A DNA stretch of 63,856 nt, counting the filler, from Myxococcota bacterium (GTDB lineage: Bacteria > Myxococcota_C > UBA6777), in the NCBI GenBank assembly GCA_023150835.1. It is 3 parts of 3 records of this genome, joined end to end, with 100 filler letters (N's around TTAATTAATTAA, not from the genome) between each part and the next. Parts side by side here need not be neighbours in the genome. Positions count along the whole stretch, not along the records: positions 28,736 to 57,358 come from JAKLKB010000088.1; 2 more parts are not named here. One strand, written 5' to 3'. The position numbers and the translations under genes were made by a program. The first letter of the stretch is position 1. Each line of letters starts with the position of its first letter. The notes under the pieces were generated by a model. That model was not told the origin of the DNA, ran no database searches, and saw only the letters and a list, made by a program, of their open reading frames with translations. Below, piece by piece: positions 1-63,856 of this stretch.

Positions 1-198
1 TCCCCCGTGAACAGGGGAGGGAGTGAAAGTCGGAGTCAGCGAGGTTTTGGGTTTCCATGCCGCACGCTGTTTGCACGAGAGATCGTCTTTGCCTGCTCCA
101 ACTTCCCCCCGTTCACGGGGGGAATGAGGGGGGGCCGACAAAAGAAACGGAGATCATCCTCGACCCTCCGGTGTTTCCACCTTAACAAGGCGCGTATG
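1..198 (+). mobile_element. MITE-like element family C (right part; left end outside the window), inserted into a GTAG-REP palindrome
   Basis: Colinear with 9260-9456 (CCCCGTGAACAGGGGAGGGAG...CTTCCCCCCGTTCACGGGGGGA...CCACCTTAACAAGGCGCGTATG). It is followed directly by half a REP, GGGTCTGCCCCTACA. Confidence 0.75.
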
Positions 199-245
199 GG
201 GTCTGCCCCTACATCCTTACGATCCACAACGGGCGGATCTCGTAT
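199..245 (-). repeat. Family A (REP-bearing ~115-bp element), partial
   Basis: GGGTCTGCCCCTACATCCTTACGATCCACAACGGGCGGATCTCGTAT matches the end of the copies at 54598-54711 and 57070-57184. Confidence 0.75.
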
Positions 246-278
246 TGCCCACATCGAAGCGACTCACAAAGAAAAGAA

Positions 279-1010
279 TTAAGGGCTTTTTTGGAAGGTG
301 ATCTTCCACATGCCTCGGACGTCACCGATGCGAAAGCCCGTGGCGCGATCTTGGGGGTAATACTTTTTGAGCAGAGCCAGCGTTTCGGGTTCGATATCTT
401 TTGTTGGGGAGCCGTGGCACTTGAGACAAGTCGGCATGGCGACAAGGATCGGGAGGTAGACTGTTTTGGTTTTTTTGTCTTCGGAGGGCAGGAGAGTGTG
501 GAGCGTTGGGGAATCCATGGCGATCTTTTGTTTGAGTTGGCGGATGAGTTTCATTTCATCCGAAGATGCGAGGTTTGCGGGGTTTCGATTGCGGTGTGAG
601 ATGCGTTGGACGGTGGCGTTGTGGGACTTGCCAAACTGACGTTCGATGTGTCCTGCGGTTTTTTGGCAGGTTTGGATCGCTTTTTCGATCGATCCCCCGG
701 CCATTTCTTGACGGAGAGTGCGCATCATGACGGTTGCGGTGCGTGTCGAGAGCCAGTTGGCCATATCGAGGACACTTCCGTCGCGTTCAAAATTAAAGAC
801 GGGTGGTAGGGCGTAACTGTCTTCTGGATTGCGCGGTTGTGGCGCGGGTTTTGGAGCTTCGACGCGTCGTGGTGGTTGGGGTGGGGGGGATATCTTGCGA
901 CGTTGGGGGGGAGGGGGGTCTGCTTTTTTGCAGCCAAAGAAGGCGGCGCTTGTGGTAAAGATCAGCAGAGAAAGCAGCGTATGGGCTCCAAAAAGGTATC
1001 GTGATCTCAC
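279..1010 (-). CDS. DUF3365/Tll0287-like c-type heme-binding lipoprotein
   Basis: GTG start after an AGGAGA RBS, lipobox-like AFFGC, Pro-rich linker, RISHRNRNPAN motif, CLKCH heme motif and a DRATGFRIGDVRG C-terminus. Confidence 0.8.
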   Translation of the reverse strand: MRSRYLFGAHTLLSLLIFTTSAAFFGCKKADPPPPQRRKISPPPQPPRRVEAPKPAPQPRNPEDSYALPPVFNFERDGSVLDMANWLSTRTATVMMRTLRQEMAGGSIEKAIQTCQKTAGHIERQFGKSHNATVQRISHRNRNPANLASSDEMKLIRQLKQKIAMDSPTLHTLLPSEDKKTKTVYLPILVAMPTCLKCHGSPTKDIEPETLALLKKYYPQDRATGFRIGDVRGMWKITFQKSP

Positions 1011-1186
1011 GGTGTGTTCTCCTTGTCTGCGTGTGAGACAGGTGTTTGGAAAAAGCGAGGAGACTCTATCGCGAACGAGGCGATCCTTCAAGGCGCAGAA
1101 GCAAGAAACATGGAGGAGCAGAGGAGATCGGAAGGTGGTCGTCCTTCGGGGAGGGCAAGCATTGAAACGAAGCAGAGCCAAGAAAT

Positions 1187-1804
1187 ATGGAGGAGCGGAT
1201 GATCTCGGAAGGCGCGGGGTGTGTGTCGGTGTACTTGTTGGCGGGGGGGAAAAGCACGCGTTTTGGATCGGATAAGGCGAGAGCATCGGTGGGAGGGGAA
1301 CCGTTGTTGTTGCGGGTTTTGCGCAGTTTGGGGGCGTTTCCTGCGGATGTTCGTGTGGTCGCGAGAGAAGCGGGGGCGTATGATGATCTGGGCGTGGAAA
1401 CCATCGCAGATATCCATGCAGATCGCGGTCCATTGGGCGGATTGCATTGTGCGTTGTGCGATCTTCGCGCACAACGGGGGGAATGGTTGTTGTTGATGCC
1501 ATGTGATCTGTTGGGTCTTGAACAGGAGTGGTTGTGGGCGTTATGGAAAGCGCGACAGGAAGGGGATCGTGCGGTGGCTTTTTTGGGGGAGCGTTGGGAG
1601 CCGTTGTGTGCGTTGTATCATGTTTCTGCGCTTCCGATGGTGGAGCGTCAGATCGAGCGTGGGGATGGGGCTTTGTGGCGATTGTTGGACATCTTGGAGG
1701 CGCGATCTGTCGAGTGTCCGCAAGGATGGGCAGAACAAGTGATACAGGCCAACACACCGCAGGCGTTGGCAAGGTACGCAAAAGGCTCGATACAAGGGCC
1801 TTGA
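1187..1804 (+). CDS. mobA: Molybdenum cofactor guanylyltransferase
   Basis: LLAGGKSTRFGSDKA, GPLGGL, PCD and EPLCALY motifs, plus ANTP at the C-terminus. Confidence 0.92.
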   Translation: MEERMISEGAGCVSVYLLAGGKSTRFGSDKARASVGGEPLLLRVLRSLGAFPADVRVVAREAGAYDDLGVETIADIHADRGPLGGLHCALCDLRAQRGEWLLLMPCDLLGLEQEWLWALWKARQEGDRAVAFLGERWEPLCALYHVSALPMVERQIERGDGALWRLLDILEARSVECPQGWAEQVIQANTPQALARYAKGSIQGP

Positions 1805-1835
1805 CTCGGCTGATCCATCGGATGGGATTTGTTTT

Positions 1836-2234
1836 TTAACAGGAGGGGTTTTTTTTATCTTTGCGCGGGTGAGGGAAGGTGTCTTGATCGTCTTTGTTTT
1901 CTCGGGGATGGAGGCACTCGAAGTCTTTTTCGACGAGGATAAAAACACGATCGGGGTCTGTTTTTGAATTGGGGGGTGTGGAGAAGCCGATCTCGTCGCT
2001 GTGGATCCATCGTTCCGCGATGGGTTTGGGGACGTGTATGGTCACGGTGTGGTCGAGGTAATCGACAAAGACCTCGTTGGCTTGGTCGTTTTGGGCGATA
2101 CAATAAGACAGCTTTTGCGTGTTGTGGGGGCCAAAGAAGATATGGGTTTCGACCCGTCCTTGTTGATCGAACTGATGGACTTCGGCTTGGGTGAGTCGAA
2201 AGCGGATGCTTTGGTCAAGGATGCGCATTTTCAA
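1836..2234 (-). CDS. Conserved hypothetical protein
   Basis: MKMRILDQSIRFRLTQAEV...ILVEKDFECLHPR...DTFPHP looks like a conserved small-protein family. Composition is protein-like. Confidence 0.75.
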   Translation of the reverse strand: MKMRILDQSIRFRLTQAEVHQFDQQGRVETHIFFGPHNTQKLSYCIAQNDQANEVFVDYLDHTVTIHVPKPIAERWIHSDEIGFSTPPNSKTDPDRVFILVEKDFECLHPRENKDDQDTFPHPRKDKKNPSC

Positions 2235-2381
2235 AGAGGATGTCTCCTGACAGGATGGGCGTTGGTTGGGGGGAGTGTTTGGGGGCGAAGCGGTGTGGAG
2301 GTTTGGCCGTTGAGAAGCTTGGGCGTAAAGGATACCGTGTTCGCGCCCAACGGAGTCGAGGCGGTGTTGCGGTTCGGTTTT

Positions 2382-3050
2382 TTAGACTGCGGGAGATTCG
2401 GGTTCTTGGGTGCCGGATTGGGCTTTGAGGCGGTTGGTGAGCATGTTTTCGAGGCGGAGAGAGTGTTCCTCGATATCGTTGACGATTTTTTGGGTGAGGT
2501 ACGAAAGAAACGCATGGAAGGAAAGAGCAGGGATGGCGACAACAAGTCCGAAGGCGGTGGTGTTCAACGCGACGGAGATGTATTCAGCGAGTTTTTTGGC
2601 TTTTTCTTCGGGGGCGGCGCTTTCGAGAGCTTGGAACGCAAAGATCAAACCAAAGATCGTCCCGAGAAGTCCGAGCATGGTGGCGACGTTGGCGACAGCG
2701 GTAAGGTTGTTGGTGCGTTTTTGGACTTTGGGGAGGATCTCAAGCGAGGCTTCTTCGATGGCGCTGGCGATCGCTTCGGGGCCTTTGTTGGCGCGGGCGA
2801 GGCCGGCTTTGATCACGCGGGGGAGTGCTGCAGCGGGGGCGGCGTTACAGAGTTTGATGGCGCGGTCGATGTTGTTGGCCATAACGAGCTTTTGGATTTG
2901 AGCCATAAAGGCTTTTCCGTTGATGTTGTATTTGAAGAAGAGAAACACAAAGCGCTCGATGATCAGGCCAAAACCCACAACTGAACAAAGCGCGATCGGG
3001 TGCATCCAAGCGCCACCCTTGATATAGAAGTCAGCGATGAGTCCCATCAT
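2382..3050 (-). CDS. MotA/TolQ/ExbB proton channel family protein (AglR/TolQ-like)
   Basis: GGAWMHPI, ANVATMLGLLGTIFGLI and ISVALNTTAFGLVVAIPA signature segments. Confidence 0.9.
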   Translation of the reverse strand: MMGLIADFYIKGGAWMHPIALCSVVGFGLIIERFVFLFFKYNINGKAFMAQIQKLVMANNIDRAIKLCNAAPAAALPRVIKAGLARANKGPEAIASAIEEASLEILPKVQKRTNNLTAVANVATMLGLLGTIFGLIFAFQALESAAPEEKAKKLAEYISVALNTTAFGLVVAIPALSFHAFLSYLTQKIVNDIEEHSLRLENMLTNRLKAQSGTQEPESPAV

Positions 3051-3645
3051 GATCTTTTTTTCTCCTGTTTGTTTGTTTCCATGTCCGTCCTTCTGTTGTG
3101 TTGGACGTGAGAACAAGGCGGTATACCCGGTCGTGTTGATTTAGGAAAGCCCTTTGTTGAGGGGGCTGATGTGTTGTTTTGGCGATCCACAGGCTTTTCT
3201 CGTAGGCAGCGCGTTGTGGCGAGGCGTGGTTGGTTTGGCAAGCAGCCTGTCCACAGCGTTGGCGATACTACACAACATCTACAGTCCTGTCAAAGAGAAA
3301 AGGGCAAAAGCGAAACAAGCGAACAGACCGCCCGTTTCGTCGATCTTGTGGAGGTTGTGTGAATGAACATCCTCATCTACGCTCCGACGGATCGGGTGTG
3401 ACTGGTTTGAAGGGAACGTCGTGTATCGGAGTCTTGTTTATCCAAAAAGATCGGCGAGAGCGATCGTTGCGTCGTGTTTGGGCGTGATCGTTGTGCCTAT
3501 CTGGGCGCGAGAGGGGAGACAACGCGAGCGAGGAAAGGTTCCGATTTGCTTTGTGTGGGGCTGGAATGTATCTTGCCTTTGTGCTGCCGAAAGCAAGGAG
3601 GCTGGAGGTTGAGCCAAACTTATCCAAGACACGAAGGAGGAAGCG

Positions 3646-4041
3646 ATGCGCGTTTCATGGAAAAAAGCAGCGAAGATTTATTGGTGGATGGGCTTGATGG
3701 GGTGGATGATCTTGTTGCCGGCATGTAGCGTCATCGGCGGGGGCGGGGGCGGCAACGAGAACGAGCGAAAATTTGCGGAACAAGTGACCTATCGCGTCGC
3801 ATCTTCGGGCAAGACCATCACTTTTGATCCGACAGGAAACTACCAGTACTATTTCAGTTTGGACAATTTTACAAACAAACAACCGACCGTCAGCAGCACA
3901 TATACCATCCTCAGCAAAGAGATCGTCTTCAAAAAAGACGATGGGACGGAGTACAGCGCACGCGGCTTGTTGGCTGCGGGTGACGCAAGCTTCACGTGGG
4001 CAGAACACCCCGACGAAACCTTCGCCAAATTGGCCAATTAA
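3646..4041 (+). CDS. Hypothetical lipoprotein
   Basis: AGGAGG RBS, signal peptide ending LLPAC, Gly linker and a beta-rich domain. Confidence 0.7.
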   Translation: MRVSWKKAAKIYWWMGLMGWMILLPACSVIGGGGGGNENERKFAEQVTYRVASSGKTITFDPTGNYQYYFSLDNFTNKQPTVSSTYTILSKEIVFKKDDGTEYSARGLLAAGDASFTWAEHPDETFAKLAN

Positions 4042-4117
4042 AGCAGGTTTGGGGTGGGTCGAAGGTTGTGGGGAGAGTTTTGTTGTTTGTGTGTGGGGGA
4101 TGTTTCGTTGCGTCGGT

Positions 4118-5305
4118 CTAGTGGGCTACATGGAGTAGAGAGGTTCCGCCTTGAACGAAGGTGGGGTGGGTTTGGGGCCGTTGGCTGGTGGCTGGGGTGG
4201 CCTCTGCGGCAGGCGTGGGTCGTTTGATAATAAAGAGGACGCCGCCTGTAATGGCTGCTGCGGCGGCGATGCCGATGAAAACGTTGGCCATGATCGCGCT
4301 GGTTCGGCCAGAATCTTCGATCGGTTGGATGTCTTTTTTGTAGTTGATGGGGGTGGTTTGGCTTGCTTGGAGTTTTTGGCTGACATCGCTTTGTTTGTTG
4401 GAAGCATCTACCCCAAAACCGATCACGCCCGCAACGGACACAACGGCGACTCCCACCGCGATCCATGCCCAAAAGCGGGGGTCTTGAACGAGAGGCACCT
4501 TGGGTTCTTTTTGGGTTGCGGCTTTGGCAAGCGCTAATTTCTTTTTCTTTTCGGCCTCGGCGTCAGCGGCTTTTTTCGCAGCTTCGGCGTCGGCAGCTTT
4601 TTTCGCAGCCTCAGCGTCGGCAGCTTTTTTCGCAGCTTCCGCAGCAGCGGCTTTTTTAGCGGCTTCGGCGTCAGCGGCTTTTTTCGCAGCTTCGGCTTCG
4701 GCAGCTTTTTTCGCAGCCTCAGCGTCAGCGGTCTTTTTGATGGCGTCTGTATCGGCAGCGGCTTTTTTAGCGGCTTCGGCGTCAGCGGCTTTTTTCGCAG
4801 CTTCGGCGTCAGCAGCTTTTTTCGCAGTATCATCGGCCTTTGCGACAGTTGGAGCAGGAGCATCGCCAAACAGCTTGTTTGCGAGTTCGGTGTGTGCCGA
4901 TTTGGCTTGATTTTTCTTAAAGAGATGGACGACTTCTTTGACGTTCTTGCCGGTTTGGGAGTCGATCTGTCGGAAGAGAGCGCGAACACGCGATCCAGCG
5001 GGGAAGATGCGGATATGGAAGAGCCAGCGGGCTTGGCGCATGGTGCCGATCTTGTTCATGCAATCGGGGGTGTCGCCGATACATCCAAGCGTTAATCGCG
5101 CCATCGAGATATCCATCGGATTCTGCGGCAACAACTTGAATTGTTTTCGCTTCCCGATGGCCTTTCGCATATTTTTGGTCAACGTCTTTGCGATGTTGGT
5201 GGGGGCTCCTTCTGCGCCGAGAAAATCGGCTGTTTCTTGGGCTTGGGCTGGAGCCGCCCACAACAACACACATCCCAACACAACACACCATAACCATCGA
5301 TTCAT
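4118..5305 (-). CDS. Secreted/membrane protein with TolA-like (AKKAADAEA)n repeat and a C-terminal hydrophobic hairpin
   Basis: Signal peptide ending AQA, about 10 nine-residue Ala/Lys/Glu repeats (27-bp units, ~4552-4840) and two C-terminal hydrophobic segments. Confidence 0.8.
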   Translation of the reverse strand: MNRWLWCVVLGCVLLWAAPAQAQETADFLGAEGAPTNIAKTLTKNMRKAIGKRKQFKLLPQNPMDISMARLTLGCIGDTPDCMNKIGTMRQARWLFHIRIFPAGSRVRALFRQIDSQTGKNVKEVVHLFKKNQAKSAHTELANKLFGDAPAPTVAKADDTAKKAADAEAAKKAADAEAAKKAAADTDAIKKTADAEAAKKAAEAEAAKKAADAEAAKKAAAAEAAKKAADAEAAKKAADAEAAKKAADAEAEKKKKLALAKAATQKEPKVPLVQDPRFWAWIAVGVAVVSVAGVIGFGVDASNKQSDVSQKLQASQTTPINYKKDIQPIEDSGRTSAIMANVFIGIAAAAAITGGVLFIIKRPTPAAEATPATSQRPQTHPTFVQGGTSLLHVAH

Positions 5306-5586
5306 GCCTCTCCATCCTCCGTTCTAAACGATGCCAACAGACGTTCCTGTTACCAATGAGATGCAAGACTGTATCTCTTGCAGGGCAACCTGACTTTGTG
5401 GTTTTGGAGAGTAGCCGTATGCGGGTTGTGTGTCAACTTCCGATGATGCAACGAAAAAGAGGTTTGGTTGTTTTGGGGGCTTGTTCGATCCATCAGCGAA
5501 AAACAGGAGTGGACATTTGAGCGGGGGCTTCGTATGCTTTGGCGATGGCGCATAGAGCGACCTTTTGGACGAGAGAAGGCGGTTGG

Positions 5587-6795
5587 ATGGCAAGCGTAGT
5601 ACGAGACGAGAGGTGCGGGGTGTCTGCTTTGGATCTGCGAAAAGCTCCAAGGCATCGCTTCTTTGGGATGTGTATCGCATCCTTGTTTGTGGCTGTCGCT
5701 GCGTTGGGGCAAGTCGCTTGTCAAGGAAGTGTCGTGGTCGATGAAAAGACGCTGGCGGAAACCACGCAGGGAGGCGAGTCGGCTCTTGTGGAGCAAGGGG
5801 CCACTGAGCCCTCCCAAGACACGGCACACGATGCAAGCGAATCTCCTTCCGACGAAAAAACGCAAGAGTCGCTTGCTTCCGAAGAGATCACGCCTACTGA
5901 GTACCTCGAACCGTCTCCAGAGCAGACCACCGAGCGCAAGGCGGACTGTGTAGGAAAGCCATCGCCGCCGACAGATCGCCTCTGGCGTGTCTCTCATGAT
6001 GGAGTGGAACGTTCTTTTCGGGTTTTTGTACCGCCTTCGTACGCATCGAATCAAGCGATGCCGATCGTGCTGAATTTTCACGGCGTCGCAAACGACGCAT
6101 GGACGCAGGTGTTGTTGTCAGGGATGGAAAGTAAAGCCGAAGAAGCCGGATTTATCGCGGTCCATCCCGAAGGACGGGCCTTGCCGTCGACGAGTTGGAA
6201 TGCAGGGACGTGTTGCCAACCTGCCGCATCATGGGGCGTGGATGACGTTGGCTTTGTGCGTGCCTTGTTGGATCGGTTGGAAGAGCAGTTGTGCGTGGAT
6301 CGCCGTCGGATCTACGCCACAGGGATCTCCAACGGTGGGATGTTGGCATATCGGCTGGCTTGCGAAGTCTCCGATCGCATCGCTGCGATCGCGCCCGTCG
6401 CTGCTTCGATGGTGTATCTTCCCTGCAAGCCTCCCCGCCCTTTCCCTGTGATGATCTTTCACGGAACGCTCGATAGCATCGTGCCTTATGCGGGTAATCC
6501 TCTTCTTGGCTACCCATCACTCAGCGCAAACGTCGAGCATTGGGTCGCCCACAATGGCTGCAGTGATCAGAAGGTCCGCCGTTTTTCCCAAGGGGACGCC
6601 TCTTGCGATGCTTATCCGACTTGTCGAGACGACGCCCAAGTCGAATCTTGCACGATCCTCGGTGGTGGGCATACTTGGCCGGGTGGTTTGCCTGTTCCGC
6701 AACTTGGATACACCAGCCTTTCCCTTCGAGCCACCGACGCGATGTGGGATTTCTTCTCCAAACATCCCATGCCTTCGCGCTCTCCTACTCCTTAG
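5587..6795 (+). CDS. LpqC/PHB-depolymerase-like esterase (alpha/beta hydrolase), probable lipoprotein; start uncertain (5539/5587/5668)
   Basis: PIVLNFHG, WNAGTCC, DDVGFV, TGISNGG nucleophile elbow, HGTLD and GHTWPGG. Confidence 0.85.
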   Translation: MASVVRDERCGVSALDLRKAPRHRFFGMCIASLFVAVAALGQVACQGSVVVDEKTLAETTQGGESALVEQGATEPSQDTAHDASESPSDEKTQESLASEEITPTEYLEPSPEQTTERKADCVGKPSPPTDRLWRVSHDGVERSFRVFVPPSYASNQAMPIVLNFHGVANDAWTQVLLSGMESKAEEAGFIAVHPEGRALPSTSWNAGTCCQPAASWGVDDVGFVRALLDRLEEQLCVDRRRIYATGISNGGMLAYRLACEVSDRIAAIAPVAASMVYLPCKPPRPFPVMIFHGTLDSIVPYAGNPLLGYPSLSANVEHWVAHNGCSDQKVRRFSQGDASCDAYPTCRDDAQVESCTILGGGHTWPGGLPVPQLGYTSLSLRATDAMWDFFSKHPMPSRSPTP

Positions 6796-6836
6796 TTTGT
6801 CAACAATCCACTTTTCTCCAAACAAGGCAAAGATGT

Positions 6837-8426
6837 ATGACGCGTTATCCTTCTTTTGCGACCTTCGAGGAGCTGGAGTCTTTCTTCGGGGAAGAGGCCG
6901 CACAGGTCGCAGAACCCGCACAATCGGAGCCTCCGAAGGCTTATGTGTACAGCGTGAGCGAGATCGTCGAAGCGTTAAACACGATCTTCCGCCATCGGAT
7001 CGGTGTTGTGTTTGTGCGCGGCGAGATCTCGGGCCTGAGCCGTTCATCACCACGCGGAGGAAACGGCCATCGCTATTTTCGCATCAAGGAAGGGACACGG
7101 GCTGTTCTGGATGCTGCGTTGTTCGCTCCTGCGGCTGCGCGTCTGCCGTTTGTGCTTGAGGAAGGCATGGAGGTGCAGTGTCAGGGAAGACTCGCTGTGT
7201 ACGGCCAACAAGGGCGATTGCAGCTTGTGGTCGATCGGATGGAGCGCGTTGGCGTCGGGGCTTTGATGATCGCTTTTCAGCGACTCAAGGAGCTTTTGGA
7301 CGCCGAAGGGCTGTTTGATCCCTACCGAAAAAAACCTATCCCCACATATCCTCGTTGTATCGGCCTTGTGACATCACCTGTGGGAGCCGCGCTGCGCGAT
7401 CTCTTACAGGTCTTTCGGCGGCGCTCTCCTTCGGTGTCTTTGTTGCTTGCACCTTGCCAAGTCCAAGGTCGCGGTGCTGCCGCAGAGATCGTCCGCGCCA
7501 TCCAAGCCCTCAACGAACAAACAGACGTCGATTTGATCATCTTGGGGCGAGGCGGAGGATCGATCGAGGACTTGTGGGCCTTCAACGAAGAGGCCGTTGC
7601 TCGGGCGATCTCTGCCTCTCGTCTGCCGATCTTGACAGGTATCGGCCACGAGACCGATTACACCATCGCTGACTTTGTCGCGGACAAACGCGCTCCGACA
7701 CCCTCCGCTGCCGCAGAGATGGCGACCCCTGCCGATCAAGCTCTGCTCGATGTCTTAGAAGAACGCAGGTATCGTATGCTCCAAGCGATATCTGCACAGA
7801 TCGGACGCGCTCGTCTTCGATTGGAACGGCTGGCCCGCCGTTTGCCGTCTCCCGAACAACAAGCGCATCGTCTTCATCTCCGCTTTGCCGATGCACAGCA
7901 ACGCATCGAGCGCGCTCTGTTGGTTCAGATCGCCCACTACAAGCGGCGATTGGCGGCTTTGCGCACACGCCTTGAAGCCCAAGATCCCGGACTTGCGCTG
8001 CAACAACAACAACAAACCCTTCGACTTTTCGAGCAACGCCTTCGCCACGCGATGCAGCGCGCTCTTGATCAACAGCGTCATCGCCTCGGTTTGTTTGCGC
8101 AACGTCTGCACGATCTCTCGCCGCTTCAGATCTTGGAACGCGGTTATGCCCTTGTTTCCGACGCGCAAGGACACCTCGTGCGCTACGCTCACGACCTACA
8201 AGAAGGTCAGCAGATCACGATCCGCCTACAACAAGGCCAAGCTATCGCACAAATCGTCTCCATCCTACCCGAACCACCGCCTTCTCCTCTTTCGACTTCC
8301 TCGGATACGTCGCCCTCGGCGCCTCCTATGACACATACTGCGGTTGTTCCGCGAAAACGCCATGCCCGCCCCAACACTTCCTCGCAACTGCCGCTTCCGA
8401 TCTTTTCCCCCAAAAAAGGCCAGTGA
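6837..8426 (+). CDS. xseA: Exodeoxyribonuclease VII large subunit
   Basis: VRGEIS, GHRYF, RGGGSIEDLWAFNEE, GIGHETD, RAPTPSAAAE and LSPLQILERGYA. Confidence 0.95.
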   Translation: MTRYPSFATFEELESFFGEEAAQVAEPAQSEPPKAYVYSVSEIVEALNTIFRHRIGVVFVRGEISGLSRSSPRGGNGHRYFRIKEGTRAVLDAALFAPAAARLPFVLEEGMEVQCQGRLAVYGQQGRLQLVVDRMERVGVGALMIAFQRLKELLDAEGLFDPYRKKPIPTYPRCIGLVTSPVGAALRDLLQVFRRRSPSVSLLLAPCQVQGRGAAAEIVRAIQALNEQTDVDLIILGRGGGSIEDLWAFNEEAVARAISASRLPILTGIGHETDYTIADFVADKRAPTPSAAAEMATPADQALLDVLEERRYRMLQAISAQIGRARLRLERLARRLPSPEQQAHRLHLRFADAQQRIERALLVQIAHYKRRLAALRTRLEAQDPGLALQQQQQTLRLFEQRLRHAMQRALDQQRHRLGLFAQRLHDLSPLQILERGYALVSDAQGHLVRYAHDLQEGQQITIRLQQGQAIAQIVSILPEPPPSPLSTSSDTSPSAPPMTHTAVVPRKRHARPNTSSQLPLPIFSPKKGQ

Positions 8427-8431
8427 AGGCT

Positions 8432-9160
8432 CTACAACCACCCACGATCCGCAAACGATACATAGCTTTGATCCCCAAGCACCAAGTGATCGAGTAGGCG
8501 GATGCCGATCAGGTGCGCGACTTGTTGTAAACGCTCCGTAAGCGCCCGATCTTCGGGGGAGGGCTCGGGTTGGCCGCTTGGATGGTTGTGCAACAAGATC
8601 ATCCCCACCGCTTTTTCCCGCAACGCCGGTGCAAAGACTTCGACAGGCGTCACAGGACACCGATTGATCGAACCCGCGCTGACCTGCACTTCCCGCAACA
8701 ATCGGTTGCTTTGATCCAACAGCAGCGCCCAAAAGGTCTCTTGCTCTTGCCCCGCCATGCGCGGCCCATAAGCCCGCCAGATCTGGCGCGAACACACAAA
8801 CGCTTCGCCCCGTGACAAGGGCTGTTGCGCTAACCTTCGCCCCAACTCCAACGCTGCTTTGATCGCCGCCGCTTTTTCCGACGAGATCGCCGCATGGCTC
8901 GCGATCTCTTGCACTCCCGCACGCTCCAACTCCCGCAGATCTTGAAATCCTTCCCAACAGCGGCGCGCTTGTTCCCAAACATTCCCTTGCTGGCGACCCG
9001 ATGTCCGCAACAACAGCGCCAACAACTCCACCTCGTGAAGTTCTCGATGCCCTCGGAACATCAACCGCTGCAACGGCACAGGCCCCTTCGTTTGTGAAAA
9101 TAGAACGCTCTCCTTCTCCGCAGCTTCCGTATGTTCTCGCGTCGGTGGCGCAGCACTCAT
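8432..9160 (-). CDS. radC: RadC family JAB-domain protein
   Basis: ELLALLLRT, AALELGRR, HNHPSGQPEPSPED and LLDHLVLG. Confidence 0.93.
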   Translation of the reverse strand: MSAAPPTREHTEAAEKESVLFSQTKGPVPLQRLMFRGHRELHEVELLALLLRTSGRQQGNVWEQARRCWEGFQDLRELERAGVQEIASHAAISSEKAAAIKAALELGRRLAQQPLSRGEAFVCSRQIWRAYGPRMAGQEQETFWALLLDQSNRLLREVQVSAGSINRCPVTPVEVFAPALREKAVGMILLHNHPSGQPEPSPEDRALTERLQQVAHLIGIRLLDHLVLGDQSYVSFADRGWL

Positions 9161-9215
9161 TTGATCAACTCCTTTTTTTGTTGGTGGTTTGTGGGTGGTT
9201 TGTGGGGCGCTGCCC

Positions 9216-9456
9216 CATAGGCGTTAGGTTAAGCGGAGGAAAGCCCCCCACCCCGCCCTCCCCCGTGAACAGGGGAGGGAGCGAAAGTCGGAAGCCTCGG
9301 GGATTTTGTTTTTTCATGACGCACGCTGTATGCACGACGCGCAGACGCTGCCCGTTCCAACTTCCCCCCGTTCACGGGGGGATTGAGGGGGGGCGGCAAA
9401 AGAAACGGCGATCAGGCTAGACTATCCGGTGTTTCCACCTTAACAAGGCGCGTATG
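9216..9456 (+). mobile_element. MITE-like element family C (241 bp, complete) with an 11-bp target-site duplication
   Basis: Imperfect terminal inverted repeats CATAGGCGTTAGGTTAAG / CTTAACAAGGCGCGTATG. It is flanked on both sides by GGGCGCTGCCC (9205-9215 and 9457-9467). Confidence 0.8.
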
Positions 9457-9580
9457 GGGCGCTGCCCCACGCCCCGCCATAGACTGTCGCCCCTTGACCC
9501 CGTATCGGCGGGGCGAACAGAGGTTTTTCAAACCAACAACAGCACCGCTTGAGATGCCGCGAACACGGGGGTTTTTGTAC
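9457..9580 (+). repeat. Family B element (interrupted by family C)
   Basis: GGGCGCTGCCCCACGCCCCGCCATAGACTGTCGCCCCTTGACCCCG...GCGAACACGGGGGTTTTT core. Confidence 0.75.
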
Positions 9581-10042
9581 CGAGTGCCTTGGTTTGTTTT
9601 GGGCCTCTTCTCCAAATGCTGTGCCGACTTCGGTTGGGCTTGTTTTTGGAACGTCGAATATCCCCGTCGATCCGAATCAATTGCATCACTCTTGTTGAGA
9701 TATCCGCATCGTTCGGTGGTTGCAGGCCGCGTCCAGCCTGTTTGTCAAAGAGAGCGATGGAGGTTGAAGCGACGGGTGGGTCTGTTTTTTCGGATGGCTT
9801 GCGGGTGTGGGGGCTTGTGTGTGTACGCGGTTTGGTTTGGGGGGGCTGCTTTTGCCATCTTGCATCCATCTTTTGCCATCTTGCATCCATCGTGAAGGTG
9901 TGGAATACCCACACTCTTTCGTGCGTGGCATCGCGTTTGGCACGGTTTGAAGAGATCCACAGATGGCTATTTTTTCTGCTCAAGACATCGGAATATCGGC
10001 GATCTGGGGTTAGCACGTTAAAGACAAGAAGGAGAATGTATC

Positions 10043-11365
10043 GTGGTCCGTATCCTGATGGAGCCTTTTCGCAAAGCTTTGATCGTCGAATCTCCGCATC
10101 TCTCGCTGGATGAACACCTTCGCGAGATCGGGATCACTCCTGTTCGAGAAGATCATATCCCCGATGAACAGGCGTTGATCGATGCGATGCACCGGTCGGG
10201 CGCGCAGATCCTGTTTAAGCGCAGCCGTGTTCCTGTGACACGCGCTGTGATCGAGGCCTGCCCTGAGCTTCATGCGATCCAGCTTTGCTGTATCGGCGAC
10301 GATTCCATCGACAAAGTCGCTGCCGCAGAACACGGCATCTTGGTTTTTAACGACCCGATCTCCAACGGACGCTCGGTGGTTGAACTTGCTGTGGCTCATC
10401 TGATCGCCTTGTCTCGCCGGCTCTATGAAACCAACCAAGAGATCCATGCGCATCAGTGGTCGAAAACGGATCGCGGTCGCTACGAGATACACGGAAAGCG
10501 CGTCGGGATCGTCGGTTTGGGAAACATTGGACGCCAAGTCGCTCGCGCTCTCCAAGCCTTGGGCATGGGCGTAAACTTCTTTGACAATCGCCCCGTTGCC
10601 CAAGAGATCGGTCAAGAGATGGATTGGGTGATGATGCCTTCTCTTGAAGAACTGTTCGCGCAGTCCGATATGGTGACGGTCCACGTCTCCGCCTACGATT
10701 ATCTCGGAAACGACAACCAAAATGTCCTCGATCCCTATCTCTCGCTGCTTGCGTCAAAATGCGATCGGACTTCTCCCAAGATCTTCTTGAATCTTGCGCG
10801 TGGCAACTTGCATAGCGCAGAGGCCCTTCTGTCGGCTGTTTCGAGCGGCGCGATTCGTTATGCTGCGGTCGATGTCTTCCCCGAAGAACCCACCCCGGGC
10901 GCGGGCGTTTGGCGCAATCCGTACGCAGACGAACCCCGTATCATCTGCACGCCTCACATCGGCGGAGCCACAATGGAAGCACAACCCCGTATCGCCCGCC
11001 ATGTCAGCCAAACCGTCGAAGAATTCTCACTCTATGGCTCGCTGCGCGACTGCGTCTATGCTCCGCGCTTTTCGCTCTCGATCGCCGATCAAGTCCGTGG
11101 CAAGACCATCTTGGCGGTCGTTCACTCGACCGCTCGTGGAACCAAAAAAGCCATCGACGACGCCATCTACGAAGCCGAAGTCGACAACCTCGGCTCCTCT
11201 CACCGCGACTTTGATATCGGCGTGGCCTACGATATCTCGTACCTCAACCGCCCCCTACGCCGCGAAGAATTGATGAACCTCGTCGAACGCGCTGAACAGC
11301 TTTCCAAAACCCACAACGCTATCCGCGCCGTCCGCCAGATCGAAGTCCCCAAAAAAGGCTGGTAA
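10043..11365 (+). CDS. serA: D-isomer-specific 2-hydroxyacid dehydrogenase, D-3-phosphoglycerate dehydrogenase-like
   Basis: CCIGDD, NGRSVVEL, GIVGLGNIG, NLARG, AVDVFPEEP, TPHIGGATMEAQ and an ACT-like tail. Confidence 0.8.
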   Translation: MVRILMEPFRKALIVESPHLSLDEHLREIGITPVREDHIPDEQALIDAMHRSGAQILFKRSRVPVTRAVIEACPELHAIQLCCIGDDSIDKVAAAEHGILVFNDPISNGRSVVELAVAHLIALSRRLYETNQEIHAHQWSKTDRGRYEIHGKRVGIVGLGNIGRQVARALQALGMGVNFFDNRPVAQEIGQEMDWVMMPSLEELFAQSDMVTVHVSAYDYLGNDNQNVLDPYLSLLASKCDRTSPKIFLNLARGNLHSAEALLSAVSSGAIRYAAVDVFPEEPTPGAGVWRNPYADEPRIICTPHIGGATMEAQPRIARHVSQTVEEFSLYGSLRDCVYAPRFSLSIADQVRGKTILAVVHSTARGTKKAIDDAIYEAEVDNLGSSHRDFDIGVAYDISYLNRPLRREELMNLVERAEQLSKTHNAIRAVRQIEVPKKGW

Positions 11366-11476
11366 GACGAAATCCGCTCCTTAATTGCGTAAAGGTTGAG
11401 GGGCAGCAAGGCGTGGCTGCCCAACCATCGGGCAATGACAGCGAATCGCACCAACTCTTGCGATACCAGACGCCCG

Positions 11477-11764
11477 TTGCGTAATCGTCAAAATGTAGGG
11501 GCAGCCCCCTGTTGCTGCCCAACCGTCGGGCAATTTGCGTAATCGTCAAAATGTAGGGGCAGCCCCCTGTTGCTGCCCAACCATCGGGCAATTTGCGTAA
11601 TCGTCAAAATGTAGGGGCAGCCCCCTGTTGCTGCCCAACCATCGGGCAATTTGCGTAATCGTCAAAACGTAGGGGCAGCCCCCTGTTGCTGCCCAACCAT
11701 CGGGCAATTTGCGTAATCGTCAAAACGTAGGGGCAGCCCCCTGTGGCTGCCCAACCATCGGGCG
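11477..11764 (+). repeat. Tandem array of five 58-bp units, each with a GTAG-REP hairpin (expanded family A element)
   Basis: The unit TTGCGTAATCGTCAAAATGTAGGGGCAGCCCCCTGTTGCTGCCCAACCATCGGGCAAT starts at 11477, 11535, 11593, 11651 and 11709. Confidence 0.9.
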
Positions 11765-11807
11765 TCTGGGTGCTCTCTTTTGCTGTGTACATCACTCGGA
11801 GTTCGTA

Positions 11808-13937
11808 TTAACCCAAACGGGCGCTGTGTTCGAGCAGTTCTTGGGTTTCTTGGAAAAGCTCGGCTGCGTTTTTGTGCTTGGCATCAAGGCTGACATAGAC
11901 GCGATCAAGTGATATCTTGAAGCTCTGTCCGTGCTTTCCAATAAATTGGATCTGCGAAAAGTCTTGTTCGATGCGTTGGAGTGTTGCGGAGATCAGAGCA
12001 GGGGGGAGGGTGGGGATCAACACAGCCAGCGTGCATGTGTCCAGACGCGCAGCGATCGAAAAGGGCGGTGCGTGGTGCGTGAGCGAGTGCGCCAAGTGGA
12101 CGAGGACTTGGGCGCGCAAGACATAGCCGTGTTGTTCTGCGAGGGCTTCCCATCCGACGGGCCGAAGCAAACAAAGATGCAGCGGATTTTGCTTGATCTT
12201 GCTTTCTGTCACCCGCCGCTCAAGGCGATCCAAAAACAGACCCCGAGACCAGAGGTGGGTGAGGACATCTCGATAGCGGGTGCGGCTGATCTGACGGGCT
12301 GCTTGGAGGTGCATCTGCACTTGGGCGGTGATCTCTTCGTGCGGCTGTTGTTGTGTAATCACGGCATAGATGCCCGTTTGAAAAGCAGAGATCCGCAACG
12401 CTGGAGCGAGCGACGGAGCCAACAAAAGCACAGGCAGATCGCCCCATCGCGGGTTGATCCGCAAGACGCGGCACAGATCGAGGCCGCTAAATCCGCGTAA
12501 AGAGAAACCGACCATTAGCAGATCAGGTTCTTGAGCTTCGAGCGCTTCGAGCAGTTCAAGCGGAGAGAGCAGATGTTCGACCGAAAAGCCGCTTTCTTCG
12601 AGTGCTTGGGACACGAGTTCGGAAAATCCCGTCTCATCGTGTACCACAAGAATTCGCGCACTGTACGCGGCTTGGTGGCCTGTCATCCGACGTAGCGCAT
12701 CGAGCCATGCGTGTTCTTGAAGCGGCTTGATCAGCAGTTGGGAGGGGGTGATCTGAGCCGCCATCATTCGGTGATGGATCTCGGCTTGATCGGTGACGAA
12801 CATCACAGGGATACGATCCATCTCAGGCCGCTGACGGAGCTTTTGCACCCAACTGACGCCGTTTTGGATCGCCGCCGTTTGTTGGCGCATCGATAAGGGC
12901 GCATCTTGAGCATTCTTGGAGGCTGGGGTGCTGACATCCACATAAAAAGCATCGAAAGCGTAGCGCGTAAGCAGCCGCTCGATCGTTTCCCAGCTTTCGC
13001 CTGCGTGCAGTTTGATCCGATGGCGGTTCGCCCAAAAGGCCATCTCTCCGACATCTTCGAGGCGTTTTCCGATCAACAGCAGATTGAAGTACTCGCCCTG
13101 TGACTCATCGCCTCCGACGGTCTGTTCTTCGGCGGGCTGTTGAGCTTGGACAAGACACCACTCCAGACGATCTTGAAGGTAGGTCCAAGGGTTTTGGGAG
13201 ATCACTTCGGGAGATGAAGCGAGAAATTCTTTGGGATTGAGCAACAGATACAAGCCGCGTTCGATCTGTCCGAGCACTTCGCTGATCGCGTGCAGCTGCA
13301 ACATCCCTGCGCGGCTATGGAGTTGTTGGATATCTCGGTGGGTTTGAAAAAGGATCGCCAGTTGGTTTGTATCCCGATACACCCGCGAGACTTGTTCGAG
13401 GGCTTGGTAAAGTTTGTCTTCGAGTTCGGGGAAAAACGCAGCGCGGGCTTTTTCGAGCTGAGAGGCGGCTTCGGATGTAGCGTGTGGAAGGGCTTGTTGG
13501 AAGGTGGGGATCGCATCAAGCGTTGGATGGACGCTGATCTCTCCATCGGTGCGCTCGTTACTCCCGAGCGGAGCGAGGTATTCGACGTACATCAAGAGTT
13601 CGTCGATGTTGATTGGTTTGCTGAGGATCTTGTAGACACCGAGTTCTCTGGTCAACATCGCAAGCAAGGTTTGATTGCGTGTGAGGACAGACAACGCGGA
13701 CACAAACAGGATCGGGCTTTGATATCCGCGCCGTCGGATCTCTCGGATCAGATCAGGGCCGATCATCTCGGGTAGCTGGCCTTCTATCAACAGCAGATCG
13801 ATCCGCTGTCGAGCGAGCAGGGCAAGGGCTTTGGAAGGCGTGGAGGCTGTGTACGTCGAATATCCTCGCTGTTGCAGGGTTTCTGTAATCAAATCGCAAA
13901 AGCCCTGATCCACATCGACCACAAGAACTGAGCGCAT
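11808..13937 (-). CDS. Multi-domain response regulator (REC-Hpt-like-REC-REC-degenerate GGDEF)
   Basis: VLVVDVD...ILSKP, FYVD...LIKP and ILVVHD...GLDLCR..PVLLL receiver-like segments. The GGDEF entry motif DVLTHLWSR is present but the active-site motif reads RLDTCT. Confidence 0.8.
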   Translation of the reverse strand: MRSVLVVDVDQGFCDLITETLQQRGYSTYTASTPSKALALLARQRIDLLLIEGQLPEMIGPDLIREIRRRGYQSPILFVSALSVLTRNQTLLAMLTRELGVYKILSKPINIDELLMYVEYLAPLGSNERTDGEISVHPTLDAIPTFQQALPHATSEAASQLEKARAAFFPELEDKLYQALEQVSRVYRDTNQLAILFQTHRDIQQLHSRAGMLQLHAISEVLGQIERGLYLLLNPKEFLASSPEVISQNPWTYLQDRLEWCLVQAQQPAEEQTVGGDESQGEYFNLLLIGKRLEDVGEMAFWANRHRIKLHAGESWETIERLLTRYAFDAFYVDVSTPASKNAQDAPLSMRQQTAAIQNGVSWVQKLRQRPEMDRIPVMFVTDQAEIHHRMMAAQITPSQLLIKPLQEHAWLDALRRMTGHQAAYSARILVVHDETGFSELVSQALEESGFSVEHLLSPLELLEALEAQEPDLLMVGFSLRGFSGLDLCRVLRINPRWGDLPVLLLAPSLAPALRISAFQTGIYAVITQQQPHEEITAQVQMHLQAARQISRTRYRDVLTHLWSRGLFLDRLERRVTESKIKQNPLHLCLLRPVGWEALAEQHGYVLRAQVLVHLAHSLTHHAPPFSIAARLDTCTLAVLIPTLPPALISATLQRIEQDFSQIQFIGKHGQSFKISLDRVYVSLDAKHKNAAELFQETQELLEHSARLG

Positions 13938-13983
13938 GAAAAGATCCTTGTTGGGCAAAAAGAATGAACCAACCCAGTTAGAA

Positions 13984-14153
13984 TAGGACTTACGCAGTTG
14001 GGCTTATTTTGTGGGGTTTCACCCCACGCCCCACAAGGGACTGTCGCCCCTTGACCCCGTATTGGCGAGACGATCACTGCTTTTTCAAATCAGCGACGCT
14101 CTCGCTTGAAACACCGCGAACACGGCTTTTTTTGGGCAACTGCGTGACTTCTA
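13984..14153 (+). mobile_element. Family B MITE-like element (170 bp) with terminal inverted repeats
   Basis: TAGGACTTACGCAGTTG ... CAACTGCGTGACTTCTA ends enclose the GTGGGG...CCCCACGCCCC..AGGGACTGTCGCCCCTTGACCCC core. Confidence 0.75.
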
Positions 14154-14367
14154 CCCAGTATTCGCGGGGAGAAAAGCGATTCCCCTGTCTCGGCGAAGCG
14201 AACAGCGGTTTTTCACACCATAGACCGCGCCGCTTGAGATATCGTGAGATCTGCTTTTTTGGCAAGACGCTCTGGCCTCGTACAGAAGAGACCGCCCAAC
14301 CATCCGCGACATTCAGATGTGCTTTCCTCCAAAGCGATGCGAAGCTTTGGGCTAGAAAAAATTCGCG

Positions 14368-14482
14368 GCCTTGTGGTATGTTGTCGCGCTGTAAGAGCGA
14401 TGTCATCTCGACTTGGGGGGCGATTTGAACCGATTGATCGGGAGCCTTGTGGTATGTTGTCGCGCTGTAAGAGCGATGTCAT
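14368..14482 (+). repeat. Two identical 39-bp direct repeats separated by a 37-bp spacer
   Basis: GCCTTGTGGTATGTTGTCGCGCTGTAAGAGCGATGTCAT at 14368-14406 and 14444-14482. Confidence 0.85.
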
Positions 14483-14602
14483 GGGAGCGAGTTTTGCCGC
14501 CCTCGTCTCTTCTGCTGCGCAAGATCGTCGGGCAGCCACAGGGCTAACACTCGGACACTTCGTCTATTCTCATAGAGCCACCGAATGTTTGTCATCAAAT
14601 CA

Positions 14603-14802
14603 GGGACAAGCTCAAGTCAAGTGGGGACAAGCTCAAGTCAAGCGGGGACAAGCTCAAGTCAAGCGGGGACAAGCTCAAGTCAAGTGGGGACAAGCTCAAG
14701 TCAAGTGGGGACAAGCTCAAGTCAAGTGGGGACAAGCTCAAGTCAAGTGGGGACAAGCTCAAGTCAAGTGGGGACAAGCTCAAGTCAAGTGGGGACAAGC
14801 TC
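14603..14802 (+). repeat. 21-bp tandem repeat, about 9.5 copies
   Basis: GGGGACAAGCTCAAGTCAAG(T/C) repeated. Confidence 0.92.
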
Positions 14803-14872
14803 TGCGCATCGAAAAAGGCAGAAAGCAAGCAAACTCGTACGTCCGCGAGGCACCAAAGACGTGTTGAGGGTT

Positions 14873-15157
14873 ATACGAGATCCGCGTAATGTATGATCGC
14901 ATGATGTAGGGGCGGTTCGCGAACCGCCCGATTCTTGGGCAGCGAACCGCCCGATTCTTGGGCAGCCACAGGGGGCTGCCCCTACACTTTCCAACAGGTT
15001 AGCATGGTCGCCCCTTGCAACTATTCTTGGGCAGCCACAGGGGGCTGCCCCTACACTTTCCAACAGGTTAGCATGGTCGCCCCTTGCAACTATTCTTGGG
15101 CAGCCACAGGGGGCTGCCCCTACACCTTTACGCACGCAACGGGCGGATCTCGTTATG
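14873..15157. repeat. Composite family A element with a 69-bp REP tandem (about 2.5 copies)
   Basis: Starts ATACGAGATCC and ends GGATCTCGTTAT. ATTCTTGGGCAGCCACAGGGGGCTGCCCCTACA occurs at 14954, 15023 and 15092. Confidence 0.8.
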
Positions 15158-15159
15158 GC

Positions 15160-15295
15160 AAAAAAATCCGTGTTCGCGCCATGTCAAGCGGCTGTGCTGT
15201 TCGTTTGAAACGCCGTCGCTCACCCCGCCAACAGGGGGTCAAGGGGCGACAGTCCCTTGCGGGGTATGGGGCAGCGCCCCAGAAAACAGAAAGTG
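15160..15295 (-). repeat. Family B element
   Basis: CCGTGTTCGCG...GGGGTCAAGGGGCGACAGTCCCTTGCGGGGTATGGGGCAGCGCCCC. Confidence 0.75.
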
Positions 15296-15341
15296 CGGTG
15301 TAGGGGGGGCTAACAAAACAGAAAGCACGACGTGTTGAGGG

Positions 15342-17966
15342 TTAATCGTTGCGTTGGTTGGCTTCGATGGAGAGGTTGTGGGAGCCAGCGGGGGTGTGGA
15401 TGGAGAGCAGGCGGCGGGTGGTGTCCCAGAAGTAGCATCCGTCGGTGCATTGGAGGAGGGCGGTTTCGTCGGGGGCGCTGGAGAGGTCTTTTTGGTTGAG
15501 GGTGATGCGTTTGGGGGTTTCGAGGCGGAGAAAGACGAGGACGGAGCCTTGGGTGAATTCTTTACCTTGTTGGAGGGAGAACTGGAGGATGGGGGCGTCT
15601 TTGAGGGAGGCTTGTGTGCCATCGAAGAGAGTGAAAGAGGCGTCTGCACCCGGGGCGATGTGAAGAGTGAGCTTGTTGAGGTTGGGTTGGGCGGAGACGA
15701 TATCAGAGGAAGAAGTGGGGGAGAGAGTGTCGATATCGGGCCGTAGCAAGGGGACAATGGAGCCTGCGCGTTGGAGCAATGGGAGCCGATCAAGCGGGGC
15801 ATTGTAGGTGATATCGCCTGCATTGTAGCGGGTTTGATCCCACCAATCGAACCAGACGGTGCCTTTGGGGATTCGGATGCTGCGAGAAGTTTTTCCATCG
15901 ACGATCGGAGCAACGAGCAGGGCGTCACCGAGCAAAAAGAGGTCGTCGGGATGGTGGTCTTCGTCAGGATAGGCGGCTCCAAAAGGGCGGGTGGGACCGC
16001 GTTGATGTTGGTTTGCGGCGACGGCGTAAGTGTAGAGATAAGGGAATAGGCGTGTATGGAGTCGGATGTAAGTGCGGAAGTTATCGAGGACTTGTTGATC
16101 GAATTGGGAGTTTCCGTAGCGGGTGAAGTCCCAAGGATTGACGTTGGGGTCGGGTCCACCGATCTGCATGATGGTTCCGAGGGCGGTCATCTGGCCCCAT
16201 CGGATAAAGTCTTCTTTGGTGGGGCGAGGTGAGCGATAGCCGCCTGTATCGGCCCCATACAAGGGGAATCCGCTCATGCTTAGCGTGAGTCCTGCGATCA
16301 AGGCGGCAGGAAGGCCCCCGACGTAAAGAGCGCTGGTGCCTTTGGGATCGCGGTGTTTTTGCAGCCCTGTGTTCAAGTCGCCCGGCCAGACGATCTGTGT
16401 GTAGCGTTGGCTGCCAAGCGATCCGCCTCGGCAGATCAAAAATCCGCCGTCCGTTCCGAGTGTTTCGGCGTAGGTTTGGTGATAATAGCGGGCGTATTTG
16501 TGGTGCATACTGCGCTCATCTTCGCCATTGTGGAAGCCGTAGCGCAGGCGGGCATCGTAGAGTCCGACTTGGATATCTTCGCCGTAGTCGAGTTTGAAGC
16601 CTTCGATGCCGAGAGCGCGGATCTTTTTGATCTGGTCTTGCCAGAAGCTTTTGACGGTGGGGTTGGTCAAGTCGAGGGGATCGCTCCATTTGTTGAGTTT
16701 TTGGAAGCCCATCTTGACGAAGTAGCCGTTGTTTGTGGCGAAGGAGTGGAGGTCGGCGGTGGGTTCGAGATAGGGTGTGGACCAGACACCGACGCGAAAG
16801 CCGTTGGCATGGAGTTGTTTGATCATGCCCGTTGCATCGGGGAAGCGCTTGGGATCAAAGCCGAAGTTGTTGACAGCGGTGTCGTAGGGGCGATCGATCC
16901 AGAGGGCGGATATGGCGAGATCGTGTTTTCGGATCTGCGTGGCATCGTCGAGGACTTCGGCTTGGTCTTTGTTTTCATCGCGCCAAAGCAGGGTGCCAAA
17001 AGCCCACCGTGCGGGGAGGGCGGGCGCCCCTGTGATCCGCGTATAAAGCCCGGGTACATCGAGGGGATGAGCTGCGCTCAACAAATAAAACGTCAGATCG
17101 TTGTCGGTGTGAAAGGTGGTGGTGAGGGAGTCTTTTTCACGGGCGGCCATATCGAAGGTCCCGGGGAAGAAGGACTCGACCAAAAGCCCCCATGCGCGGG
17201 TGCTTGTGAAGAAGGGTATCGGGATATGCGCTTCGTTGTAGCCGCTTTCCATCTTGAGGTCGACTTCGATCTGCATGGCGCGGAGTTTTCCGCGATGGGC
17301 GACGCTATCAAAGTATTCGCCAAGCCCGTAATAATTTTCTTTGTCGGCAGCGGGAAGTCGCAGACGTATCCAAACCGTTCGTGGTTGGGCGGTTTCAGGC
17401 TTGAGATGAAGTTTCCAGATCCCGTCTTCTTGGCTGCGGATGGTGAGCGTGGCGGTGATCGCGTTGGGATAGCGAAGCGTAAACGTCGCGCTGTCGCTGG
17501 TTTGCTGTTGGAGAGTCGCGCTTTCGGGTGAGAGCCAGCGCAAGCCGCTTGGTTGGATGGCTTTTTGTCCGTCATGTTCGTAAAGCCACCAAGGATCGTG
17601 GTTATAGTCGGGTTTGTAGGCATCCACGACGCCAAGCTGTAAGCCCGCCATCGGAAGGGTCATCTGCTCGGTGGTTTGGTGCATTAAGCGAATCGCCCAA
17701 GGAGAGCCGATCAAAAGGCTACTGCGCCCACGTTGAAGCGTCACCTCTTGGGCGGTCTGATCGCGGTCTTCTTCGCGAGCAGACTCTCCGCCATCGGTGT
17801 TTGTGGTCTTTGGATCACAGCCGATGGCCGCAAGCCAAAAGAACAAAACACACAAGCTACCGATCCAAAAAGCCGCTTGGAGCTTGGGTTGAAGAAGTGA
17901 AGGTGCTCTTGTTCGGGTGGCCCGTTGGTTGGGAAGATGGGTGCGATCTGTGCAGGTGGAAAACAT
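15342..17966 (-). CDS. Glycoside hydrolase family 31, probable lipoprotein; start uncertain
   Basis: YYGLGE, PARWAFG, WIDRPY, GIEGFKLDYGE (nucleophile Asp), WPGD, GADTGGY and LFPYLY; lipobox-like LAAIGC. Confidence 0.88.
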   Translation of the reverse strand: MFSTCTDRTHLPNQRATRTRAPSLLQPKLQAAFWIGSLCVLFFWLAAIGCDPKTTNTDGGESAREEDRDQTAQEVTLQRGRSSLLIGSPWAIRLMHQTTEQMTLPMAGLQLGVVDAYKPDYNHDPWWLYEHDGQKAIQPSGLRWLSPESATLQQQTSDSATFTLRYPNAITATLTIRSQEDGIWKLHLKPETAQPRTVWIRLRLPAADKENYYGLGEYFDSVAHRGKLRAMQIEVDLKMESGYNEAHIPIPFFTSTRAWGLLVESFFPGTFDMAAREKDSLTTTFHTDNDLTFYLLSAAHPLDVPGLYTRITGAPALPARWAFGTLLWRDENKDQAEVLDDATQIRKHDLAISALWIDRPYDTAVNNFGFDPKRFPDATGMIKQLHANGFRVGVWSTPYLEPTADLHSFATNNGYFVKMGFQKLNKWSDPLDLTNPTVKSFWQDQIKKIRALGIEGFKLDYGEDIQVGLYDARLRYGFHNGEDERSMHHKYARYYHQTYAETLGTDGGFLICRGGSLGSQRYTQIVWPGDLNTGLQKHRDPKGTSALYVGGLPAALIAGLTLSMSGFPLYGADTGGYRSPRPTKEDFIRWGQMTALGTIMQIGGPDPNVNPWDFTRYGNSQFDQQVLDNFRTYIRLHTRLFPYLYTYAVAANQHQRGPTRPFGAAYPDEDHHPDDLFLLGDALLVAPIVDGKTSRSIRIPKGTVWFDWWDQTRYNAGDITYNAPLDRLPLLQRAGSIVPLLRPDIDTLSPTSSSDIVSAQPNLNKLTLHIAPGADASFTLFDGTQASLKDAPILQFSLQQGKEFTQGSVLVFLRLETPKRITLNQKDLSSAPDETALLQCTDGCYFWDTTRRLLSIHTPAGSHNLSIEANQRND

Positions 17967-18000
17967 CGAAAGCCCTTTTTGCATAAGTGTCTGTGAAGGA

Positions 18001-18175
18001 CAGGAGTGACGTAGCCGGTAAAACCCCCGTGTTCGCACCACTCCAAGCGGCAGAGTCGTTTATTTGAAGATCCTGTGATCTCTCCGCCGATACGGGGTCA
18101 AGGGGCGAAAGTCTATGGCGGGGCGCGGTACCTCGCCCCACAAAACCCCAAACCCAAAAAGCGAGATACCTGTCC
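18001..18175 (-). repeat. Family B element
   Basis: CAGGAGTGACGTAG terminus and CCCCGTGTTCGC...GGGGTCAAGGGGCG core. Confidence 0.7.
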
Positions 18176-18187
18176 TCGAAGGGGAGA

Positions 18188-19657
18188 TCAAAGGACGGCC
18201 CCGGAGGAGAGGTGTGCGGCAAAGACTTCGCGGGCGTATTCTTCGTTTTCTTGGTAGGGGTGGGCGTGCCCAGCGATCAGATCGGCGGCTCCGCGAAGGC
18301 TTTCGGAGAAAGAGGGGTGGGCTTGTGTGGTGTGGAGAAGGCAAGTGTAAGGGAGTTGATATTGGATCATGACGGAGACTTCGCCGATCACAGCATCCAC
18401 ACCGTCGCCGATCCCGCGTACACCGAGGACACGGTCGTCACCTTCAGGGCCGACGATCAGTTTGACAAAGCCTCGGTGGGAGGACATGGCGTGAGCACGG
18501 TGGTTGCGGGTGTGGCTCCACTTTCCGATGCGGATCGCGCCGTATTTTTTGCGGGCCTCGAGTTCGGATAATCCGGCTCCTGCGATCATGGGGAGTGTGA
18601 AGACCAAAAAAGGGACATATTCGAGTTTGAGGGGTTGGGGTTCGCCGCAGATGGCTTGGATGGCGGTGCGGCCTTCGGCTTCGGCTACATGGACGAGGCT
18701 CAAGTCGTGTTCTGTATCGCGCAATCCAAGGTCGCCGACAGCGTAGATATGGGGGATGTTGGTTTGCATGATATCGGAAACCAAGATGGAACCTTGTGCA
18801 TTGGTGCGAACACCGATGCGATCGAGGTTTAGCCCTTCGATGTTGGGCGTGCGACCGATGGCAAGGAGGGCGGTTTCGGTGATGATCTTTCGGCCATCTT
18901 CGAGGAGGGTGTGGACTTTTTCTTGTTCGAGGAAGATCTGCTTGCAGCGGATCGAGGGGATGATCTCGACCCCCGTTTCGCGCAGTCCGTGTTGCAAGAG
19001 TGCGCTGATATCCTCGTCGTCGTGCGAAAAGATCCGCTCGCGTGTATCAAGCAACGTCACTTTGGTTCCAAGAGCCGCAAAGATCGAAGCAAACTCACAC
19101 CCGATCACGCCTGCCCCCAAAACCAACATCGAGGCCGCAGGGGCGCTGGTATCGACGATCTCGTCGCTGGTCAGGATCTTTTGAGGGACGGGTCGAAGGC
19201 CGGGCAACAAGCGCGGTCGAGTGCCTGTGGCGATGATGACGTGTTCGGCCACAAGACGAGCGATCTCTTGATCGTGTTGCATCACGGCGATGGTATGCGG
19301 ATCAACAAAGGTTCCAAAGCCTTCAAACAACGTGACACCCATATCGATCAGTTGTTGGCGATGGACGTGGCGCAATCCTTGTGCGCCTTCTTGGTTGGCT
19401 CGGTAGATCGCGTCAAAATCGATCTGGTATCCGCCTTGTGCAAGCGACCAACGGTGGTGGACGGCGTGATGCGCACGAGCGATCTCGTACAAACTTTTGG
19501 ACTTGAAAGCCCCTTCAAGGCCGTACCCCATGAGATGGCCGTAGTTGATCAGCCCCACGCGCAACCCCCGTAACGTCGCGGCTTTCGCGGCTGCGATCCC
19601 CCCCGGACCTGCGCCGATGATCACCAAATCAAACGATTGTATGTGTGTTTTTTCCAT
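18188..19657 (-). CDS. Pyridine nucleotide-disulfide oxidoreductase family flavoprotein (LpdA/SthA-like) lacking the redox Cys pair
   Basis: IIGAGPGG FAD motif, IIATG, GAGVIGCE NAD motif, IYAVGD and HPSFSE. The expected CxxxxC region reads LMGYGLEGAFKSKS. Confidence 0.88.
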   Translation of the reverse strand: MEKTHIQSFDLVIIGAGPGGIAAAKAATLRGLRVGLINYGHLMGYGLEGAFKSKSLYEIARAHHAVHHRWSLAQGGYQIDFDAIYRANQEGAQGLRHVHRQQLIDMGVTLFEGFGTFVDPHTIAVMQHDQEIARLVAEHVIIATGTRPRLLPGLRPVPQKILTSDEIVDTSAPAASMLVLGAGVIGCEFASIFAALGTKVTLLDTRERIFSHDDEDISALLQHGLRETGVEIIPSIRCKQIFLEQEKVHTLLEDGRKIITETALLAIGRTPNIEGLNLDRIGVRTNAQGSILVSDIMQTNIPHIYAVGDLGLRDTEHDLSLVHVAEAEGRTAIQAICGEPQPLKLEYVPFLVFTLPMIAGAGLSELEARKKYGAIRIGKWSHTRNHRAHAMSSHRGFVKLIVGPEGDDRVLGVRGIGDGVDAVIGEVSVMIQYQLPYTCLLHTTQAHPSFSESLRGAADLIAGHAHPYQENEEYAREVFAAHLSSGAVL

Positions 19658-19761
19658 CGGGAACCCCTATGCTTCTGTTCGGAAGAGCCACCTGAATTGG
19701 GATGCTTGTTGTGATGAGAAAAGCTTGCTCTGTGTAGCACGTCCTTTGGTTTGGTGGAACA

Positions 19762-19890
19762 TACTTACGCGGAATCCGCCTATGATGTGATCGAAGGATG
19801 TAGGGGCAGCCCCCTGTGGCTGCCCAACCACAGGGCGTTTACAACGGATCGCATCGAACCTTTTGTGTATACTTCTCACGGATATCGTAT
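19762..19890 (+). repeat. Family A element (longer variant)
   Basis: GAATCCGCC...TGTAGGGGCAGCCCCCTGTGGCTGCCCAA...GGATATCGTAT. Confidence 0.75.
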
Positions 19891-20406
19891 GAGAGGGTGT
19901 CTAACATAGCGAGATCTTTTGGACTGGTACACAGAAACATCGAAGGATTAGCGCTCTTCTTACCCCTCACCCCCCCAGCCCCCCTCTCCCCGCTTGCTGC
20001 GCTGCGGAGGCGAGGGGGGAGAAAAGCGGAACATCCGAAAGGATGGTGAAGGATTGCAAACGTTGCCTTGCATCGAAGACGGGTGGAACGAAAGAATAGA
20101 AGAGAAAGAAAAGCAGACAATGCATAAAAAGACGGATAATCCGCATGATTTGTCTTATTCTTTCCCCCTCTCTACGCAGCGATTCTTAGAGCGACCGCGT
20201 GTTATGGGGGGTGACGCGAAGCGTCGGGGGGTGAGGTCACGCGAATACAACCACCTTCCCCCCAAAACAAACCTATTTCCAGACTCGCTACATGACAAGC
20301 CAATGACGATCGAGCCAAACATCGGAAAGAACGAAGTGTTTTGGAGGCTCAAACATGACAAGACCAACGCCATGAGAGAGGTATCAAAAGGCAACACTTC
20401 TCAGCG

Positions 20407-20665
20407 AGGGCAGGCACACATGGTTGCCCCTACGTGTCGGAGATCACACGGTGTTTTGTAGGGGCAGGCCCCCGTGCCTGCCCTCGATCTGTTGCGTCGC
20501 TGACCTCATACGATTCTTGGCCCTCCACACCTGTCTGCCCCTACATTTTTACGATCACACTACGGGCAGATTTCGTATGATGGGGTTCCACCCCATACGA
20601 TTCTTGGGCAGCCACAGGGGGCTGCCCCTACATTTTTACGATCACACATTACGCGGAGATATCGC
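20407..20665. repeat. Cluster of four degenerate GTAG-REP/family A units
   Basis: GGGGCAGGCAC..GCCCCTACG, TGTAGGGGCAGGCCCCCGTGCCTGCCC, and two copies of ..GCCCCTACATTTTTACGATCACAC. Confidence 0.75.
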
Positions 20666-20976
20666 GTTCAGATATCGCTGTGTTAGACACCCTCTGATGC
20701 GGCGATCCCAAGAAAAGTCCACGGAAAACGGAAGAATTTGGATCTTGTTGTGGATGGGGTGGGGGGACACCTTGCGTACAACGAAGGATTCGATGAGGAT
20801 ACATGGGCTGAAGAAAAGAAAATATGCACGCGGCCCAAGCAAGCAAGATGCGTCGCAAGGATGCCGCCATGTCACCGTAGCCTGCGAGGATCGCGGGCCG
20901 CAGCTTGAAAGCCAGAGCGAGACGGACAGGTTTTGAGCGATCCAAGACACCAACCGTTCGAGGATGGGAGAGTTCG

Positions 20977-23900
20977 ATGACGAAACAGAGCGAGAACGTG
21001 ATCTCTGGTGGAATAAACGAAAAAGCCCACATCGAAAACGAACGGTGGGAGTTGTTGCGGCAGGGGAAGATCTCGCTGTTTGCGGAGACGATGGCTTGGG
21101 TGGAGGCTTGGCGCACAAGCGAAGCGTCCGAAGACCGATTGCGCGAGCGTTTGGAGGCTTGGCTGGCATCTTGTTTTCGTGAAGGTTTGCTCCTAGACGA
21201 AGCTCAACAATTTGAACTGCAAGCAAGTTTGTTGCGGATGTTGGCTCCAAAACCTGTCTCGGATGCTTTGATAAGCCACCTTGATACGGCTGCATCGGTC
21301 TCGAAAACATCGGAGGTTGGGGCATCTGCATCGGTCTCGCAGACATCGGAGGTTGGGGCATCTTCCTCGATGGCGCAGATGTCGGATGTTGGGGCATCTG
21401 CATCGGTCTCGCAGACATCGGATGTTGGGGCATCTTCCTCGATGGCGCAGACATCGGAGATTGGGGCGTCGGCGTCTGCGCAAGATGGGGATGTTGTGGT
21501 GTTTCCGATGGTGCCTTATGAGGAAGAGGTGTCTGCGCCTGCTGCGACGGAGATTCGGGCATCGGTGGCGTCGTTGGCATCGGAAGCCGTGTCAGGTTTC
21601 AAAGAGGATGTGGCGAAGCTACCTGTCTTTGCAAAGCAGGTGGCCTCGGAAGGCTCGGTCGCATCAGAGGGTTTAGCGGTATCGAGTGCAGAGACAGCGG
21701 ATGTTGCGAAGGTTCCTGCGTCGCAAGATGTATCACAAGCCGCATCGAGAGAGCCTGCGGTGGGGTTGCCGACGGGTGGGCCGATTGCGTCGTCGTTGTA
21801 CGCGCCGCCTCAAGGTCGGATGCCTGTGGGTGAGTCCTCGAAGCAGGGCAGTAAAAAGGCAAAAGGGGCGAAGACCTCGGAGAGTCGAGGGGGGCGATCT
21901 GGGCTGGGGGCGTCAGAGGAAGGCGAGAAAGGGGCGTCGTTGTCGGATGTATTGCCTGAAGGGGCGAGCGATGCGTCAGATTTAACGGAACTGCCGGATC
22001 TTTCATGGCAGGAGAGGCGCAGTCGAGAAGATCGAGCGGTGATGGAGGCATCGAGTTGGGCGCGAGTGTTGCAGCCGTTTTTGGCGCAGAACTGGTTGTA
22101 TTTTTTGGGGACGTTTCTGGTGTTGGCGAGCGGGTTTTATTTGCTTTCGTTGGCATGGGAGGGGATGAGTACGTTAGGACGGCAGGCGGTGATTTGGGGG
22201 AGTTTGGCGACAGGTTCGTTGGCTTTTTCGGGGCTGGGTGTGTTGTTGAAGCAGCGGGCTGAATTGCAGGTGGCGGGGCGGAGTTTTGGAGCGGTGAGTT
22301 TGGGGTTGTTGGGGATCGCGGGGATGGCGGTGGGTCCGTTGTGGTCATCGAGTCTGCCTGTGGCGATCGGTGTCATGGGCGGTACGCTGGGTGTGTTGGT
22401 GTGGGGGTTGGGTTGGTTGCGTGCGATGGATGCGGGACCGACGATCAAGTTGTCGACGATCTCTTCGGGGGTGTTGTTAGGAGGGGTGATCTTTGTGCCG
22501 TGGTTTGGGCGGTTGGGGCATATCTGGGGTGTGGTGGGTGTGTTGTCGTTGGGGACGTTGTTTTTTTGGGGTGTGGTGCGGGTGTGGGGAGCGTTGCGTT
22601 TTGGGGTGTTGAATTGGGGAGAGGTGTGGTGTTTTTGGCGGGAGCAAGGGGGATTTGATCGTGTACGAGCAGCAGAAGGGCAAGAGCAGCCGTTGACGGC
22701 GCAAGAGATGTTGTTTTTCTTTTTGCCGCAGGCGTATTTGTGGTTGTTGTTGGTGGGTTGGTCGGGATGGTCGTTGGGGGGGGAGTTGTGGTTGGCGTTG
22801 CCGTATATGGCACCGTTGTGTGGGGTGGTGGGTTTTGCGATGGTGGAGATAGGGGAGTGGGTGAGGTTGATCGAGAGGGGAGAGAAGAAAGCGAGATCGA
22901 AGTTGCAGCAGAAGGCGTTGCGCGTGGAAGATGCGGGGGACGAAGGGTTTTTTGTGTGGTTTTGGTTGGGTGCGTTGGTGGTTGCGGTAGGGGTGGTGCA
23001 AGCGTGGGGGACGCCGATATCGTTGGTATGGGGTGCGTGGTTGTTGGGGGTGTTGTTTGCGCGGGGTTCGGATGTGCGGGCGCGTTGGAGCTTGGAGGCG
23101 CTGAGTGCGCTGAGTGGTGTGGTGGGATATGTGGCACTGTTGGGGGTGTTGTTTGCGTCGTCGGAGCTTTCGGAGCGATGGATGCGGGAGGTGTGGTGGT
23201 TGCCGATGCAGGCGTGGTGGATATTGCCTGCGGGAGTGTGTTTGGTGGTGGTGGGACGGAGGGTGCGAGAACAGCGAGAGATGCGGGGTCAGGTGTGGCC
23301 GTTGTTGGGGGCGTTGTTGGCGGTGTATGGGGTGGGTGTGTTGTTGGTGAACGACGTGTTGAGAGGGCAGGGGCAAGTCTCGTTGGGGATGTTGTTGGCG
23401 ATGCCTTTGTATGCGTTGGGATTTTTGTATGTGGGTGAGTTGCGAGAGAAAAAGTCGTGGAGCCGGTTGGGGTTGGTGTTATGGGTGTATGGGAGTGCGG
23501 TGATCGGGGGTCGTGTTTTTTCGTGGGGTGTTTTTTCGGGAGGGACGGAAGATCGGGCGTCGTGGTCGTTGTTGGTATTTGTGGCGACGGCGGCGTTGTT
23601 GTGGGGGGTGAGTCGTGTGTTCGAGAGACGTGCGTTGTTGCCGCACAGTCGATTTGTGTTGGATGAGGCGTTGTTGTGGCTGCCGTTGGTGTTGTTGTTT
23701 TTTTGGGCGCAGCAGCCCGATGCGATGGGGTTGTCGAACCCGTGGGGATGGCACCCACGAACAGCGTTTGTGTGGGGTGCGGTGGGGTTGTGGTTGTACG
23801 GGGCGTTTTTTTTCTGGTGGTCGTATGCGAGCCATTCGGCGGGGATGGCGCGTTGGACGTTGGTGTGGTGGGGATTGGCGAGCGTGTTGTTGTCGGTGTC

Positions 23901-26900
23901 GGTGCGCCGCTGGCTTGGTTTGCCGTTAGGCCAAGGGGGCGGCGCGTTGGTGGTGATGTGTGTGAGTTTTGTGTTGTTTGAGTTGGGGATGCGCTGGCGG
24001 GGAGGATCGAGAGCGAAGGGAAAGTGGTTGCGGCTGCCTTGGGTGGTTGGAGGAGACGGTGCGTTGTTTGCGGGGGGAGTAGGGATCACAGAAGGAGCGC
24101 AGGGAGGCGGGCAAAGGGGAGAGTTGAAGCATGGGGTTGCGGAGATCGCGGAGGATGGGGGTGTGTGGAGCAGGCCGTTGTTGGAGGCGGCGTATGTGGC
24201 TTGGTTGGTGGGTTTGTTGATGTTGTTTCGGGTGGTGGGTCGTGGGATAGAGGGGCGGGGGTTGGCGTTGGCGGTGTTGTGTTTGGGGGTGGTATTTGCG
24301 TGGCAGGTGGCGTGGCGTCATCAGTCCGAAGCGATGGGGCTTGTGGGGTTTGTGTTGAGTGGTGCGGCGTGGAGTGTGGCGTGGTTGTGGCCGCATCTGT
24401 TGGGTGCGCAGATGGAGCAGCCGCGTGTGTGGTGGGGCGTGTTGGGGATCGCGGGAGGTTTTTGGGCGGCGTGGTCGGTGGTGTTGTGGGGGGTGTATGG
24501 TTGGAAGGGGAGGATCGATGAAAGAGGCGATTGGAAGGGGGTTTTGCAGATTGCTATCGAGATCTTGCCGTTGTTTGGGATGATCTGGATGGTGGGGTTG
24601 GGGTATTTGACGGTGCGGGCGATCAAGGAGAGCGGGGGAGTGTCGGTGGGATGGTTGTTTGCGGGATGGGGTGGGAGTGCGTTGTTGTGGTATGGGATGG
24701 CGTGGGTGATGCGGCGTTGGTTGTGGGTGTGGTTGGGTGCGTCGTCGCTGTTGGTGTGTTGGGTGTTGCCGTGGTGGAATGGGCTGTCGTGGCCGGGATT
24801 GTTGGTGTGTGCGATGGGGGGAGTGTTGGTGTTGTTTGCGTTGGGTTCATGGGGAGGATGGAAGCGCAAAACAGCGGATATTGGGGTGCTGTTGGAGTCG
24901 GGGCAGGCTTGGTTGAAGGTACGTTCGGCGGGGGCGGAGTTGTGGGGAGAGGGTCTTCGTGTGTACGGGCTGGCGTGGTGTTTGTTGTCTTTGCCGGGGC
25001 TGTGGTGGTTTTGGCGTGAAGGCTGGATGGCGGGAGGACTGGCGGGTTTGGGTTTGGGGATGTCGATCTTGCCGATGTTTTGGGAAGGTTGGCAAGGGTC
25101 AGGATCGTCTTTGAATCCCCTCAGTTACGGGTGGTTTGGTTTGTCGTTGTTTGCGGCGGGGGTGGGTTGTACGGTGGGATTGTTTGGGGCGTTGCCGGGA
25201 TCGTGGCAGCCTGTGGGAGTGTGGTTGTGGCTGTCGTCGTTTGGTGTGGTGAGTAGCTGGGTGGCGTTGTTTGTGATGTTGTGCGTGGGGTTGCGAGATC
25301 GGCGGTCGTTGCGGCTGGATTGGGTGTCTCGTCGTTGGGGGATGTGTTCTCAGGGGCAGCCGGAAGAAGGGGTGGGATGGGGTTGGTTGCATCTGGGTCA
25401 GGTGAGTGAGTGGATGTTTGTGGGGGCGGCGAGTGTGGGGGCGGTGTGTTTTGGGATGGCGTGGTGGGGAGATCGCGCAGCATCGGTGTGGTTGTTGTGG
25501 AGTGTGTTGCCGTGGGTGGCCTCGGTCTGGTTGCGGCCACGAGAGGTGACGGCGACGGTGGTGGGTGGGATGATGTTGTGGGGTTGGTGGTGGGGAGCGG
25601 CGACGGGATGGGCTGTGTGGGCGGTGGTGTGGAGTACGTTGTTGCCGTTGTGGTTGGTGGGTTCTTCGTATTGGCGAGAAAAGCCGTTGTCGCAACTCAA
25701 TGAATCGGTCGGATGGACGGGGATCTTGGGTGGAATGTCGTTTGGTGTGGGGGTGGTGTCTGTGTTGGCGGGGATCTGGCCGTCTTTGGGGTCGGCGTGG
25801 TTGGGGTGTGTGGGTAGTCTTGGGGTGGCGACGTTGTATCAGGTGGGGATGTGGATCGCACGGTGGCAAGGGGGCCGATTGGAGCCGTTGTTTGAGATGG
25901 TTGCGTGGGGACGAGCCTCTGAAGACGAAGGCCACGCGGGGCGTTGGGGTACGGCGTGGCAAAGTCTGCGAGATCTGTACAAGACGGCGATGGTGGTGGG
26001 GAGTGGTTTTGCGTTGTGGTGGTTGTGGTTGAGTTGGCCGAACGGTGGGGTGGTGTTGGCGTTGTTTTTAGTGCCAGCGTTGTTGGATGTGGGCCAATCC
26101 TTCCAGCGATTTTCTTGGACGTGGATGATGATGGCGTTGTCGCTGTGGGGGCTGCATTTTGTGCCGTACTGGATGCAAAAAGAAAGCTGGTCGGTGTGGT
26201 TGTGGTCGGTGTGGGCGCTGGGCGCGTTGTGGTTGGCGGCGGAGTCGACGGCGGCGGCGCTGTGGCATGGTCTGCGTGAACGTGGGTCGCTGCGGATGGT
26301 GTGGGCGCTTTGGCATATTCGGGGGCTGAGTGCCTCGATGTCGCTGTTTTTTGCGGGGTGTGGGATCTTGTTGTATGCGGCGCTGTTGGCGGGGTTTGTG
26401 TTGGAGCCGATCGGTTATCCGCTGGAAGTCTCGGTGTATTGGTTAAAAGATGCGCGGGCGTTGCCTTGGTGGATCTGGTTGTTGGTTCCTGTGTTGTATG
26501 CGGTGATGGTGTTTCAACTGCGGCGGCGCAGTGCGTTGTTTTGGGCGGAGGGAGCGATCTTTTTGTCGCCGTTGGTGATGGGGGCGGTGTTGGGAGGGCG
26601 TTCTTGGAGGGCGTTGGCGGTGGAGTGTGCGGTGGGGGTGTGGTTGTTGATCTTGGGTGGGTTGTTGTGGTGGGTGCGTGCGCAAGGTGCGCGGATGCGT
26701 GAGCAGGCGTGGGGGGACGGGCAGAATAACGCGAATTCCTCGGAGCGTGCAGATGTTTTGGAGGAGGCGGCGGAGGCTTGGACACCGACGTCGATCTATC
26801 GGTTGTATTACAAAGAGGGCGCGGAGCCTGCTTGGTTGAGAGAGCTGACGGCGTTTGCGTCGGGGTTGGAGGGGGCTTCTGCGCGGATGTTGGAGCAAAG

Positions 26901-28446
26901 GCTGTGGGTGTTTTTGTGGGAGCTTCCGTTGCTGGGAGCGTTGTGGTTGGGGGCGCGGAATGGGATTGCGCGATTGGGCGGATTGATGGGGGCTTTGGGG
27001 TTGGGAGTGATGTTTGCGTTTGTGCCGGCCTCGATCTCTGTGGGGGGAGGGGGTTTTTGGGGCGTTTGTTTGTTGTGTGTGGGGTCGGCGGTGTTTGTGC
27101 GAGTGCGCCCGTGGCGGTCGTTGTGGGCGCTTGGTGCGGCGGTGTTTGGGTTGATGGTGTTTGGTGGGCTGTGGGATGGGTTGTTTGGTGCGGGACCGTT
27201 GGCGATGGGTGGGATTCTTGGGATGGGTCTGGTGTGTTGTGTGTTGGCGGCGTGGTGGCTGCGTGCATCGCAGTTGTATTGGTCGGTGGATAGGGACGGA
27301 TGGCGATATGGTTCGCGTGTCGAGAGCTTTTTACGGATCGCGGTGCGGGGTAGGATGTGGCACCCGGGCAGGGGGCCGCAGGCGTGGGATGGTGCGGAAG
27401 GTGCGGAGCGATGGGAGGATCGCAACCTGCCGTTGGTGCAAAAGGGGTATCGTGCGTTGGGATTCAACTCTTTTGTGCTGTTGTGGTTGGCGTGGGGGAT
27501 GTTTTGGATCGCGTCTGCGCGTTTGGGTTCGGGTTCGCCGTTGCTGCTGCATGGGATGGCGGTGTTGTTGTTGTTGATGCAGTCGTGGCTGTGGGTGGGA
27601 TGGGCGTTGGAGCGTGATCGCGATTGGATGGCGTATGTGGGGTTTGCGTCATTTTTGGGGGTGTATGGGTATCTGCGCAGCGTGATGGAGATCGGCGAGC
27701 GGGGGTTGGATGCGTGGGTGTTTTTGGTGGTGGGGTTTGTGCTGTTGGGATTCCGTGAGCTATGGCAGCGGATGGGGGGGCGTTTGTTGCAGCGCGTTGC
27801 GCAGCGGATCTCGTATGTGTTGCCGTTGTTGGCGTTGTTGGCGGGGGTGTGGGGAGGAAAGACTCCACCGATCGCAAGCTGGCTGATCGCGGGTGTGTTT
27901 TATGGGATCTTGGCGCATCAGTATGGGCTGCGTTGGCTCGCGGTCCCTGCGTTGGGCTTTTTGAACGTGGGCATCTTCTTGTTTTTAGGCCAACAAGCGG
28001 TGTCTGCGGCGCAGTGGTACATCTTGCCGTTGGGCTTGTCGATGTTTGCGATCTCAGGGATCTTTGCGATGGATTTGGGCCACAAAGGGCGCAACTTCTT
28101 TCGCGTGGTCGGTGCGTTGGCGATCTATCTGACTTCGATGGTGCAGGTGTTGTCGTTTCGCAGCATTACGGACGTGCTGTTGTTGGCGGGGCTTGCGATC
28201 GTGGGCATGATCGCGGGGATCGCTTTGCAGATACGGTCCTTTTTGGTCCTTGGGCTGGGCTTTTTGGTGGCGGATATCGTGATCAACCTGTTTCGCATTG
28301 GAATCCAAGACCGAGTGATCGGGATGATCTTTTTGTTCTTAACAGGGATCTTGTTGCTTGCCGCAGCGGTGTTTTTTAACCTCAAGCGCGAAGCGATCTT
28401 GGCGCGCATTCGCGATTGGCAAGATCAGATGGCTTCTTGGGATTGA
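20977..28446 (+). CDS. Giant (~2,490 aa) polytopic membrane protein of unknown function
   Basis: Uninterrupted 7.5-kb ORF with a GGGAG RBS. It has a low-complexity Ser/Ala N-terminus with 12-aa repeats, then dozens of hydrophobic W/G/V/L segments, and ends KREAILARIRDWQDQMASWD. Confidence 0.85.
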   Translation: MTKQSENVISGGINEKAHIENERWELLRQGKISLFAETMAWVEAWRTSEASEDRLRERLEAWLASCFREGLLLDEAQQFELQASLLRMLAPKPVSDALISHLDTAASVSKTSEVGASASVSQTSEVGASSSMAQMSDVGASASVSQTSDVGASSSMAQTSEIGASASAQDGDVVVFPMVPYEEEVSAPAATEIRASVASLASEAVSGFKEDVAKLPVFAKQVASEGSVASEGLAVSSAETADVAKVPASQDVSQAASREPAVGLPTGGPIASSLYAPPQGRMPVGESSKQGSKKAKGAKTSESRGGRSGLGASEEGEKGASLSDVLPEGASDASDLTELPDLSWQERRSREDRAVMEASSWARVLQPFLAQNWLYFLGTFLVLASGFYLLSLAWEGMSTLGRQAVIWGSLATGSLAFSGLGVLLKQRAELQVAGRSFGAVSLGLLGIAGMAVGPLWSSSLPVAIGVMGGTLGVLVWGLGWLRAMDAGPTIKLSTISSGVLLGGVIFVPWFGRLGHIWGVVGVLSLGTLFFWGVVRVWGALRFGVLNWGEVWCFWREQGGFDRVRAAEGQEQPLTAQEMLFFFLPQAYLWLLLVGWSGWSLGGELWLALPYMAPLCGVVGFAMVEIGEWVRLIERGEKKARSKLQQKALRVEDAGDEGFFVWFWLGALVVAVGVVQAWGTPISLVWGAWLLGVLFARGSDVRARWSLEALSALSGVVGYVALLGVLFASSELSERWMREVWWLPMQAWWILPAGVCLVVVGRRVREQREMRGQVWPLLGALLAVYGVGVLLVNDVLRGQGQVSLGMLLAMPLYALGFLYVGELREKKSWSRLGLVLWVYGSAVIGGRVFSWGVFSGGTEDRASWSLLVFVATAALLWGVSRVFERRALLPHSRFVLDEALLWLPLVLLFFWAQQPDAMGLSNPWGWHPRTAFVWGAVGLWLYGAFFFWWSYASHSAGMARWTLVWWGLASVLLSVSVRRWLGLPLGQGGGALVVMCVSFVLFELGMRWRGGSRAKGKWLRLPWVVGGDGALFAGGVGITEGAQGGGQRGELKHGVAEIAEDGGVWSRPLLEAAYVAWLVGLLMLFRVVGRGIEGRGLALAVLCLGVVFAWQVAWRHQSEAMGLVGFVLSGAAWSVAWLWPHLLGAQMEQPRVWWGVLGIAGGFWAAWSVVLWGVYGWKGRIDERGDWKGVLQIAIEILPLFGMIWMVGLGYLTVRAIKESGGVSVGWLFAGWGGSALLWYGMAWVMRRWLWVWLGASSLLVCWVLPWWNGLSWPGLLVCAMGGVLVLFALGSWGGWKRKTADIGVLLESGQAWLKVRSAGAELWGEGLRVYGLAWCLLSLPGLWWFWREGWMAGGLAGLGLGMSILPMFWEGWQGSGSSLNPLSYGWFGLSLFAAGVGCTVGLFGALPGSWQPVGVWLWLSSFGVVSSWVALFVMLCVGLRDRRSLRLDWVSRRWGMCSQGQPEEGVGWGWLHLGQVSEWMFVGAASVGAVCFGMAWWGDRAASVWLLWSVLPWVASVWLRPREVTATVVGGMMLWGWWWGAATGWAVWAVVWSTLLPLWLVGSSYWREKPLSQLNESVGWTGILGGMSFGVGVVSVLAGIWPSLGSAWLGCVGSLGVATLYQVGMWIARWQGGRLEPLFEMVAWGRASEDEGHAGRWGTAWQSLRDLYKTAMVVGSGFALWWLWLSWPNGGVVLALFLVPALLDVGQSFQRFSWTWMMMALSLWGLHFVPYWMQKESWSVWLWSVWALGALWLAAESTAAALWHGLRERGSLRMVWALWHIRGLSASMSLFFAGCGILLYAALLAGFVLEPIGYPLEVSVYWLKDARALPWWIWLLVPVLYAVMVFQLRRRSALFWAEGAIFLSPLVMGAVLGGRSWRALAVECAVGVWLLILGGLLWWVRAQGARMREQAWGDGQNNANSSERADVLEEAAEAWTPTSIYRLYYKEGAEPAWLRELTAFASGLEGASARMLEQRLWVFLWELPLLGALWLGARNGIARLGGLMGALGLGVMFAFVPASISVGGGGFWGVCLLCVGSAVFVRVRPWRSLWALGAAVFGLMVFGGLWDGLFGAGPLAMGGILGMGLVCCVLAAWWLRASQLYWSVDRDGWRYGSRVESFLRIAVRGRMWHPGRGPQAWDGAEGAERWEDRNLPLVQKGYRALGFNSFVLLWLAWGMFWIASARLGSGSPLLLHGMAVLLLLMQSWLWVGWALERDRDWMAYVGFASFLGVYGYLRSVMEIGERGLDAWVFLVVGFVLLGFRELWQRMGGRLLQRVAQRISYVLPLLALLAGVWGGKTPPIASWLIAGVFYGILAHQYGLRWLAVPALGFLNVGIFLFLGQQAVSAAQWYILPLGLSMFAISGIFAMDLGHKGRNFFRVVGALAIYLTSMVQVLSFRSITDVLLLAGLAIVGMIAGIALQIRSFLVLGLGFLVADIVINLFRIGIQDRVIGMIFLFLTGILLLAAAVFFNLKREAILARIRDWQDQMASWD

Positions 28447-28466
28447 TACGATACAAGCGATCAACA

Positions 28467-28635
28467 GCTTTTTTTGAAAAAGAAGGCGATGTACAAAGTG
28501 ATCGACGGCTTTTTTTGAAAAAGAAGGCGATGTACAAAGTGATCGACGGCTTTTTTTGAAAAAGAAGGCGATGTACAAAGTGATCGACGGCTTTTTTTGA
28601 AAAAGAAGGCGATGTACAAAGTGATCGACGGCTTT
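28467..28635 (+). repeat. 41-bp perfect tandem repeat (at least 4 copies) running into the gap
   Basis: GCTTTTTTTGAAAAAGAAGGCGATGTACAAAGTGATCGACG at 28467, 28508, 28549 and 28590. Confidence 0.92.
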
Positions 28636-28735
28636 NNNNNNNNNNNNNNNNNNNNNNNNNNNNNNNNNNNNNNNNNNNNTTAATTAATTAANNNNNNNNN
28701 NNNNNNNNNNNNNNNNNNNNNNNNNNNNNNNNNNN
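28636..28735. other. Assembly gap / artificial contig linker
   Basis: 100 nt of N with a TTAATTAATTAA core (stop codons in all frames). Confidence 0.97.
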
Positions 28736-28880
28736 TGGAACGGGTAGCGTCTGCGTCTCGTGCATACAGCGTGCGTCACGAAAAAACAACATCCCCGCTG
28801 CTTCCGACTTTCGCTCCCTCCCCTGTTCACGGGGGAGGGCTGGGGTGGGGGGCCAACAAGCGCTTCACCTAACGCCTATG
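28736..28880 (-). mobile_element. Family C element (left part, reverse orientation) inserted in a GTAG-REP
   Basis: Reverse complement of ~9216-9360, ending CACCTAACGCCTATG and followed by GGGGCTGCCCCTACG. Confidence 0.75.
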
Positions 28881-29262
28881 GGGGCTGCCCCTACGTTTTA
28901 CGGTCACACTACGAGCGGATTTGGTATACCTCTTCAAGAACTGGCAAGAACCAGTCTTGAGAGTCATGCCTACGTTTTACGCTCACACAATGGGCAGATC
29001 TCGTATCCCCCCCTGTGGTTGCCCCTACATTTTACGCTCACACAATGGACAGATTTCGTAGCCGTACATCCAATACTTTTCGCGATGAAATAGAATGAGG
29101 AGTGACGCAGTTGATCAAATCCCCCCGTGTTCGGGTACTTCAAGCGGCAGTACTGTTTGTTTGAAAAACCAGTGATCACCCCGTCGATGCGGGGTCAAGG
29201 GGCGACAGTCCCTTGCGGGGTGTGGTACCTCGCCACAAAAACGATCCAACCGCGCAACTTCG
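28881..29262. repeat. Family A remnants followed by a family B element (29098-29262)
   Basis: CCCCTAC.TTTTACG.TCACAC motif three times, then GAGGAGTGACGCAGTTG...GGGGTCAAGGGGCGACAGTCCCTTGCGGGG. Confidence 0.7.
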
Positions 29263-29277
29263 ACAGAAGAGGAAAAT

Positions 29278-30624
29278 ATGCGAAAAAACAGTTATTGGCC
29301 ACTCTACTTTGGCGCGTTGCTCTGCCTGTTTTCGATGACATCGCAAGCACGCGCAGAACTCAAGCTGCGGGGCTATGCTGAGTCGCGGTATGCGTACTTG
29401 TTTGGAACCGACCTCGCGGGGATCTGTGGCGATTATGCCCCGGGTGGCTCGCTCAACATCTTTTGCAATCCGCAGATGTTGATCAACCGCATCCGACCGA
29501 GTGTACAGGCCAGCTTCACAGAAAAAGCGACGTTGCGTGCGACCTTTAACGTCCTCACCACGCATCTTGGCTTGGATCGCAAGATCGAAAGCATCTGGGA
29601 TATCTTGACGATCGATCGAATCTTTCTAGAGCTTCGTACAAAATACATCGACTTTCGCTTAGGCAAGCAATCCTTTGAGTGGGGGCCTGCGGTAATCTGG
29701 AATCTGACAGCCCCCTTTAACCAACAGAACTTGTTTGAGCCAAACGCTGAACGCCCGGGTTTATGGGGTCTGAACGCATACATCGCTTATTCTCAAACAG
29801 GCGGTTTTCGTTTGGGCGTCATTGCAGAACCCGATATCGCGGTCTCTTCCGAAAAGATCTTAGGAGCGAAGACCTTTCTGCGATGGGCGCACACTTTTGG
29901 AGAAACCCAAGTCGCGACGACTTTTTTATGGAGTAGCAACCAAAAACTCTTTACCATCGGCGCGGATATCAAAGGGCAGTTGGAGATCGGATTTTGGTCT
30001 GAGGCCGCCGTCACCATCCCTTACGAAACAGCGGCTCTTCCCGCAGGCCAAGATCCTCGCCCCGTCAACTTCCAAATTGTAGCAGGCATCGATTACAGCT
30101 TCCCCGTCTTGGATCGCCTCGTTCTTGCTTTACAGTACTACTACAACCACAATGGAAAGACAAAATCAGATGACTATCCACTCAATACACCGACAGGAAA
30201 AACGCAACTTGACGCTGCAATGAACCTTGTCTACACAGCCTCTCGTTCTGCCGCTGTCACTTTGCCCTCAGGTCCGTTTAACCCGGGAAACTTCGCAGGT
30301 CTCGGTGTATCCAGCGGCTTCTTGGGTACACATTACCTTTTACTTACAGCCAACCTGACTTTTCTCGAAGATTACACCCTCAGCCTGTTTGCTCTGTCCA
30401 ATCTACTCGATCCTTCAGTGATCTTCGGCCCCGGATTTACATGGAACTTTCTGTCTAACTTTACTCTCTCCGTGACTGCGTATTTTTCTCTTGGCCCAAC
30501 CAACGCAGAATTCGCTGCCACCACGCGCACTGTGACGATCAGTGAAAACGGGGTAAACGCACAAAAAAATGTCCGCATTCAACCACTTGCAACGGCTCTC
30601 GCGCAAATGAAATATAATTTCTGA
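29278..30624 (+). CDS. Exported, probable outer-membrane beta-barrel protein associated with the ABC system
   Basis: Signal peptide (ARA|E), DFRLGKQSFEWG motif, amphipathic strands and C-terminal KYNF. Confidence 0.75.
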   Translation: MRKNSYWPLYFGALLCLFSMTSQARAELKLRGYAESRYAYLFGTDLAGICGDYAPGGSLNIFCNPQMLINRIRPSVQASFTEKATLRATFNVLTTHLGLDRKIESIWDILTIDRIFLELRTKYIDFRLGKQSFEWGPAVIWNLTAPFNQQNLFEPNAERPGLWGLNAYIAYSQTGGFRLGVIAEPDIAVSSEKILGAKTFLRWAHTFGETQVATTFLWSSNQKLFTIGADIKGQLEIGFWSEAAVTIPYETAALPAGQDPRPVNFQIVAGIDYSFPVLDRLVLALQYYYNHNGKTKSDDYPLNTPTGKTQLDAAMNLVYTASRSAAVTLPSGPFNPGNFAGLGVSSGFLGTHYLLLTANLTFLEDYTLSLFALSNLLDPSVIFGPGFTWNFLSNFTLSVTAYFSLGPTNAEFAATTRTVTISENGVNAQKNVRIQPLATALAQMKYNF

Positions 30625-30636
30625 GCCGTTCTATAT

Positions 30637-30760
30637 TTGTGGGGTTCCACCCCACGCCCCGCAAGGGAGCTTTGCCCCCTTGACCCCGTATCGGCGAAGT
30701 GAGCGATGGTGCTTTAAACAAACGACTCCATCGCTTGAAGTGGTGCGAACACGGCTTATT
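30637..30760 (+). repeat. Family B element
   Basis: TTTGTGGGGTTCCACCCCACGCCCCGCAAGGGAG...CCCCTTGACCCCG...GCGAACACGG. Confidence 0.75.
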
Positions 30761-30790
30761 AGAAAGGGTATGGTGTAAAATCCGCCCATT

Positions 30791-30905
30791 ATACGAAATC
30801 CGCCTGTAGTGTGATCGTAAAAACGTAGGGGCAGCCCCCTGTGGCTGCCCAAGGATAGGGCGTCTGGGCGCTATCCTTCTATCATAGATCACCCGGATAT
30901 CGTAT
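30791..30905 (+). mobile_element. Family A element, 115 bp, complete
   Basis: ATACGAAATCC ... GTAGGGGCAGCCCCCTGTGGCTGCCC ... GGATATCGTAT. Confidence 0.8.
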
Positions 30906-31052
30906 TATATGATCGCAAAGGTGTAGAAGAATCCCCATGTGGCTGTCCTATTACAGAACGGTTATAGAAAACGATGCTTATGTTTCGAGCAGACTTTTTT
31001 CAAATCTCGTACGAGACGACTTTTTACACAGACAACCCAACGGAGGTGCAAA

Positions 31053-31793
31053 GTGCGACTGACCGCTTATTGTGAAGATGTGAGCCGAATCTTTCGACCG
31101 GGAAGCAACGAAGTCCGCGCACTTGACGGTGTGACGTTCCGACTTCATCGCGGAGAGATGGCTGCTGTGGCGGGTCCATCGGGATCGGGAAAGACCACAC
31201 TGCTCAACATGATCGGATGCCTTGATCGGCCTGATCAAGGCAAAGTCTTTTTGGATGGTGAAGATATCTCGCATAAAAGCAAACATCAACTTGCGCAGAT
31301 CCGCAACGAAAAAATCGGATTTATCTTTCAGTCTTTTCACTTGATCCCCGTCTTGACGGTATTTGAGAATGTCGAATTCGCTCTCCAGATCCAAGGCAAG
31401 CTTTCCGCAGACGGGCGCAAAGATCGCGTGATGCCTGTCCTTGAGGCCCTTGGCATCGCCCAATTGGCCAGCCGCAAACCAAGCGAGATCTCAGGCGGCC
31501 AGCAACAACGGGTCGCCATCGCACGCGCTCTTGTCAAAAAGCCTGTTTTGATTCTTGCAGATGAACCGACAGCAAATCTCGACTCTAAGACGGCTCTTTC
31601 TATTATTGAACTGATGGTTAAGCTGCATCAAGAAGAAGGTACGACGTTTCTTTTTTCGACACACGATCCGATGGTGATGGACACCGCCCCTCGCCTTGTC
31701 CACCTGCGCGACGGAAAGATCGTCAGCGACAGCGGCGAGCAGATGAACAAAAACCAACCCAAAGAAACGGAGGCGGGAGATGTTTCTGCTTAA
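31053..31793 (+). CDS. ABC transporter ATP-binding protein (LolD/MacB-like)
   Basis: GGAGG RBS plus [38 protein letters not shown] and STHD. Confidence 0.93.
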
Positions 31794-33024
31794 ACTTGCG
31801 ACGCTCAATATCTTCCGCAACACCAAGCGTTCGATCCTGACGATGACCACCGTGTTTGTCGGTGTCTTTGGCTTTATCATGGCCTCGGGGATGGTCAACG
31901 GCGTCGAGCAGACCTATGTGCGCATCGAGATCGACACGGAAACCGCCCACTTGCGTGTGATGCACAAGCGTTATCTCAGCGAAGAAGAAAACTTTCCGCT
32001 CGATCTGATCTTGCCCCAACAACGGGCGGTTCACTCCATGATCAAAAAAGATTGGCCCGAAGCCGTGGTGGTTCCGCGAATTATCTTTTCTGCGCAGCTT
32101 GGCGATGGAGAACAAGCCCTCGGGGCAAGGGGGGTGGCGATCGACTCCGCCCTTGCTGAAAAAGCGTTCTCCTTGAGTCGCTTTAGCTCTTCAAAAAAAC
32201 CGCTTCCAGAAACAGGCAAATGGATCTTTGTCGGATCGATTATCGCGAAAAGCTTTAAGAAAAAAATCGGCGATACACTTACCATTGAAAGCCGAACTCG
32301 CGATGGTTCGATGAATGCGGACGATTATCAGATCGCGGGTGTGATCTCGACAGGAAACATGATTATCGATGGCGGTAGCTTTTACATACCACTCAAAAGT
32401 GCGCGTGATCTCTTGCGTATGCCCAAAGGTCTTACAGATGTTGTCGTCAAGCTACCCAAAAAACAAGACGCTTTGCTCGTTTCGACTCGGCTACAAAAGC
32501 AATTCGGTGCGGTCCAAGCGCAGACATGGCAAGACAAGACCCGCACGATCTTTGAACTCAACAAGATGCGCCGCCAGATGTTCAACGTCCTGATCAGTAT
32601 CATCCTGATCGTTGCCGCCGCCGGGATGGCCAATACAGTCTTGATGAGCGCCTTTGAGCGCAAGGGCGAGATCGGGATGATGATGGCGCTTGGGATGCCA
32701 GAAGGTCGGATTGTTCGGCTGTTTACAGCAGAGGCCGGGATGTTGGGCTTGATCGGTAGCGTCTTCGGAGCGCTTTGTGGCGGAAGTTGGGCGTATTACC
32801 TCCAAGTCTACGGTTGGGATATCTCTGCAATGGTCGAAAAAACCTATGGTGCAACAGGGCAAACAACAGGTCTTTCTGTCGCTTCTTTTATCTTTTTCGA
32901 TATCTCTATTTCTACGATCCTCATGGGCATCTTTCTTGGAGTATTCGTCTCTCTTCTCGCTTCGCTGTGGCCAGCTTGGCGTACCACCCGCTTTGACCCA
33001 CGCGAAGTCCTCGCAAGGAGCTAA
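31780..33024 (+). CDS. ABC transporter permease (FtsX/LolC-E-like)
   Basis: NIFRNTKRSILT, NTVLMSAFERKGEIGMMMALG and SLWPAWR...DPREVL. Confidence 0.9.
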   Translation: MFLLKLATLNIFRNTKRSILTMTTVFVGVFGFIMASGMVNGVEQTYVRIEIDTETAHLRVMHKRYLSEEENFPLDLILPQQRAVHSMIKKDWPEAVVVPRIIFSAQLGDGEQALGARGVAIDSALAEKAFSLSRFSSSKKPLPETGKWIFVGSIIAKSFKKKIGDTLTIESRTRDGSMNADDYQIAGVISTGNMIIDGGSFYIPLKSARDLLRMPKGLTDVVVKLPKKQDALLVSTRLQKQFGAVQAQTWQDKTRTIFELNKMRRQMFNVLISIILIVAAAGMANTVLMSAFERKGEIGMMMALGMPEGRIVRLFTAEAGMLGLIGSVFGALCGGSWAYYLQVYGWDISAMVEKTYGATGQTTGLSVASFIFFDISISTILMGIFLGVFVSLLASLWPAWRTTRFDPREVLARS

Positions 33025-33026
33025 TC

Positions 33027-34580
33027 ATGGGCATCACGATCAAACTTGGACTCAAAAATATTGGGCGCAACCGCACCCGCTCTTTTCTCACCATCATTGC
33101 TGTTGTCTTTTGCTCAGGCGGGATCACCCTTTATAGCGTGATGTTTGAAGGTTCGATGGATATGTTCTTGCGTGGTTTTACCAGTCAAACGGGTCATGTT
33201 CGTCTGCTTCACCCCAAACTCGAAAAAGAAGAACGCCTTGGTGCAGGTCGCTACTTTCTTACAAACATTCCAGCCCTTCAAACACAACTGAACGATCTTC
33301 CCGGCGTCACCGCCGTCGCACCACGCATCAGTCTTGGTGCCTTTTTGACGAAAGATAAAAAAGAAGATGTCCAAGCACATCTTCTATCTTCGCAAAGCAA
33401 ACTGACCCTTTCCGAAGGCGCACTACCCACACAGCACGATCAAGAAGTCCTGATCGATGCCTCCCTTGCCAAGCGCCTCAAGTTTGAAGTGGGCGAATCC
33501 ATCGAGATCATCCCTCGACAAGCGGGATCCACGCAGCGCCAAAACCTCTTCATCACGGGATTTGTCAAAGACACCTCTCCGACCCAAACATCCGCCATCT
33601 ATGCACATCCCCAAGCTCTCCAGCCTTTTCTCAAAAACTCCCCTGCTGCACCGACGGCTTCTCCGCTTGCTCTTTCGTTGGTCTACTCCAAGCAAGCCCC
33701 CGCGCAAGGCACAGGCATCATCCCCGCTGCCGAGAGCCAAGGCATCCAGCTTCACAAAAAGATCGGCGCTGGAAAGATGCTCGCCCCCAACGGAAAACAG
33801 ATCCTTCTTGGAAAAGATCTCGCCGAGCGGCTGGATGCCAAGGTAGGCGAAAAGATCACGCTGATGGGAAAAAAAGCCGAAGAAGGTGGGATCTCGATGA
33901 TGACACTCCAGATCGTCGGGATCTTTAGCTTGGGCAATGGCGCACAGGACAAGATGTTTTACGTCAACTTGCCCACCGCGCAATACTTCCTTGATATCCC
34001 CGATCAAGCCACCTACTTACTGCTTTTTGGCCAAGGCATCTGGAGTTCCACCGCCATCGCCGCTGCCGTCAAAAAGCGCAAACTCCCGCCCCAAGTGACC
34101 GTCCAGCGCTGGCAAGACACAACCTTCGGGGCCACCATGCTTCCGTTGGCTCAAGTGATGCTCTTTATCCTTGGAGGGTTGATCGTCTTTATCGGCGGGA
34201 TCGGCCTTCTCAACACGTTGATGATGTCTGTTCTGGAACGCAAAAATGAGATCGGCATCATGATGGCGCTTGGTCTATCGCCTCGACATATCGGCGGGAT
34301 CTTTCTGTTTGAAGGCGTACTCTTCGGTGTGATCGGGGCCGTTCTCGGTGTCCTGCTTGCCGTGATCGCTTCGATCCCTCTAATCACAAAAGGCTTGTCT
34401 TTTGGCTCAGCCGCTTCGCAGCTTCCTATCCCGATCGAGGAGTCCTTCAAAGGAGTGCTTACGCCTACGGGCATCATCGTTGGTTTGCTTGTGGGTATCC
34501 TCTCGACTGTTGTCGGGGCGCTGTGGCCTTCTTACAAAGCCTCTCAAACGGATCCGATCGAAGCCTTACGAAAGTCTTAA
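33027..34580 (+). CDS. ABC transporter permease (FtsX/LolC-E-like) with an extended periplasmic domain
   Basis: NIGRNRTRSFLT, NTLMMSVLERKNEIGIMMALG and LWPSYKASQTDPIEALR. Confidence 0.9.
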   Translation: MGITIKLGLKNIGRNRTRSFLTIIAVVFCSGGITLYSVMFEGSMDMFLRGFTSQTGHVRLLHPKLEKEERLGAGRYFLTNIPALQTQLNDLPGVTAVAPRISLGAFLTKDKKEDVQAHLLSSQSKLTLSEGALPTQHDQEVLIDASLAKRLKFEVGESIEIIPRQAGSTQRQNLFITGFVKDTSPTQTSAIYAHPQALQPFLKNSPAAPTASPLALSLVYSKQAPAQGTGIIPAAESQGIQLHKKIGAGKMLAPNGKQILLGKDLAERLDAKVGEKITLMGKKAEEGGISMMTLQIVGIFSLGNGAQDKMFYVNLPTAQYFLDIPDQATYLLLFGQGIWSSTAIAAAVKKRKLPPQVTVQRWQDTTFGATMLPLAQVMLFILGGLIVFIGGIGLLNTLMMSVLERKNEIGIMMALGLSPRHIGGIFLFEGVLFGVIGAVLGVLLAVIASIPLITKGLSFGSAASQLPIPIEESFKGVLTPTGIIVGLLVGILSTVVGALWPSYKASQTDPIEALRKS

Positions 34581-34591
34581 TCTTTTTATAA

Positions 34592-34707
34592 TAGGAGTGA
34601 CGCAGTTGAAAAAGGAAACCGTGAAGAATCAAGACGTTGTAGATGCGGTTTGCGAACTGCCCGCGCCCAAACGTAGGTCTTTTTCGTATCGAACTGCGTA
34701 AGTCCTC
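34592..34707. mobile_element. 116-bp MITE-like element with family B termini and a 5-bp TATAA target duplication
   Basis: TATAA|TAGGAGTGACGCAGTT...AACTGCGTAAGTCCTC|TATAA. Confidence 0.75.
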
Positions 34708-34760
34708 TATAACAAGACTTATAAACAAACCACCAAACCACCCAAGAAAGGGCCTTTCAG

Positions 34761-35561
34761 ATGCGATCACCCCAAGCCCAACGATGCTTTACAGCGCGTT
34801 CCACAAAAACCGCCTTCGTTGCGATGCTCGGCACGGCGGCACTTTTTCTCTCGATTGCCCCGACCTACGCCCAAGACAAGATCACTCCCGAAGAGATCAT
34901 CCGACGCATGGACAAAAATCACGTCTTTGAGAGCCGAGAATCTCATACGATTATGCGGATTCATCGCTATGGTCGCACTCGTGAAAGCCACATGCGCAGC
35001 TATTCCAAAGGCGAAGATTCTTCCTACACCGAGTTTTTGTCGCCTGCTCGTGACAAGGGCATCAAGTATCTGAAACTGCGCAACAATCTTTGGATGTATA
35101 TGCCTTCGGCTGAAAAAGTCCTCAAGATCTCAGGCCACATGCTCCGGCAGTCGATGATGGGCAGCGATTTTTCTTACGAAGATATGCTTGATTCGACCGC
35201 ACTACGCGACCGCTACAACAAAGAACTGGTGGGCGAAGAAGCAGTCAACGGCCAGCTTTGCTATGTACTCAAACTCACACAAAAAAATCAGGGCGAAACC
35301 TACCCCACCCGCAAAGTCTGGATCCACAAAACCCAATTCGTCACCCTCAAATCCGAGCTATTCGCCGTTTCTGGGCGCCTACTCAAAGTCATGACGCTCA
35401 GCAACGTCAAGCAATACGGAGAACGCTACTACCCCACCGTTGTCCGTATGGAAAACAAGCTGCGGCGTGGCACATGGACCGAAGCCACCATGAAAACCAT
35501 CAAGTTCAAAGTCCAACTCCCCGAACAGATCTTCTCTCTGCGCAACCTTCAGCGCGATTAA
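34761..35561 (+). CDS. Outer membrane lipoprotein-sorting protein (LolA-like fold)
   Basis: Signal peptide, FLSPARDKG.KYL, WMYMPS, MMGSDFSYEDM and FSLRNL. Confidence 0.88.
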   Translation: MRSPQAQRCFTARSTKTAFVAMLGTAALFLSIAPTYAQDKITPEEIIRRMDKNHVFESRESHTIMRIHRYGRTRESHMRSYSKGEDSSYTEFLSPARDKGIKYLKLRNNLWMYMPSAEKVLKISGHMLRQSMMGSDFSYEDMLDSTALRDRYNKELVGEEAVNGQLCYVLKLTQKNQGETYPTRKVWIHKTQFVTLKSELFAVSGRLLKVMTLSNVKQYGERYYPTVVRMENKLRRGTWTEATMKTIKFKVQLPEQIFSLRNLQRD

Positions 35562-35695
35562 CCCCCCCATCCCTCCGAGACATCGCCCCCAAGAAGGCGA
35601 GCCTGATCGTGGTACGCATCGTCCCCCCCGATTCTTCCGTAACGTCGGCCTCAAGCCGTTCAACCAACCATCCGCATTGATGCGATGAATGCTTG

Positions 35696-35842
35696 TACGA
35701 AATCTGCCCATGCCTGATACCCCCCGACCGATGAGCTTTACAGACGAAGTGTCCGAGTGTTCGCCCTCTGTGGCTGCCCGACCACTGGGCGTCTACAGCG
35801 GATCGCACCGGCCCTTCGATCACACTTTTCCGGGTATCGTAT
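35696..35842 (+). repeat. Degenerate family A element overlapping the stop codon of the next gene
   Basis: TACGAAATCTGCCC...CCCTCTGTGGCTGCCC...GGGCGTCTAC...GGGTATCGTAT. Confidence 0.6.
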
Positions 35843-36909
35843 TACGCCTTTGCGGCCTTGCGTTTTTGATGCCGTTCCACCAACGGCGGGATGCTCAACA
35901 CCAAGATCGCTGCGATGATCAGGCCCGCTCCTGCGAGCTTGTAAGGACTCGGTGCAGGCGCATTGAAAAACCACGTCAACAACCCGCTCGCCAACACACC
36001 CGCCAAGATACTCGACGACCGATTCACAGGCACACAAAAGGTATTTTCTTGTTTGTTGAGCAAGATCAGTCCACCAAAGATCCCCGTCCCTTGGGAGAAA
36101 AGCCCTATCAAAAGCACACCTGCCAACACGATCCCTCCATCAAACAACGAGAAGCCTTGCGCCAACTCCCGCCCCAACGAACCCCATCCCAAAGCCGCCA
36201 ACACCACCACAAACGCCATAATCGCCGACACACCGACGATCTGCTCTTCTGCGAAAAATTGCCATTGTTTCGACGAATCATCCGACTTCGCCATCGAACT
36301 CATCAAGCGCAAGCGCACAAAATAAGCAGCTAGATACAGAGAGATATCGACCACCACCGCCGTGTTCAATGCCGTACTGCCACCGGGCTCCCAAAATGCC
36401 ACCACCAGCGCCAAAAAGCTCAGAAACAAGCCCACCCACGAAAACCACCGCGCTTTCCGACCGCTCAACATATCCACCGCAGGCGCGATCATCAACACGC
36501 CACCACGCATCAGCAGCATCGCAAACACGATGCTGATCCCCTTGAATGTGTAAGCCAACGTCGTTGTCGCAATAATTGTTGCAGTACAAAGCCCCGACAA
36601 AAACGTCCCTGTTGACGGGCGTGGGATCGACAATGGGCCGATCTTGAATTGGTGGGCATAGCGCCAAAGCCCTGTCGCATACAAAAAGATCACCATCCCC
36701 ACCGCCGAGACCACCAGACTCAACGGAAGCAAACGCGCCCCATCCATCGGGCCATTCGTCCCCCACCACAGCCCCCGCGAGATCGCTCGGGCGATCAAGC
36801 TGTACGGCACATAACACGCAAAATAACCAAAAGCGAACCACCAGATCGAAGCGTTCGCGATGCGATCCGCCATACTGCTTGGTACAGAACCTTTGCTTTC
36901 GTTTTGCAT
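35842..36909 (-). CDS. Integral membrane protein (about 10 TM, possibly DMT-like)
   Basis: Many hydrophobic segments with conserved-looking FAFGYFACYVPYS, LLMRGGVL and ENTFCVPVNRSSSILAG motifs. Confidence 0.75.
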   Translation of the reverse strand: MQNESKGSVPSSMADRIANASIWWFAFGYFACYVPYSLIARAISRGLWWGTNGPMDGARLLPLSLVVSAVGMVIFLYATGLWRYAHQFKIGPLSIPRPSTGTFLSGLCTATIIATTTLAYTFKGISIVFAMLLMRGGVLMIAPAVDMLSGRKARWFSWVGLFLSFLALVVAFWEPGGSTALNTAVVVDISLYLAAYFVRLRLMSSMAKSDDSSKQWQFFAEEQIVGVSAIMAFVVVLAALGWGSLGRELAQGFSLFDGGIVLAGVLLIGLFSQGTGIFGGLILLNKQENTFCVPVNRSSSILAGVLASGLLTWFFNAPAPSPYKLAGAGLIIAAILVLSIPPLVERHQKRKAAKA

Positions 36910-37058
36910 CTATTTTATGCTCCATCCTCTCAGGATAGCCCGTGTTTTGTCAGCTCGCACCTATCCTGCTATGCCAAAAGCTGGATCACTGAGCCTAAAC
37001 CAACTTTCTCTCGCACACAACTTCTTTCTTCCCTCGCAAAAACCCCAAAGGAGATTCG

Positions 37059-37499
37059 ATGAAATACCTACACACCATGCTCCGCGTCACAAACCTCGAT
37101 CAATCGCTCGATTTCTTTTGCAACAAGCTTGGCATGGTCGAGATCCGCCGCAACGACTACGAAAAAGGCCGCTTTACGCTCGTTTTCCTCGCAGCTCCCG
37201 ACGATGCCGAACAAGCCCGCCTCACACAATCTCCCACGCTCGAACTCACCTACAACTGGGACCCCGAAGTCTACACAGGTGGACGTAACTTCGGCCATCT
37301 GGCCTTTTCCGTCGATAACATCTACGCCACCTGCCAAAAGCTCCAAGACAACGGCCTGATCATCCATCGCCCTCCACGCGACGGTCGCATGGCCTTCATC
37401 CGCACGCCCGACAATATCTCCATCGAACTACTCCAAAAAGGCGAAGCTCTCGAACCTGCGGAACCTTGGCTCTCCATGCCCAACACAGGTACTTGGTGA
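37059..37499 (+). CDS. gloA: Lactoylglutathione lyase (glyoxalase I)
   Basis: [21 protein letters not shown] and [18 protein letters not shown]. Confidence 0.9.
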
Positions 37500-37625
37500 T
37501 CCCCGCTCTGTTCTACCCGTCCCAACAGGCCGATCAATGATCTCAACGAGCATAGACAGATCCACAGCCACCATCACTGTCTCTATTCGCCACGCCCCAT
37601 TCTCCCCATCCCAACGGAGTCTTCG

Positions 37626-38087
37626 ATGCCCCGCTTTGAAGGTGACACCCACGAGCTCCTCACCCTCAACGTCCCCCGCGAACAAGCCCTCGCGGCCTTT
37701 CGTGATCCCAAGACAATCGCCCGCTACACGGGGCAGATGGCCTCTTACAAGATCCTCGACGATCACACCATTCATTTTCACGTACAGCCCCAATCCTCTC
37801 ACGGCGTGACCTTCCAAGCCGACTACATCTGCCGCTACGACGTCGACTCCCAAGGCGTCCTGACTTGGCGCTCCACCACAGCAAACCATATCTCCGTCTC
37901 TGGAGAAGCCCGATTCACCGCCATATCCCCCACACAAACCCGGCTCGAATACAAACAGTCCCTCGCGATGGACATGACCATCAATCGCCTACTCGCCGCA
38001 CTTATCGCCCCCCTGATCAAAAAAGGCATCCGTGACGGTGTCCTCGATTATCTCAAACGCATGAAACAAGCTCTCGAATCCCCCTAA
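37626..38087 (+). CDS. SRPBCC/CoxG-like protein
   Basis: Size and beta-sheet plus C-terminal helix pattern; GGAG RBS. Confidence 0.65.
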   Translation: MPRFEGDTHELLTLNVPREQALAAFRDPKTIARYTGQMASYKILDDHTIHFHVQPQSSHGVTFQADYICRYDVDSQGVLTWRSTTANHISVSGEARFTAISPTQTRLEYKQSLAMDMTINRLLAALIAPLIKKGIRDGVLDYLKRMKQALESP

Positions 38088-38222
38088 CCACCGCCTTTTT
38101 TCACACTCTCCCGAACCGCCACTTTTTTCTTCCACATCCCCGAACCACCGCTTTTTTCTTCCACATCCCCGAACCACCGCTTTTTTCTTCCATATCCCCG
38201 AACCACCGCTTTTTTCTTCCAT
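38081..38222 (+). repeat. 29-bp tandem repeat (about 5 copies) filling the gap between convergent genes
   Basis: CCACATCCCCGAACCACCGCTTTTTTCTT at 38132, 38161 and 38190, plus degenerate copies. Confidence 0.85.
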
Positions 38223-38228
38223 CCTCCC

Positions 38229-39644
38229 TCAAGCAGACTCTTTAGGTACGATCCATCGGCGCAAAAACACCAACAGCACAGGCGCGCTCAGCGTTGTCAA
38301 ACCGATCACCAACCACATCATCGCTGCATTTCGCGGCCCTTCTTCGGGACAATACGCGGCCAACAAATACCCCGAAAAGATCCCTGCGGGTAGCTTTGCC
38401 AACACCCAAGGCAAGCCACTCATCGCCATATACGTGCTTTCTTCTCCTTTTGGCGCGATCGCTGCGGTGTATTCATATAGCTTCGGCCCCCACAGAGCCT
38501 CGCCGATCGACAACATCACATAAAACAAGATCACGGGTACATACACAGGGTGTATTCCCAAGGATTTCGCAATAGGCGCGTAGTGTTGTGCATCAATCGC
38601 CAAAAAAAACGGAGACAACGCAGAAATAAAACCTCCGACAATTAAAACAGAAAAAGTGCGAAATCTTGCTGTATACACAGCAATCAACGGAGGCAAGACC
38701 ATCATCATAAAGCCGTTAATCGAATACGTCTTTCCGATAGCCGCCATCGGACCGATCTCTCGCAACATGAACTTCGGCATCGTGATATGTACATGCGTAA
38801 ACAGTAGCTTGATGACAGACATCAACACGATTAAGATCATAAACATCCAAAAAACCTTGTGCGACATCGACGCCCACAACAAACGCAGCGGATTCTTTCG
38901 CTCTTTCTGATCCCGCTGCGTCGCTTCCACATCTTCTTCTGCGTAGATGCCTTGGCGCACAAACAGCACGATCGCCAACAACCCCAACAACGTCGTCACA
39001 AAGCCAAACAAAAACACCAACTGATAGCTACTGAACTCATACCCCCACAGCCGCAAGACGTAGGGCGTCACATCATGCCCGCCCTTCATCACGATCTTGC
39101 CCTTTGGTACGCCGCCCATGCTGCGCACGATCCATGTTAGCTGATCCAACGCGATCCCCGCCACCAACGCCCCCACATTCATCAACGCATAAAAGATCGC
39201 AAAGGCCAGTCCTCGGCTGCGTGCTGTTGTGTACTGCTTGATCGCCGCCGACTTGATCGGGATCAGCAGAGGCATCCCAAGCGCCAACAACGGCAGCGAA
39301 AACAACACTGTCACGTAAAAAGACGGGGCCACACCAAACAAAAACCGCCCCACCACACACGCCAATAACCCCAACAACAACGAGCGCTTGATGCCGATCA
39401 CATCGCACAACGCCCCCGCCAAAAAGATCAAGATCCCGTACCCCAGCGACCAATAACCAAATAGCTTCCCCGCCTCCACATCGTTTAAGCCCAAGTGTTG
39501 GCTGAAATACAACACCATCACCATCATCGACGTAAAATAAGCCAGCGACTCCATCAGCTTCGCGAAATAAACGACCCACAACTCTCGCACAGACGACTGC
39601 ATCAACAGACGATACTCGTTCAAAAAATGAAGTATTTTTTCCAT
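38229..39644 (-). CDS. MFS transporter (POT/peptide permease-like)
   Basis: GALCDVIGIKRS motif A, AFAIFYALMNVGA, SIGEALWGP and APKGEESTYM. Confidence 0.85.
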   Translation of the reverse strand: MEKILHFLNEYRLLMQSSVRELWVVYFAKLMESLAYFTSMMVMVLYFSQHLGLNDVEAGKLFGYWSLGYGILIFLAGALCDVIGIKRSLLLGLLACVVGRFLFGVAPSFYVTVLFSLPLLALGMPLLIPIKSAAIKQYTTARSRGLAFAIFYALMNVGALVAGIALDQLTWIVRSMGGVPKGKIVMKGGHDVTPYVLRLWGYEFSSYQLVFLFGFVTTLLGLLAIVLFVRQGIYAEEDVEATQRDQKERKNPLRLLWASMSHKVFWMFMILIVLMSVIKLLFTHVHITMPKFMLREIGPMAAIGKTYSINGFMMMVLPPLIAVYTARFRTFSVLIVGGFISALSPFFLAIDAQHYAPIAKSLGIHPVYVPVILFYVMLSIGEALWGPKLYEYTAAIAPKGEESTYMAMSGLPWVLAKLPAGIFSGYLLAAYCPEEGPRNAAMMWLVIGLTTLSAPVLLVFLRRWIVPKESA

Positions 39645-39675
39645 CGACTCTCTCGCTCCTTTCTTCTCTTCGCCA

Positions 39676-39820
39676 AACTGACGCAGTTGGCCAAAAACCC
39701 CGCGTTCTCGATACTTCAAGCGGCACCGTCGCCCGAGTGAAAAACCTTCGATCACCCCGCCAAAACGGGGTCAAGGGGCGACAGTCCCTTGTGGGGTATG
39801 GGGCAACGCCCCACAAAAAC
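39676..39820 (-). repeat. Family B element
   Basis: ACTGACGCAGTTGG terminus and GGGGTCAAGGGGCGACAGTCCCTTGTGGGGTATGGGGCAACGCCCCAC core. Confidence 0.75.
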
Positions 39821-39905
39821 ATACCCGATGACGTCATCCCCTTTCAAACTTTGCCCCACAAAAACATCCCACGGCGTCACGACTCTCCCCCAAAAACGCG
39901 CTCCT

Positions 39906-40448
39906 TCAAATTACATCGTTCCCTTCACGGCTTGGGATCGCATGACCAAGCAAGGCCCGCATAAAAAACACCACCACACTCAACGTTCCCCATCCCAACC
40001 CCACGACCACACCCGCATCCACAATACCCCGCCAAGGCTGCGCGATCTGCCGAATCGTGATCACCAAACCCACGACCAACACGACGATCACCCACGATAC
40101 GATCAGTCTTTTTCGGTGCGCAGACAACAGCGCCATGCACACCCCCGGCGCAAGCAACACCTGCCACCAGCGCCCTCCCTGCGCCAATAAAAATCCGCGT
40201 TCCACCACCATCGGACTAAATGAACGCTGAAACCCCCGATAGCCCTCCAGATACGCATTGGCCACCACCCAGACTACCCACACCAACCAATGCCATCCGC
40301 CCATCTCCCCGCTACGTATCGCAGCCCACGCATAACCGCTCAAACGCCACAACGCATCCATCAAGATCACCACCACCCCCAACACACCCCAACACAACGC
40401 CAACCAACCCACCAAACTCCCCACTCGTGGGGGATGAAATCGTCGCAT
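39906..40448 (-). CDS. Conserved membrane protein
   Basis: Hydrophobic segments with AYLEGYRGFQRSFSP and PWRGIVDAGVVVGL motifs. Confidence 0.7.
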   Translation of the reverse strand: MRRFHPPRVGSLVGWLALCWGVLGVVVILMDALWRLSGYAWAAIRSGEMGGWHWLVWVVWVVANAYLEGYRGFQRSFSPMVVERGFLLAQGGRWWQVLLAPGVCMALLSAHRKRLIVSWVIVVLVVGLVITIRQIAQPWRGIVDAGVVVGLGWGTLSVVVFFMRALLGHAIPSREGNDVI

Positions 40449-40644
40449 CCGCGCTCATCTCCTTCTTTTCCCAACGCACAAAGCACTCGCCACCGAGCGC
40501 ACAGGATGCTAACATACGCCCGCAACACCAACAAGCACGACTCGCGGATATCTCGCTCTCCGACCGCTTCCTTGCTTCATCACGAAACCATCGCTATTTC
40601 AATCAAACCGAACCAACGGCTCTTTCAACGCCACGACAAAAACG

Positions 40645-41367
40645 ATGACTTTTCAACGCATCCTCACCAGCGGACCCATCGAAAAAAACATCCACCAGCT
40701 TTGGCAGCGCTACCGATCTCAGCCGATCCGCCGACCTCGCCATCTCTGGCGATTGTTTCGGCTCCACCGCGAATTTGACCTCTCTCCAACCGATCCTTCT
40801 TCATGGCAATGGAACTTCCCACGCGGACAGATCCCCCAATGCTCGGTATGTACCGACAACTGTTGCAAAGGCCCCCACAACACCGTGCTTTTGCGCCTTG
40901 TCGACGTCGCTCGTTTTGTCGATCGCGGATGGACCGATCGCATCACTCTCCAAAAACCCACCTTCCCCTCCGAAGTCCTCGCACAAAAGCCCATGCTCCA
41001 AGCCACCCTACGATCCTTCCATTGGCAGATCTTCCCGATACTCAAGCAAGATCCACACACGCACGCCTGTGCTTTCCTCGACTCCGCAAGCCGCTGCTCG
41101 ATCCACCCCGATCGGCCTTGGATCTGCCGCGTTTTTCCTTACCACCTTGACTTTGATCAACAGGCCGTATCATGGAGCGAACGCTGTCGATGGCCACAAC
41201 AGGCCGACACAAACGCCCCACAAACCAAAGAACTCGAACACGCCGTCTTTCACAGCTTCTTTACAGAAAAGATCCGCGACCTGATCCTCGTCACCGTCTA
41301 CCGCGAAGAGATCGCTGCCTCTGCCCTTGCCCCTTTTCTCGATCTCTCCGCCCTTTCCAACCTCTAA
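40645..41367 (+). CDS. YkgJ/CxxCxxCC cysteine-cluster (Fe-S/Zn) protein
   Basis: CSVCTDNCC and CAFL...CSIHPDRPWICRVFP. Confidence 0.82.
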   Translation: MTFQRILTSGPIEKNIHQLWQRYRSQPIRRPRHLWRLFRLHREFDLSPTDPSSWQWNFPRGQIPQCSVCTDNCCKGPHNTVLLRLVDVARFVDRGWTDRITLQKPTFPSEVLAQKPMLQATLRSFHWQIFPILKQDPHTHACAFLDSASRCSIHPDRPWICRVFPYHLDFDQQAVSWSERCRWPQQADTNAPQTKELEHAVFHSFFTEKIRDLILVTVYREEIAASALAPFLDLSALSNL

Positions 41368-41380
41368 TCCCTTGGAGCTC

Positions 41381-42298
41381 ATGGGTATGCGCAGCCAAGA
41401 TGAGATGACCGCCTTCGTCAAAGTCGTTGAACTCGCTAGTTTTACTGCCGCCGCAGAGCATCTCCAAGTCCCCAAATCCACCCTCAGTCGGTGGATATCT
41501 CGTCTCGAAGAACGCCTCGGCGCACAACTCATCACCCGAACCACCCGATCGATCTACCTGACCGAACTCGGACAAGCCTACTACAGCCGCTGCCGACAGA
41601 TCATCTCCGCCATCGAAGAAGCCGAAGAATCCATCCGTGAGATGCACGAATCTCCACGTGGCACCTTGCGTATCACCATGCCCTCCGCCAAACAAGGCTC
41701 CCCCTTCTCCCAGATGCTGCTCCAATTCCTTGGCGCTTACCCTGACGTGACTCTCGAAGTCCTTACCACCACCCGCTATGTCAACATGGTCGAAGAAGGT
41801 TTCGATATCGCCATCCGCGCCGGAAATCTCGAAGACTCTTCCCTCGTCGCCAAAAAAATCTTCGACGTACAGCAACACGTCGTCGCCAGCCCCGCTTATT
41901 TCCAAAAACACGGAACACCCGCCTCTCCCGAGGATCTCCTCCATCACAAATGCCTCTATCACGGTGTCCACAACGAACAAGCCCAATGGATCACTCGACA
42001 AGGCCGCCCCATCCCCATCCGACCGCACTTTTGCTCCAACGATGTCGAACTCCTTCACGAAGCTGCCCTCCAAGGCTACGGACTCGCCCTGCTCCCGGGC
42101 GTACTCACCGCTGACGACCTCCTCCAAAAACGCCTACTCCCCGCTCTGCAAGACCATATCACGGGACAAACAGGACTCTTCGTCCTCTATCCACCCAACC
42201 GCTACCTCTCTCAAAAAGTCCGTGTTTTCGTGGACTTTTGCACGCAGTACCTCCGAAAACACTACCAGCAAGTCTTTGAAAAACATAACGAGAACTGA
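41381..42298 (+). CDS. LysR family transcriptional regulator (CrgA-like)
   Basis: SFTAAAEHL...STLSRWISRLEERLGAQLITRTTR HTH, EEGFDIAIR and KVRVFVDF. Confidence 0.92.
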   Translation: MGMRSQDEMTAFVKVVELASFTAAAEHLQVPKSTLSRWISRLEERLGAQLITRTTRSIYLTELGQAYYSRCRQIISAIEEAEESIREMHESPRGTLRITMPSAKQGSPFSQMLLQFLGAYPDVTLEVLTTTRYVNMVEEGFDIAIRAGNLEDSSLVAKKIFDVQQHVVASPAYFQKHGTPASPEDLLHHKCLYHGVHNEQAQWITRQGRPIPIRPHFCSNDVELLHEAALQGYGLALLPGVLTADDLLQKRLLPALQDHITGQTGLFVLYPPNRYLSQKVRVFVDFCTQYLRKHYQQVFEKHNEN

Positions 42299-42301
42299 GC
42301 A

Positions 42302-42445
42302 AAAAATGACGCAGGTGACAAAAGATCCCGTGTTCGCGACATTTCAAACGACAGAGTCGCCTGCGTGGAGCACAGCGATCTGTTCGACGGTACGGGGTCA
42401 AGGGGCGGCAGTCTACGGCGGGGTGTGGGGTGACACCCCAAACAC
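42302..42445 (-). repeat. Family B element
   Basis: ATGACGCAGGTG terminus and CCCGTGTTCGCG...GGGGTCAAGGGGCG core. Confidence 0.7.
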
Positions 42446-42459
42446 AGAGCAACCACCTA

Positions 42460-42574
42460 GTACAAGCTCCGCCCGTTATGTGATTGTAGGAATGTAGGGG
42501 CAGACCCCTGTGTCTGCCCAATCATCGGGCGTCTACGTACTCTCCTTTGTGTACACGTCACTCGGATATCGTAT
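42460..42574 (+). mobile_element. Family A element, 115 bp
   Basis: GTACAAGCTCCGCCC...TGTAGGGGCAGACCCCTGTGTCTGCCC...GGATATCGTAT. Confidence 0.78.
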
Positions 42575-42619
42575 AAGCCCCTATCCAAACCAAGAACCAC
42601 CGAACGAAAGGACAACACG

Positions 42620-43528
42620 ATGCCCAACGAACTCCCGATCCGCCGTGTCGCTGTAGCAGGAGCCACAGGAAACGCTGGCAAAGAGATATTGCGCGCCGCG
42701 AAACAACGCGGTCTCTTCGTTCGCGCCCTTGTCCGATCGCCGCACAAACTCCAAGAAGCGCGGGACTTTTGCGACGAGATCCACACCGTCGAGATCACAG
42801 ATCCTGTCTCTTTGCAAGGTTCGCTCGAAGGTGTCGATGCTTTGATCTCAGCCATCGGAAAAACCTTTCAACGCGACGCCACTCCGCGCTATCTCGTCGA
42901 TGTCACTGCCAACAAGCACCTGTTCGCCGAAGCCAAACACTCAAACCTCCGATGTATCGCTCTTTTAAGCGTTTTTATGGCCAGCACCGCCCATCCTGTC
43001 GCCCTTTTGCGCTACAAAGGCGAAGCCGAAGAAGCGCTCAAACAAACGGGGCTGCCTTATCTGATCGTCCAACCAAGCGGCTTTTTCTCTGATATGTGGG
43101 AAGTTTTTCGGATGTGTGAGCGCGGGGTCTTTTGGTCGGTCGGTGATGGAACGGCCCTCTTTAACCCCGTCTCTCTTATCGATCTCGCGGACTTTCTTGT
43201 CGACCGTCTGCTCGATCCTTCCGCCCACAACCAAACCTATCCCGTCGGCGGACCCGATATCTTCCCCATGCGCGACCTCGCCAAGATCGCCGCCAAAGTC
43301 CTCCAAAAACCTGTGCGTGTCCGCCAGCTTCCGCTCTGGCTGTGCCGCCTGTTTGTCTCTCTTTCCCGACTAGCCGGACGCAACGCATGGGAACTTGCGC
43401 AGTTTTTTGTCGGAACTGTCGATTACATCCAATCTCATGGAAACGATGGTTCCACCCCATCCATCGGCACCCACCATCTCGAAGACTACTTCCGCCAACG
43501 TTATCTCAAACAAAACTTACGCGATTGA
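42620..43528 (+). CDS. NAD(P)H-binding atypical SDR/NmrA-like oxidoreductase
   Basis: VAVAGATGNAG, VRALVR, YKGEAE, QPSGFF and VGGPD. Confidence 0.88.
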   Translation: MPNELPIRRVAVAGATGNAGKEILRAAKQRGLFVRALVRSPHKLQEARDFCDEIHTVEITDPVSLQGSLEGVDALISAIGKTFQRDATPRYLVDVTANKHLFAEAKHSNLRCIALLSVFMASTAHPVALLRYKGEAEEALKQTGLPYLIVQPSGFFSDMWEVFRMCERGVFWSVGDGTALFNPVSLIDLADFLVDRLLDPSAHNQTYPVGGPDIFPMRDLAKIAAKVLQKPVRVRQLPLWLCRLFVSLSRLAGRNAWELAQFFVGTVDYIQSHGNDGSTPSIGTHHLEDYFRQRYLKQNLRD

Positions 43529-43532
43529 ATGG

Positions 43533-43680
43533 TTTTGTGGGGCGCGGCCCCATACCCCGCAAGGGGTTGCAAACCCCTTGACCCCGTGTTCGGCGAAAAG
43601 ATCACGGCTTTTCAAACAAACGACACTCTCGCTTGGACAGGCGCGAACACGGGCTTTTTGGAGCCAACTGCGCAACACCT
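43533..43680 (+). repeat. Family B element
   Basis: TTTTGTGGGGCGCGGCCCCATACCCCGCAAGGGG...CCCCTTGACCCCG...GCGAACACGGGC...CAACTGCGCAAC. Confidence 0.72.
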
Positions 43681-43697
43681 ATCGAAGGAAAAATCCC

Positions 43698-44258
43698 TTG
43701 AAACCGATATCCATTCCCTCTTTTTTGCGTGAAGTGTTCGGCGAAACACAGCACCCGTTCGATCTTTTTCTCGTACTTTTTTCTGCTTTTTCAGTCAATC
43801 TTCTTCTTCTTTTTTCGCATCCATTTTTACAACCGTCTTGGTCTTCATGGAAGATCATTCTCTCTCACCTGCTGATCTTTGATATCGCGGCGGGTGCCGT
43901 CGCCAACCTCACCCACTCCACCAACGAGCACTATCAAGCCCGTCCTTCCTTGCGTTATGTCTTCTATGCCGTCCATCTCCATCTCATCCTACTTTTTCTT
44001 CTGCTCGATCAGTCCGTCCTCAAAGCCTGCCTGATCACCGCGCTCACTGTCGCAGCCTCTCTGCTTGTCAATGCCTTCAAAGGCCATCCCTCCCAACGCA
44101 TCCTCGCCGCAAGCCTCGTTGTACTCGGTAGTTCCGCGATCGCTCTCTTCCTCGCTCTTCCCTCTTTTGTACTTCTGCCTTCTGTCTTGTTCGTCGTCAA
44201 ACTCACCTTTAGCTTTTCTGTCCACCACGCCGCCATCGCTACGCACAACTCCCCCTAG
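43698..44258 (+). CDS. Membrane protein, hypothetical
   Basis: TTG start after AGGA; hydrophobic segments and FDIAAGAVAN.T.STN.HY motif. Confidence 0.68.
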   Translation: MKPISIPSFLREVFGETQHPFDLFLVLFSAFSVNLLLLFSHPFLQPSWSSWKIILSHLLIFDIAAGAVANLTHSTNEHYQARPSLRYVFYAVHLHLILLFLLLDQSVLKACLITALTVAASLLVNAFKGHPSQRILAASLVVLGSSAIALFLALPSFVLLPSVLFVVKLTFSFSVHHAAIATHNSP

Positions 44259-44324
44259 GAATAACGACCGCTCACCCACCACAACGACCGCTCACCCGCC
44301 CATACCGATCACCAGACAAAGCGA

Positions 44325-45362
44325 TCACGGCAACGAGATCGACACCTCGTATTCGATCCGACAAGCACCGCTTTCAACCTCTAATTGTCCGAAAAACAGA
44401 CAAGCATTTGTAAACGAACCTTGAACAAGGCCATCTCCGTTTCGGCTGTTGGCGGTAAATGGCGATCGTAGCCCCGACCAAGCACCTTCGAGAGGCCATG
44501 TCACGGGCAAAGGCGAATTAGGCTTGGAGCCAAACTCCAGCTTGATCTGCCCTGCGTTGAGGCTCACAAAGAGACCGAGTCTTGTACCCGCCGCCAAGGC
44601 CGTTGCGGCACAAGAAGCGGCCCCACTTTTGACTCGACCACTTTGGATCACGGCTTTGTAGGACCCTTTGGGTTCGGCCAACGCACAAGCAGGCGGCATA
44701 CACCCACCGTCGCTCATCTCGACGATCTCACACCGATAACTCGTACGGCAATCCTTGTTTTCTTTGCAACGCTTTAAGCAAGCGCCCGATGCTGCGCCCG
44801 GAACATAACAAACAGCGTCAGGCGGGCAAGCATCCCCTCCTATAAAGCAAGCCTTCGTACAATACCCGCCCGGGGGTCCACTCCCAGAGTCCGATGGAAA
44901 GGGAAACATCGGTAGTTCACCCTCTTTCATGCAACGCATGGGAGATCCTCCACAATCCGCATCACTTCGGCACGGATCGCCGATCTTTGGGCTGACTGCT
45001 TCGGGAAGACTCTCTTGAGACTCGGGGCGAGCTTCTTCTCCTTCGGCGGGTTGTTCTTTTGGTTCGGGCTGTACCTCGATCGCAGCCTCCACGACGACTT
45101 CTTGCTCAGGCCCCATCTCCACCGCCTTTTCGGATGCCTCCGTTGGCGATTCTGCGTTCGGTTCGCTCTCTGCCTGTGCAGCATCCCCGACAGCTTCGGC
45201 TTTTTCGATGCCTCCATCCGCTGCGCTCGCTTCTTTTTCGTCGCTAGGCAGGACGTTCACACACTGACAATGGCTCACACTCAACGCCAAGCCGATCAAC
45301 ACCCCAAAGATCCATACGTGGACGCTTTGCCTTGCCCCACGACGCAAGCCCATCCCTTTCAT
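44325..45362 (-). CDS. Cys-rich myxobacterial-type exported protein/lipoprotein
   Basis: Signal ending HCQC, Glu/Pro-rich linker and GDPCRSDADC...PGGYCTKAC...CLKRC..DCR..YRC repeat module. Confidence 0.75.
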   Translation of the reverse strand: MKGMGLRRGARQSVHVWIFGVLIGLALSVSHCQCVNVLPSDEKEASAADGGIEKAEAVGDAAQAESEPNAESPTEASEKAVEMGPEQEVVVEAAIEVQPEPKEQPAEGEEARPESQESLPEAVSPKIGDPCRSDADCGGSPMRCMKEGELPMFPFPSDSGSGPPGGYCTKACFIGGDACPPDAVCYVPGAASGACLKRCKENKDCRTSYRCEIVEMSDGGCMPPACALAEPKGSYKAVIQSGRVKSGAASCAATALAAGTRLGLFVSLNAGQIKLEFGSKPNSPLPVTWPLEGAWSGLRSPFTANSRNGDGLVQGSFTNACLFFGQLEVESGACRIEYEVSISLP

Positions 45363-45614
45363 CGCTCCGACGCTCCCTTCTTCCTCTGCCTCTGTTTTGG
45401 CAACACCGCATGATGCACCTTGAAATGCAACGCCCTGTCTGCTAGGGTCGCGTCTGCCCAAACAGGATGCGCAGGCCCACAACCTCCAATCGCTTTTACA
45501 AGCACTTGCCTTCGAGAGATCATGCGTACCTTTTTTCACACCGCATTGACCCAACCCAACCCACGATGGTCTGCCTTTTTCTCCAAACACCCTTTTCGAG
45601 AAGGCTTTTTCTCC

Positions 45615-46919
45615 ATGATCAAAAAAGCTATCCGATTCCTCTGCTTCTTGGGCCTTTTTGGCCTGATCAAGCCTTGGCCACCAGCCCATGCCCAAACCTG
45701 CAAATGCGCCAGCAGCGATATCGAAGTCTTCCCTGCCGTCGGGCAAGTTGTCCCCCGAAACACGCAGATCTGGGTACGCCTCCCCGCCGTAAGCGCACGT
45801 CTCACCTACGGAAAATACCCAGACTTCCAAAATTACCCCACCCTCTGGGCTTCTTCTTACGTCACTCAACTGCTTCGTCTTGACCTGATGCACAAAGGCC
45901 AGATCGTCAATACCCCCCGATTTGACTTGCTTTCAGGACAGTGGCGGATGCTTAACCTCCGCCCCACCAAGCCGCTCGACGCCGGACAGACCTATCAGAT
46001 CCGCCTCAGCGTGGGAGTATGGAGCGCCATCATCGGAAACTTCCGCACCACCAACGAACTCGCCAACGTCACACCACCCAAACCCGCCCTCAAAAACGCT
46101 CGCTTCCTCTGGGAGCGCCAAGTCGCAGGATTCTGCCTCTCTCCTACGCCTTACGCCGTCCTCGAACTCGACAAACTCCCACCCAACGAAACCGCCCCTC
46201 TTCTCGGCGTCTGGGTCGCCGATCCAAACGGCAACATCAACACCGCCGCCCCTCCCCGCTTGATCCTGTCTTCCCAGCAAAAAAAGCACTTCCTTGGAAG
46301 ACCCGTCCAATGCTCCGAAAATAACTTGCCTTTTCCTCTCCAAAAAACCATGAAGATCGGGATCCGCTTTGGCCATATCACCGGCACATGGGGACCCGTC
46401 GAAGAGATCACGCTTGCCAAAGGCACCTTCTTGCATCCGTGGACTTGGTCGCCCAATGGCCGTGTCCTCTTCTGGGTCGTCTTGGCCTTTTTGATCTTCC
46501 TGCTCGATCTTGTTCGGGTATGGCTGTTCCAACGCGTCTCCAACGAAAAGCTTGAGGACTACCTCGCCAACAACAAATCCATCGAAGGGGACTCGGCTTG
46601 GATCGGTCTCCGTCGCATGGTGCAAAGCGAAAAACTCTATCGTCTCGGAAGTACTCTCCTTGGAACGCTCCATCTTCTTCTTGTCGTCTTCGGATTTTAT
46701 GTGTTTTTCCGTAGTCTCTCACACTTTGCAGGCACTCAAACAGCCCTTGCCCAACTCAACCTGACCTTCTATCCGATCGCATCCGCCCTCTTCCTGCACT
46801 GGCTTGTCACCTTTGCTTACATCCTGCGCATCCGCAGTAAGCGCAAAAAGATCGCTCATCTGCCCATCGCCGCCGGATTCAAAAAACCCAGCGATGAACT
46901 CTTGAAAGGCTGGAGATAG
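45615..46919 (+). CDS. Exported N-terminal Ig-like domain protein with C-terminal TM segments
   Basis: Signal AHA|QTCKC, PRNTQIW and RPTKPLDAGQTYQI Ig-like pattern, and three hydrophobic helices. Confidence 0.65.
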   Translation: MIKKAIRFLCFLGLFGLIKPWPPAHAQTCKCASSDIEVFPAVGQVVPRNTQIWVRLPAVSARLTYGKYPDFQNYPTLWASSYVTQLLRLDLMHKGQIVNTPRFDLLSGQWRMLNLRPTKPLDAGQTYQIRLSVGVWSAIIGNFRTTNELANVTPPKPALKNARFLWERQVAGFCLSPTPYAVLELDKLPPNETAPLLGVWVADPNGNINTAAPPRLILSSQQKKHFLGRPVQCSENNLPFPLQKTMKIGIRFGHITGTWGPVEEITLAKGTFLHPWTWSPNGRVLFWVVLAFLIFLLDLVRVWLFQRVSNEKLEDYLANNKSIEGDSAWIGLRRMVQSEKLYRLGSTLLGTLHLLLVVFGFYVFFRSLSHFAGTQTALAQLNLTFYPIASALFLHWLVTFAYILRIRSKRKKIAHLPIAAGFKKPSDELLKGWR

Positions 46920-47019
46920 CGCGCAACCATCCACCCAAACCACCTATCTTTTCTCGCGCCCTCCCCAAATCGCCGAAAGGCCCGAACCCACAGCGCGAGT
47001 ATCACAGGAGAAGCCCAAG

Positions 47020-48633
47020 ATGGCTGCCGAATATCACATCATCGTCGTCGATCCTCGTGGCCGACAAATGGAATATCCCCTGCGAGGCGAACTTCTGATC
47101 GGTCGATCCCCTCAAAACCACATTATCCTTGACGATCCCAACCTTGCTCCACAGCACCTGAGCATCGGCAGCGACGGGAAAAGCTGCTGGTTTCGTGCAG
47201 GAGATCAAGCCGGAAATATCAACGTCAACGGCGACTTTTCACGCGAAGGCTGGCTCCACGGCGGCGAGCAGATCACTCTCGGAGCCTATCGCCTTTCTCT
47301 CAAAGTACCCGAGATCGACGCCCCCCCTGATCTCGGCGACTTTAGCTTCGATATGCCCGAACACACCGATGATCTCGCCGATGCTGCGGCCTTTCTCGAT
47401 CAACCCAGTGATGCAGCCCCCTCCGATGTCCCCAAACAACAACGCAGCGGCAATGTCCTTTGGCTCGGTTACGCCATCGCCATGTACGTCTTGGCGAGCG
47501 TCGTCTTGGCTTTTGGCAGCATCACCCTCTCTCAGCGGATGTTCGGAAAACCCGATATCCTCGAACAGCGCGAAGACGCGATGATCCGCGCCATGAACCA
47601 GATGCTCAAAGGCCGCACCCTCCTCATCCAACAAAACTGGCAAGCCGCTTCCATCGCCCTACGCGAAGCCGAGTCCCTCACCCCCGAAGGCAGCCCCCTT
47701 CTGAAAGTCATGGCCACCCACCTCACCCGCGCAAACAACGAGTGGGAATCCCTTTCCGCCTATCGACGCGCCAAAGACCTTTACTTCAAAGAAAACAAAG
47801 GCGCAGCAGCCCTCGGCTTACTCAACAAGATCCCCAACGACCGACACATCTACAACGACGCTCGCAAGCTTTATCAAGATATCTACGACAAAAATATCAA
47901 ACAACTCCTTGCCAACGCCCGCGCTGGACTCGATGCCAAAGACGCCGACAAAGCACGCAACAATATCGCCGAAGCCCTCCGCTACGACGGCGATCTCGCA
48001 GAGGCCATCCCGCTCCAACAAGAACTTGAAAAACTCGAAACGGCCACCCCCGAAGGCCGCGCACGACTCGCCGCAGAACGCGCCAAATTCCAAAAAGGCA
48101 TCGGTCTATTTCGCGGCGGAAACAGCAACGCTGCGCTTGCCTTCTTTGAAAACCTCTCCAAAACCTCCACAGGCCTCACCCGCCGTAAGGCCCTACGCTA
48201 CATCAACAGCATCAAAAACTTCAAAACCATCCTCGCCCAAGGCCAACAAGCCCTCAGCAGCGGAAGCAACGCTCAAGCCATCACGCTTCTCACCAAAGCT
48301 CGACAGATGGACGAATCTCTCGGAGGCGGAAACCGCGACAAATATATGGGCCGCCTCGGAATCGCCTACTACAAACGAGGAAAAAGTAGCTTTGCAAGCA
48401 AGAAGTATGCGGATGCTTACCGCGACTATCAACGCTCTCTCACCTTTTCAAGCAACGCCGCTGCCAAAGCCGGCCTTGCCAGCGTCCGCGCCCAAGCCGC
48501 CAGCCTAATCAAACAAGCCAAACTGCTCAAAGATGTCGATGATGCCGAGGCCAGACGCCTCCTTGGACAAGTCATGCAGATCCTCCCCTCCAGCGAACCC
48601 CTCCACTCCACCGCTCGCAGCCTCCGACGTTAA
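47020..48633 (+). CDS. FHA domain - TM - TPR-like protein
   Basis: LIGRSPQNHIILDDP..APQH..NGD FHA pattern, one TM, then helical repeats. Confidence 0.8.
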   Translation: MAAEYHIIVVDPRGRQMEYPLRGELLIGRSPQNHIILDDPNLAPQHLSIGSDGKSCWFRAGDQAGNINVNGDFSREGWLHGGEQITLGAYRLSLKVPEIDAPPDLGDFSFDMPEHTDDLADAAAFLDQPSDAAPSDVPKQQRSGNVLWLGYAIAMYVLASVVLAFGSITLSQRMFGKPDILEQREDAMIRAMNQMLKGRTLLIQQNWQAASIALREAESLTPEGSPLLKVMATHLTRANNEWESLSAYRRAKDLYFKENKGAAALGLLNKIPNDRHIYNDARKLYQDIYDKNIKQLLANARAGLDAKDADKARNNIAEALRYDGDLAEAIPLQQELEKLETATPEGRARLAAERAKFQKGIGLFRGGNSNAALAFFENLSKTSTGLTRRKALRYINSIKNFKTILAQGQQALSSGSNAQAITLLTKARQMDESLGGGNRDKYMGRLGIAYYKRGKSSFASKKYADAYRDYQRSLTFSSNAAAKAGLASVRAQAASLIKQAKLLKDVDDAEARRLLGQVMQILPSSEPLHSTARSLRR

Positions 48634-48724
48634 TACGCTCGGTAGCGCCGAACACTCCTCTCACACCACCTCCAACACCCCTCTCCCTGCCGCTCCTTTG
48701 CCCCATCCCACGCAGCCTTCGGCG

Positions 48725-49219
48725 TTAACGCGCTCGATCACGCCCTCCCGCCTGCGCTTGTCTGCGCTCAAAAAAACACGGACGTTGCGGCTTCCCTTGC
48801 TTCAGTTGGATCTGCACCGTCACCAGCTTTCCCCGTTCTGCCCGATGCACCTCCGCTTCGTGTGTCTCGTACCCTTCGCGACGGATACAATACACCCAGA
48901 AGTGGAAGGGTACACCGTGCATCATCAGCGGCATAATCCACTCCCCCCGTAGCTCCTCGACGATGCGGATCTCGCCTTTGTCGTCCGCCGTATAAGAAGT
49001 TGTCTTGTGGATGCGCCGATGCGGATGGGATGCCCACGTCAACGACATCTTCGTCTTGCCCAAGACTTGGCCTTTTGCATCAACAACGCGCAGCACCATC
49101 GACGGCTGCACCACTGCCGTACGCTTCACAGGCAACGGACATCCCGCCAACAACACACTCACCCCAAACAGCCCTCCCCAACGCCCTATCCGTCTCATGA
49201 ACCGTCCATACACCCTCAT
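48725..49219 (-). CDS. Hypothetical lipoprotein (carboxypeptidase-regulatory-like fold)
   Basis: LLAGC lipobox and RVVDAKG...TADDKGE...REGYE pattern. Confidence 0.65.
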   Translation of the reverse strand: MRVYGRFMRRIGRWGGLFGVSVLLAGCPLPVKRTAVVQPSMVLRVVDAKGQVLGKTKMSLTWASHPHRRIHKTTSYTADDKGEIRIVEELRGEWIMPLMMHGVPFHFWVYCIRREGYETHEAEVHRAERGKLVTVQIQLKQGKPQRPCFFERRQAQAGGRDRAR

Positions 49220-49271
49220 CAACGCGCTCCTTCTTTTTTCGTTTTTCCTCGACACGCAAGGGCATTCCAAT

Positions 49272-49285
49272 TTGATCTAGATCAA
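49272..49285. promoter_or_regulatory. FNR/CRP-family (FNR/DNR-type) binding site
   Basis: Perfect TTGAT-CTAG-ATCAA about 110 bp upstream of napD. Confidence 0.8.
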
Positions 49286-49392
49286 GATTATCACCTTGCA
49301 CAAGTCAATCTTCGTTGATTACATCGCCTTATAAATAAGGATTGCAGAGTCCATTGAAAGCCGCGTGATCTGACCCCACAAAGGAGAACGCC

Positions 49393-49632
49393 ATGCCTGT
49401 GATATCCTACCTCGCCTACCCCGAAAAACAACACCGCGCAACCCTCCTTGCAGAACTCAGCGCACATCCCTACTGCGAAGTGATCCCCGCAGAAAATGCC
49501 GATGTTTTCATCGTGGTGACCGACACACCCGACCGCCAAACCGACGAGACTGTCCGTACCTATCTTGAGCAGCACCACGGCCTCTTGTGCCTCGCCATGA
49601 TCCACGGGCAAGTCGAAGACCCCCAAGAGTAG
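49393..49632 (+). CDS. napD: NapD-like chaperone
   Basis: 79 aa, AAGGAG RBS, MPVISYL...IVVTDT pattern, directly upstream of napA. Confidence 0.72.
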   Translation: MPVISYLAYPEKQHRATLLAELSAHPYCEVIPAENADVFIVVTDTPDRQTDETVRTYLEQHHGLLCLAMIHGQVEDPQE

Positions 49633-49642
49633 GAGCGAAACG

Positions 49643-51964
49643 ATGACGATCTCTCGACGTGAATTTCTCAAAAACCTCGCCATCGGGAGCGCGCTCACCG
49701 CAGCCTCCCAACTGATCCCGGGCGTCTCCTTTGCGTGGGAAAAACCCACCAGCCAACATGGCAGCGATATCACATGGAAAAAAGCCCCCTGCCGCTTTTG
49801 TGGTACAGGATGCGGCCTCTTGATCGGTGTCAGCGAAGGGCGTGCCGTCGCTGTCAAAGGCGATCCACAAAGCGCCGTCAACAAAGGGCTTTTGTGCGTC
49901 AAAGGCTACCACTCCATCCAAGCCTTGTACGGAGAAGATCGCCTGAAAAAGGCGATGATCCGCAAAAATGGCCAGATGGTCGAAGTTCCGATCAAAGAAG
50001 CGCTCGACCTGATCGCACAAAAGATCAAAGAAACCATCCAAAGCCACGGAAAAGACGCCGTTTCGATGTACGGCTCGGGCCAGTGGACCATCCCTGACGG
50101 ATACGCCGCCTCCAAACTGATGAAAGGCTGCATCGGCACCAACAACCTCGAAGCCAACGCTCGCCTTTGCATGGCCAGCGCAGTCACCGGCTTTATGACC
50201 ACCTTCGGTCTCGACGAACCCATGGGCTGTTACGAAGACATGGATCATGCCGACACTTTCTTCTTGTGGGGCAACAATATGTCCGAGATGCACCCCGTCC
50301 TTTTCTCACGCATCCTCGAACGAAAACGTACCCACCCGCGCACCTTGATCATCGACTTCGCAACCCGCAGCACCCGCACCAGCGTCGCTGCCGATCGCTC
50401 GATCCTCTTTCGCCCTCAATCCGACCTCGCTGTCGCCAACGCCATCTGCTACGAACTCTTTCGCACGCAGCGTATCGATCTCTCCTTCTTGCAGAAACAT
50501 TGTAGCTTCCGCAAAGGTAAAACCCAGATCGGATACGGACTTCAAGACAAATTCGCCTTCCAAGATACTCCTGAGATCACCAACCTCGACGAATACAAAA
50601 AATTCCTCGAAGACTACACTCCCGAAAAAGTCGAAAAGATCTCGGGTGTTTCAGCCGAAGATATCCGCTACATGGCATCGCTCTACGGCGATCCAACCCG
50701 TAACGTCGTCTCCTACTGGTGCATGGGGATGAACCAACACACGCGGGGAACTTGGATCAATAACCTCGTTTACAACATCCATCTTCTTGTCGGAAAGATC
50801 TCTCGTCCGGGCAACGGTCCTTTCTCTTTGACAGGTCAGCCCAGTGCTTGCGGAACTGTGCGTGAAGTGGGAACCCTCACCCACAAACTCCCCAAAGGCA
50901 TGGTCATGGACCCCAAAGCCCGAAAGTTCGCCTCCGATATCTGGAAAGTCCCTTATAGCCGCATCCCCGCCAAGCCCACTTACGACACCGTCGAGATGTT
51001 TCGCGCCCTTGATCGCGGTGATATCCGCTTCATGTGGATCCAAACCACCAATCCCATGGTCACCATGCCCAACCTCCGACGTTACCGCGATGCCACCAAA
51101 AAACAAGGCCGCTTTATCGTCGTCTCCGAGATCTATCCCACCCCCACCACCGCCATCGCTGACGTGATCCTCCCTTCGGCCATGTGGATCGAGCGCGAAG
51201 GGATGTTCGGAAACTCCGAGCGCCGCACACAACACTGGGAAAAGATGGTCAACCCACCCGGGGACGCCATGAGCGACACATGGCAGATCATCGAAGTGGC
51301 CCGCCGGTTGGGCTTTACCAAAGAATTCCCTTGGAGTGAAGACAAACATATCGAACACATCTGGAACGAGTATACCCGCTTCCATGACAATCCAGCCCAT
51401 CGCATGGCCGATTATGAAACCCTCAAACGCGAGTCCGGCGTGATCTGGCCCTATGTCAACGGAAGATCCACCCAATGGCGCTACAACACCCAACTCGACC
51501 CCGCCACCAAACGCCGCAACGGAGCCGTCGACTTCTACGGAAAACCCGAAGGCAAAGCGTGGATCTGGCTCCGCCCCTACGAGGCCGCCCCCGAAGAACC
51601 CAGCAAAGACTACCCTTTCTGGCTCAATACAGGCCGCGTCCTTGAACACTGGCACACAGGCTCCATGACCCGCCGTATCCCCACCCTACACCAAGCCGTC
51701 CCCGCCTCTTACGTCGAAATCCATCCGCTCGACGCAAAACGCCTGAATATCCGCCATGGCGACAAAGTCAAGCTCACCAGTCCACGCGGTAGCATCCTCA
51801 TCAACGCCTCGCTGAACCAACGCGCTTGTCCTCCTCTCGGCCAAGTCTTCGTCCCGTTTTTTGATGAAAATTATCTGATCAACGAACTGACCCTCGACGC
51901 TTATTGCCCGATCTCTCGGCAACCAGACTACAAAAAATGCGCGGTCCGCGTGGAGAGAGCATGA
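49643..51964 (+). CDS. napA: Periplasmic nitrate reductase catalytic subunit
   Basis: Tat signal SRREFLK, CRFCGTGC...CVKG [4Fe-4S], NARLCMASAV, SLTGQPSACGT, WHTGSMT and PDYKKCAV. Confidence 0.95.
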   Translation: MTISRREFLKNLAIGSALTAASQLIPGVSFAWEKPTSQHGSDITWKKAPCRFCGTGCGLLIGVSEGRAVAVKGDPQSAVNKGLLCVKGYHSIQALYGEDRLKKAMIRKNGQMVEVPIKEALDLIAQKIKETIQSHGKDAVSMYGSGQWTIPDGYAASKLMKGCIGTNNLEANARLCMASAVTGFMTTFGLDEPMGCYEDMDHADTFFLWGNNMSEMHPVLFSRILERKRTHPRTLIIDFATRSTRTSVAADRSILFRPQSDLAVANAICYELFRTQRIDLSFLQKHCSFRKGKTQIGYGLQDKFAFQDTPEITNLDEYKKFLEDYTPEKVEKISGVSAEDIRYMASLYGDPTRNVVSYWCMGMNQHTRGTWINNLVYNIHLLVGKISRPGNGPFSLTGQPSACGTVREVGTLTHKLPKGMVMDPKARKFASDIWKVPYSRIPAKPTYDTVEMFRALDRGDIRFMWIQTTNPMVTMPNLRRYRDATKKQGRFIVVSEIYPTPTTAIADVILPSAMWIEREGMFGNSERRTQHWEKMVNPPGDAMSDTWQIIEVARRLGFTKEFPWSEDKHIEHIWNEYTRFHDNPAHRMADYETLKRESGVIWPYVNGRSTQWRYNTQLDPATKRRNGAVDFYGKPEGKAWIWLRPYEAAPEEPSKDYPFWLNTGRVLEHWHTGSMTRRIPTLHQAVPASYVEIHPLDAKRLNIRHGDKVKLTSPRGSILINASLNQRACPPLGQVFVPFFDENYLINELTLDAYCPISRQPDYKKCAVRVERA

Positions 51965-52803
51965 GTACGCAAAACACCCAACATACCGACGCGCCCAACC
52001 CAAGCGCGACCCCTTCCCCGACCGATACACCCAACCTAAGCACAACCTCTTCTCTTTCGGGCGAAGGATTTACCGTTAGCTACGGCTTTATCGCTATCGC
52101 TTCGGGAATGATGCTGATGGGCGCTTGGGTGCTTGTCACCCTCGTGCTTCAAGGCATCGACCCCCAAGATCCTCACAAAAGCCACAACCCTCCCAAAGCT
52201 GCGCCCGTCCCACATCTCGCGGCTGCTTTGCCCGCAACTCCCACACTCACAAACGCCCTACTCTCCGCAACCCCCGGTTCTTCGGTGCGTTCCCTTCAAC
52301 GCTTCTACAAACAACGTGCTTATTCGGGTGCCCCACCACATATCCCTCACGATATCCTCGAACACAACGGCCAGATCGATGCTTGCCTGTCCTGCCACAG
52401 CCAAGGCGGTTATGTCCCCAAGTACAACGCCTTTGCACCCATCACCCCCCACCCCACCTACACAAACTGCGTCCAATGCCACGTCCCACAGCGCACACAA
52501 AGCACCTTCCGCCCCTCCGCATGGAAAGCCTCTCCTCGCCCCCAACTCCGCCGCACCGCACTCGCGGGAAGCCCTCCACCCATCCCTCACGATCTCCATA
52601 TGCGCACCGATTGCAACGCCTGTCATGCCGGACCCGCCGCCGTCAAAGAGATCCGCGTCCCACACCCCGAGCGCAGCAACTGTCTCCAATGCCACGTCCC
52701 CCGCAAACAAGTCCCTCCCTTTCGCAGCCTTTCTCCGCTCCACCAACGCCTCGAAAAAAACGCTCCTCCACCCACCCCCTCACCCCAAAGGAAGAGACCA
52801 TGA
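51961..52803 (+). CDS. napB: NapB-like cytochrome c with a duplicated diheme domain (4 CxxCH) and an N-terminal membrane anchor
   Basis: RAYSGAPPHIPH...CLSCH...CVQCHVP, then GSPPPIPH...CNACH...CLQCHVP. Confidence 0.8.
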   Translation: MSTQNTQHTDAPNPSATPSPTDTPNLSTTSSLSGEGFTVSYGFIAIASGMMLMGAWVLVTLVLQGIDPQDPHKSHNPPKAAPVPHLAAALPATPTLTNALLSATPGSSVRSLQRFYKQRAYSGAPPHIPHDILEHNGQIDACLSCHSQGGYVPKYNAFAPITPHPTYTNCVQCHVPQRTQSTFRPSAWKASPRPQLRRTALAGSPPPIPHDLHMRTDCNACHAGPAAVKEIRVPHPERSNCLQCHVPRKQVPPFRSLSPLHQRLEKNAPPPTPSPQRKRP

Positions 52804-53447
52804 CACGCCCTCTCTGGTTACTCGCTTTGCTCTTCCCCACCCTCCAAGCCTGCAAGATCGCTTGCCATCTTCCCGGACAACACACCTCTGTTCACGACAC
52901 CATCGCTAAAAAACAGCACTCCTTGCCGCTTTCCTCACGACTTTTTCCTGAATCGACCACCCAAATCAACTCCAAACAAACGATCCCTGTTCGGTGGGAA
53001 AGTCCATCAAGAGACTTTTTTGTCCATAAAAGGATCCCTCACCTCAAACGATACCCTTGCAGTGGCTGCCACGATGACAAGATGCGCTACGATAGTCCCG
53101 AACGCTTTCGCGCCACACACGGCGATATCTTGCTCAAACACGCCTCGCCCGGCACTCTTCAATGCCAGTCCTGCCACCAACGCAAGAACATGGATCAACT
53201 CGCACTCCCCGCAGGAGGAAGCACCTCCTTCGATCATGCCCACCAGCTCTGCGCTTCTTGCCACCAAAGCCAAGCCCGCGACTGGGCTGGCGGTGCGCAT
53301 GGAAAACGCATCTCCTTCTGGTATGGCCCCCGCACCCTTGAAAGCTGCACAAGCTGTCACAATCCCCACCAGCCGCTGTTTCCCAAAAAATGGCCCAAGA
53401 TCCGCTATCGCCCTTTCCACCCCCACAAGGCGCGATCCAACCGCTAA
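52800..53447 (+). CDS. Tetraheme cytochrome c (possible lipoprotein)
   Basis: CSGCH, CQSCH, CASCH and CTSCH; WAGGAHGKR motif; LQAC lipobox-like; ATGA overlap with napB. Confidence 0.85.
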   Translation: MTRPLWLLALLFPTLQACKIACHLPGQHTSVHDTIAKKQHSLPLSSRLFPESTTQINSKQTIPVRWESPSRDFFVHKRIPHLKRYPCSGCHDDKMRYDSPERFRATHGDILLKHASPGTLQCQSCHQRKNMDQLALPAGGSTSFDHAHQLCASCHQSQARDWAGGAHGKRISFWYGPRTLESCTSCHNPHQPLFPKKWPKIRYRPFHPHKARSNR

Positions 53448-53458
53448 GGAGTCCAACC

Positions 53459-54598
53459 ATGTCTCGCACCAAGGCATTTCTCTTCGGACAAACAGCGGAA
53501 CACCAACCGCCCGAAGAATATACCTACCCACTGCTTCCACCGCCCCAATCCACCCAAGCGGCCTCCGCATCGCCCTCTTCGACTTCTGCATGCGCCGCCC
53601 CAAGCTCCTGTGGCTGTCAGCCACCCAAGCCCACCGCAGTCGATACTCCATACAAAGCCTTGCTCAAGGCCGATCTCCAAGAGGCCGAACCTGCCGATGG
53701 GATCTCACGACGCGAGATGCTTCAACACCTTCTGATCGGTGTCGCGGCTACGGCAGCCGTCGCTTCTGGGTGCAGTGAAAATCTTGAAAAAGGCTCGCTG
53801 AATTGGGAAGAGTATTTTAAGAAAAATTATCGCGTCATGACCGCCCAAGAACGCACCGATACCGTCCAGCGGCTCGAACGACTCGCGCAGATGCGCAACG
53901 AAAAAAAACCCTCGATCCAAACCAAAAACGCGATCCCGGGTGTCCTTTACGGCTACGCCTTCAATATCTCCAAATGCAAAGGTTACATGGATTGCGTCGA
54001 AGCCTGCATCAAAGAAAACAACCTCGACCGAAAGTCGGGGATGCAATACATCCGTATGTTCGAGATCGAAAAAGGAAAGTTTAACGTCAACCTCGATCAT
54101 GCCGATGGCACCTACCACCACGAAGTCCCCGCAGCAGGCCATGTCTACATGGGTACGCAGTGTTTTCAATGCGAAAATCCCCCTTGCGTCGCCGTTTGCC
54201 CCGTAGGTGCGACGTGGAAAGAAGACGATGGTATCGTCGTGATCGACTACGACTGGTGCATCGGCTGTCGTTACTGCCAATCTGCCTGCCCCTACTGGGC
54301 AAGGCGCTTCAATTGGCATGAACCTGTCGTCCCCAACACCGAAGTCAATCCCATCCAACACTACCTCGGAAACCGCAAGCGTAAAAAAGGTGTCATGGAA
54401 AAATGCACCTTTTGCATCCAACGCTCCCGCGACGGCAAGCTCCCCGCGTGCGCAGAGGCCTGTCCTACAGGCGCACGTGTCTTCGGAAACCTTCTTGATC
54501 CAAATAGCGAGATCCGTTATGTCCTCGCAAACAAAAAAGTCTTTCGACTCAAAGAAGATCTCGGTACCGAACCCAAGTTCTGGTACTTTATGGACTAA
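53459..54598 (+). CDS. NrfC/PsrB/DsrO-like 4Fe-4S dicluster protein
   Basis: SRREML Tat-like motif; CKGYMDCVEAC, CFQCENPPCVAVCP, CIGCRYCQSACPY and KCTFC...PACAEACP. Confidence 0.9.
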   Translation: MSRTKAFLFGQTAEHQPPEEYTYPLLPPPQSTQAASASPSSTSACAAPSSCGCQPPKPTAVDTPYKALLKADLQEAEPADGISRREMLQHLLIGVAATAAVASGCSENLEKGSLNWEEYFKKNYRVMTAQERTDTVQRLERLAQMRNEKKPSIQTKNAIPGVLYGYAFNISKCKGYMDCVEACIKENNLDRKSGMQYIRMFEIEKGKFNVNLDHADGTYHHEVPAAGHVYMGTQCFQCENPPCVAVCPVGATWKEDDGIVVIDYDWCIGCRYCQSACPYWARRFNWHEPVVPNTEVNPIQHYLGNRKRKKGVMEKCTFCIQRSRDGKLPACAEACPTGARVFGNLLDPNSEIRYVLANKKVFRLKEDLGTEPKFWYFMD

Positions 54599-54711
54599 TA
54601 CGATATCCGTGTGATGTGTGATCGTAAGATATCGCGTAGACGCTCGATTATAGGGCAGCCACAGAGGGCTGCCCCTACGTTTTGCGATCACACGATGGGC
54701 GGATCTCGTAT
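54598..54711 (-). mobile_element. Family A element, 114 bp, inside the nap operon
   Basis: TA|ATACGATATCC...GGGCAGCCACAGAGGGCTGCCCCTACG...GGATCTCGTAT. Confidence 0.8.
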
Positions 54712-54728
54712 AACCGCAGGAGAGCGCG

Positions 54729-55964
54729 ATGACGCCCCTTCAAGACAGGACTCTATTTCGCTTTTTTCGCGACGTGCTGCGGCACTCCGTCACAGGCAGT
54801 CTGCGCTACCACCTCTGGATGGGCAGTCTGACCTTTTTGATGGCGCTTGGCACCTACGCTTATCTGATCCAACTCAACAAAGGTCTCGGTGTCACGGGCA
54901 TGTCCGATTATGTAAGTTGGGGGCTTTACATCTCCAACTTTACCTTCCTTGTCGGCATCGCCGCAGCCTCGGTCATGTTGGTTTTGCCGGCCTACATCCT
55001 CCATGACGTAGACTTCTCCAAAGCAGTCTTGATCGGCGAAGGACTCGCTGTCACCGCACTTTTGATGTGCCTTGCCTTTGTCACCGTCGATATGGGCGGA
55101 CCTCACCGCCTCTGGCACATGATCCCCAAGATCGGCTACTTCAACTGGCCCCAATCCATGCTCACATGGGACGTGATCGTCCTCAACGGTTATCTCGCAC
55201 TCAACCTCTTGATCCCCTTCTATATTTTATTCTCTCATTATCGTGGGCGCTCCCCCAAAAAAGCCCTCTACGTCCCTTTTATCATGTTTTCCGTCTTCTG
55301 GGCTGTCAGTATCCACCTCGCCACCGCCTTTTTGTACGCAGGCCTCCCAAGCAGACCCTACTGGAACAACGCACTACTCGGGCCACGTTTTCTTGCTTCC
55401 GCTTTTGCCGGTGGCCCCGCCCTGATGATCTTGATCCTCCACTTTATCAAGCAAAACACCGACTTCCCGATCGCCGAAGAAACCATCCGTAAACTCGCCC
55501 TGATCGTCACCGTCGCCGCACAGATCAACCTTGTCATGCTTGGCTCTGAACTCTTCAAAGAATTCTACGCCCCCACCCACCACAGCCAAAGCGCGACCTA
55601 CCTTTTCTTCGGACTCAAGGGTCACAAACCTCTTGTCCCGATCATCTGGACCGCCATCTTGCTCAATGTCTTTGCGACGTTGCTCTTTACCTTCCATCGC
55701 ACCCGCAACAACAAGCCGATCCTGCTCGTCTCTTGCACCCTGCTCTTTGCCGCGATCTATCTCGAAAAAGGTATGGGACTCGTCGTTCCCGGCTTTATCC
55801 CTTCGCCGCTTGGCGAGATCGTGGATTACTTCCCCACATGGATCGAGATCGCCGTCACCATCGGCATCTGGGCGCTCGGCTTCTTTGTCTTTACACTCCT
55901 CGTCAAAGCCGCCATCGCCATCGAAAAAGAATACGAAACCCACCACCGCTCCGAGCCACACTAA
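54729..55964 (+). CDS. NrfD/PsrC/DsrP-like quinol-interacting membrane anchor
   Basis: GLGVTGMSDYVSWGLYISNFTFLVGIAA, DMGGPHR, PRFLASAF and PTWIE. Confidence 0.9.
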   Translation: MTPLQDRTLFRFFRDVLRHSVTGSLRYHLWMGSLTFLMALGTYAYLIQLNKGLGVTGMSDYVSWGLYISNFTFLVGIAAASVMLVLPAYILHDVDFSKAVLIGEGLAVTALLMCLAFVTVDMGGPHRLWHMIPKIGYFNWPQSMLTWDVIVLNGYLALNLLIPFYILFSHYRGRSPKKALYVPFIMFSVFWAVSIHLATAFLYAGLPSRPYWNNALLGPRFLASAFAGGPALMILILHFIKQNTDFPIAEETIRKLALIVTVAAQINLVMLGSELFKEFYAPTHHSQSATYLFFGLKGHKPLVPIIWTAILLNVFATLLFTFHRTRNNKPILLVSCTLLFAAIYLEKGMGLVVPGFIPSPLGEIVDYFPTWIEIAVTIGIWALGFFVFTLLVKAAIAIEKEYETHHRSEPH

Positions 55965-56099
55965 GTTCTTTGCTTCCTTTTGCACCTTTTTTCTTGTGCT
56001 GTTCTCTCCACCAAAAAGTCGATGGAGAGGAGGCGTGACGCACGCCCACCACACAAAGGTACAACCCCTTCACCCGCTCGCTCAGCACAGGAGGCTATC

Positions 56100-56528
56100 A
56101 TGGAACAAGGCCGATACAATATCGCCGCAGGACTCGCAACGCTCGGTTTTTTCATGGCATACGGATTTTTCTTAATCTATATGCGCGACTTTCATCCCAA
56201 CAAAGCACAGTGGATTGCAGAATATGCTGTCGGAAAACATTTCGAATCCCGCCTCGCCCACGTCCACGGAAACTTGCTTGCTTTGCTCAACATCCTTCTT
56301 GGCTTTATCTTTCTTAAACTACAAGGCGGCGAAAAACCACGTAAGATCGCCGCATGGATGGGCCTGATCGGGCTGCTTATGCCGCTCGGTATCCTTGGCG
56401 AAGTCTACTTCAATATGTCTCCGATCTTCGTTCTTGTCGGAGCCGCGAGTATGTTGGCCTCTGTTGTCTTCACCGCTTGGCTTTCCTACCGCTTTTGGCC
56501 CTCCGCTCAAAACGCCTCGTCCCCTTGA
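56100..56528 (+). CDS. Four-TM membrane protein with a His-rich motif (possible heme-b binder)
   Basis: GGAGG RBS, RLAHVHGNLLALLN motif and four hydrophobic helices. Confidence 0.7.
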   Translation: MEQGRYNIAAGLATLGFFMAYGFFLIYMRDFHPNKAQWIAEYAVGKHFESRLAHVHGNLLALLNILLGFIFLKLQGGEKPRKIAAWMGLIGLLMPLGILGEVYFNMSPIFVLVGAASMLASVVFTAWLSYRFWPSAQNASSP

Positions 56529-56593
56529 CATCTCGCGCCCTTTTTGGCTACACAGTCCCCTCCCTCTTCAACCCTCATCTGCTCGGGTGCTTC

Positions 56594-57070
56594 ATGCGAC
56601 AAAAAACAACTTATGCTCTATTGATCGGCTTATTGCTCTCTGCGTTCGGTGCTGTCGCCAGTTTCGCAACGCCCACCACGCGGCCCACTCCCAAACCCAC
56701 CCCGTCGGCTGCTCACAACAAACCCGAACTCACTTTCAAAAGCGTGATGATCCTCCTCCAACAACAAATGAACCTTGCTGCGGCGGGGATCTACCAAGAA
56801 GATTACGCTCTTATCCAACGCGCAGGATACGCCATCGCCAAACACCCCGCCCCTTCGCTCGCAGAACGCAAACGCCTTGTGCGTGTCATCACCCCCATCC
56901 GCGAACAATACCGTACCGTTGGCCGAATCGTCCACGGAAGCGCCGAAGACATGGCCCGTGCCGCCGAAAAACGACAGATGCCCGCTGTCTTAACCGCCTA
57001 CCAACAACTCCTCGGGGGATGCGTTGCTTGCCACCAATTAACCCGCGCCTCCTTCCAAGCCACCCCCTAA
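56594..57070 (+). CDS. Cytochrome c' / class II cytochrome c
   Basis: Signal peptide, helical body and C-terminal CVACH. Confidence 0.8.
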   Translation: MRQKTTYALLIGLLLSAFGAVASFATPTTRPTPKPTPSAAHNKPELTFKSVMILLQQQMNLAAAGIYQEDYALIQRAGYAIAKHPAPSLAERKRLVRVITPIREQYRTVGRIVHGSAEDMARAAEKRQMPAVLTAYQQLLGGCVACHQLTRASFQATP

Positions 57071-57184
57071 TACGATATCCAAGCAATGTGTACACAAAGG
57101 AGAGTACGTAGACGCCCTATTCTTGGGCAGACACAGGGGTCTGCCCCTACATCCTTACGATGACACAACGGGCGTATCTCGTAT
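57070..57184 (-). mobile_element. Family A element, 115 bp
   Basis: TA|ATACGATATCC...GGGCAGACACAGGGGTCTGCCCCTACA...GTATCTCGTAT. Confidence 0.8.
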
Positions 57185-57229
57185 CACACCCCCGCCGTCA
57201 AACCCCCTCCAAGATCCTTTTGCTGTGAT

Positions 57230-57358
57230 TTCCGTGTACTCTTCTGCGTTCTTTCCGCACTTTCCGCACTTTCCGTGTACTCTTCTGCGTTCTTTCCGCA
57301 CTTTCCGCACTTTCCGTGTACTCTTCTGCGTTCTTTCCGCACTTTCCGCACTTTCCGT
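57230..57358 (+). repeat. 41-bp tandem repeat (at least 3 copies) running into the gap
   Basis: TTCCGTGTACTCTTCTGCGTTCTTTCCGCACTTTCCGCACT at 57230, 57271 and 57312. Confidence 0.9.
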
Positions 57359-57458
57359 NNNNNNNNNNNNNNNNNNNNNNNNNNNNNNNNNNNNNNNNNN
57401 NNTTAATTAATTAANNNNNNNNNNNNNNNNNNNNNNNNNNNNNNNNNNNNNNNNNNNN
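57359..57458. other. Assembly gap / artificial contig linker
   Basis: 100 nt of N with a TTAATTAATTAA core. Confidence 0.97.
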
Positions 57459-57615
57459 TATGGCAGGTTGCCGGACGGATAAGGCGAGGGCTGTGTTGTG
57501 TTGGGCGAGGTTGAAGCCACCTCGTCTGCTATGGCGGACGACAGCAAGACATCGGCTTGTTTTCCGACCGCCATGTTGAAGTAAGTCAGGCAGGCAATTG
57601 CTGACCGTTCAGGGC

Positions 57616-58050
57616 ATGGAACGCTATACTTGGGAATCCCCCACCACAACCTTTGAGACCTTGCGCAAGCAAGTCTCTTGGTTTGGTGGAGGGAGGATGT
57701 CAAACGTTACAACTCGTTGCTTTAGCCAACACCTGCTTGCGCACTGCCGCAGAATTGTTTTCTGGACTATTTCGACCGATACGCGATTCCTCTCTTTACG
57801 AGCGCCTTTGCTCGTTACAGCCCTTGTTGCGGGAGCTTTTGCTTGATCTGTCCGAGAACTCTCTCAAACTCGCCCAGAATTCGATCTTTTTGTTCGACGG
57901 CTCTGTCGTCAACCGCCTCGGCGAGAAGGGTTCAACATGGCGAATGCACTTGCTTTTTCACCTCGACAAGATGCGATTTTGTTTCGCCGACTTGACCATC
58001 GCGAAAGTGGCCGAGTCGACGCAAAGGTTGCCCGAGCGTGCGTTGGATCG
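57616..58050 (+). pseudogene. IS4-family-like transposase fragment
   Basis: ...IRDSSLYERL...IFLFDGSVVNRLGEKGSTWRMHLLFHL...LTIAKVAES..R resembles the N-terminus and first catalytic Asp region of IS4-type DDE transposases. The downstream DDE part is missing. Confidence 0.55.
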
Positions 58051-58144
58051 GAAATTGGCAGCGAAGAAGCACGCAGGAGGACGAAGCAAACAAAGCAACA
58101 GGGGGAGGAGGGACAAAAGAAGAGGGGAGAGGCGAGAAGAAAAC

Positions 58145-61100
58145 TTACACCGAGCGGAAACGGCGACGCACGGACCACAACAACACGCCCAACAACAGCC
58201 ACATCAACAGCAACGAATGACCGCCTGTTTGCGTCGTTTGGCAGCTACACCCCGGCATATCACCTTCGCCACTTCCTTCCGTCGTGGTTTGTTCGATACC
58301 CTGCTCTTTTACGACTTCGGGATCTCCTCCGGTCGCTGGTTCTGTGATGGTATTTCCGCTGTCTTCGGAGACGACTTCGTCGGTGGCTTCTGGGGCGAGA
58401 GGTTCTTCTTCGTAGATCGGCTCACCGGGGGGGCCTTGTTTGGGATCTTGGGGGCGGTTGGTGCAATGGCCCGAACGACACACCGTCCCCGCAGGGCAAG
58501 TGATCGAAGCACAAGGATCATGCGCACAAACGCCGTCTTTGCAGTACTGTCCACCATGACAAGCCCCTTCGGGACAGCGCTTTTGACAGCTCCCTTCTCG
58601 ACAGGTTTGGTCGGCCCCACCGCAGTTTTGATCATCACAGGTGTTTTTCTCGCATTTGTCATCTTTGCAGACTTCATCGGGTGCACAATCGCATGCCTTG
58701 ATGCACTTGCCTTCGCGGCAGTATTCGCGATCCGCACAAGTGATCCCCGCGCAAGGATCCGCTGTACATTTCCCATTGACGCACTGCTTCCCGGGCTCGC
58801 AACCATACGCATAACAATCGGGCGGCACACAGCGGCCCCGCCGACAAAGCTGATCGCTCGGACACTTCACCCCCACACAAAGATCCTCGCACCGGCCCTC
58901 TTTGCACACATAGCCGTCTGGACAAGCGACGTTTGTACACGTTTTCCCGACACAAAAACCACCTTCACAAGACTGACCTTGTGGACACTCTTCGTTGCGG
59001 CACTTGGGACGACAACCCGAATCCACGCATTTGGCTCCGCTGTCGCAACTGGCCGTCCCTTCGTCCACTTGGCCGTCGCAGTTGTCATCTTTTCCGTTGC
59101 AGACCTCGGGTTGTGGTTGGGGGGCGGTGCATGTGTTCCAATCGCCACGTATGCAGCTTTGCTCGCCTTCACCACAAGCGGTCGTACACTTGCGCGTCAA
59201 ACCTTCGTCGATCTTTCCATCGCAGTTGTCGTCTTGACCGTTGCAAACTTCGGCTGTTGGGGTCTTTCCTTGCTTGTGGACACAAGCAGTCCATGAGCCT
59301 TCTTTGCAGGTCTGTGTGCCTTCACCGCAAACGTGCTGGCAATCGCGTACAAGATCTTCGTCAGCCTGTCCATCGCAATCGTTGTCGCGTGCATCGCAGA
59401 CTTCTGCTTCAGGCGTTCCGGGAGTGACACTACATTCGACGCCCGTCCCATCGGCCTTGCACTTAAACACGCCTGTTCGATAACAGATCCCTGTCCCAAC
59501 GCCACAGCTTTTTCCTTTTTCGGGAAACGTCTCGTCGATCTTGCCGTTGCAGTCGTCGTCTTTGTCGTTGCACGTTTCTTTTGGCAGCGTACAAGTCGTC
59601 CACTGGCCTTTGCTGCATACCTGCGTCCCAACGCACTTGCCAGTATCACAGGGGCGAGAGAGACCGTTATCGATCTGCCCGTCGCAGTCGTCATCTTTGT
59701 TATTGCATTCTTCGGGTTTGGCATTGACCTTGACACAAGCGCCCCATTGACCGGCACTACAAGTCTCGATGCCGCACGTTCCGCAAGGGCGCGTCAAGCC
59801 GTCGTCGATCTTGCCGTTGCAGTCGTCGTCTTTGTTGTTGCATACCTCTGTTTGCGGGCGCACAGAACAAGTCCCCCAAGCATTGTTGCTGCACGTTTCG
59901 GTTCCTGTTCCACAGGTGTTCGTACAAGGCCGAGTACCCGAGGCGTTGCACGATCCCCATGTGTTGTTCGAGCAGCTTTGCGTGCCTGTTCCACAATTGT
60001 TCGTACAAGGTCGATTACCCGTTGCGTTGCAAGTGCTCCATTTGCCGGCACTACAGGTCTGTGTGCCTGTTCCGCAAGTGCTGGTGCAGGCTTGTGGGGC
60101 GATGTTGTCGTCGATCTTTCCGTTGCAATCGTCGTCTTGATTGTTGCAGATCTCGGGAACGCCTTGCGAACCTTGGCAAGCGCTCCATTGACCGGCACTA
60201 CAGGTCTGTGTCCCGCCACCACAACAACCACGCGTCAGTCCGTCGTCGATCTTTCCGTTGCAGTCGTCGTCTTTGTTGTTGCAGGTCTCGGTTTTGGGCG
60301 ACACCGAACATGTTCCCCAACGGTTGTTGCTACACGACTCGGTGCCTGTTCCACAAGCATTGGTGCAAGGGCGTGTCCCTGTTGCGTTGCACGAACCCCA
60401 TGTGTTGTTGCTGCATGACTCGGTGCCTGTTCCACAGGTGTTCGTACAGGGCCGAGTACCCGAGACGTTGCACGATCCCCACGTGTTGTTCGAGCAGCTT
60501 TGCGTGCCTGTTCCGCAATTGTTCGTACAAGCGCGCTGTCCTGTTGCGTTGCAAGTCCCCCATTTGCCGGCACTACAGGTCTGTGTGCCTGTTCCGCAGT
60601 CGTTGGTACAGGCTTGTGGAGTGACGTTATCGTCGATTTTTCCGTTGCAGTCGTTGTCTTTGTTGTCGCAGATCTCGGGACTCGGAGAGGGTGCGTTGCA
60701 ATTCCCCCAGACTCCGGCGGTACAAGTCTCTTGACCTTTGCAGCCGAGCTTGTTGCAATCGCGTACAAGGCCCTGATCGACCTTGCCGTCGCAATCGTTG
60801 TCCTTGTTGTCGCAGATCTCGGTTTTCGCATTTTTTGTTGCGTTGGTGATGATCGTGTTCATCACCGCGATCAGATCGGCAGCGCTGTTCGAGACGTAGT
60901 ACTTGATATTTCCTGCGAGATCCGTCCCACCGCGTGTGGCGAGATCGTTGAGGCAGACAGGGTTGACCAACGCGCCAAAGCCCACCACATAGGTCTTTAC
61001 GTCGTAGGCCAAGCCTTTCACATTCAACGTACGCAACGCCGTCACTTCCGCGCTTGGGCAACGATCCGAAGGCTCCCCGTCCGTAATAAACAAGACCGAC

Positions 61101-61489
61101 GTGGGCCGCCCCGGGATCGGATCTGCGTTCAAAGAGCGATTGATCTCGGTTGTTGCGGTGTTCAGAGCAGAGACCATAAAGGTCTGCCCAAGTGGATTGA
61201 TGTTGTCCAACGCCGATTGCAGCGCAGCAACGGCTGTCGGCAACGGAGCATCCACCGAGGCCGCATCCGAAAAGGTCACCAAACCAAAGCGTACCTGTGT
61301 GCTGTAGGTGTTGGTCACGCTTTTGAGGGCTGTTTTGGCATCCGTCCACTTATTGTTGGTCAGCATACTCCCCGATCGATCGAGGATCACCAAGATATTT
61401 GGGGGATCACAAAAAGCAAAGACTGTGTTGGAAAACAAGATCGCGAACGCCAGAACGGATACAAACCCAACCGCTCTCCACCGCTGCAT
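58145..61489 (-). CDS. VWA-domain surface protein with Cys-rich (ExCxxxDxDCxGxxD) repeats and a MYXO-CTERM-like anchor
   Basis: Signal peptide, ILDRSGSM MIDAS, FITDGEP, many EICDNKDNDCDGKVD-type repeats and a C-terminal GCSCQTT-hydrophobic-RRR. Confidence 0.88.
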   Translation of the reverse strand: MQRWRAVGFVSVLAFAILFSNTVFAFCDPPNILVILDRSGSMLTNNKWTDAKTALKSVTNTYSTQVRFGLVTFSDAASVDAPLPTAVAALQSALDNINPLGQTFMVSALNTATTEINRSLNADPIPGRPTSVLFITDGEPSDRCPSAEVTALRTLNVKGLAYDVKTYVVGFGALVNPVCLNDLATRGGTDLAGNIKYYVSNSAADLIAVMNTIITNATKNAKTEICDNKDNDCDGKVDQGLVRDCNKLGCKGQETCTAGVWGNCNAPSPSPEICDNKDNDCNGKIDDNVTPQACTNDCGTGTQTCSAGKWGTCNATGQRACTNNCGTGTQSCSNNTWGSCNVSGTRPCTNTCGTGTESCSNNTWGSCNATGTRPCTNACGTGTESCSNNRWGTCSVSPKTETCNNKDDDCNGKIDDGLTRGCCGGGTQTCSAGQWSACQGSQGVPEICNNQDDDCNGKIDDNIAPQACTSTCGTGTQTCSAGKWSTCNATGNRPCTNNCGTGTQSCSNNTWGSCNASGTRPCTNTCGTGTETCSNNAWGTCSVRPQTEVCNNKDDDCNGKIDDGLTRPCGTCGIETCSAGQWGACVKVNAKPEECNNKDDDCDGQIDNGLSRPCDTGKCVGTQVCSKGQWTTCTLPKETCNDKDDDCNGKIDETFPEKGKSCGVGTGICYRTGVFKCKADGTGVECSVTPGTPEAEVCDARDNDCDGQADEDLVRDCQHVCGEGTQTCKEGSWTACVHKQGKTPTAEVCNGQDDNCDGKIDEGLTRKCTTACGEGEQSCIRGDWNTCTAPQPQPEVCNGKDDNCDGQVDEGTASCDSGAKCVDSGCRPKCRNEECPQGQSCEGGFCVGKTCTNVACPDGYVCKEGRCEDLCVGVKCPSDQLCRRGRCVPPDCYAYGCEPGKQCVNGKCTADPCAGITCADREYCREGKCIKACDCAPDEVCKDDKCEKNTCDDQNCGGADQTCREGSCQKRCPEGACHGGQYCKDGVCAHDPCASITCPAGTVCRSGHCTNRPQDPKQGPPGEPIYEEEPLAPEATDEVVSEDSGNTITEPATGGDPEVVKEQGIEQTTTEGSGEGDMPGCSCQTTQTGGHSLLLMWLLLGVLLWSVRRRFRSV

Positions 61490-61862
61490 AGTCGAACTCC
61501 TTTTCGTGAAAGCACCCTCACCGCGAAACAAGACGATGGATCGGTGCTTGGTTGTCGCCCCCCCCGCACCCTTTTTGTCTTAACACGGAAGATCAAAAAC
61601 TTCGAGAAAAACTTTGAAGACACCTTTGCAACAACACGACAACATTCTTTTTGGATCAGCACAACATCTCCCCCTTCGCCTATGACCCTGCCTTTGCCTT
61701 TCCAATCTCAGATCGGCGCAAAAAACCTTCACCGCTGCTGCGCAGTGTTCGCTGAGTTGCGATTCAGGATTGACGCCCTTTTGCAACCCCGCTAAGTTAA
61801 GGGGCGATTTTTCTTTTGATCTTTATTGTATAGATGACGCAGTTCTGTGTAAGGAGGATGGG

Positions 61863-63329
61863 GTGAACAGCATCCAATCAAACGCATCGCGTATCCCTCG
61901 AACAATCGGTCTTTTTTTGTGGCTTGCTTTGGGTGTCGGACTCGCTGTTGTGTCTTTCGCTTGCGATGGCAAAGCCCCCATCACCCAGAACAGCGAGACA
62001 TCGACCCAAAGCGGCAAAGAATCCAACGACCGCGAGCCTCCCACCACCGAGGACGCAAGCCCCGAATCATCGGTCGATACAGCTCCTGAATCACCCATCG
62101 AAGCAGCTCCTGAATCATCCGTCGAGACAACTCCCGAAGCATCCGCCGAAATGTCCGCCGAGATCGCCCCTGAGCCAGCCCCAGAACCCACGCCCGAAAA
62201 GATCACTTGTCCCCCTCCAAAAGGCGAGCCGATCGATCGCGTGTACCGGTGGCGCGACGATCTCAAGATCGACGCGCCGCTGTTGCTTTATGGGCAACTC
62301 GACGCTTGCAAGGGAGACGCCTTTCGCATCGTTGCACCCGCCAAGATGGAGATCACGTTTGAAGTCTACGATCTCACCAAGGGCGACGAGATCACACTCA
62401 CCGTTTACAACACCCGCCGACTGAATGGACGCGCCCCCGACAAAGCACTCGCCCAAGGCGATGCCAAAGCCGACCCTTGGATCTATGTCCAAGCCACCAT
62501 CGATCGTTCAGGCGAGATCGGTGTGGTGCTTGATGCAGCCCGCTCCAATCGCCCGATCCGCTATGGCCTCAAAGCCTACTGCTCCAAAAACTGCCATCTC
62601 GAAACCTCGCGTTTTCCGATTGTTTTGATGCACGGTTTTATGGGAACAGACAAATACTTCGGTTTTCTCGACTACTACTACAAAGTCAAGCCCCATCTCG
62701 AAAGCAAGGGCTACAGCATCTTTACCCCAGTTGTCCAACCCATCGCCAGTTCCAGCACCCGCGTCCAAAGCCTCAAAGGCCAGATCGACGATATCTTTCT
62801 CCAGACGGGTACACGCAAGGTCAATTTGATCGCACACAGCCAAGGAGGCGTGGACGGGCGGCTGTTGATCGTCTCGCAAAGTTACGCCAACCTTGTCGCA
62901 AGCCTGACAACGATCAGCACGCCCCATCGGGGTGTTCCCGTCCCCAACCTGCTGATCCAACCCTCCGAAGAACTCGGCGAAAAAAACATGGAAGACTACA
63001 ACAAAAAATACCCCGATGATCCGCGTGTCAAATACTACTCTTGGGCAGGCGTGACCTGCGGCTTGCTCGATAGCGATTGCCGAAAAAAATACAAAGATGA
63101 AGTCGTCGATCCCTTCATCAGCGCGATCTACGTGACGCTCAAAGAACTGCGCGGCCCCAACGACGGGATCGTCACCGTCGAAAGCGCCAAGTGGGGAACC
63201 TTCCTTGGCGAGATCCCTGCCGATCATTTCGATGAAGTCGGCCAGATCGCCGATACCAACAACACCGCCTTTAACCACCTCGAATTTTACCTCAACGAAG
63301 CTCGACGCTTAACCAAGGCTGGCTTCTAA
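61863..63329 (+). CDS. Triacylglycerol lipase (lipoprotein with an acidic linker and an extra N-terminal beta domain)
   Basis: AAGGAGG RBS plus GTG; SFAC lipobox; FPIVLMHG, NLIAHSQGG, TISTPHRG, NDGIV and DHFDEVGQ. Confidence 0.88.
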   Translation: MNSIQSNASRIPRTIGLFLWLALGVGLAVVSFACDGKAPITQNSETSTQSGKESNDREPPTTEDASPESSVDTAPESPIEAAPESSVETTPEASAEMSAEIAPEPAPEPTPEKITCPPPKGEPIDRVYRWRDDLKIDAPLLLYGQLDACKGDAFRIVAPAKMEITFEVYDLTKGDEITLTVYNTRRLNGRAPDKALAQGDAKADPWIYVQATIDRSGEIGVVLDAARSNRPIRYGLKAYCSKNCHLETSRFPIVLMHGFMGTDKYFGFLDYYYKVKPHLESKGYSIFTPVVQPIASSSTRVQSLKGQIDDIFLQTGTRKVNLIAHSQGGVDGRLLIVSQSYANLVASLTTISTPHRGVPVPNLLIQPSEELGEKNMEDYNKKYPDDPRVKYYSWAGVTCGLLDSDCRKKYKDEVVDPFISAIYVTLKELRGPNDGIVTVESAKWGTFLGEIPADHFDEVGQIADTNNTAFNHLEFYLNEARRLTKAGF

Positions 63330-63332
63330 TCC

Positions 63333-63737
63333 ATGAAACAACCGAACGCTTCTGCTTTTCCACACGGTGGCGATGTTCTTGCCACACAAGGCCCCAGCCC
63401 ATCGACACCGACGCCCCGCTCTGAAGGGGATATCGGCGCGGACGCTTTCGCAACAGGCGGAATGCTCCAAGGCGCGCAACCTACGCCAAGTCCGGGGCAG
63501 CGCATCGCCAATCGTTACACGATCCTTCGTCTGCTTGGGGCAGGTGGGATGGGGCAAGTCTTTCTTGTTCACGACAGCCTGTGCGATCAGCAACTCGCCC
63601 TAAAACGCTTGCATCCGCACCTTGCGCACGATCCGACTCTTCAAAAGCGCTTTATCGAAGAGATCAAGATCGCGCAAACGCTCTCCCATCCGGGTTTTCT
63701 CAAGATTGTTGGAGTCGAGGCTCATGTTGTGTTTTGA
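63333..63737 (+). pseudogene. Ser/Thr protein kinase, N-terminal part only (interrupted)
   Basis: RYTILRLLGAGGMGQVF, LALKRL and RFIEEIKIAQTLSHP, then an abrupt stop before HRD/DFG. Confidence 0.8.
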
Positions 63738-63856
63738 GGTCTTTTTCTAAAAACGTGGTATCATCGGGCTTCATGGCTTGTTTCTCCTTGAGAAGAGAGG
63801 TTCAAGATGAACGTCAATATCCAGAATTTGATAGATGATGCCCAGTGCTACGACAC
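63719..63856 (+). mobile_element. IS1595/ISXO2-like insertion sequence, left end; transposase starts at 63807 and runs off the window
   Basis: GAGAGG RBS, then MNVNIQNLIDDAQCYD, typical of the pre-zinc-ribbon N-terminus of this transposase type. The left end is placed tentatively at GGCTCATG. Confidence 0.6.

Follow-up and report, generated by a model that had tools for sequence, protein, structure and literature searches.

An NrfD-type module within a periplasmic nitrate reductase operon of a Myxococcota bacterium

Gene content of the nap locus

The window, that is, the whole stretch of 63,856 nt analysed here, comprises three contigs separated by runs of N and comes from a draft genome of 239 contigs (93.03% complete, 2.02% contamination). 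A gene-by-gene check of positions 49272–57070 found eight genes downstream of an FNR-type box, every one on the + strand where the first-pass annotation had placed it. The organism belongs to a phylum-level group with only 6 species in the genome collection searched; the name 'myxobacterium' applies only in the sense of its nearest public relative's NCBI label. The features are as follows.

49272..49285, no strand: FNR/CRP-type palindrome TTGAT-N4-ATCAA (TTGATCTAGATCAA), putative site 108 nt upstream of napD
49330..49336, + strand: possible −10 element TATAAAT, read by eye from the sequence
49393..49632, + strand: napD-like chaperone gene, 79 aa (Pfam NapD, E 2.7e-4, 21.4 bits, under the cut-off of 28)
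49643..51964, + strand: napA, predicted Mo-bisMGD/[4Fe-4S] catalytic subunit, 773 aa, SRREFLK Tat motif (NCBIfam)
51961..52803, + strand: NapB2, 280 aa, N-terminal transmembrane (TM) helix and two NapB-like dihaem repeats, four CxxCH (Pfam NapB)
52800..53447, + strand: tetC, lipoprotein-like tetrahaem cytochrome c, 215 aa, four CxxCH
53459..54598, + strand: NrfC/DsrO-like Fe–S protein, 379 aa, Tat RR at 84–85, lipobox-like Cys105, Cys-rich stretch before the Tat motif
54595..54720, no strand: dispersed-repeat copy (repeat families D4, D5 and D9) filling the nrfC–nrfD spacer
54729..55964, + strand: NrfD/DsrP-like integral membrane subunit, 411 aa, presumed quinol site (Pfam, NCBIfam)
56022..56528, + strand, start 56022 or 56100: small membrane protein, about four hydrophobic segments, lineage-specific accessory
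56594..57070, + strand: secreted monohaem protein, 158 aa, C-terminal CxxCH, weakly cytochrome c′-like, lineage-specific accessory
57067..57191, no strand: second dispersed-repeat copy (D9, 75% identity), beginning at the final gene's stop codon

The tight coupling described earlier is borne out by ATGA overlaps at napA/napB2 and napB2/tetC and by gaps of 10–11 nt at napD/napA and tetC/nrfC; the nrfC-like start was set at 53459, upstream of the minimal reading, which puts the twin-arginine pair at residues 84–85. The 130-nt spacer between nrfC and nrfD is a copy of a dispersed, palindrome-bearing repeat of ~118 bp with at least 49 matches in the same genome (40 of 760 candidate places scored), and DNA and RNA assemblies alike break at this repeat. 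The cluster lies at the 3′ end of its contig, the last gene stopping 288 nt short of the contig end.

The perfect FNR box at 49272–49285 is the sole match in the window (1 found versus 0.09 expected; 9 of 100 shuffles held at least one), and 7 of 68 related loci, two other Myxococcota-labelled MAGs among them, have a similar box no more than 400 nt upstream of napD. An FNR-type regulator would probably turn the operon on at low oxygen. Near 49330 the consensus scan gave no + strand promoter. Contigs from three RNA-seq libraries (one activated-sludge sample, one study) cover 49354–54625 and 54669–57115 with 0–3 letters differing, a hint of expression, library presence being no proof of transcription.

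Subunits and their conservation

The catalytic subunit had been read as NapA, and by NCBIfam cut-offs it classifies as a true NapA and not a Nas or Fdh (NF010055, 971.2 bits, cut-off 904; TIGR01706, 945.2 bits, cut-off 930.55). Among solved structures E. coli NapA (2NYA, 787 bits) is closest to it, and the [4Fe-4S] motifs of the two align; the Mo ligand Cys176, in a conserved CMASA context, is aligned to chain residue C143 of that structure. NapB2 scores 28.8 bits against Pfam NapB (cut-off 25.1), and across 35 sequences neither its four CxxCH nor its two PPxIPH motifs vary. The gene carries internal DNA repeats 213–240 nt apart (D13 and D17), and the AF2 model of the protein is confident for helix 41–65 and poor overall (pLDDT 60.2). 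NapB homology and the ATGA overlap with napA suggest that NapB2 belongs with NapA as its partner.

All of 57 tetC sequences keep the four CxxCH motifs and His107, His114, His167 and His190, and at least 90% of them conserve Cys18; at E ≤ 1e-10 the family counts 1043 representatives. The Fe–S protein scores 188 bits against NCBIfam DsrO (cut-off 200), 148.9 against QrcC (cut-off 400) and 121.5 against NrfC (cut-off 377.6), its closest solved relatives being PsrB, ArrB and ActB. Fifteen of its Cys do not vary among 44 sequences; they form a 3+4+4+4 pattern, which points to one site of three Cys and three sites of four. The NrfD-like protein reaches 112.4 bits with Pfam NrfD and 416.2 bits with NCBIfam DsrP (cut-off 350), while the QrcD equivalog gives 46.3 bits (cut-off 570); its nearest solved relative is ActC (42.9 bits). 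Asp121, Ser143 and Lys347, all invariant in 42 orthologues, align with ActC His139, Ser164 and Arg395. The review by Calisto and Pereira names these as quinone-site and gate positions and gives Asp/Ser/Lys there as the DsrP1 pattern.

Searches with NapB2 returned at least 525 candidate stretches in species-representative genomes, the best 80 of which were examined as loci. Of these 80, drawn from about ten phyla, 64 have a colinear six-gene core; the remaining 16 are cut by contig ends or are without a detectable napD, and all genes detected in them are colinear. By tblastn, a napD relative lies directly upstream of napA in 68 of the 80. The NrfCD-like genes are kept beside napA as far as the contig runs: nrfD was found in 74 loci, and the six loci without it are truncated by a contig end. 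The two genes after nrfD each occur in a single locus among the best 80 of at least 525. For the small membrane protein, the count of about four hydrophobic segments agrees with the 4-TM protein annotated earlier; no Pfam or NCBIfam family matched, and the Atlas lead is DUF423-like. The other was annotated as cytochrome c′: a gene ending in CxxCH is indeed present, and the c′ label is weak, with PF01322 at E 0.015 and 16.7 bits (cut-off 26.5), PDB 1BBH at E 0.65 and an Atlas lead in which PF01322 occurs in 25 of the 30 best clusters (score 0.95).

Co-occurrence was assessed in a sample of 151 genomes of Flavobacteriaceae, the family of a Tenacibaculum genome. An identical set of 31 holds NapA, NapB2 and the NrfD-like gene (62–69% identical, within about 5 kb), and the other 120 hold none of the three. 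A NapC/NrfH-family protein is encoded elsewhere in two of three cultured Bacteroidota genomes carrying the operon, so an alternative donor is possible in those two. As to novelty, which had been left unconfirmed, the layout proved common in several phyla, and the literature search returned passing mentions only, with no bench study of this layout and no biochemical measurement of any step of the path in any organism. We conclude that Nap with an NrfD module is a real, widespread and uncharacterised Nap variant.

A proposed quinol-to-nitrate electron path

As reported earlier, the cluster is without napC, napG/H and nrfA, and searches of the 93.03%-complete genome brought none of them over cut-off: there was no match to NapC/NirT/NrfH (PF03264), no NrfA or NapH over cut-off (best NapH match 68.8 bits versus 213) and no NarG. 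That best NapH match sits in a 727-aa frame adjoining a NosZ-like gene (476 bits, under the cut-off of 625). The genome also encodes a single NapA, a cd1 NirS (386 bits) and, on another contig, a separate locus in which an NrfD-family gene accompanies a multihaem gene and which probably encodes alternative complex III.

Complex modelling, proposed in the first-pass annotation, covered the Fe–S protein/tetC pair and supports that step. The model, built from Fe–S protein residues 105–379, tetC residues 18–215 and four haems, scored 0.86, versus 0.00 for the best of three controls. In calibration, run without ligands, 116 of the 157 solved complexes and 2 of the 215 mismatched pairs attained this mark, whereas the present model used custom alignments and ligands. 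Contacts agreed by at least 70% between runs, partner pLDDT was at least 81, and the modelled interface sets invariant tetC residues 162–174 beside Fe–S motif I (Cys173, Cys179 and Cys183). Memorisation by the model may account for part of the score, as a loosely similar Fe–S/multihaem contact exists in solved alternative complex III. The organism's relatives also carry paralogous tetC–NrfC–NrfD trios (30–48% identity), without NapA and amid 11–15-haem cytochromes; together with the model, these suggest that tetC belongs to the dehydrogenase module.

We therefore consider it probable (about 75%) that the locus encodes a dissimilatory periplasmic nitrate reductase fed by a dedicated three-part quinol dehydrogenase in place of NapC or NapGH. 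The wire sketched in the earlier annotation is supported by the identity of NapA, the lack of NapC/NapGH, nrfD synteny, the 31-genome co-occurrence and the Fe–S/tetC model. In the path that we infer, including its tetC-before-NapB2 order, quinone, regulation and any proton translocation, the NrfD/DsrP-like membrane subunit would oxidise (mena)quinol and pass electrons to four Fe–S clusters of the Tat-exported NrfC/DsrO-like protein, then to four bis-His haems of lipid-anchored tetC. From there they would move to the membrane-anchored, tandem-NapB tetrahaem NapB2 and on to the [4Fe-4S] cluster and Mo centre of NapA, where nitrate would be reduced to nitrite. The proposed tetC-then-NapB2 order is based on homology and gene order, since modelling covered the Fe–S/tetC pair only. 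Nitrite would then pass to cd1 NirS in this organism, so that the system would start a denitrification chain.

The paralogous trios without NapA could be read as pointing to a quinol:cytochrome c oxidoreductase of general use, standing in on a small scale for alternative complex III or bc1, which would supply NirS, NosZ and cytochrome c′ in addition to Nap through a branch at tetC. The operon does run on into the cytochrome-c′-like gene, and NirS and the NosZ-like gene need periplasmic electrons too. We nevertheless regard a general role as unlikely: in the family sample all 31 genomes with the close NrfD-like gene have NapA and NapB2 too and none of the other 120 has it, the six-gene order holds from one phylum to the next, and the probable alternative complex III is encoded separately. 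More doubtful still is a path in which the Fe–S protein reduces TM-anchored NapB2 directly, with tetC as a side branch or haem store. The N-terminal helix of NapB2 resembles that of ActA, the pentahaem subunit of alternative complex III that in structure 6F0K is reportedly TM-anchored and takes electrons from the Fe–S protein, and two dihaem repeats exceed what docking on NapA needs; yet the model sets invariant tetC residues against the Fe–S protein (0.86 versus 0.00), and tetC accompanies NrfC/NrfD in paralogous clusters without NapB2. That the molybdoenzyme reduces another oxyanion in vivo or is non-catalytic, as the absence of ~50 residues present in E. coli NapA (chain positions 543–592) might hint, is very improbable given the retained Mo ligand, both equivalog cut-offs, the lack of another dissimilatory nitrate reductase in searches of this NirS-bearing genome and the nitrate reduction that the Tenacibaculum maritimum genome paper ties to that organism's NapAB, whatever the layout of its operon.

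Comparison with known systems

With classical Nap (NapAB plus NapC or NapGH; napFDAGHBC, napEDABC), the dedicated-dehydrogenase arrangement proposed here shares catalytic NapA, Tat export, a napD-like gene and NapB-type haem domains as the probable immediate donor. It differs in that searches of this genome gave no NapC/NirT-family or NapH gene, NapB is tandem-duplicated and anchored by a TM helix, and three extra conserved subunits (tetC, NrfC-like and NrfD-like) are present. Desulfovibrio-type napCMADGH and napMADGH clusters, as described in the literature, have a tetrahaem NapM and no NapB but retain NapGH, with NapC as well in Desulfovibrio. Common to both is a tetrahaem cytochrome c between the membrane module and NapA in an altered NapB/NapC set, tetC and NapM being likened by description only. 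The present operon, by contrast, retains NapB domains in doubled form and has an NrfD-type membrane module and a lipoprotein-like tetC.

Alternative complex III (ActABCDEF; 6F0K, 6BTM, 6LOD and 8K9E) likewise oxidises quinol through a cofactor-less NrfD-type subunit and passes electrons from an Fe–S subunit, ActB being among the best solved relatives, to membrane-tethered c-type cytochromes. ActB carries one 3Fe-4S and three 4Fe-4S clusters, a set that the 3+4+4+4 Cys pattern would fit. The same set is given for QrcC in a review table (Calisto and Pereira). Unlike ActB, the Fe–S protein here is without a fused molybdopterin-like domain (379 versus about 1000 aa); there is a single NrfD-type subunit and no ActD, ActE or ActF, and the acceptor would be a dedicated molybdoenzyme of the same operon.

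The periplasm-facing DsrJOP part of DsrMKJOP is close by score, the DsrP cut-off being passed (416 versus 350) and that of DsrO nearly so (188 versus 200), and it shares the Asp/Ser/Lys pattern of DsrP1, as given in the review cited above, and a small multihaem cytochrome beside the pair. However, no DsrM, DsrK or DsrJ adjoins the cluster, dsrA was not found in the genome, tetC has four bis-His-type haems versus three in DsrJ, and the operon partner is NapA. At least one Nap-linked NrfD-like copy is named 'DsrP' at NCBI, a name that is wrong from its genomic context. E. coli NrfABCD and Qrc also combine a multihaem cytochrome, a four-cluster ferredoxin and an NrfD-type subunit between the quinone pool and periplasmic partners, but NrfC (121.5/377.6), QrcC (148.9/400) and QrcD (46.3/570) all score far under cut-off, and no NrfA was found in this genome. 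Qrc works in the direction of quinone reduction and its QrcB is cofactor-less, both unlike Nap with an NrfD module.

Nap genes and a tandem NapB

The operon is real and apparently intact, and represents a widespread, uncharacterised Nap variant with an NrfD-type quinol module that is alternative-complex-III-like or DsrOP-like. It lies at the 3′ end of the middle contig of the window and consists of the following features.

49272–49285, no strand assigned: candidate FNR/CRP site, TTGAT-N4-ATCAA, perfect; the single match in 63.9 kb, with 0.09 expected
49393–49632, +: napD-like gene, weak match to Pfam NapD (21.4 bits, cut-off 28)
49643–51964, +: napA; NF010055 971.2 bits (cut-off 904), TIGR01706 945.2 (930.55)
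51961–52803, +: NapB2; Pfam NapB 28.8 bits (25.1), ATGA overlap with the napA stop
52800–53447, +: tetC, four CxxCH motifs, ATGA overlap with NapB2
53459–54598, +: NrfC/DsrO-like Fe-S protein, 379 aa; DsrO 188 bits (cut-off 200)
54729–55964, +: NrfD/DsrP-like membrane protein; Pfam NrfD 112.4 (25.8), NCBIfam DsrP 416.2 (350)
to 56528, +: small membrane protein, accessory gene after the NrfD-like gene
56594–57070, +: 158-aa secreted protein with a C-terminal CxxCH; PF01322 16.7 bits (26.5)

The catalytic subunit passed both NapA equivalog models, and the Fdh and Nas models scored far under their cut-offs. These scores rule out assimilatory Nas or Fdh as its identity and bear out the assignment to NapA in the first-pass annotation. 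Its nearest solved relatives were the NapA proteins of E. coli, C. necator and R. sphaeroides (787–733 bits). A Tat motif is present (SRREFLK, residues 4–10). Alignment to E. coli NapA (2NYA) matches the CxxCxxxC motif and pairs Cys176, in a conserved CMASA context, with chain C143, the Mo-ligand position. Approximately 50 residues of the E. coli protein (chain 543–592) are without counterpart in the operon's NapA. A napD relative was found at the matching place in 68 of 80 related loci, the best 80 of at least 525.

NapB2 is a variant form of NapB, because two tandem repeats lie behind a TM helix (AF2 helix 41–65). Each of the two NapB-like units contains one PPxIPH motif and two CxxCH, and the duplication is still seen at the DNA level as repeats 213–240 nt apart. 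The AF2 model of NapB2 (pLDDT 60.2, pTM 0.31) was too poor for a fold search. By homology and translational coupling, NapB2 would belong with NapA as its partner, and its family contains at least 571 relatives at 90% clustering.

The dehydrogenase module and the proposed electron path

Across 57 orthologues of tetC, the four CxxCH motifs and four additional His do not vary, and at least 90% retain a Cys where the signal peptide ends. This pattern fits a predicted lipid-anchored cytochrome with four bis-His haems. The tetC family is populous (1043 representatives at E ≤ 1e-10) and without a specific curated model. Using the AF2 model (pLDDT 77.5), Foldseek gave zero matches in the PDB at E ≤ 0.001, and VIA-align over 48,161 chains returned a top Z of 2.3, which does not make the fold new; the best VIA-align match was the decahaem MtrA (6R2Q_A, 73 residues aligned, rmsd 3.5).

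The Fe-S protein ranked closest to DsrO among NCBIfam families, followed by QrcC, ArrB and NrfC, with PsrB, ArrB and ActB as the closest solved chains. Fifteen Cys in a 3+4+4+4 pattern are invariant in 44 orthologues, fitting a predicted set of one three-Cys and three four-Cys clusters, and a Tat motif is present. Mean column identity across phyla was 51% for the Fe-S protein (n=44) and 63% for the NrfD-like subunit (n=42), both unusually conserved. An extension of 25–108 residues precedes the twin-arginine motif of the Fe-S protein (residues 1–105 here, window 53459–53773; orthologues in related loci L010–L089). It holds at least three Cys in 53/71 orthologues, with the consensus CGxxxCxC, and 60/71 carry a lipobox-like Cys after the hydrophobic stretch. 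So many Cys ahead of the Tat motif are unusual for what may be a Tat lipoprotein.

Contact between the two proteins was modelled using the mature Fe-S protein, mature tetC and four haems. The complex scored 0.86, compared to 0.00 for the best of three controls, with custom-made alignments and ligands included, and solved complexes with a similar contact may contribute to this value. In calibration, 116 of 157 solved complexes attained this mark, versus 2 of 215 mismatches. Runs shared at least 70% of contacts, with partner pLDDT of at least 81. The interface comprises invariant tetC residues 162–174 and, on the Fe-S side, residues 159–184 around the three-Cys motif.

Three relatives carry a paralogous tetC-NrfC-NrfD trio (30–48% identity) without NapA. 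Therefore, tetC belongs to the dehydrogenase module, which, judged from these gene arrangements, can plausibly plug into different terminal partners. The trios (L100:6296–16737 in genome G003, L101:6321–17092 in G001 and L102:2335–11946 in G004) are surrounded by 11–15-haem cytochromes with MtrC/MtrF-like and Geobacter-type motifs, and the L100 cluster also holds a 514-aa protein without family. These clusters may be electron outlets of the porin-cytochrome type.

Among solved structures, the NrfD-like subunit is most similar to ActC (42.9 bits), from alternative complex III. The passage on key positions in the NrfD-family review lists an acidic residue or His in TMH2, a Ser at the quinone pocket and an Arg/Lys in TMH8 where the half-channels meet (Calisto and Pereira 2021, PMC8076601). 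Asp121, Ser143 and Lys347 of the operon's subunit align with ActC His139, Ser164 and Arg395, respectively, and are invariant in 42 orthologues; the subunit therefore resembles, and looks like, a working quinol site. The same part of the review gives DsrP1 the Asp/Ser/Lys pattern seen here (PMC8076601).

Combining these observations, quinol would be oxidised at the NrfD-like membrane subunit, from which electrons would pass to the Fe-S protein, then to tetC, on to NapB2 and finally to NapA. We infer every transfer step of this path. It matches the wire proposed in the first-pass annotation, to which the modelled Fe-S/tetC contact has now been added. Classical NapC-dependent Nap is regarded as non-electrogenic, and the carrier phyla are mostly menaquinone-using. 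It is conceivable, if on balance doubtful, that the NrfD-like subunit, whose invariant Asp121, Ser143 and Lys347 correspond to channel and quinol-site residues, makes Nap a coupling site, in which quinol oxidation drives a redox loop or translocates protons and periplasmic nitrate reduction thereby conserves energy. Proton translocation by the subunit, if real, would call for revised estimates of how much energy nitrate reduction yields in soils, sediments and wastewater.

Spread of the core, genome setting and RNA

NapB2 relatives marked at least 525 candidate stretches in one-genome-per-species contigs. Among the best 80 of these, all six core genes (napD, napA, NapB2, tetC, the Fe-S gene and nrfD) are colinear in 64 loci, confirming that the NrfCD-like genes are kept beside napA in other genomes. 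In the other 16, every detected gene is colinear: six loci end before nrfD, six start inside or after napA and four are without a detectable napD only. No conserved seventh gene was found: an ORF follows nrfD on the same strand in 50 loci, and the largest similarity group among these ORFs has 11 members. The operon's two accessory genes recur in one of the best 80 loci. Extra DNA was observed between tetC and the Fe-S gene in L029 (4.2 kb, 5404–9635) and between the Fe-S and NrfD genes in L021 (0.8 kb, 7715–8533).

Carriers include Bacteroidota (Tenacibaculum, Flagellimonas, Maribacter, Reichenbachiella, Cyclobacteriaceae and others), as well as Gemmatimonadota, Acidobacteriota, Verrucomicrobiota/Kiritimatiellales, Planctomycetota, Latescibacterota, Ignavibacteria, Rhodothermales, Bacteriovoracaceae and Myxococcota-labelled MAGs. 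Of 151 genomes sampled from the family to which a Tenacibaculum genome belongs, one set of 31 contained NapA, NapB2 and a 62–69% identical NrfD-like gene on one contig within ~5 kb, and the remaining 120 contained none of the three; every NapA-bearing genome in this sample thus shows the operon's layout. Tenacibaculum xiamenense also has a NapC/NrfH-family gene (51 bits; genome G006, contig C33:398900–399364) ~11 kb from its nap operon, which may be part of an nrfHA pair. The genome of the cultured, non-pathogenic carrier Flagellimonas pacifica DSM 25885 (locus L069) had no match to the NapC family above cut-off. A strictly conserved, different input module accompanies NapA in hundreds of species-level genomes, and surveys that count napA or seek napC/napGH mis-describe the electron path in carriers.

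The source genome is a 7.56-Mb draft in 239 contigs (93.03% complete, 2.02% contamination) with one NapA copy. The first-pass annotation had noted the lack of napC, napH and nrfA in the cluster, and the genome-wide search extends this: at 93.03% completeness, there was no match to NapC/NirT/NrfH (PF03264), no NapH over cut-off (best 68.8 bits versus 213, beside a NosZ-like gene) and no NrfA (PF02335) over cut-off (best 21.5 versus 24.1, on another contig). Searches of the same 93%-complete genome for NarG, NirK and dsrA (TIGR02064) were likewise negative. It does encode a cd1 NirS, with paralogues, and the NosZ-like gene (under its cut-off). The organism thus appears to be a denitrifier, and the searches turned up no dissimilatory nitrate reductase other than the operon's Nap. 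Contig C166 carries another NrfD-family locus, accompanied by a multihaem gene.

The organism's phylum-level group has six species in the collection searched. Its nearest public relative is a MAG labelled Myxococcota, with 89–97% protein identity over the operon. Near-identical DNA was found in activated-sludge, wastewater and aquatic runs of several studies; the organism is recurrent in activated-sludge and wastewater data sets, where denitrification matters.

The N blocks at 28636–28735 and 57359–57458, each two 44-N runs with 12 letters between, are joins of contigs C21, C22 and C23, so genes flanking them need not be neighbours. On the next contig, a VWA domain and MopE-type metal-binding repeats are combined in one protein of 1128 aa (58145–61531, − strand), and an FHA-TPR protein lies upstream of the operon (47020–48633, +). 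Both types are typical of large predatory or social bacteria. Further repeats in the window include a 29-nt tandem array (38096–38240), a dispersed element of ~130 nt in three copies (29103–29241, 39679–39817 and 42307–42444) and a three-copy tandem repeat of period 41 nt (57220–57358) that reaches the end of its contig, where the N run starts at 57359.

A dispersed intergenic repeat of ~118 bp, with a G+C-rich hairpin, was found at 54595–54720, 57067–57191, 28882–29068 and other places. The two operon copies both begin at a stop codon, one filling the nrfC-nrfD spacer and one after the last gene. With 40 of 760 candidate places scored, the repeat has at least 49 matches in its own genome. Assemblies of DNA and of RNA alike break at it, and it looks like a REP/MITE-type element.

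The perfect FNR box reported ahead of the operon was recovered as a site predicted from sequence alone. Among 68 related loci, 7 have a similar box ahead of napD; two other Myxococcota-labelled MAGs and two Kiritimatiellales MAGs are among them. A consensus scan found zero + strand promoters and one + strand terminator-like hairpin (54653–54674), which is part of the dispersed repeat. Contigs from three RNA-seq libraries of one activated-sludge sample in one study cover 49354–54625 (5272 nt, one run) and 54669–57115 with 0–3 differing letters. They show that the operon's sequence is present in RNA libraries; a single transcript is not proven by them. The break between the two contigs recurs in a DNA assembly and coincides with the ~118-bp repeat in the nrfC-nrfD spacer. 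Bin 48906–49351 was uncovered in the three RNA-library runs and is spanned by a contig of the compared DNA run (X5). RNA contigs start at 49354, 49370 and 49726, which would be compatible with transcription beginning downstream of the FNR box; as contigs of one sample of one study, these starts were not counted as evidence. Joints at 54624>57097 and 54711>57123, which would imply a deletion form lacking nrfD through the cytochrome c′-like gene, were rejected because the shorter side has only 22–25 letters and each end falls within a copy of the ~118-bp dispersed repeat. The product of this last gene, previously labelled cytochrome c′, is only weakly cytochrome c′-like: the C-terminal CxxCH is present and the Atlas lead scored 0.95, and the PF01322 match is weak and below cut-off.

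Comparison with known systems

Textbook Nap consists of NapAB fed by NapC or NapGH and is non-coupling or poorly coupling. The operon shares with it the NapA equivalog, Tat signal, [4Fe-4S] Cys motif and NapB domain, and differs in that its genome yielded neither quinol dehydrogenase in the searches for PF03264 and NapH. A full-text search, with Nap reviews in subscription journals outside its scope, found passing mentions and no paper describing or testing this Nap system, in keeping with the earlier view that it is poorly described. One sentence of the Lacipirellula parvula description mentions an operon in which NapA is accompanied by an Fe-S subunit fused to an NrfD-like one (PMC6995999), and a MAG study notes for two of its MAGs that the Nap genes are followed by a multihaem/4Fe-4S/NrfD cluster (PMC10732223). 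The enzyme is named simply NapAB in the Tenacibaculum maritimum genome paper (PMC5561996), and the words Nap and nitrate reductase are absent from the NrfD-family review (PMC8076601). Other Nap variants have been described for Caldithrix, Thermosulfurimonas and Deferrivibrio.

Database names for the membrane subunit include polysulfide reductase, HybB-like and molybdoenzyme anchor, and annotation pipelines even label it DsrP. For example, a Nap-linked protein (P0206, L053:11487–12719), 100% identical to the gene after nap in this related locus, is named 'sulfate reduction electron transfer complex DsrMKJOP subunit DsrP' by NCBI. The DsrP model, whose cut-off the operon's own subunit also passes, probably over-calls in nap operons. 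Compared to DsrMKJOP, the operon's DsrP score passes (416.2 versus 350) and its DsrO score just misses (188 versus 200), whereas DsrM, DsrK and the trihaem DsrJ are without counterpart in the cluster, where napD, napA, NapB2 and a tetrahaem cytochrome take the neighbouring positions. A Dsr system is ruled out as the operon's identity by the lack of a dsrA match in the 93%-complete genome and by the nap neighbours.

Compared to NrfABCD, no NrfA was found over cut-off in the 93%-complete genome, the NrfC model TIGR03149 scored 121.5 against a cut-off of 377.6 and the broad Pfam NrfD family alone is shared. Alternative complex III has an ActB with a fused molybdopterin-like domain, whereas the 379-aa Fe-S protein contains Fer4 domains only; it also has two NrfD-family genes (ActC and ActF), compared to one in the cluster, where ActD and ActE are not represented. 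The operon is outside the Nrf, Dsr, Qrc and alternative complex III systems, and is proposed to work like their quinol-side halves.
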